A DNA stretch of 21,586 nt from Candidatus Micrarchaeota archaeon. Lineage in GTDB: Archaea; Micrarchaeota; Micrarchaeia; Norongarragalinales; Norongarragalinaceae. Positions within the stretch are counted from its first letter, which is position 1. Each line of letters opens with the position of its first letter. The notes beneath the pieces are model-generated. The model was not told the origin of the DNA. It ran no database searches and worked only from the letters and a program-made list of their open reading frames with translations. The translations under genes and the position numbers were made by a program. Shown piece after piece: positions 1-21,586 of this stretch. The stretch spans positions 1-21,586 of the forward strand of contig JBBIMI010000013.1 in NCBI GenBank assembly GCA_037444485.1, given 5' to 3'.

Positions 1-452
1 TCAAATTCTTTGACTACTGGCTGCAGCTTCTCAATGAACCCTCCAGTCATTTCCCTCGCTTTTCCTACAACTTCAGCATCTTCAATCCCTACATTAGCGC
101 CTTTCAGTTGTTGCGCCAACTGCAGCGAATGCGCAAACAGCGTCTCGTAAAGATTGACGATTTTTATTTTTTTCTGCGTGTATTCGAAGTACTCTTTTCT
201 GCTTTCCTTGGAAATCGGTTTTTCCAGTAAGTCCGAAAACTCTTTCAAATCCTTCAACGCTTTAACGCCTTCTGATGATGCACCCTCCGAAAAATCGAGG
301 TTCTCGAGAAAACTATGCACTTCATTAAACCTTGTCCCCTGCACTGTATGGTAGGACAATCCCTTGAGTACTGTGTTTGTTAACTCGTCGTGCAGTTTTT
401 TGGTTGGTTCCGTCGCCTTCCCAGAACCGCGCAGCCAGCGCCGCCACGCCAA
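1..452 (-). CDS. Hypothetical protein, 3' end runs off the left edge (>=150 aa; not in ORF track)
   Basis: Manual translation from TTG at 452: MAWRRWLRGSGKATEPTKKLHDELTNTVLKGLSYHTVQGTRFNEVHSFLENLDF...KLQPVVKEF, with no stop before position 1. GAGGTGA SD at 466-460, TATA-like TTTATTAA at 495-488, in-frame TGA further upstream. K/E-rich and helical-looking; no recognisable motif. Confidence 0.8.
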   Translation of the reverse strand, partial: MAWRRWLRGSGKATEPTKKLHDELTNTVLKGLSYHTVQGTRFNEVHSFLENLDFSEGASSEGVKALKDLKEFSDLLEKPISKESRKEYFEYTQKKIKIVNLYETLFAHSLQLAQQLKGANVGIEDAEVVGKAREMTGGFIEKLQPVVKEF

Positions 453-459
453 AAACGCA

Positions 460-495
460 TCACCTCTCAATACTGGAAGAAAACAACTTAATAAA
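460..495 (-). promoter_or_regulatory. Putative archaeal TATA box plus Shine-Dalgarno for the leftmost gene
   Basis: Minus strand reads TTTATTAA (495-488), then GAGGTGA (466-460), then TTG (452). Spacing fits archaeal promoter/RBS geometry. Confidence 0.55.
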
Positions 496-708
496 TTTAC
501 TGGTCGTCAAAGACTCTGCAACCAGTTTTACCGCCTGCGCTATTACCTCGCGCGCGAGTTGAATGTTTTCAGGCAACGACCAAATAATTTGCAGGCCAGC
601 GAATGGCGTGCTCGAGTACTGGGCCAAACCAGGTTTTTTCAAGTTAGTTCAACCATTCATTCAACTCTAACCCGTTCGTTCGATTCGCTCGACTCTGTGC
701 AACAAAAA

Positions 709-790
709 CTTTTTAACTTTTTTCTTTTTTTCTTTTTTTTCTTTCCTCGTCTTTTCTTTTTTTCTTTTTTTCATTTCTGCTTCTGCTTTT
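709..790. repeat. Low-complexity T/C tract (A/G on the coding strand) at and after the P-loop kinase stop
   Basis: About 80 nt made almost entirely of T runs broken by C. Confidence 0.8.
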
Positions 791-1478
791 TTAAGTTCCT
801 TATGTAGTCAATCACGCGCCGCGTCAACATTTTCGTCCTTTCAGGCAAAATTCCTAGTTCAAAACTCGTTGCGAAAGGCACGTAAATTACGTTGTTTTCC
901 TCGAATTCCTTCAAATTCTCTTCTTTTATTACTGCTGGACTTTCTGTAAGCTTACTCGTTTTCGGATTCTTGCGGAGTTCAGCGTAACGCTTTGGCCCGA
1001 CTAACGACCCAAACCTGTTTTCGCCCGCGGCTTCTGCAGCCGCGATGCGTTCTTCAGCTTTTTCGCTAGTGGTTAAACACTCTATAAAAAAAACTTTCGC
1101 GCCGAAATCCCGCGCGATTTCATACAATGATTCGCGCTGGCTTTTGTTGATAAACGTTCCGGTAGCCACCGCCAAGCCTTTCTCATTCAAATCATTTTTT
1201 ATCCTGCGCATAAGCTCGTTGTAAATCTTATCCCGCTCTCTAGGCGAAAAAGCACCTTCGTTAATGCCTTCCAAACTTTTCTTGATAAGACTTCTCTCGA
1301 CGAATTCGTTTCTAATTTCGTCAGTCGAATGCACTTTGATAGGTTCAGGCAAGCCTGAGAGTTCGCTCAAGTGCTTGGAAATGCTGTAGGCAACCGTGCT
1401 TTTACCGCGCCCTAGCGCGCCGACGATGGCGATTATGACGCGCTGTTCACCGAACGGTTTTCCGCCTTCTTTAAACAC
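771..1478 (-). CDS. P-loop kinase, AAA_33 / gluconate-kinase-like family
   Basis: Walker A GALGRGKST after hydrophobic strand IIAIV. STDEIR (S-D-x-x-R family motif), AVATGTF (variant of the vilDATF strand) and FFIEC...EERI lid region. Confidence 0.8.
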   Translation of the reverse strand: MFKEGGKPFGEQRVIIAIVGALGRGKSTVAYSISKHLSELSGLPEPIKVHSTDEIRNEFVERSLIKKSLEGINEGAFSPRERDKIYNELMRRIKNDLNEKGLAVATGTFINKSQRESLYEIARDFGAKVFFIECLTTSEKAEERIAAAEAAGENRFGSLVGPKRYAELRKNPKTSKLTESPAVIKEENLKEFEENNVIYVPFATSFELGILPERTKMLTRRVIDYIRNLKKQKQK

Positions 1479-1546
1479 GTTGTTCCCGTCCTTGAACGCT
1501 CTTTGACTCTATGAAGAATCCGAACGCTCGTGTTCGTTCAAGATTC

Positions 1547-2482
1547 TTATGTTAATTCGTTTATTAAACTCTTTATCTTATAGAGCGAAAGGCTGGACTT
1601 GCCCGAGCACACTACAACATCCCGCCTACCGTACCACTTAGCCCGCTTGTTGTCTTCGATTCTTTGCAACCGTTTCAACAACAGCGTCAAGTCAATGTTC
1701 TTGCTCTCTTTACCCGTCCTCACGCCGATTACCATCTCATTTTTTGACTCTCTGCGCAGGACTACTGGCGTCTCCGCAGCCGCGTAAACCGCGATTCCTG
1801 AGACGATAAAGTTTTCGTGTAGTAGCTTGCGCGAGTCAAGCACGCTCAAAAAATTGTTTTCCTTGCGCAACCGTCTTCGCGCTACGGTGATAGCCTTTTC
1901 GATTGCTTGAAGTCCAGCTTTATAGTCTTTAGAGAAAGCTTCAATGTTTCGAATTGCTCTCCCTAGTTTTTCAACGCTTGACCGTAAGAAAATCGTTTTC
2001 CGCTTCAACGAACTCAATTTTTTTAATTCTAGCGCCTTGTTCAACCAGCCAAGCATCGCGTAAAAAAGCTTTCTCTCCCGCCTGCCGCGAATGCGATAAT
2101 CGCCGCTGAACGCAGTGAAATCGCCGAACACCGCCGTTTCCCGCAATAGCCGCTCTTGTTTCAACGCCGCGCGCGGATTGGCGAACGCGAATACCGACAA
2201 CAGCGCGTCAGCGTCGAAATTGTCTGTGCAGACGACGTTATCGCCCTCTAAAACTGTTTTAACGCCTTTTTTTTTGATGAAATCCAAGCATTGTTCAGTT
2301 GAAACGCGTTTTTGAGAATACTCGTCGTGGTGGTCTAGCACTACGAGGTTTTCTAGTTTCTCGGCGTTCTTCCGCCCGATGTTGGAATCAACCAAATAAA
2401 CCGCGTCAAACTCGCGGCACAAGCGCTGAACATGACGCAAGCCAAAAACCTTCAAGCCTACGACCTTAATGTGCATCCCCAT
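1547..2482 (-). CDS. DHH-superfamily phosphoesterase-like protein (DUF6687-like)
   Basis: Motifs YLVD, LDHHD, CTDNFDADALLSVFAFANP, AVFGDF and C-terminal WYGR. The order resembles DUF6687 proteins (HFDxDGLLS...P...GDF...WGGR), recalled from memory and not searched. Confidence 0.65.
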   Translation of the reverse strand: MGMHIKVVGLKVFGLRHVQRLCREFDAVYLVDSNIGRKNAEKLENLVVLDHHDEYSQKRVSTEQCLDFIKKKGVKTVLEGDNVVCTDNFDADALLSVFAFANPRAALKQERLLRETAVFGDFTAFSGDYRIRGRRERKLFYAMLGWLNKALELKKLSSLKRKTIFLRSSVEKLGRAIRNIEAFSKDYKAGLQAIEKAITVARRRLRKENNFLSVLDSRKLLHENFIVSGIAVYAAAETPVVLRRESKNEMVIGVRTGKESKNIDLTLLLKRLQRIEDNKRAKWYGRRDVVVCSGKSSLSLYKIKSLINELT

Positions 2483-2551
2483 TTTTTTAAAGCCCGCCTC
2501 GAGAAAACCTTTTCAAGAAAAAGTCTTATAAGCCTAAACCGATTTAAATAC

Positions 2552-2636
2552 TTAAGATCTTAACTTAATCCATTAAATTATTTAATCCATTAAATTATAA
2601 TTCATCAAAATCAAAAAAATTATTGTATTCATCAAA
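2552..2636. repeat. Repeats in divergent promoter: 12-bp palindrome, 17-bp tandem repeat x2, 10-bp direct repeat x2
   Basis: TTAAGATCTTAA at 2552-2563; TTAATCCATTAAATTAT at 2565-2581 and 2582-2598; ATTCATCAAA at 2600-2609 and 2627-2636. Confidence 0.85.
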
Positions 2637-2687
2637 TTATGAAATGGATTGCTTACAATCAGCGAATCAACGCGGTGAAGAAAAAAA

Positions 2688-3290
2688 ATGGTTGAAAAAA
2701 GAATAACTTCAGTGTCTAAAGCGCACGTGCTTCAATGCGTTTACCTTGGCTTGAACACGAGCGCCGACATAGCGAAAGCTTTAAACACTTTCAAGGAAGC
2801 GGTGGAACGCGAGCTGGCCGCGCTCCAGCACTCTGGCCTAGTAACTGCAGGCGGGGTTATCGGCAAGAAGTACGAGTTGACAGCAGAAGGATTGAATTCG
2901 CTTGGTTCAGCTCGCATTGAATTGACTACAGTGCGAGAGTCAGCTGTCTTAAAAGCCAATACTTACAGCACGCTTTCCATAAGTGCTGTTAACGCAAGCC
3001 AGAAAGCCCCTTGCGCTCGCGGCTTGATTCGCATAATCTCGCCGAAAGTCATGAACGTCACTCGCGTTGGCGGCGCGCAGTACGAGGAAGACCCTGAACA
3101 CAACGTTCTCGACTATTTCCTCCCACAGTTGAATCCAAACGAGAGCATCAACTTGATTTTCGACATGGTCGGCACGCTGCCAGGCGGCATAGTGTCAAGC
3201 AAGTACAAGCTGACGATTCAAGCTTACGTGGGTGAAACGCTTACCGACAAGAAAGAAATCTCTATCCACATCGAAGAACCTGTTTCTTAA
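2688..3290 (+). CDS. Winged helix-turn-helix protein with C-terminal Ig-like beta-sandwich domain
   Basis: N-terminal TSADIAKALNTFKEAVERELAALQHSGLV...KKYELTAEG is a classic wHTH with wing. The C-terminal ~120 aa alternate as beta strands, with a DUF11/CARDB-like LPQLNPNESINLIF. The stop overlaps the convergent HAD stop (TTAA 3287-3290). Confidence 0.75.
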   Translation: MVEKRITSVSKAHVLQCVYLGLNTSADIAKALNTFKEAVERELAALQHSGLVTAGGVIGKKYELTAEGLNSLGSARIELTTVRESAVLKANTYSTLSISAVNASQKAPCARGLIRIISPKVMNVTRVGGAQYEEDPEHNVLDYFLPQLNPNESINLIFDMVGTLPGGIVSSKYKLTIQAYVGETLTDKKEISIHIEEPVS

Positions 3291-4216
3291 CGCTTAAGTT
3301 TCTTTGGATTCAGATTTTTGGATTCTGATTTTAATGCTTTTACGCTTACCATAGTAATAAAACCGGTTTTCGAGCGTTTTTCTACCATCTTTACTCGCCG
3401 CACTCCTAAAAGCCATTCCGTCATTTCCTTGAAACTATGAAACACGTAGTCCGGCTCGTGCTTTAAGAGTTCCCCAACGCTAGCCAAAGGGCTTAACACC
3501 GCAACCGCGGTAACGCCGGCGTTTTTAGCAGCTTTAATGTCTTCAGGATGGTCGCCGACGCTAATGGCTTTTTCAGCGTGCATGCCGCCCAACGCTTTCA
3601 AGATCCCCTCAGGGTCGGGCTTTTGTCTTTCAACGTCTTCTTTTCCCAAGATTTCGATTTTTTCAGCCAGTGCAGGCGCGTGAATGTCAACCCAGTTTTT
3701 AACGCTTGCCTTAGGCGCGTTGCTGCTTAAAACAATCGAAAAACCGTTTTTAATTAAAGCCTGCAGCGCGCCAACAGATTTTTTGAAAGGCTTCGTTGCG
3801 CGCAAGTTCTCCGCACTGTAACGGTGTTTCTCGTAAGCTTCATTCATTTTCTTCAAGACGCTTTCCGAAATTCTTTTGCTCTCGTCAGCTTCGCTTTTCT
3901 CGAAATACTCTCTTATTTTTTTAACGTCGCCTTTTTTAGCGCTTTCCACCAATTTCTTGAAATCGCTTTCGTTTTCGCGGCTCAAGCGCACCAATAGTTT
4001 GAGAAAAGCATTCCTTTCGTTTAAAAAGCCAGCTTCAGGCAATGTCCGCAAACGCTTAATCGTTTTGAAAGGAAAATGCTTTAATCGTTGTGATGTAACT
4101 CCTGTTGTTTTTAAAGCAGCTTGGTACGCTTTTAAAACAGCAGAATCTGCTTGATAGCGTATCACTCCATCAACATCTGAAATTATGAGTTTAACTTGAA
4201 GCGCGTCGAACCGCAT
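3287..4216 (-). CDS. HAD-superfamily phosphatase (subfamily I, phosphoglycolate-phosphatase-like)
   Basis: Motif I ISDVDGVI, motif II LSSN, motif III KPDPEG, motif IV VGDHPEDIKAAKNAG; enlarged helical cap. Confidence 0.93.
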   Translation of the reverse strand: MRFDALQVKLIISDVDGVIRYQADSAVLKAYQAALKTTGVTSQRLKHFPFKTIKRLRTLPEAGFLNERNAFLKLLVRLSRENESDFKKLVESAKKGDVKKIREYFEKSEADESKRISESVLKKMNEAYEKHRYSAENLRATKPFKKSVGALQALIKNGFSIVLSSNAPKASVKNWVDIHAPALAEKIEILGKEDVERQKPDPEGILKALGGMHAEKAISVGDHPEDIKAAKNAGVTAVAVLSPLASVGELLKHEPDYVFHSFKEMTEWLLGVRRVKMVEKRSKTGFITMVSVKALKSESKNLNPKKLKR

Positions 4217-4332
4217 CTAAAACCAACCTAGTTACATGATTTAACACGCGGTGCATCTCCGGTTTTCTTAAACTCTTTTTTACTTTTTTAGTTCAGCGTT
4301 TGCGGTAGTCACGCAACCCCTCCATTCGTTAG

Positions 4333-6816
4333 TCACGCTACAACCTGTCCATTCATTGCCTGGATGAAGTTTGACTTCGGGCTTGCTTTTTTTACTATAG
4401 AGTAGATCTTGTCTGCTAAGATTAAGGCTATCAAGGGTGCTACTAGAAAACCCTCTTTCGGCACCGGAATGTTTTTTATTACTTCCCCATGGTCTTCTCC
4501 AAACGTTTTTTTGCTTAACCTTTCCAAAGCTTCGCCGTGCATCCTCCTCGCGTTTTCCTTAAGTAGGCTGTCGTTCGGTTTTCCAATGTAAAAAGCTACC
4601 CCAATCTTGTTCCTCCCGTCGCTTCGCGCCGCATAAAGCTTTTGAATGATGCTGCCAGAATGCACCGTATGCGCTTTAGAGGGTTGAAGCAACGCGGTCC
4701 AATCTTTTTCTTTTGAGTGAATTGCTTTGAACGACATCCACGCGTCTTGAGTTGATTCCGAAACCGCGCGGACTTTTATAGCCGCGTACACTGGTCCCTT
4801 CTGACTTAAACCGCTAAGCGTTTCTTGAAAGTCGGTAGTTCCAACGCTTTCAGGAAGGTAAATGAGCCTCAGTTTACCGTGAATGTTTCCCTCGTAAGGA
4901 TTTTGGGTGACTTCCTCGAAGCTTTCTTCGATAGGCGTTGTTGTCACGATGTAACCGGGATGCTCTCGCAGTCTTTCCATCAACTTTAACGTTTCATTAC
5001 TTGCTTCAAGCTGTTCCTTGGCAACCGCTTTCTGTTTAACGATTTTCATAAGCGTTTCAAGTTTTTCTGCATTGGAAGCTTTACTATATGCATTGTAAGC
5101 TTTACTATATTCTTTCTCGAAAATTTTAATCGTCTGCTTCTGCGCTTTGGCGAATTTTTTCAACTCCGTCTCGTTATTGTAAACAAGCCAAGGATACTTT
5201 TCTATCAACTCAAACTTAATGTCTTTAAACGCGCTTGTCTCATTCGGGTTGATAATCTTGTAAGCGGGCGTGATTTTCTTTAAACCCCGTTCGTCCGAAA
5301 TCAGGTTGTAACCCCGGTACTCGCATAACAACAGATTCTCGAGCGCTTTAGTGAGTGAACTGCAAGAATTGTCAAGAACTTTTTTCGGCGTTGATTTGGG
5401 TAAAATGTTTTTTTTCTCGGCTTCAATCATGTTTTCAACGTGTGGGCGTAATGCAGTCCAAAAAAAGTCAGCGCGTTTCGATGCGTTCAGACCTTGAAGT
5501 GACTCTTCTGGCAGCGAGGCTTCAAACAGTTTCCGAAGAAAGTAAAGCCTAGAAAGCCGCTTTTCCTGTTTATTCTTAGCTTCAGCTTTTTCTGCGTCTG
5601 TTTTTGCTCCACTCCCAGTTTTTTCAAGAATCTCGTTGTGCTTTTTCTCGAGATTTTTGCTTTCTTCCGTCAAGAACAACCATTCTTCTGGGCTCAGCGT
5701 TTTTAGAAACTGCATATATACTCTTAAAACTTGTTCTTGTCGTTCCGCAAGTTTCTTCAAGTCTTTCCTTTCAACGAATGCTTTAGTCCAGGCGCTCATT
5801 GAAATGCTCGACTTGATAACGCTGCTTGAAAACAAGTCTTCCAACTTGGCTTCAACTTCTCGCCAGAATTCCGGTTTTTCGAACACCGACTTTTCCTCGG
5901 AAACCGGCTCGGGTTTCCCGCTTATTTTCTCGCTTATTTTCTTCAAGTCTTTAAGCAGGTCTCCAGCGTTTCTATAACGGTTTTCACGGTTTTTTTCCAA
6001 CAACTTCATCACGATTTTTGACAATTCTTCTGGAACGTTCGGGTTTAACTTCGCTGGCTCTACTGGTGTTTTCTCTCTTACAGCGTTTTTTAGTTCTCCG
6101 ATAGTCTTTTCTTTTTCTTTGAACGGGTGTTTTCCAGTAAGCATTTCGTACATTACTACCCCAAAGGAAAACAAATCGGAACGCCCATCGAGCAAGGGTT
6201 TTCCAAACTCGCTTTGTTTTTTTGGGTTGTCTGCCAAATCTATTTGTTCTGGCGAAGCGTGGGTCGGCGTTAACGCCTTGGGATTGATTACCGCCATCGA
6301 AGGCGTTGAAATTCCCAAGTCTAGAAGCACCGCCTTGTTTTTCTTGTCGTCTATAATGATGTTTCTAGGCTTCAAATCCCTGTGAATGAGATTATTCTCG
6401 TGAATATGTTTCAACGCTTCAGCAATTTGAGTGGAGTAATTCAAAACAGTTTCTACGGGCAAAGAGTGTTTCTCGTCCAAAATCTTGCGCAGGGTTTTCC
6501 CCCTCACGAAGTCGCTTGCCAGATACACTATCTTCTTGTCCGAGTCGAATCCAATGTCGTGAAGCACCGGAATGTTGGGATGTTTTAAACCCCCGTGCAT
6601 CAATGCTTCGGTGAAAAACATTTCAATAAGAAGGTATTTCTTTTCAACCATCGGCCTCCCGAGCATTAGCATTAACTCTTTTCCCGGCTGCGACTCTAAA
6701 GGCATTAACTTTAAAGCAACAATCTTGTGCGTGTGGGGATGTTCCGCCCTCCAAACAGTGCTGAAACCACCGCTTCCAATCTCTTCCAACAACTTGTATT
6801 CGCCAATCTCCTTCAT
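4333..6816 (-). CDS. Hanks-type Ser/Thr protein kinase (PknB-like N-terminal kinase domain) with ~520-aa uncharacterised soluble C-terminal region
   Basis: Gly loop IGSGGFSTVW, VALK, alphaC Glu (FFTEA), HPNI, HRDLKPRN, DLG (DFG variant), ASPEQ, DGRSDLFSFG, G-x-x-PF, R in NRENRY. No obvious TM helix after the kinase domain. Confidence 0.95.
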   Translation of the reverse strand: MKEIGEYKLLEEIGSGGFSTVWRAEHPHTHKIVALKLMPLESQPGKELMLMLGRPMVEKKYLLIEMFFTEALMHGGLKHPNIPVLHDIGFDSDKKIVYLASDFVRGKTLRKILDEKHSLPVETVLNYSTQIAEALKHIHENNLIHRDLKPRNIIIDDKKNKAVLLDLGISTPSMAVINPKALTPTHASPEQIDLADNPKKQSEFGKPLLDGRSDLFSFGVVMYEMLTGKHPFKEKEKTIGELKNAVREKTPVEPAKLNPNVPEELSKIVMKLLEKNRENRYRNAGDLLKDLKKISEKISGKPEPVSEEKSVFEKPEFWREVEAKLEDLFSSSVIKSSISMSAWTKAFVERKDLKKLAERQEQVLRVYMQFLKTLSPEEWLFLTEESKNLEKKHNEILEKTGSGAKTDAEKAEAKNKQEKRLSRLYFLRKLFEASLPEESLQGLNASKRADFFWTALRPHVENMIEAEKKNILPKSTPKKVLDNSCSSLTKALENLLLCEYRGYNLISDERGLKKITPAYKIINPNETSAFKDIKFELIEKYPWLVYNNETELKKFAKAQKQTIKIFEKEYSKAYNAYSKASNAEKLETLMKIVKQKAVAKEQLEASNETLKLMERLREHPGYIVTTTPIEESFEEVTQNPYEGNIHGKLRLIYLPESVGTTDFQETLSGLSQKGPVYAAIKVRAVSESTQDAWMSFKAIHSKEKDWTALLQPSKAHTVHSGSIIQKLYAARSDGRNKIGVAFYIGKPNDSLLKENARRMHGEALERLSKKTFGEDHGEVIKNIPVPKEGFLVAPLIALILADKIYSIVKKASPKSNFIQAMNGQVVA

Positions 6817-6895
6817 CGCGCTTCCTCTTTCTTTACGCTCCCTGCTCTTTCTCGTGCAGTACTAGTTATTTCGTCGGTGATGCGGTTTAATGTGT

Positions 6896-8578
6896 TTAAT
6901 GTAGTTCGAGCACTTCATACAATTGCAGCTGCTTTTTCTTGCCTTTTACTGAAACTGGTTCGAGGGCCTTGACTTTAACGTGGCTTCTCACAGCCTTGAA
7001 CGTTGAATCATTTATTATGACTTGTCCGGCTTGCGCGACGCTTGCGATGCGCGAGCCTGTATTAACGTTGTCTCCGATAACACCGAATTTCTTGAACTGC
7101 TTGCTTCCAATGTTCCCCAAAATCATTTCTCCAGTGTTTATGCCCGCACCCATCTTGAATTCGGCCTTCTTGTCCTCACGCCTCCACTTTTCATTCAAAT
7201 TCTTCAACGCTTCATTCATTTCGAAAGCGGTTTTTACTGCAAGCAGCTCGTGATTCCTCTCGCTCTTAGGCGTCGCGCCGAAAATAGCGAAAATCGCGTC
7301 GCCAATGATGTCGCTGATCTGCCCGCCGTTTTTGAACACGATTTGAGTCATTACTTCCAAGTACTCGTTGAGCAGTTCCAGAACCTCGCGCGCGTCCAAC
7401 GCTTCGCTTATCGCGGTGAATCCCCTCAAGTCGGTGAACAAGACTGTAAGAATCTTGCGTTCGCCCTGAGCAACTCCGCTGGCCTGCGCGCGCGCGCCTG
7501 CTTCAAGCGCGGTTTTGAGAATCGTTTCGCCGATTTCTTTCGAAACGTAAGTCGTGAACAATTCTTTGACTTTCTTTTTTTCCTGCTCTTGAAAAATAGC
7601 GTTGTTTGCTTGTTTAACGAGCGAGGAGAACAGCGACAAGTCTTCGAGCGTGAAATGCTCGTTGATGCCGTGCTTGTTGAATACTTCGAAAACGCCGATG
7701 ACGATTCCGTCTTCCGCGATTGGTTGCAGCAACGCGTTTGAAATCGTTGGACTCACTTTATTCAAGCGTTTTGTTTCAAGGCTCTTCGCAGCCTCTATCG
7801 CAAGCGTTTTCGGGAGTTCGTAGTGCGTGAACTCGAATTCCTTGCGCGCGACGTCGGTCGCGCCTGCAACATCAAACTTTTTAGCGGTTTCGCTTTCTTT
7901 CAGCAAAACCACGCCCATCTCTGCGTTTAAGGCTTTCGTTATTTCCCCTAAGACGGCTTCCAGTAACTCGCGCAAATCACGCATGCTCGTGGTGTACTTG
8001 TTAATGCGGTTGATGAACTCTATTTCTTTTTCCTTTAAAGCCAACTCTAGCTTTAAAGAAATTTTTTCTATTGCCGCGCTGGCGCTCAACGCGATGGAGG
8101 AAAGAACTTCCACGTCAGCTTCAGTAAATGCGCCGCCGCCCGCCTTGCCGAAAACGCCGATTACCGCCAACGGGTTGCCTAAGCCGGAGAAAACCGGCAC
8201 GCAAATCATTGAATGCCTGCCCCCGCTTTTCTCTAAGCCTTCTGCAAACAACAAGTTTTTGTGACGCTGGATTGCTATTGAAGCCGCATCTTTGAGTGCA
8301 GCGTAGTCAGTGTCTTGAAACAATGCGTGCACTAAATCGTCTGCAGAGACTACGATTAATTCTTTCTCGCGTGGAACGATGACGAACGCGGCTTGAGCGT
8401 TTAAAGCCTTAACGCATTCCTTCAACAACGCTTCGTTTAAAGCATTCCAATCGCCGGCAGCGGTTAATGAAGCGAAAGACTCTAAGAGCGTGCGCTGAAC
8501 TCGAGTCTTGTGTTGCAGCAACGCTTTCAGCGAGTCGATTGAACTCGCGGCGCTCGTCGAACTAGTTGAAGCAGGCAT
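6896..8578 (-). CDS. Soluble class III nucleotide cyclase with two N-terminal GAF domains; guanylyl-cyclase-like specificity residues
   Basis: GAF1 (SMICVP...AVIGVFGK...FTEAD), GAF2 (LLQPI...GVFEVFNK...FTLED), FTTYVS linker. Catalytic TVLFTDLRGFT, IIGDAIFAIFG, GINTG, GNIGS, IGDNVNTGSR, VKGK. The ATG at 8578 is preferred over the TTG at 8596. Confidence 0.95.
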   Translation of the reverse strand: MPASTSSTSAASSIDSLKALLQHKTRVQRTLLESFASLTAAGDWNALNEALLKECVKALNAQAAFVIVPREKELIVVSADDLVHALFQDTDYAALKDAASIAIQRHKNLLFAEGLEKSGGRHSMICVPVFSGLGNPLAVIGVFGKAGGGAFTEADVEVLSSIALSASAAIEKISLKLELALKEKEIEFINRINKYTTSMRDLRELLEAVLGEITKALNAEMGVVLLKESETAKKFDVAGATDVARKEFEFTHYELPKTLAIEAAKSLETKRLNKVSPTISNALLQPIAEDGIVIGVFEVFNKHGINEHFTLEDLSLFSSLVKQANNAIFQEQEKKKVKELFTTYVSKEIGETILKTALEAGARAQASGVAQGERKILTVLFTDLRGFTAISEALDAREVLELLNEYLEVMTQIVFKNGGQISDIIGDAIFAIFGATPKSERNHELLAVKTAFEMNEALKNLNEKWRREDKKAEFKMGAGINTGEMILGNIGSKQFKKFGVIGDNVNTGSRIASVAQAGQVIINDSTFKAVRSHVKVKALEPVSVKGKKKQLQLYEVLELH

Positions 8579-8605
8579 AAAAAAAATTTTGAGCAAACTA
8601 CTTTT

Positions 8606-9625
8606 TTAACCCAGCGACTTGCCGGCAACCAACAACTTGACGCGCGTCAAACACTCTTCCAACGCCGCGCTCGCGCGCGTTGGGTCGCCGCGCGCGCCGC
8701 CCACGAACTCGTGCCCGCCGCCGCCACCGCCGAAAGCCACGCCGGCTGCCTCCATGATTTTGCCTACGTTTCCCCGCGCGCTTTGCGCTTTCACTCCACT
8801 CACGCGTCCATCGCGGTCGTTCGCAACGAACGCGTAATCACAACCAAGAGCTACAAGCGCGCTCGCGCACTGGAGTTCGAAAGCATGCGCTCGCGCGAGG
8901 GCGACTAGCGCCGCGCGCTCGCCTTCACCGATTTTCTCGATTCGCGCTCCCGCAACCGCCTTTAAAACCGTAACGCGTTCGCTTAAGTCGGGCTTCGGCG
9001 TTGCAAGCGAAAGAATTTTTTTGAAGTCCACGCCGCGCGTTCGCGCGAGTTCGCCTGCGTCAGCGAGCGTTGCGTTTTCCGCGCTTTTGAATAACGCGGT
9101 GTCGACAGTGATTCCAGCGAGCAGCAACGCTGCCGTCTTCGCGTTTGGTTTTACACCTAGTTTTTGCGTGATTTCGAAAACTATTTCGCTCGCGCTCGGT
9201 TTTTCGAGGTCGACGTAAACGAAAGCGTTTTTCAAGTGCCGCGTGTGGTAGTGGTTGTCTATCGCGATTACAGTGCCGCGGAACGCCTCGATTTTCGCGC
9301 TCCAATCGCTTAAAAGAGTGGGCGTGCTCACGTCTACGAGTATTATGTTTTTGAAGGAATCAAGTTGTTTGATTGCTTTCGGTGTTGGAAAACCAAGGCC
9401 GGCGAGAATGCGTCGCGCGCTGGCAGTCGCGACGTCAATGCAGCGTACTTCGCATGAAACGCCCTTGTTTTTTTGTTTGAGCGCGTTGGCGAGCGCGTAA
9501 GCGCTGGCAACGCTGTCCGCGTCGCCAAGCGAGTGGAACGTGATTAGCGTGCGTCCTTTAATGGAGAGTAGTTTGTCGAGTAGTGTGGTTAGCGTTAGGG
9601 TTTTTGTTTTCGCGGGTTTTTTCAC
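8606..9625 (-). CDS. DHH/DHHA1 family phosphoesterase (NrnA/Pde2-like)
   Basis: Motif I ITFHSLGDADSVAS, motif II ILVD, motif III IDNH (variant of DHH), motif IV GITVDT, DHHA1 GGGGGHEFVGG. Confidence 0.92.
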   Translation of the reverse strand: MKKPAKTKTLTLTTLLDKLLSIKGRTLITFHSLGDADSVASAYALANALKQKNKGVSCEVRCIDVATASARRILAGLGFPTPKAIKQLDSFKNIILVDVSTPTLLSDWSAKIEAFRGTVIAIDNHYHTRHLKNAFVYVDLEKPSASEIVFEITQKLGVKPNAKTAALLLAGITVDTALFKSAENATLADAGELARTRGVDFKKILSLATPKPDLSERVTVLKAVAGARIEKIGEGERAALVALARAHAFELQCASALVALGCDYAFVANDRDGRVSGVKAQSARGNVGKIMEAAGVAFGGGGGGHEFVGGARGDPTRASAALEECLTRVKLLVAGKSLG

Positions 9626-9649
9626 GAATTAAAATAAAGTGGCTGGCGT

Positions 9650-10078
9650 TTAAATGACTAGCGTTAGGACGCTTGCAGTCGCTAGGGCGATTGCAGTCGC
9701 TTCTTTCACTGAAAAACGGTCGTTGAAAATCAGGAAAGATAGGAAAGCCACGAACACTGTGCTTAAGCTGAGGATTGCAGTGACTAGAGCTACTTTGCCT
9801 GTGCGTAAGGCGAGCGTGACGAACGCGAATGCGGCGAGCGAGAATATGACGAGTGATGTAGTCCATAATACGAGTTCAGGCTTGAAGTGTACTACGCCGC
9901 GGAGAAAGAAAAAGTAAGAAATTATTAGGGCTGCGAGGACTAGGACTGCAACCGGGGTTATGACGCTGCCCCATTCTCTTAAAACGTTTTCATTTTTCAC
10001 TAAAAACTTTAGTGAAATGTTTGCGAGGCTAGCGAAAACCATTCCAGCTAACGCAAGTAAAACCCAGTCCCCCTCCAT
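9650..10078 (-). CDS. Small DMT-superfamily (single EamA domain) membrane transporter
   Basis: Five hydrophobic segments. ALRTGKVALVTAILSLSTVFVAFLSFLIFNDRFS matches the EamA signature (AL..G.vs.v.pi......l.s.lfl.E). ATG at 10078, or TTG at 10087. Confidence 0.88.
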   Translation of the reverse strand: MEGDWVLLALAGMVFASLANISLKFLVKNENVLREWGSVITPVAVLVLAALIISYFFFLRGVVHFKPELVLWTTSLVIFSLAAFAFVTLALRTGKVALVTAILSLSTVFVAFLSFLIFNDRFSVKEATAIALATASVLTLVI

Positions 10079-10179
10079 TTCCAACAAAACCCTCTTTTTA
10101 GTTTTTCTTTTTTAGTTTTTTATTTTCCTAACACTTCTTTCTTTTCCAAGGTTTTTCTTTCTTTTTAAGAAGGAAAAGC

Positions 10180-11037
10180 TTAAAGCCAACCGATTTTCTT
10201 CATGTATAACGCCGCGCCTATGGTGATTGCGAGCGAGACGATTATCGTCGCGGGATACGCTTCAGGTATTCCTAATTCCGGCATGAACTTGAAGTTCATT
10301 CCAAAGTGTCCGGCAATGATGTTGGGAATCATGAAAATTAGCGTGAGGGCGGTGAGTTTCTTCATGATGTCTGTCAAGCGCTCGATGCGTTTGTTTAATT
10401 CAATCGTCGAACGCATCTCGATTTGAGTGCGGATGTCGCGCATTTGGTTGACGTGGTTGCGGCAACGGTCAAGCAAATGCTGCGCGCGGGAAACCAGCAA
10501 CTCGTAATCGTAGGAAATGAATGCGGTGTTTACTTGCCTGATTTTGCGTTCTTCGAGAGCGATGAGAATGTTTAGGAAATCTTCAACGCGGTCCATGGTC
10601 TTGCGGAGGGAAATGCTCGTGTCCTCGAAACGGTTGAGTTCTCGCCCTGCTTCGAACTCGTCGATAAGCGCGTTCAACTCTTCGAATTTCCGCGTATAGC
10701 TTTCAAGCACTGCTTTGCAAACAAGGTACGTTAAAACAGTGCTTTCGCCGTACTTTCTTTGAATCGTGTGGGAAAACATGCGGAAATCGCGGTCAGTAAA
10801 CTCTTTCATTGAATACAGCAAGTTCTTGTCAAGCGACAGGATGAGAATGTTGCTGGGTTCTTTCTCGTAATCCCGCAGGCTGAGAATCATGAAGTTCTTG
10901 TATTGCTCTAGGAACAGGAAGTCGAGCGTGAGCAACGCGCGCAAGTCGACTTCAACGCCAATTTTTTTTGCTTCAGCTTCGAAACGCTCAAAATTAGTGA
11001 AAGACTCAATCAAACCGAAAACCCCGTCCGCAGTCAA
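10180..11037 (-). CDS. corA: CorA-family divalent cation (Mg2+/Co2+) transporter
   Basis: Long stalk helix, then MKKLTALTLIFMIPNIIAGHFGMNF (GMN signature), MPEL loop, second TM and basic KKIGWL end. Confidence 0.95.
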   Translation of the reverse strand: MTADGVFGLIESFTNFERFEAEAKKIGVEVDLRALLTLDFLFLEQYKNFMILSLRDYEKEPSNILILSLDKNLLYSMKEFTDRDFRMFSHTIQRKYGESTVLTYLVCKAVLESYTRKFEELNALIDEFEAGRELNRFEDTSISLRKTMDRVEDFLNILIALEERKIRQVNTAFISYDYELLVSRAQHLLDRCRNHVNQMRDIRTQIEMRSTIELNKRIERLTDIMKKLTALTLIFMIPNIIAGHFGMNFKFMPELGIPEAYPATIIVSLAITIGAALYMKKIGWL

Positions 11038-11132
11038 AAACTCGCAGAAAGACTAAAAAACTTAAAAAACTCCAAAAAACTTTAAGTAAACCCTATTTTA
11101 AACGCTTTTCGGCGTCCCCTGCATTCTCTTAA

Positions 11133-11155
11133 TAGTAGTTAAACGTTAACTACTA
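11133..11155. promoter_or_regulatory. Perfect 10-bp inverted repeat (operator-like site or hairpin) between acdA and corA
   Basis: TAGTAGTTAA-acg-TTAACTACTA, about 30 bp upstream of a minus-strand TATA-like TTTAAAATA (11102-11094) in front of corA. Confidence 0.5.
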
Positions 11156-11196
11156 ACGCTACCCGCGCGGTTAGACGCCACTCGAGTCGTTAAGCA

Positions 11197-12642
11197 CTAC
11201 TTCAACGCGCCGCACAACGCGGCCATCGCCCGCACTGCCTTGCGCGGGTCATTATAGTCAGGAATCCCGTTCTCGCGCAGCAACTCTACGCTCTTCCTGC
11301 TGAAACGCCCGCCGAGAAACGCGCACACGACTGGCTTTTCCGGAAAACGCGCGTGCGCTTCAATCACGACGCGCGCGTCCTCTTCAGGCCGCGTCATAGT
11401 CTGCAGCGTTTGAATAACTATCAAACCGTGAACGTAATCCTCTTCGAGAAGCGCGTTGATCGCGCTCGCGTAACGCTCAGGCAACGCGTCGCCCACGATG
11501 TCAACAGGATTCGCGCGAGACCAAGCGGAATGCATTCTACCGCCCGCCTCTATCTTCGCAATCGTCTCGCCGCTGAGCTGCACGAGGTTCAACCCGAACT
11601 CGCGCGCGTAATCAGCGCATAGCACGCCCGCGCCACCGCCGTTCGTCACAACAGCAACAGCGTTTCGCCGCGCGCGCGGCTGGAGTGCGAGCGCGTTCGC
11701 TAAGTCGAAAAGATCTTCAAAGCCTTCTGCGCGAATGCAGCCTGCCTGCGCGAGAACAGAGTTGAATACTTTCGGCGAGCCAGCAAGCACTGCAGTGTGC
11801 GAAGACACTGCCCGCGCGCCTTCACTTGAGCGACCGCCTTTCAGCACTACTACTGGCTTGCGTCGCGCCGCGTTACGCGTTGCTCGCAAGAATTTTCGGC
11901 CTTCTCCAGCGCGCAAGCCCTCCAAGTAAACAGCGATGCACTTCGTTAATTCGTCTCGCGCAAGCCACTCAATAAAATCGCTTGCGTCGAGGTCTCCTTG
12001 GTTGCCGAGGCTGACTACCGCGCTGAACGCGTGCTGTTCACGCAACGCGACGTCAATCTCGCTGTCCGCCAACGCGCCGCTTTGCGTGACGAAAGCAATC
12101 CCTCCTTCAGGCGGAGCGCTGGGCGCGAATGAAGCGTTGAGGCCGATTGGCGGGCGGAGTATTCCGAGAACGTTCGGCCCGAGAACGCGAATCGCGTTCC
12201 GCCGAGCGATTTGAGTTACTTCGTCCTGCAGTCGCGCGCCTTCGCTGCCCGCGCCGAGTTCAGCGAATCCTGCCGAGATTATTACGGCGACTCGAATTTT
12301 TTTTGCGGCGCAAGCGCGCATCACGTTCGGCACGATTTTCGCTGGCACCGCGATTACTGCGACTTCGACTGGCTCGGGAATGGCTTGAAGCGTTGGAAAA
12401 CACTTTACTCCCAGAATTTCGTCTGCGTTCGGGTTTACTGCGAAAACCTTGCCTTGAAATGGTTTGCACACGCGGTCCGCGCGAACGCAGCCTTTCAATA
12501 AGCTTAAGAGTATTCCGTGGCCTACGCTGTCCGGATCGCGGCTCGCGCCGACTACCGCGATGCTGTGCGGGTTCATCAAAACGCTTATCGCGTCAAGAGT
12601 TTTCTTCGTTTTCTCTCCCCAAATGCATTTTCTCTCTCCCAA
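11197..12642 (-). CDS. acdA: Acetate/acyl-CoA ligase (ADP-forming) subunit alpha
   Basis: CoA-binding PHSIAVVGAS, VNP, IISAGFAE, GPNVLG, TQSGAL, SLGNQGD, YLEG, catalytic His in VSSHTAVLAG, VTNGGGAG, NPVDIVGD. No fused ATP-grasp domain. Start uncertain: TTG 12642 chosen, but the frame is open to TTG 12783, and ATG 12576 is also possible. Confidence 0.93.
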   Translation of the reverse strand: MGERKCIWGEKTKKTLDAISVLMNPHSIAVVGASRDPDSVGHGILLSLLKGCVRADRVCKPFQGKVFAVNPNADEILGVKCFPTLQAIPEPVEVAVIAVPAKIVPNVMRACAAKKIRVAVIISAGFAELGAGSEGARLQDEVTQIARRNAIRVLGPNVLGILRPPIGLNASFAPSAPPEGGIAFVTQSGALADSEIDVALREQHAFSAVVSLGNQGDLDASDFIEWLARDELTKCIAVYLEGLRAGEGRKFLRATRNAARRKPVVVLKGGRSSEGARAVSSHTAVLAGSPKVFNSVLAQAGCIRAEGFEDLFDLANALALQPRARRNAVAVVTNGGGAGVLCADYAREFGLNLVQLSGETIAKIEAGGRMHSAWSRANPVDIVGDALPERYASAINALLEEDYVHGLIVIQTLQTMTRPEEDARVVIEAHARFPEKPVVCAFLGGRFSRKSVELLRENGIPDYNDPRKAVRAMAALCGALK

Positions 12643-12659
12643 CGCCCTTTCCCCACTTC

Positions 12660-12745
12660 TTGTTTTTTGTTTTTTTGTGTTTTCTTGTTTCGTTTTTGTT
12701 TTTGTTTTTGTTTTTGTTTTTTTTTGTTTAGAGTTTTTTGTTTGT
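12660..12745. repeat. (GTTTTT)n simple-sequence tract
   Basis: Four perfect GTTTTT units at 12692-12715, followed by G+T9 (12716-12725), within a G/T-rich stretch. Confidence 0.9.
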
Positions 12746-12810
12746 CTCGCTTGAAAACGAAGTATTTTCAAAAACGCTTTCAAAATTTAAAATGCTTTCA
12801 AAACGAAGAC

Positions 12811-12820
12811 TTTATTTAAA
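12811..12820 (-). promoter_or_regulatory. Putative TATA box for acdA
   Basis: Minus-strand TTTAAATAAA, identical to the plus-strand box in front of the giant gene. Confidence 0.5.
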
Positions 12821-12839
12821 AAAATTTTTCTCTGCAAGC

Positions 12840-13178
12840 AATGCTTAGCTTAGAATGCTTAGCTTAGTCTAACGCTGAAAATCTTAGCGTCAAACAAGCT
12901 AAACACGAACATTAAACACGAACATTTAACATGAACATAAATATAACATGAACATAAATCCAGAACATAAATACCAAATACCTAAACACGAACAATATAA
13001 TCTAGTAATATAATCTAGTTAATCTAGTAATATAATCTAGTATTAAATCTAAACAATATAATCTAATTAACTTAATCCAATATAATCTAATGCTGGGAAT
13101 CTAGCTGGAAATCTTAGTGTTAAATCTAAACAATATTCGGTGCTGGAAATCTTAGTGTTAAACAATCTAAACAATATT
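12840..13178. repeat. AT-rich composite tandem/direct repeat region in the divergent intergenic space
   Basis: AATGCTTAGCTTAG x2 (12840-12867). TAAACACGAACAT x2 (12900-12925) plus a partial at 12983. TAACATGAACATAAAT x2 (12927, 12944). AATATAATCTAGT x3 (12994, 13007, 13029) plus partials (13020, 13055, 13079). GCTGGAAATCTTAGTGTTAAA x2 (13104, 13142) plus an 18/21 variant at 12874. Confidence 0.92.
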
Positions 13179-13186
13179 TAAATAAA
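13177..13186 (+). promoter_or_regulatory. Putative TATA box of the giant surface-protein gene (probably leaderless mRNA)
   Basis: TTTAAATAAA ends 22 nt before ATG 13209, and there is no SD before the ATG (TTTTTTTC-ATG). Confidence 0.6.
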
Positions 13187-13208
13187 CTTCACGCGCCTTA
13201 TTTTTTTC

Positions 13209-16200
13209 ATGGGATTACGTGAATCGTGGGAGTCTTTCTTGGCGTGGAGTGAAGAGAAAGGCTTACCGTTGTCACAGTTCGCTTACTGGCTTGAAGACCA
13301 CGGGATTCCCTCGCTGCCCGCGCTTGCTTTACTGATTGTGGTTGTAATCGCTTTGCTCGCGCTCGCAGTTTTTCCATCGCTTGGCGTGGGCGCGCCCCGC
13401 GTTGGAAGCGTCGTCGTTCGCGTTATTGACGTGAGCGGCTTGCCTGCTGAAAACGTTTCCGTCACCGTAACCGCGAGTGAAGGCGAGTTTACTGAAACGC
13501 GAGCAACTGCGAGTGACGGGAGCGCGCGTTTCGAAAAAATTCCTGAAGGCTTGATTACTGTTACCGCGCGTTCGAACGCTTTTTTCTTTGAAGACGGGGG
13601 CCGCATTGAAGAGAAAATAGAGAGAGGAAAAGAAAAAATCGTTTCGTTCACTGCAACCCCGCTTGAAATCAATCTCGTGTCGTTGTACGTTGAAGTCGAG
13701 GGAGTGGATAACGCTAACATTTACTTGTTTGACTCGAGCGGAGTACAATTACAGCAAGACTTCGGCTATCGAACTGAATTCCACGTGACTCCAAACGCGA
13801 ATTACTTAGTCCGCGCAGCGCTCGCGGGTTACTCGCCAGTAGAAGAAAACGTGAGCGTGGGCGAGCAGAGTGCAACAGTCAAACTGCGTTTGACTCGCGC
13901 GGGCGAAGTTGAAAAAACGCTTTTGCATGTTGGCGTGTTCGACTATGAAGGAATCGAAGGCAACCCGATCGTGAACGCGAGCGTTACAGTAGTGGAAAAA
14001 ACAAGCAGCAGGGTTGCAGCGCGTTTGACTACTGGTGAAGATGGAACTGCGGACGCGAGCGAAGTTCCACGCGGAGCTGTTCTCGAAATTTCCGCAAGCG
14101 CGCCAGGTTTTTTAAGCGAGTCGAAGAACGTTAACGCCAGCACCGACGTCGTGAACGTGAAACTGCGTTTGCGTAAAGCAGGCGTTGACGCGAGCTCCGT
14201 GACGTTGCGCGTCGTCGACCAGTTTGGCGACGCGATCTCGAGCCCCATCGTGCGTTTTTATGAACGCGGCGCTTTCAAGCAAGAATTTATTCCCATTGAC
14301 GGAATAGCTTCAATCAATTCAACCTCGCTTGAAACCTTGTACGCGACCGCGTTCAAGCCAGGCTTTCTGCCAGCAATTGCGAAGACGCTAAAACGCGGCG
14401 AGAACAAGCTCGCACTCGCGCTCGCGAGCGAAAACAATTCCGGAATCGTGCGCGTCCACGTCACAAACAAGAACGGCGTTCCAGAAAGCGAAGCCTTCGT
14501 CACACTGTTAGACGCTGAAAACGCTGAAAAGCGTTTTCTCGGAATCCCGCCGCGAGTCACCGGCATTGACGGCTTGCAGCAATTCGACGGGGTTCCGGCA
14601 GGCACGCGCTTGATCGCTGTAGCTTCGAAAAACGCGCGAAGCGCGTCAAGCAACGTTTTCGAAACTCCGCCTGGCGCTGGCGGCGTGGACGTTGAAATCG
14701 TTTTTCAACCAGTCAAGACGAAGCTCGAGGCAAGCGTGCGCAACGCGTTAAACAACGCGCCGGTTTTAAACGCGCGAGTTTTCGTTTCAACTGAAGACGC
14801 TAACGCTTCATGCGTCACTAACGCGTTAGGAAAATGCGTTGTTGAAGTGTTCGAAAGCGACGCCGCAATCGCGCGCGTCACTGCAAGCGGCTTCGACGAT
14901 TTTGAAAGCGCGTTTTTTTCACTCGCGCCGAACGCGTTGAATTCACGCGAGTTCGCGCTCACGCCAGTCGGGCCGGCTGCAGGGCAAATCACGTTCACTG
15001 GTTTTTTTGACGCGCGCGGCAAACGCGTGAATTCACTCAAGCCGTTAAGCACGTACTCAGCGAAATTCGTTTTACGAAGCCTTGAAACCGAATTCAAGCA
15101 AGCGCGCGCGCACGTGCGCGTGGGCGCGCTTGAAACTCCTTTAAGCGAGGAAAACGCGGTCATCACCGGCTACTCTAGCGCCACGTCGAGCGTGACTCGC
15201 GGAGTTTCTTACGAGGAAACGCTTGCTGCTGCAGCAGCTGCAGCAGGCGCGGGAGCAGTTGGCGCGTCGAATGCTTCGATTCCAGAGTTGAAGGGCCACG
15301 CGTTAATCGAACTCGGCGATTACGGTTTTTCGCCGCCTGACGTTGAAGTTGTTCTCGGCGACGAAATAGTTTTTCAAAACAACGCGAACGCCACGCGCGT
15401 CATCGTTTTCGACAAGCAGTTTAAAGGCGCGCCCGCTGCGCTCACGCTCTCAGCAGGAAAAACCGCTTCGCTGACGCCAAGCGAAACCGGGTCATTCGCT
15501 TTCCGTGAAGCAACGAATCCAGAATTCGTCGGCACGCTCAACGTCGCCCCCAAGCCAGTTGAAGAAGTGGAAGGCGCGGCAGTGAACGGCGCGCAAGCAC
15601 GCGAGTTCAAGTGGGTTGAATTCGCGTTCGAAAAATTTCGGGGCTCGCGCGAAATAGTCGTTTTCTTTAAAACGAAAAACCGCGTTGACGGAAGCGTGCG
15701 CTTCGAATACCGTGCAGCGTTCCTCGCGCAATTCGGGAACGAGACTCTCACTCTACGCGACCCAAAGGATGATGAAGCAAGCAAGACGAAGCCGGAAGCG
15801 CTCGCGCTCGCGAAAAAAACAAGCGAAATCCCGATAAAATTTGTTGGCGAGTGCAGCGACCCTCAAGCAGAAGGCGGCGAGAGCGTTTGCCTGCAATCGA
15901 GTTTCGCGGGCGAAGGAGTGAAAAGCGCGAGTGGTTTTGACGCGCGTTACGGCGGTTCATTCAAAATCGTTTTTAAAACGCTGAAGGAATCAACGAAAAC
16001 CATTTTCTTGCGCGCGAGCACGGACTCTCGCGCGCTTGAACTCGTCCAAGGCGCGTTGGGTGGAGTAAAACTATTCACGCCTAAAAACTATCCGCAAACA
16101 CTAAACTATCAGCAAACACCCGCGCTTAAAACACTCGCGCTTAAAACACTCGCGCTCGAAACGCTTGCGCCAACACGCGAACAGAAAACAACGAAAATGT

Positions 16201-19200
16201 TTTTGCGAGAACCAACACTCCAACTAGTCGCTACGCCAACGCCCGCGCACCCCTCGCCGCCCTCGCCCGCGCCTGCTTTGCCGACCGCGTCTGCAGGCAG
16301 GGTTGCTGAGGAAGGCGTTCAAGAAGCAACTGTCGCGATTAAAGCAAGCGAAGCAAACGGTTTTTTTGAATTCAACGCCCGCCGCTTAAGCAAAGACTCT
16401 ATAGTTACGCTCTCCGCGTTCGACGACAAGAACAACCTCTTGCTTGAAACACGCGTTTCAATACGCGTAATCGCGTCCAGCATGCCTTCACTTAAAGTGC
16501 GCGTACGTCCAACAACTGTCACCGCGCTTGAAGACAACACTGTTTTCTTTACAGTCACCGACCAGTTCGGCGCGCCAGTCGAAAACGCGCGCGTCACGCT
16601 CGAAAGTCCTTTGCTCGCGGCAAGCGTCGAGGCAAGCGCAGAGGAAGCACGCGCAGCGCGCGGCGAGTACGCCGCGAGCGGCGTTAATCCGCTTGGCGTG
16701 GGTGTGATTGATTACCGGGTTGAAGCTGAAGGTTATCGAGTAGCGCGTGGAAGAATCGCTGTAAACCCGCCTTCAACAGTGCTTGAAGTGACGCCAACGA
16801 AAATCTCGTTGAGCGTAGAATCACGCGAGCAACCCGTCGTTGAAAGCTTGAACGTCGAAAACAAGTTGTCGAACGCGTTGCGTGTTGCCGCAAGCGTCGC
16901 GCTCGCGCGACAACCCAATCTCGTTGACGTGAGTTTGACGCCTTCAACGCTTTCACTCAAAACACGCGAATTAAAGCAAATCTCGTTGAGCGCCGCAATC
17001 AAAGACGCGGTGCTGCAAATAGCTGAGAAAACGCGCGTGCAAAGCGAGCGCGTGACTGGACGCGTCGTGTTGTCAACGCGGGTCGGCTCGTTTTCTGAAA
17101 CTCGCGAAATTCCTTTAGAAGTAAACGCGGTTGTCGAACAACAATCGCTTGAAGAATTGTGGAGCGTCGACCAATCGAGCTTGGAATTCCAGCTTAATGC
17201 TGACGACAAGCGTTCTGAAACCCTCTCTATTTCGGTTTCCAATAACGCGCCTTACCCGCTTTTACTGAATCAAGAAAACTCGCTTGATGGAACAAGCGTT
17301 GAGCCGCTTTCGCAAGTAATTGAACCGAATTCGCAAACCCAATTTTCCGTCACGACGCGTTTCACTTCAACTGAAGAATGCGTTTTTTTTGACTCGACAA
17401 GCAAAGGCACTCTCGTGTTGCACGCGAGTTACGCTGGCTTGACTTCCAAGAAAACCGTCGCGCTTTCGCGAACAGTTAAAGCAAGCGGCAAATGCGTTCC
17501 ACCAAACGGTTTCCGCGTGACTCTACCATTATCGCTAACTATTCCGCTTCCAGCAAACGCGCTCGTGAAAAACAATGTTGACGGTTCAACTACAGTCAAA
17601 CTCGCGACGCAAGAATTAATGCAGTTCGACGCCGGCGCAAGTGTTTCACCTGCGCAAGCAGTCGTGCCACTAAACACTTTCATGACTCTCGACCGCAAAC
17701 GCGTTACTCAACCTTCAAGCGGCAGCGTGACAATCACTTTCCCAACACAAACACAATACGTTATTCCAGCGGACGCGAGCGTCATCCAGCAAGGCGCTTT
17801 AATTGAAGTGCGCGCAGGCAGTTTCATCGCATTCTTTCCGCCTGGAACGCAGTTGAGTTTAGGCGGCTGGCCTGGCGTGGGCGCGGGCGTTGGCGCAGCG
17901 TTTCTTGGTTCCAGCGGTTACTACGATTACGGCGTCGGCGGTTCAAGCGTTTACGTCGGCGGAGGCGGGCTCGCGAAAATCGCTTTAGTCCCGCCTGAAG
18001 CGCCAGTGCGTTTCGAACGCTTTACCGCGCTCGAGGAATTCACGCGATTACTGGGTTTAATGCCTCCAGGCGGAATCGAAGTCCGTTTTCCAGTCGAAAT
18101 GTTTTTCGTTTTGCCTCCAGGCACCCGCGTCGAACGAATCGAGGCAGTCGCGCAATTACCTGTTCCACCGCAATTCCAGCAGTTATCAAACCTGCAAGGC
18201 TTCCAAATCGCGTTGTTACCTAACTTTGAACGCATCGCATTCGGTCCAGAGGCCGTCATAGCTCCCTTGCCTGGATTCGGTTTAGCGAACGCGTTAATCG
18301 CACGCGTGCCTATTGAAACGAGCGTGGTCTTCATGCCGCGTTACGTGCGCGTTGGAAGCATTGATTTGACTTTACCAACGCAAGCCGCGTTAGTAGCCCC
18401 CCAAAGCGCGAGCTTTAAACGCTCGCGAGCAGCAGGCAGGGAAGCAGGCGCGGAAGCAGGCGTAGAGTACTTGATGGAATCACCGAACGCGATAGTAAAA
18501 TTTTTTCGCGAGCCGACGCTTGAAACGAAAACAATTCAAGGACGAGAATTGAAAACAGCCAGCCTTTCTCAAGGCGAGCGAATAGTTTTCTTGAAAGGCG
18601 CGGAAGCGAAAACCGCGCTTGCTGAAGTCGAAGATCCTTTTGAAGTGCTTTCATGCAGTATTTCATTCATCGCAACCGAAGACGTGCGAGTTGACTTGCC
18701 TTTCGACGCCATCGTTTCAGAAAAACAAAACGCGGTGACTGCAAGCGTGCAGAAATGCAGTTCAGACTCGCGTTTTACAGTGAAAAGCGCTTCGAACGGC
18801 GAAACGCTCTTCGAATCGCCGGCCAGCAAGAAAATAATCGCGCAGAACGCTGTTGTTGAAGGAGCAGTAGAGGAAGGACGCGTTGCAGGCGAAGGCGCGA
18901 GCCTTCAAATCCCGAAAGGCTCGAAAATCGATTTCCGCCCGTGCGCGAAAACAAGCGAAGACTCGAAGAAAACAATGCTTGTTCTCTCGAGCCCGAGCAC
19001 GCTTGAACTTCCAGCTAACGCGGTGTTGAACGGCGTAAACGAACTCGTGCTGCCTGGAAAAACACTCGTGAAGATAATTGACGAGAACGGCAAGACGTAC
19101 TCGTTGAGTTCAACTGAACGCATTTCGCTGGATTACTCGAAAACCGGTTTTAGCGCAGACGACGTTCAAAAAATGCAGGAGCCGTTAAAGCAAGGCGAGA

Positions 19201-21586
19201 AACCAAAGAAACTAATCACGCCGGCAAAGACAGCACTGCGTTTCCAAGCGTACTGTGACGGAACAACAGACGGGCAAATCAAGGTTCAAAGTGACTCGAA
19301 CACGTTAACCTTCGAGCCGAACAGCGTCGAATTCAATTTAGACAACAATAAACTAAGCGAAGAAAAACTTGTTTACTTGGGGAATTCAGGTGAAACACCG
19401 ATTCAAGTCACTGGCCTCGAACTCGACACGCTTTCAGGCGACCCGAAACTCGCAGCGCAAGCGCTGCCTGTCGAAGACTCCACCAAATTCAATTTCAGAG
19501 TTGGTTACGGAGTCGGCGAACGCACGCTCACACGCTATACTGAAAAAGCACTCTTCTTCCTGACAGCGCAAGTCCCGCCAAACGCGTTAAAGCAAGGCAG
19601 CCGCTGCATTAAAGACGAGTATAAAGACAAGCCGCTTGAAATCAACGCTGTTATTAACTTCAAGTCGAAAGACCTTTCCACTAATACCGAGTTGAACCCG
19701 AAAAAACTCTACGTAAAACTAGTGATAAGCGCTAAAGAAGAATGCGGGCAAGAAAAATTCGAGAAAACCGCGTCCTTCCTTTACACTGCATTCGCGAACA
19801 AGCAAACCCTCTCATTCAAGCGGCGTGACCACTGGAGAATAATAACGCTCGCAAACAATTGGCGCGAACCAATAATCATTCAAGCAAGCGACGCTAAAAA
19901 ACTAATCGAGTGCAAAGCGCTCGAATCCCCTGAATTCGAGGAAGGCGCGCCCAAGAGTCTCGGTAAATTCCTCTCCGGCTACCGCTTAGAGCCCGGTGCT
20001 GCTAAAACATTCGCTTGCAAGTCGTTACGCGAAGGCGAGTCACAGCTAGACTTGAAATTCAAAATCGAGAACAGCGAGAACACTATCCCAGCAAACCCGA
20101 TTCCAATCCGCGTTTTCAACGGGGACGAGAATCTCTATTCTTCAAGCCCCTTCGGAGAAATACTTTCCAGCGAGAAGACGACGGAAGAAACTAGAGCGCC
20201 AGAATGCGTTGAAAACTACTGCCTCCTCCAAACCGCGACTAAAGCACTCGAAGTTTTTGCTTCAACCGCAATCGCATTAGCGCGCGAAGAACTCAAGGAC
20301 CCAACACTCTTCAAAGAATGGAAGAGTTCAGCAGGCGAAAAACAATGGCAGAAAGTCATGATTCTGCAACTCGCGAACACGCGTTTAGAAGCGGACGCAG
20401 TACAAAAAATTTTTGAAACGCTGAAAAATCTGGAAGAGGAAGGCGTTAAGGTCGAGAAGGAAGGCGAGTCGTCACTCAAACAACAACTCAAAGGCTGCGG
20501 TACTTACGCGCTCGTCTTCCGCTTGAACCTCGGCGAAGCAACCACGAGCAACGATTTAACGAAAGCAACCCTTGACTTGCAACGCGTCATCAAGCAAGCA
20601 GACTGCCCTGAAACGCCTGCCAACGCGCCCTTACTGCTAGGTGGCGAACTCGACAAAATCGAGTTTTTTGCTGGAAAACGCGTTGTTTCAGGCTTCGGGT
20701 TCTTCAAGGAATTACTGAACGTCAAAGAACATTCTCAAGGCGGCTTTTTAGGAATGATTTCAACAGGACCTTACGGCGGGCGGGAAGGCGAGCTCGACGA
20801 GAAAGACTTAGCTAACCTTCAAGGAATGGCTTCAACAGTTTACTCGATCCAGGACTTAAGCGCGCTAAACGTTTTCGACTCGACGCGTTACGAAGACTCA
20901 AACTTTTGTTGGACTTACGGCAAAATAAGAATCAGTGCAGCTGCAGGCAGTGTGCTCGGAAGCACCACACTTCAAGCGTTTTTAGGCTTGGGAAGCGGAG
21001 GCACGACTTGGGCTACTGCTTTAAAATCGCTTTTAAACTTGTTTTACGGCGGCGCCGGCTGCCTAGGCTCGCTGACAGCATCTACACCCTGCAGCATGGT
21101 AAGCGAGTGCATTCAATCATTGATTGCCTCCGCTTTCCTCCCGATTTCTGGCTCGAAGGAAATAACTGGCTTGAAGGAAATAACAAAGACAAAAGTGTTT
21201 GGTAGTTTAGGTGCCACTGCTGTATTATCCGCGCTAGGCAATTATTACTCTGAAAAAGAAGACGCGAAAGCAGCTTCACTCTACCCGCCCCTCGCTGTAC
21301 ACGTTGGCGCAAACACGCAGAAGTTGTTTGACTTGTTAAAGAAAAAAACAGTGACTCAAGCTGTTCAACAAGCGTCCATAACACAAAAAATATCACGCTT
21401 CAGCGGCAAGGTAGGCGCGCTGGGAATCGGGATGACAAAGTTCGCATTTCTGGCGGAAGCGGCAAGCGTTTTCAACACTGACGTGCGGCCAGTCAACGCG
21501 GTGGCTTACCCTGACGCGATTGGTTACGTTATTTCATATCATCTCGACGAAGACGGCTTGCCTTCAATATACCGGTTCTGTTACCC
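13209..21586 (+). CDS. Giant N-terminally membrane-anchored cell-surface protein (>=2792 aa, runs off the right edge) with carboxypeptidase-regulatory-like/Ig-like repeats; missed by the ORF track
   Basis: Manually translated without a stop from MGLRESWESFLAWSEEKGLPLSQFAYWLEDHGIPSLP to ...HLDEDGLPSIYRFCY. TM helix ALALLIVVVIALLALAVF (13320-13373). Repeated V-x-V-x-D-x-x-G-x-P-x-x-N-A-x-V / A-x-G-[YF] units typical of CarboxypepD_reg/transthyretin-like beta-sandwiches. Paired cysteines. Confidence 0.93.
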   Translation, partial: MGLRESWESFLAWSEEKGLPLSQFAYWLEDHGIPSLPALALLIVVVIALLALAVFPSLGVGAPRVGSVVVRVIDVSGLPAENVSVTVTASEGEFTETRATASDGSARFEKIPEGLITVTARSNAFFFEDGGRIEEKIERGKEKIVSFTATPLEINLVSLYVEVEGVDNANIYLFDSSGVQLQQDFGYRTEFHVTPNANYLVRAALAGYSPVEENVSVGEQSATVKLRLTRAGEVEKTLLHVGVFDYEGIEGNPIVNASVTVVEKTSSRVAARLTTGEDGTADASEVPRGAVLEISASAPGFLSESKNVNASTDVVNVKLRLRKAGVDASSVTLRVVDQFGDAISSPIVRFYERGAFKQEFIPIDGIASINSTSLETLYATAFKPGFLPAIAKTLKRGENKLALALASENNSGIVRVHVTNKNGVPESEAFVTLLDAENAEKRFLGIPPRVTGIDGLQQFDGVPAGTRLIAVASKNARSASSNVFETPPGAGGVDVEIVFQPVKTKLEASVRNALNNAPVLNARVFVSTEDANASCVTNALGKCVVEVFESDAAIARVTASGFDDFESAFFSLAPNALNSREFALTPVGPAAGQITFTGFFDARGKRVNSLKPLSTYSAKFVLRSLETEFKQARAHVRVGALETPLSEENAVITGYSSATSSVTRGVSYEETLAAAAAAAGAGAVGASNASIPELKGHALIELGDYGFSPPDVEVVLGDEIVFQNNANATRVIVFDKQFKGAPAALTLSAGKTASLTPSETGSFAFREATNPEFVGTLNVAPKPVEEVEGAAVNGAQAREFKWVEFAFEKFRGSREIVVFFKTKNRVDGSVRFEYRAAFLAQFGNETLTLRDPKDDEASKTKPEALALAKKTSEIPIKFVGECSDPQAEGGESVCLQSSFAGEGVKSASGFDARYGGSFKIVFKTLKESTKTIFLRASTDSRALELVQGALGGVKLFTPKNYPQTLNYQQTPALKTLALKTLALETLAPTREQKTTKMFLREPTLQLVATPTPAHPSPPSPAPALPTASAGRVAEEGVQEATVAIKASEANGFFEFNARRLSKDSIVTLSAFDDKNNLLLETRVSIRVIASSMPSLKVRVRPTTVTALEDNTVFFTVTDQFGAPVENARVTLESPLLAASVEASAEEARAARGEYAASGVNPLGVGVIDYRVEAEGYRVARGRIAVNPPSTVLEVTPTKISLSVESREQPVVESLNVENKLSNALRVAASVALARQPNLVDVSLTPSTLSLKTRELKQISLSAAIKDAVLQIAEKTRVQSERVTGRVVLSTRVGSFSETREIPLEVNAVVEQQSLEELWSVDQSSLEFQLNADDKRSETLSISVSNNAPYPLLLNQENSLDGTSVEPLSQVIEPNSQTQFSVTTRFTSTEECVFFDSTSKGTLVLHASYAGLTSKKTVALSRTVKASGKCVPPNGFRVTLPLSLTIPLPANALVKNNVDGSTTVKLATQELMQFDAGASVSPAQAVVPLNTFMTLDRKRVTQPSSGSVTITFPTQTQYVIPADASVIQQGALIEVRAGSFIAFFPPGTQLSLGGWPGVGAGVGAAFLGSSGYYDYGVGGSSVYVGGGGLAKIALVPPEAPVRFERFTALEEFTRLLGLMPPGGIEVRFPVEMFFVLPPGTRVERIEAVAQLPVPPQFQQLSNLQGFQIALLPNFERIAFGPEAVIAPLPGFGLANALIARVPIETSVVFMPRYVRVGSIDLTLPTQAALVAPQSASFKRSRAAGREAGAEAGVEYLMESPNAIVKFFREPTLETKTIQGRELKTASLSQGERIVFLKGAEAKTALAEVEDPFEVLSCSISFIATEDVRVDLPFDAIVSEKQNAVTASVQKCSSDSRFTVKSASNGETLFESPASKKIIAQNAVVEGAVEEGRVAGEGASLQIPKGSKIDFRPCAKTSEDSKKTMLVLSSPSTLELPANAVLNGVNELVLPGKTLVKIIDENGKTYSLSSTERISLDYSKTGFSADDVQKMQEPLKQGEKPKKLITPAKTALRFQAYCDGTTDGQIKVQSDSNTLTFEPNSVEFNLDNNKLSEEKLVYLGNSGETPIQVTGLELDTLSGDPKLAAQALPVEDSTKFNFRVGYGVGERTLTRYTEKALFFLTAQVPPNALKQGSRCIKDEYKDKPLEINAVINFKSKDLSTNTELNPKKLYVKLVISAKEECGQEKFEKTASFLYTAFANKQTLSFKRRDHWRIITLANNWREPIIIQASDAKKLIECKALESPEFEEGAPKSLGKFLSGYRLEPGAAKTFACKSLREGESQLDLKFKIENSENTIPANPIPIRVFNGDENLYSSSPFGEILSSEKTTEETRAPECVENYCLLQTATKALEVFASTAIALAREELKDPTLFKEWKSSAGEKQWQKVMILQLANTRLEADAVQKIFETLKNLEEEGVKVEKEGESSLKQQLKGCGTYALVFRLNLGEATTSNDLTKATLDLQRVIKQADCPETPANAPLLLGGELDKIEFFAGKRVVSGFGFFKELLNVKEHSQGGFLGMISTGPYGGREGELDEKDLANLQGMASTVYSIQDLSALNVFDSTRYEDSNFCWTYGKIRISAAAGSVLGSTTLQAFLGLGSGGTTWATALKSLLNLFYGGAGCLGSLTASTPCSMVSECIQSLIASAFLPISGSKEITGLKEITKTKVFGSLGATAVLSALGNYYSEKEDAKAASLYPPLAVHVGANTQKLFDLLKKKTVTQAVQQASITQKISRFSGKVGALGIGMTKFAFLAEAASVFNTDVRPVNAVAYPDAIGYVISYHLDEDGLPSIYRFCY
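16085..16165 (+). repeat. In-frame tandem repeats in the giant gene (18 bp x2, 15 bp x3)
   Basis: AAACTATCCGCAAACACT / AAACTATCAGCAAACACC (16085-16120), then CGCGCTTAAAACACT x2 + CGCGCTCGAAACGCT (16121-16165). Encodes NYPQTL-NYQQTP-ALKTL-ALKTL-ALETL. Confidence 0.9.
21148..21183 (+). repeat. In-frame 18-bp tandem duplication in the giant gene
   Basis: CTGGCTCGAAGGAAATAA / CTGGCTTGAAGGAAATAA, encoding GSKEIT-GLKEIT. Confidence 0.9.

Follow-up and report, generated by a model that had tools for sequence, protein, structure and literature searches.

The question raised by this locus is which nucleotide is cyclised by the class III enzyme encoded at 6896..8596 on the minus strand of a 21,586-nt window (the whole stretch of DNA analysed here). 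The first base-specifying position of class III cyclases carries Lys in adenylyl types and Glu in guanylyl types; this protein has Asp. An archaeal host had been given for the DNA in a preliminary description and was borne out, as the archaeal SSU model won and homologues are named Micrarchaeota or Micrarchaeia; the genome (0.96 Mb, 95% complete) belongs to the class Micrarchaeia (DPANN). According to reviews, archaeal cells have been found to contain 3',5'-cGMP, no archaeal enzyme making or degrading it has been characterised, and the same holds for a bona fide archaeal adenylyl cyclase (PMC10249747, PMC8646023). The preliminary description, too, knew of no characterised archaeal guanylyl cyclase, in agreement with a 2023 review, which states that cGMP synthesis has yet to be assigned to a characterised enzyme in Archaea (PMC10249747).

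The gene, which is of the GAF-GAF type, is an uninterrupted open reading frame of 566 residues with a TTG start at 8596 and a stop at 6896–6898. Its database version (P0002) has 560 residues and starts at Met7 (ATG, 8578); the residues N-terminal of Met7 are kept in P0003, an independent metagenomic homologue, and in P0004. GAF domain A (8066..8446, residues ~51–177) was recognised by Pfam GAF_2, GAF and GAF_3 together with a genome scan, and GAF domain B (7595..7981, residues ~206–334) by a second GAF_2 match in that scan, which found no other GAF domain in the 0.96 Mb. A linker (7454..7594, residues 335–381), which includes ELFTTYVSKEIGETIL, joins GAF-B to the class III cyclase homology domain (6926..7453, residues 382–557), all on the minus strand. 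The latter was identified by the genome scan and by Pfam PF00211 (Guanylate_cyc; 94.6 bits, E 7e-27, cut-off 21.9), and its PDB matches include Cya2 (2e-34) and CyaB (3e-33). By analogy, the linker may act as a signal-transducing helix. One DNA run (X1), possibly the origin of the sequence, contains the stretch and no RNA dataset containing it is listed; metagenome scans with P0001 and P0003 as queries returned no relative.

The catalytic core of the domain is complete, as had been claimed, and every residue and coordinate described earlier (D389, D429, D433, K503/F504/G505, N512, R516 and KGK) proved exact. Codon reading and alignment placed the metal-binding residues at Asp389 (FTDLRGF; 7430..7432) and Asp433 (IIGDAIF; 7298..7300), and the transition-state pair Asn512 (7061–7063) and Arg516 (7049–7051) at 7049..7063, again on the minus strand; the KGK motif is K551-G552-K553. 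These residues align with their equivalents in 2W01 and 3R5G, and a single chain carries the full catalytic set of six, which is the arrangement of homodimeric members. The class III dimer is textbook, and judging from the family this domain would pair head to tail into a homodimer whose two active sites lie at the interface, in which Asp389 and Asp433 would hold two metal ions while Asn512 and Arg516 would stabilise the transition state. Comparison with P0003 disclosed 85% identity overall and 170 identical residues of 186 (91%) in the catalytic domain, more than in the linker or GAF-B, the linker being the least conserved region (21/34 identical); the high value for the catalytic domain is in keeping with an active enzyme under purifying selection. 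Unusual pocket residues, in a genome with no identified receptor or phosphodiesterase, could also belong to a cyclase-like protein that has lost catalysis or serves regulation only, but we regard this as highly improbable given that the metal, transition-state and KGK residues are all present and that conservation peaks in the catalytic domain.

To the base pocket belong Asp429 in ISDIIGD (7310..7312, minus strand), which occupies the first base-specifying position, and Lys503-Phe504-Gly505 in KFGVIGD (7082..7090, minus strand), where Gly505 is the second site and Lys503 the basic residue at −2; both were assigned from codons and alignment. D429 pairs, in ungapped HMMER alignments of high posterior probability, with Glu in Cya2 (IDEFMGD) and Lys in Pseudomonas aeruginosa CyaB (IDKFVGD). 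G505 pairs in HMMER with the Gly of Cya2 (KYGVVG) and the Thr of CyaB (DYTIIG); K503-x-G505 aligns with K-Y-G of Cya2 without gaps, and 6FHT, an engineered adenylyl Cya2, has Lys at the position aligned with D429. The sequence alignment to Cya2 and CyaB puts Asp429, and no Lys, at the base-specifying position and agrees with the earlier description of the pocket as guanylyl-type, not adenylyl (acidic, basic at −2, small). Specifically, the basic residue of guanylyl cyclases is present as K503 and their small or non-acidic second residue (Cys, Gly, Ala or Ser, where adenylyl types have Asp/Thr) as G505, and Glu at the first position is absent, replaced by the acidic but one methylene shorter Asp429. 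Every characterised guanylyl cyclase that we found has the longer Glu, and the literature yielded no characterised class III cyclase of the Asp type; we know of none that has been assayed. The three pocket changes are not a sequencing error, since the independent P0003 keeps all of these sites.

On these residues we infer, with middling confidence, that the substrate is most likely GTP and the product 3',5'-cGMP. A pocket of the form Lys...Asp/Glu-x-Thr would have been rebuilt to Asp429...Lys503-x-Gly505; Lys503 would hold the carboxylate of Asp429, to which guanine N1-H/N2-H2 would donate hydrogen bonds, and Gly505 would give space for the base, and it is this contact and this room that make GTP the most likely substrate. 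Contact of Glu with N1/N2 is described as the main determinant in guanylyl cyclases, with the second residue contributing mainly shape complementarity (PMC7384201). The protein as a whole would be a cytosolic signalling enzyme, with two N-terminal GAF sensors that presumably regulate the cyclase domain through the helical linker. Three features count against the choice of GTP: Asp429 is not Glu, Ser515 is not Tyr and Asp509 is kept.

A total of 394 distinct class III domains with the D-D-N-R catalytic set were surveyed, 339 of the Lys type and 47 of the Glu type. Lys-type domains have Thr at 505 in 312 cases and Gly in one, K/R at 503 in three, and the combination of K/R503 with Gly505 in none (0/339). 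The Glu type, by comparison, has K/R at 503 throughout (47/47) and G/A at 505 in 43 of 47 (G 22, A 21, D 3, S 1). Asp occupies position 429 in four of the 394 domains, three of which carry Lys503. The acidic/basic/small pattern of the pocket is beyond chance. Its D/K/G form is confined to the lineage of this cyclase, both among 120 word-indexed homologues and in 179 domains taken from the top 150 representatives in a set of 1.84 billion proteins. Asp509, which the cyclase has, is found in 326/339 Lys-type vs 0/47 Glu-type domains. Ser515 occupies the place of the activity-enhancing Tyr of Cya2, three residues past the transition-state Asn; Tyr appears there in just 5/47 Glu-type domains and is therefore not general to that clade.

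The survey bears on a first alternative, that the enzyme is chiefly an adenylyl or a promiscuous ATP/GTP purine cyclase whose pocket drifted under weak constraint. Drift would rarely yield the charge swap followed by all 47 Glu-type domains, as the 0/339 count for K/R503 with Gly505 illustrates, and no Lys or other hydrogen-bond donor is left for adenine N1. The pattern is also kept in P0003, with conservation highest in the catalytic domain, and a canonical K/D/T cyclase is already present in the genome. The alternative draws instead on membership of the Lys-type family by descent, with its Asp509 hallmark and without the Tyr of Cya2, and on sister pockets (R/N/D and G/H/T) which show that residues at the site vary within the small clade. 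It also draws on mutants: residue swaps in class III enzymes are reported often to give lower activity or mixed specificity rather than clean conversion, Glu/Gly mutants of Ma1120 having reached no more than equal specificity for ATP and GTP, and Ma1120 K101E having retained ~40% adenylyl activity at pH 9 (PMC4215837). Taken together, we consider a mainly adenylyl or mixed-purine activity unlikely.

The descent of the cyclase was evaluated with trees. With the three specificity sites removed, it joins L007 and L009 at 94/92. In the same tree the Glu-type clade, to which the CHASE2 cyclases of the cyanobacterial Cya2 type belong, forms a monophyletic group that leaves it out (100/100); another maximum-likelihood tree gave the Glu-type clade without it at 98 SH-aLRT. 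Full-length matches at 34–40% over >480 residues lead to genomes of its own archaeal order, in which homologues of the GAF-GAF cyclase occur in 6/68 genomes. L005, L006 and L008 of that order (K/N/T) and P0006 from a Woesearchaeota archaeon (K/D/T) share its architecture, length (544–569 aa) and catalytic residues, and are 33–40% identical to it over most of the protein, but they retain the adenylyl-type Lys and Thr that it lacks. The closest proteins in the tree, L007/P0123 (R/N/D) and L009 (G/H/T), have D-D-N-R intact and have likewise lost the first-position Lys, and L007 is of GAF-GAF architecture too; their replacement residues differ from D/K/G, however, and neither has an acidic/basic/small triad. 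A second Micrarchaeia cyclase that is phylogenetically separate, L027/P0270, has the pocket D/K/A.

Descent from the GAF-GAF cyclases of its own order suggests that the pocket is convergent and that the gene is not an acquired bacterial one of the Cya2 type. The guanylyl-like pocket looks to have arisen from archaeal GAF-GAF adenylyl-type cyclases, an origin favoured though not proven by the trees. Against this origin, an AU test on a hand-picked 49-row set did not reject a tree joining the cyclase with the Glu-type clade (delta lnL 18.3, p 0.12). The odd pockets of the nearest relatives, R/N/D in L007 and G/H/T in L009, could moreover reflect relaxed constraint and not a directed switch, which is a point against GTP. 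The label 'Cya2-like' used in the preliminary description holds for the pocket residues and, going by trees in which the Glu-type clade excludes the cyclase at 100/100, probably not for descent; nor does it extend to Ser515 in place of Tyr or to the retained Asp509. Convergence, if real, would indicate that the switch from adenylyl to guanylyl type is evolutionarily easy to reach.

Three different non-Lys pockets among the closest relatives could also mean that the clade is diversifying its messenger and that another nucleotide is cyclised here, either ITP or XTP, purines that likewise have N1-H, or, as in Pycsar, a pyrimidine. Asp instead of Glu and a pocket enlarged by Gly505 would suit such a substrate, PADLOC PycC models match the protein at up to 74 bits, and 3',5'-cCMP and cUMP are reported from an archaeon without a known cyclase (PMC10249747). 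Those models, however, score below the 94.6 bits of Pfam, and any class III cyclase is expected to match them; tandem GAF domains are the architecture of signalling enzymes, not of a two-gene defence system. For a pyrimidine in particular, characterised cyclases are described as narrowing the pocket with bulky residues, F100/R142/Q144 and Y50/D94/R97 (PMC11224242; bioRxiv 2026.08.12.744502), where the residues here are small, and there is no CNBD-TIR or CNBD-TM effector nearby and no CNBD in the genome. We rate a substrate other than ATP or GTP as quite improbable, and GTP remains the preferred reading.

Whether the surroundings of the gene supply a partner was considered next to the rest of the genome. 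A DHH/DHHA1 phosphoesterase gene (8606..9625, minus strand; Pfam) stops 9 nt short of the cyclase start, a spacing that makes co-transcription of the two likely. Homologues of the DHH gene are found in 53/68 genomes of the order, vs 6/68 for the GAF-GAF cyclase; it probably has a housekeeping function, and this distribution leaves it unsupported as a dedicated phosphodiesterase partner. NCBIfam gave weak family-II pyrophosphatase/NrnA-like matches for its protein, far under the cut-offs. Positioned 79 nt downstream of the cyclase is a Hanks-type Ser/Thr kinase gene (4333..6816, minus strand; Pfam, kinase residues 7–281), present in this genome alone among the 68 of the order. Its kinase domain is ~33% identical to bacterial kinases, the 80 loci retrieved being all bacterial and matching that domain only. 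The C-terminal part (~500 aa; 508 residues) gave no Pfam match, Atlas match or homologue besides itself, and with a C-terminal part lacking relatives the kinase has no support as a cGMP-dependent one. Further away, 2688..3290 (plus strand) encodes a protein of 200 aa whose orthologues stand directly upstream of Lys-type GAF-GAF cyclases in three related genomes, the place that the DHH gene takes beside the present cyclase. Its model (pLDDT 85.7) combines a winged helix with an Ig-like beta-sandwich and resembles integrin calf, CARDB and Sec63-type domains, a fold that lends no support to a role as cNMP receptor.

The same genome holds, on contig C4, a paralogous cyclase of 315 aa with a canonical K/D/T pocket, so that the Asp enzyme is not the sole route to cAMP of the cell. 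No match to the cNMP-binding domain PF00027 was obtained in the whole 95%-complete genome, and none to class II phosphodiesterase (PF02112) or to class I (PF00233), the latter a weak blank since the control search matched in no genome. This shortage of CNBD and class I/II phosphodiesterase matches, weak for class I, is a further observation against GTP. Two cyclases and no recognisable receptor in a DPANN genome of <1 Mb point to unexplored signalling, possibly linked to symbiosis.

More tentatively, and with somewhat less confidence than an even chance would carry, we propose that a DPANN lineage evolved a guanylyl cyclase afresh, starting from the GAF-GAF adenylyl cyclase that it already had and using an Asp-Lys-Gly pocket seen in no characterised enzyme. 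The protein would belong to a small clade with a diversifying base-recognition site (D/K/G, R/N/D and G/H/T, with the unrelated D/K/A enzyme in the same class), and its messenger would be read by a type of receptor still to be recognised, as classical cyclic-nucleotide-binding domains are missing from these reduced genomes. If this is true, the enzyme would be the first defined archaeal one for synthesis of 3',5'-cGMP (or another non-cAMP cNMP), and candidate receptors would be the two GAF domains of the enzyme itself, the kinase's orphan domain and the winged-helix/Ig-like protein. As a possible first cGMP synthase from an archaeon, the gene offers a concrete target for cloning, with the canonical Lys/Thr paralogue as internal control, and its Asp-for-Glu pocket probes the reach of the rule that two residues select the substrate in class III.

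Among known systems, the cyclases of Pycsar and Pucsar (PycC, PucC) share the fold superfamily with the present protein, as the PADLOC PycC matches reflect, and PucC is reported to form cGMP with an acidic residue and a Lys at the base (bioRxiv 10.64898/2026.08.12.744502). The archaeal cyclase differs in its GAF sensors, its small pocket residues and the lack of an adjoining CNBD-TIR/TM effector. Membership of these systems was rejected, its neighbours being a DHH phosphoesterase and a Ser/Thr kinase, PF00027 being absent genome-wide, and Asp429 and Gly505 being small compared with the PycC residues described in the literature.

The regulatory half resembles tandem-GAF phosphodiesterases and cyclases such as PDE2A and Anabaena CyaB1/CyaB2, in which a GAF pair joined by a long helix lies N-terminal to the catalytic domain; here, too, two GAF domains and a long helix precede the catalytic part, and the regulatory segment of PDE2A (1MC0) aligns from GAF-A to GAF-B (E 1e-6). 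The NKFDE motif marks GAF domains that bind cNMPs, and remnants like it, GK...FTEADVE in GAF-A and NK...FTLED in GAF-B, are imperfect. CyaB1/CyaB2-like cyclases differ in that the archaeal protein has no PAS domain. Pseudomonas aeruginosa adenylyl cyclase CyaB (3R5G) is the second-best solved match (E 3.2e-33) and of the same fold family, with a K/D/T pocket vs D/K/G. The best solved match is Synechocystis sp. PCC 6803 Cya2 (2W01; E 2.2e-34, residues 378–562, key sites free of gaps), which uses an E-G pair and whose guanylyl activity is enhanced by a Tyr (PMC4215837). Cya2 has that Glu and Tyr where the archaeal cyclase has Asp429 and Ser515, and a CHASE2 N-terminus (the cyanobacterial E/K/G matches carry PF05226) in contrast to GAF-GAF with Asp509; the two nevertheless share the acidic, Lys and Gly residues at the same positions, the same Asn and Arg, and the homodimeric class III type.

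The cyclase gene occupies nt 6896-8596 (-) as an open frame of 566 codons counted from a TTG; a public annotation of this DNA (P0002) starts at Met7 and yields 560 aa. Pfam assigned residues 382-557 to a class III cyclase domain (94.6 bits, E 7e-27); Pfam and a genome scan located two GAF domains at nt 8066-8446 and 7595-7981 (-), the best stretch being residues 51-177. A scripted check found the catalytic set complete (D389, D433, N512, R516, and K551-G-K553) and placed the codons of D429 at 7310-7312 (-) and of K503-F-G505 at 7082-7090 (-); every residue and coordinate of the preliminary description was exact, and the protein is a class III cyclase. The NKFDE motif is a mark of GAF domains that bind cyclic nucleotides, and NKFDE-like remnants are visible in the tandem GAF region, which aligns to the regulatory segment of PDE2A (1MC0, E 1e-6).

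A search of all PDB sequences ranked the Synechocystis guanylyl cyclase Cya2 (2W01, E 2.2e-34) first, closely followed by the P. aeruginosa adenylyl cyclase CyaB (3R5G, E 3.2e-33). The alignments were ungapped, with top posterior marks around both specificity sites. Opposite D429, Cya2 has its Glu (IDEFMGD), and CyaB (IDKFVGD) and 6FHT, an engineered adenylyl Cya2, have Lys; K503-F-G505 lies opposite K-Y-G of Cya2 and D-Y-T of CyaB. Since the distances from the metal Asp (-4) and the Asn (-7) likewise agree in all of these sequences, these residues occupy the specificity positions, where they had been placed originally, and the proposed comparison with the two enzymes returned an acidic residue at the Lys/Glu position and a K-x-G as in Cya2. 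One of the differences from Cya2 is Ser515, where Cya2 carries a Tyr that, according to PMC4215837, strongly raises guanylyl activity.

Four sets of domains were pooled for a survey of residues 429/503/505: a word-indexed search contributed 120 aligned domains from 121 proteins (P0004 is a fragment that does not reach the cyclase domain), and a library of 1.84 billion proteins contributed 179 domains through its 150 best representatives, taken together with the query; 121 rows centred on another archaeal protein and the cyclases from 401 genomes of the phylum completed the survey. De-duplication left 443 distinct domains, 394 of them with the full D-D-N-R set and ungapped at the three sites. 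Lys occupies position 429 in 339, accompanied by D/E503 in 274, K/R503 in 3, Thr505 in 312, and Gly505 in 1. Glu is found in 47, all with K/R503, and residue 505 is then G (22), A (21), D (3), or S (1). The four Asp429 domains (K/R503 in three, all Lys; residue 505 G in 2, A in 1, S in 1) are the query, its 85%-identical metagenomic homologue P0003, the archaeal L027/P0270 (D/K/A), and a CHASE2 protein, P0297 (D/T/S). With its coordinated charge swap and a small residue, the query pocket follows the pattern of the Glu-type (guanylyl-type) domains. This combination occurs in no Lys-type domain (0/339), so the three coordinated changes first remarked on go beyond chance. Asp509 of the query is present in 326/339 Lys-type and 0/47 Glu-type domains.

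P0003 comes from another data source and keeps every site, which argues against a sequencing error as the source of the odd residues. It matches the query at 170/186 positions in the catalytic domain, 137/165 in GAF-B, and 21/34 in the linker. Such a gradient points to an enzyme that is active and under constraint, and we regard an inactive protein as very improbable.

In a tree with the three sites kept (118 rows, after P0002, P0004, and two short rows were dropped), the Glu-type and Lys-type groups were apart and the query fell on the Lys-type side (98 SH-aLRT); removal of the sites (129 rows) gave the same separation and placement. A PMSF tree of 49 hand-picked rows recovered a Glu-type clade (100/100) without the query, which together with P0003 (100/99) joined the GAF-GAF cyclases L007 (93/53) and L009 (94/92), while L027 (D/K/A) paired separately with a K/D/T protein of its own family (99/83). 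When the query was constrained to lie within the Glu-type clade, the tree lost 18.3 lnL, and the AU test (49 rows, LG+G4) did not reject this placement (p 0.12). Glu-type matches to the query span the catalytic 39-47% only. Full-length GAF-GAF homology to archaeal Lys-type proteins (34-40% over >480 residues) and the retained Asp509 favour a local origin. The simplest reading is a pocket converted in place, and Micrarchaeia would then have evolved Asp-type pockets on two or more occasions. The label 'Cya2-like' suits the pocket residues, which align with the Cya2 positions, but probably not the ancestry: the trees place the query outside the Glu-type clade, and membership in the Cya2 clade is improbable.

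Within the phylum, class III cyclases have a scattered distribution (a match in 26 of the 401 genomes sampled), and the GAF-GAF form occurs in 6/68 genomes of the order. Three genomes have K/N/T pockets (L005, L006, L008), one, G136, an R/N/D pocket (L007; L036 2779-4452 (+); representative P0123), and one, G270, a G/H/T pocket (L009; L038 6349-7827 (+)); among the six, D/K/G belongs to the query only. The R/N/D and G/H/T cyclases, both with D-D-N-R intact, are its closest relatives, and the base site is unusually variable within this small archaeal clade. The D/K/A protein P0270 (464 aa, Micrarchaeia; L039 6394-7788 (-), contig C13 of genome G361; GTICDYAGD, KYAPVGD) has a 37%-identical Lys-type homologue, P0271; neighbours of its gene encode seryl-tRNA synthetase and UvrD/DEAD helicases. 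The second cyclase of the query's own genome (contig C4, L001 1486-2433 (-); 315 aa) is short and membrane-anchored, with a hydrophobic N-terminus, and its canonical K/D/T pocket (TVDKYIGD, VDYTVIGD) makes it a natural adenylyl-type control for query assays.

The N1 of ATP needs a hydrogen-bond donor. In the query, the carboxylate at 429 would be held by Lys503 and Gly505 would enlarge the base pocket, so GTP should fit better than ATP. PMC7384201, on the structure of a rhodopsin guanylyl cyclase, names the Glu contact to guanine N1/N2 as the main determinant of GTP choice and describes the second specificity residue as acting chiefly through shape. By such pocket logic the query would work like a guanylyl cyclase, though with Asp in place of the Glu of a strict definition. 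We give cGMP an even chance of being the main product; mainly cAMP, or mixed purine products, appears considerably less probable, and use of another NTP, with ITP or XTP among the candidates, is unlikelier still. Pyrimidine cyclases fill the pocket with bulky residues, as described in PMC11224242 and bioRxiv 10.64898/2026.08.12.744502, which makes a pyrimidine product less likely for a pocket enlarged by Gly505.

The DHH/DHHA1 gene stops 9 nt upstream of the cyclase TTG and is probably co-transcribed with it; as a cyclase partner it was rejected, since 35-51% homologues occur in 53/68 genomes of the order. In three related genomes, two of them from one genus, the match to the DHH homologue contains a single in-frame TGA (G403:C125:9198-10160, G373:C18:15546-16466, G355:C1:24412-25302), which could reflect recoding, a disrupted gene, or the boundary between two genes. 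A Hanks-type Ser/Thr kinase (4333-6816 (-), 827 aa) lies 79 nt downstream of the cyclase and was not detected in the order's other 67 genomes. Its kinase domain is nearest to bacterial kinases, mostly of Acidobacteriota (~33%); no relatives were detected for the C-terminal 508 residues, which end in a hydrophobic stretch.

A 200-aa protein at 2688-3290 (+), modelled at pLDDT 85.7, combines an N-terminal winged helix with a C-terminal Ig-like beta-sandwich, and model comparison identified no known nucleotide-binding module in its fold. Homologues of 48-52% identity occur in four of the 68 genomes (L035 3934-4539, L034 7996-8601, L037 4999-5616, L036 8868-9497); in three related genomes the orthologue lies directly upstream of a Lys-type GAF-GAF cyclase, and here the gene is 3.6 kb from the cyclase on the opposite strand. 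The DUF6687 and AAA_33 kinase-like genes (1547-2482 (-) and 771-1478 (-)) have homologues at L036 6714-7655 and 4461-5135, on the contig of the R/N/D cyclase of G136, which hints at a loosely conserved neighbourhood. Whole-genome searches of the 95%-complete assembly returned no PF00027 domain, a genome scan no GAF domain outside the cyclase gene, and searches with weak controls no class I/II phosphodiesterase.

The window corresponds to the complete contig C13, one of 58 in an assembly of 0.96 Mb with an estimated completeness of 95% and contamination of 0.2%. The archaeal assignment made earlier is supported by the SSU rRNA (1107 bits, the archaeal model winning its clan), by nearest named homologues called 'Candidatus Micrarchaeota archaeon' (P0004, 77%), and by a protein from a same-class genome named 'Candidatus Micrarchaeia archaeon'. 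The DHH and winged-helix genes, with homologues across genomes of the order, indicate that the contig is native to the lineage. The SSU rRNA match (contig C12 21763-24721 (-), L003 1501-4459) spans 2959 nt for 1478 model positions, with ~1.5 kb inserted, intron-like, and the LSU rRNA start next on the same strand. A giant open frame at 13209-21584 (+), of at least 2792 codons and running off the contig end, carries CarboxypepD_reg/Big_1-like Ig repeats near its N-terminus and presumably encodes a huge surface protein, a kind common in DPANN archaea.

A limited literature search yielded neither an Asp-type class III cyclase nor an archaeal guanylyl cyclase that had been characterised. For archaea, PMC10249747 and PMC8646023 mention very few predicted class III cyclases and 3',5'-cGMP synthesis without any characterised enzyme, in agreement with the preliminary description; cGMP, cCMP, and cUMP were detected in Haloferax, with the responsible cyclases described there as unidentified. 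Bacteria are known to have Glu/Gly-type and Glu/Ala-type guanylyl cyclases, Cya2 among them (PMC7384201, PMC4215837), and beside them the query stands as a solid, cheaply testable candidate.
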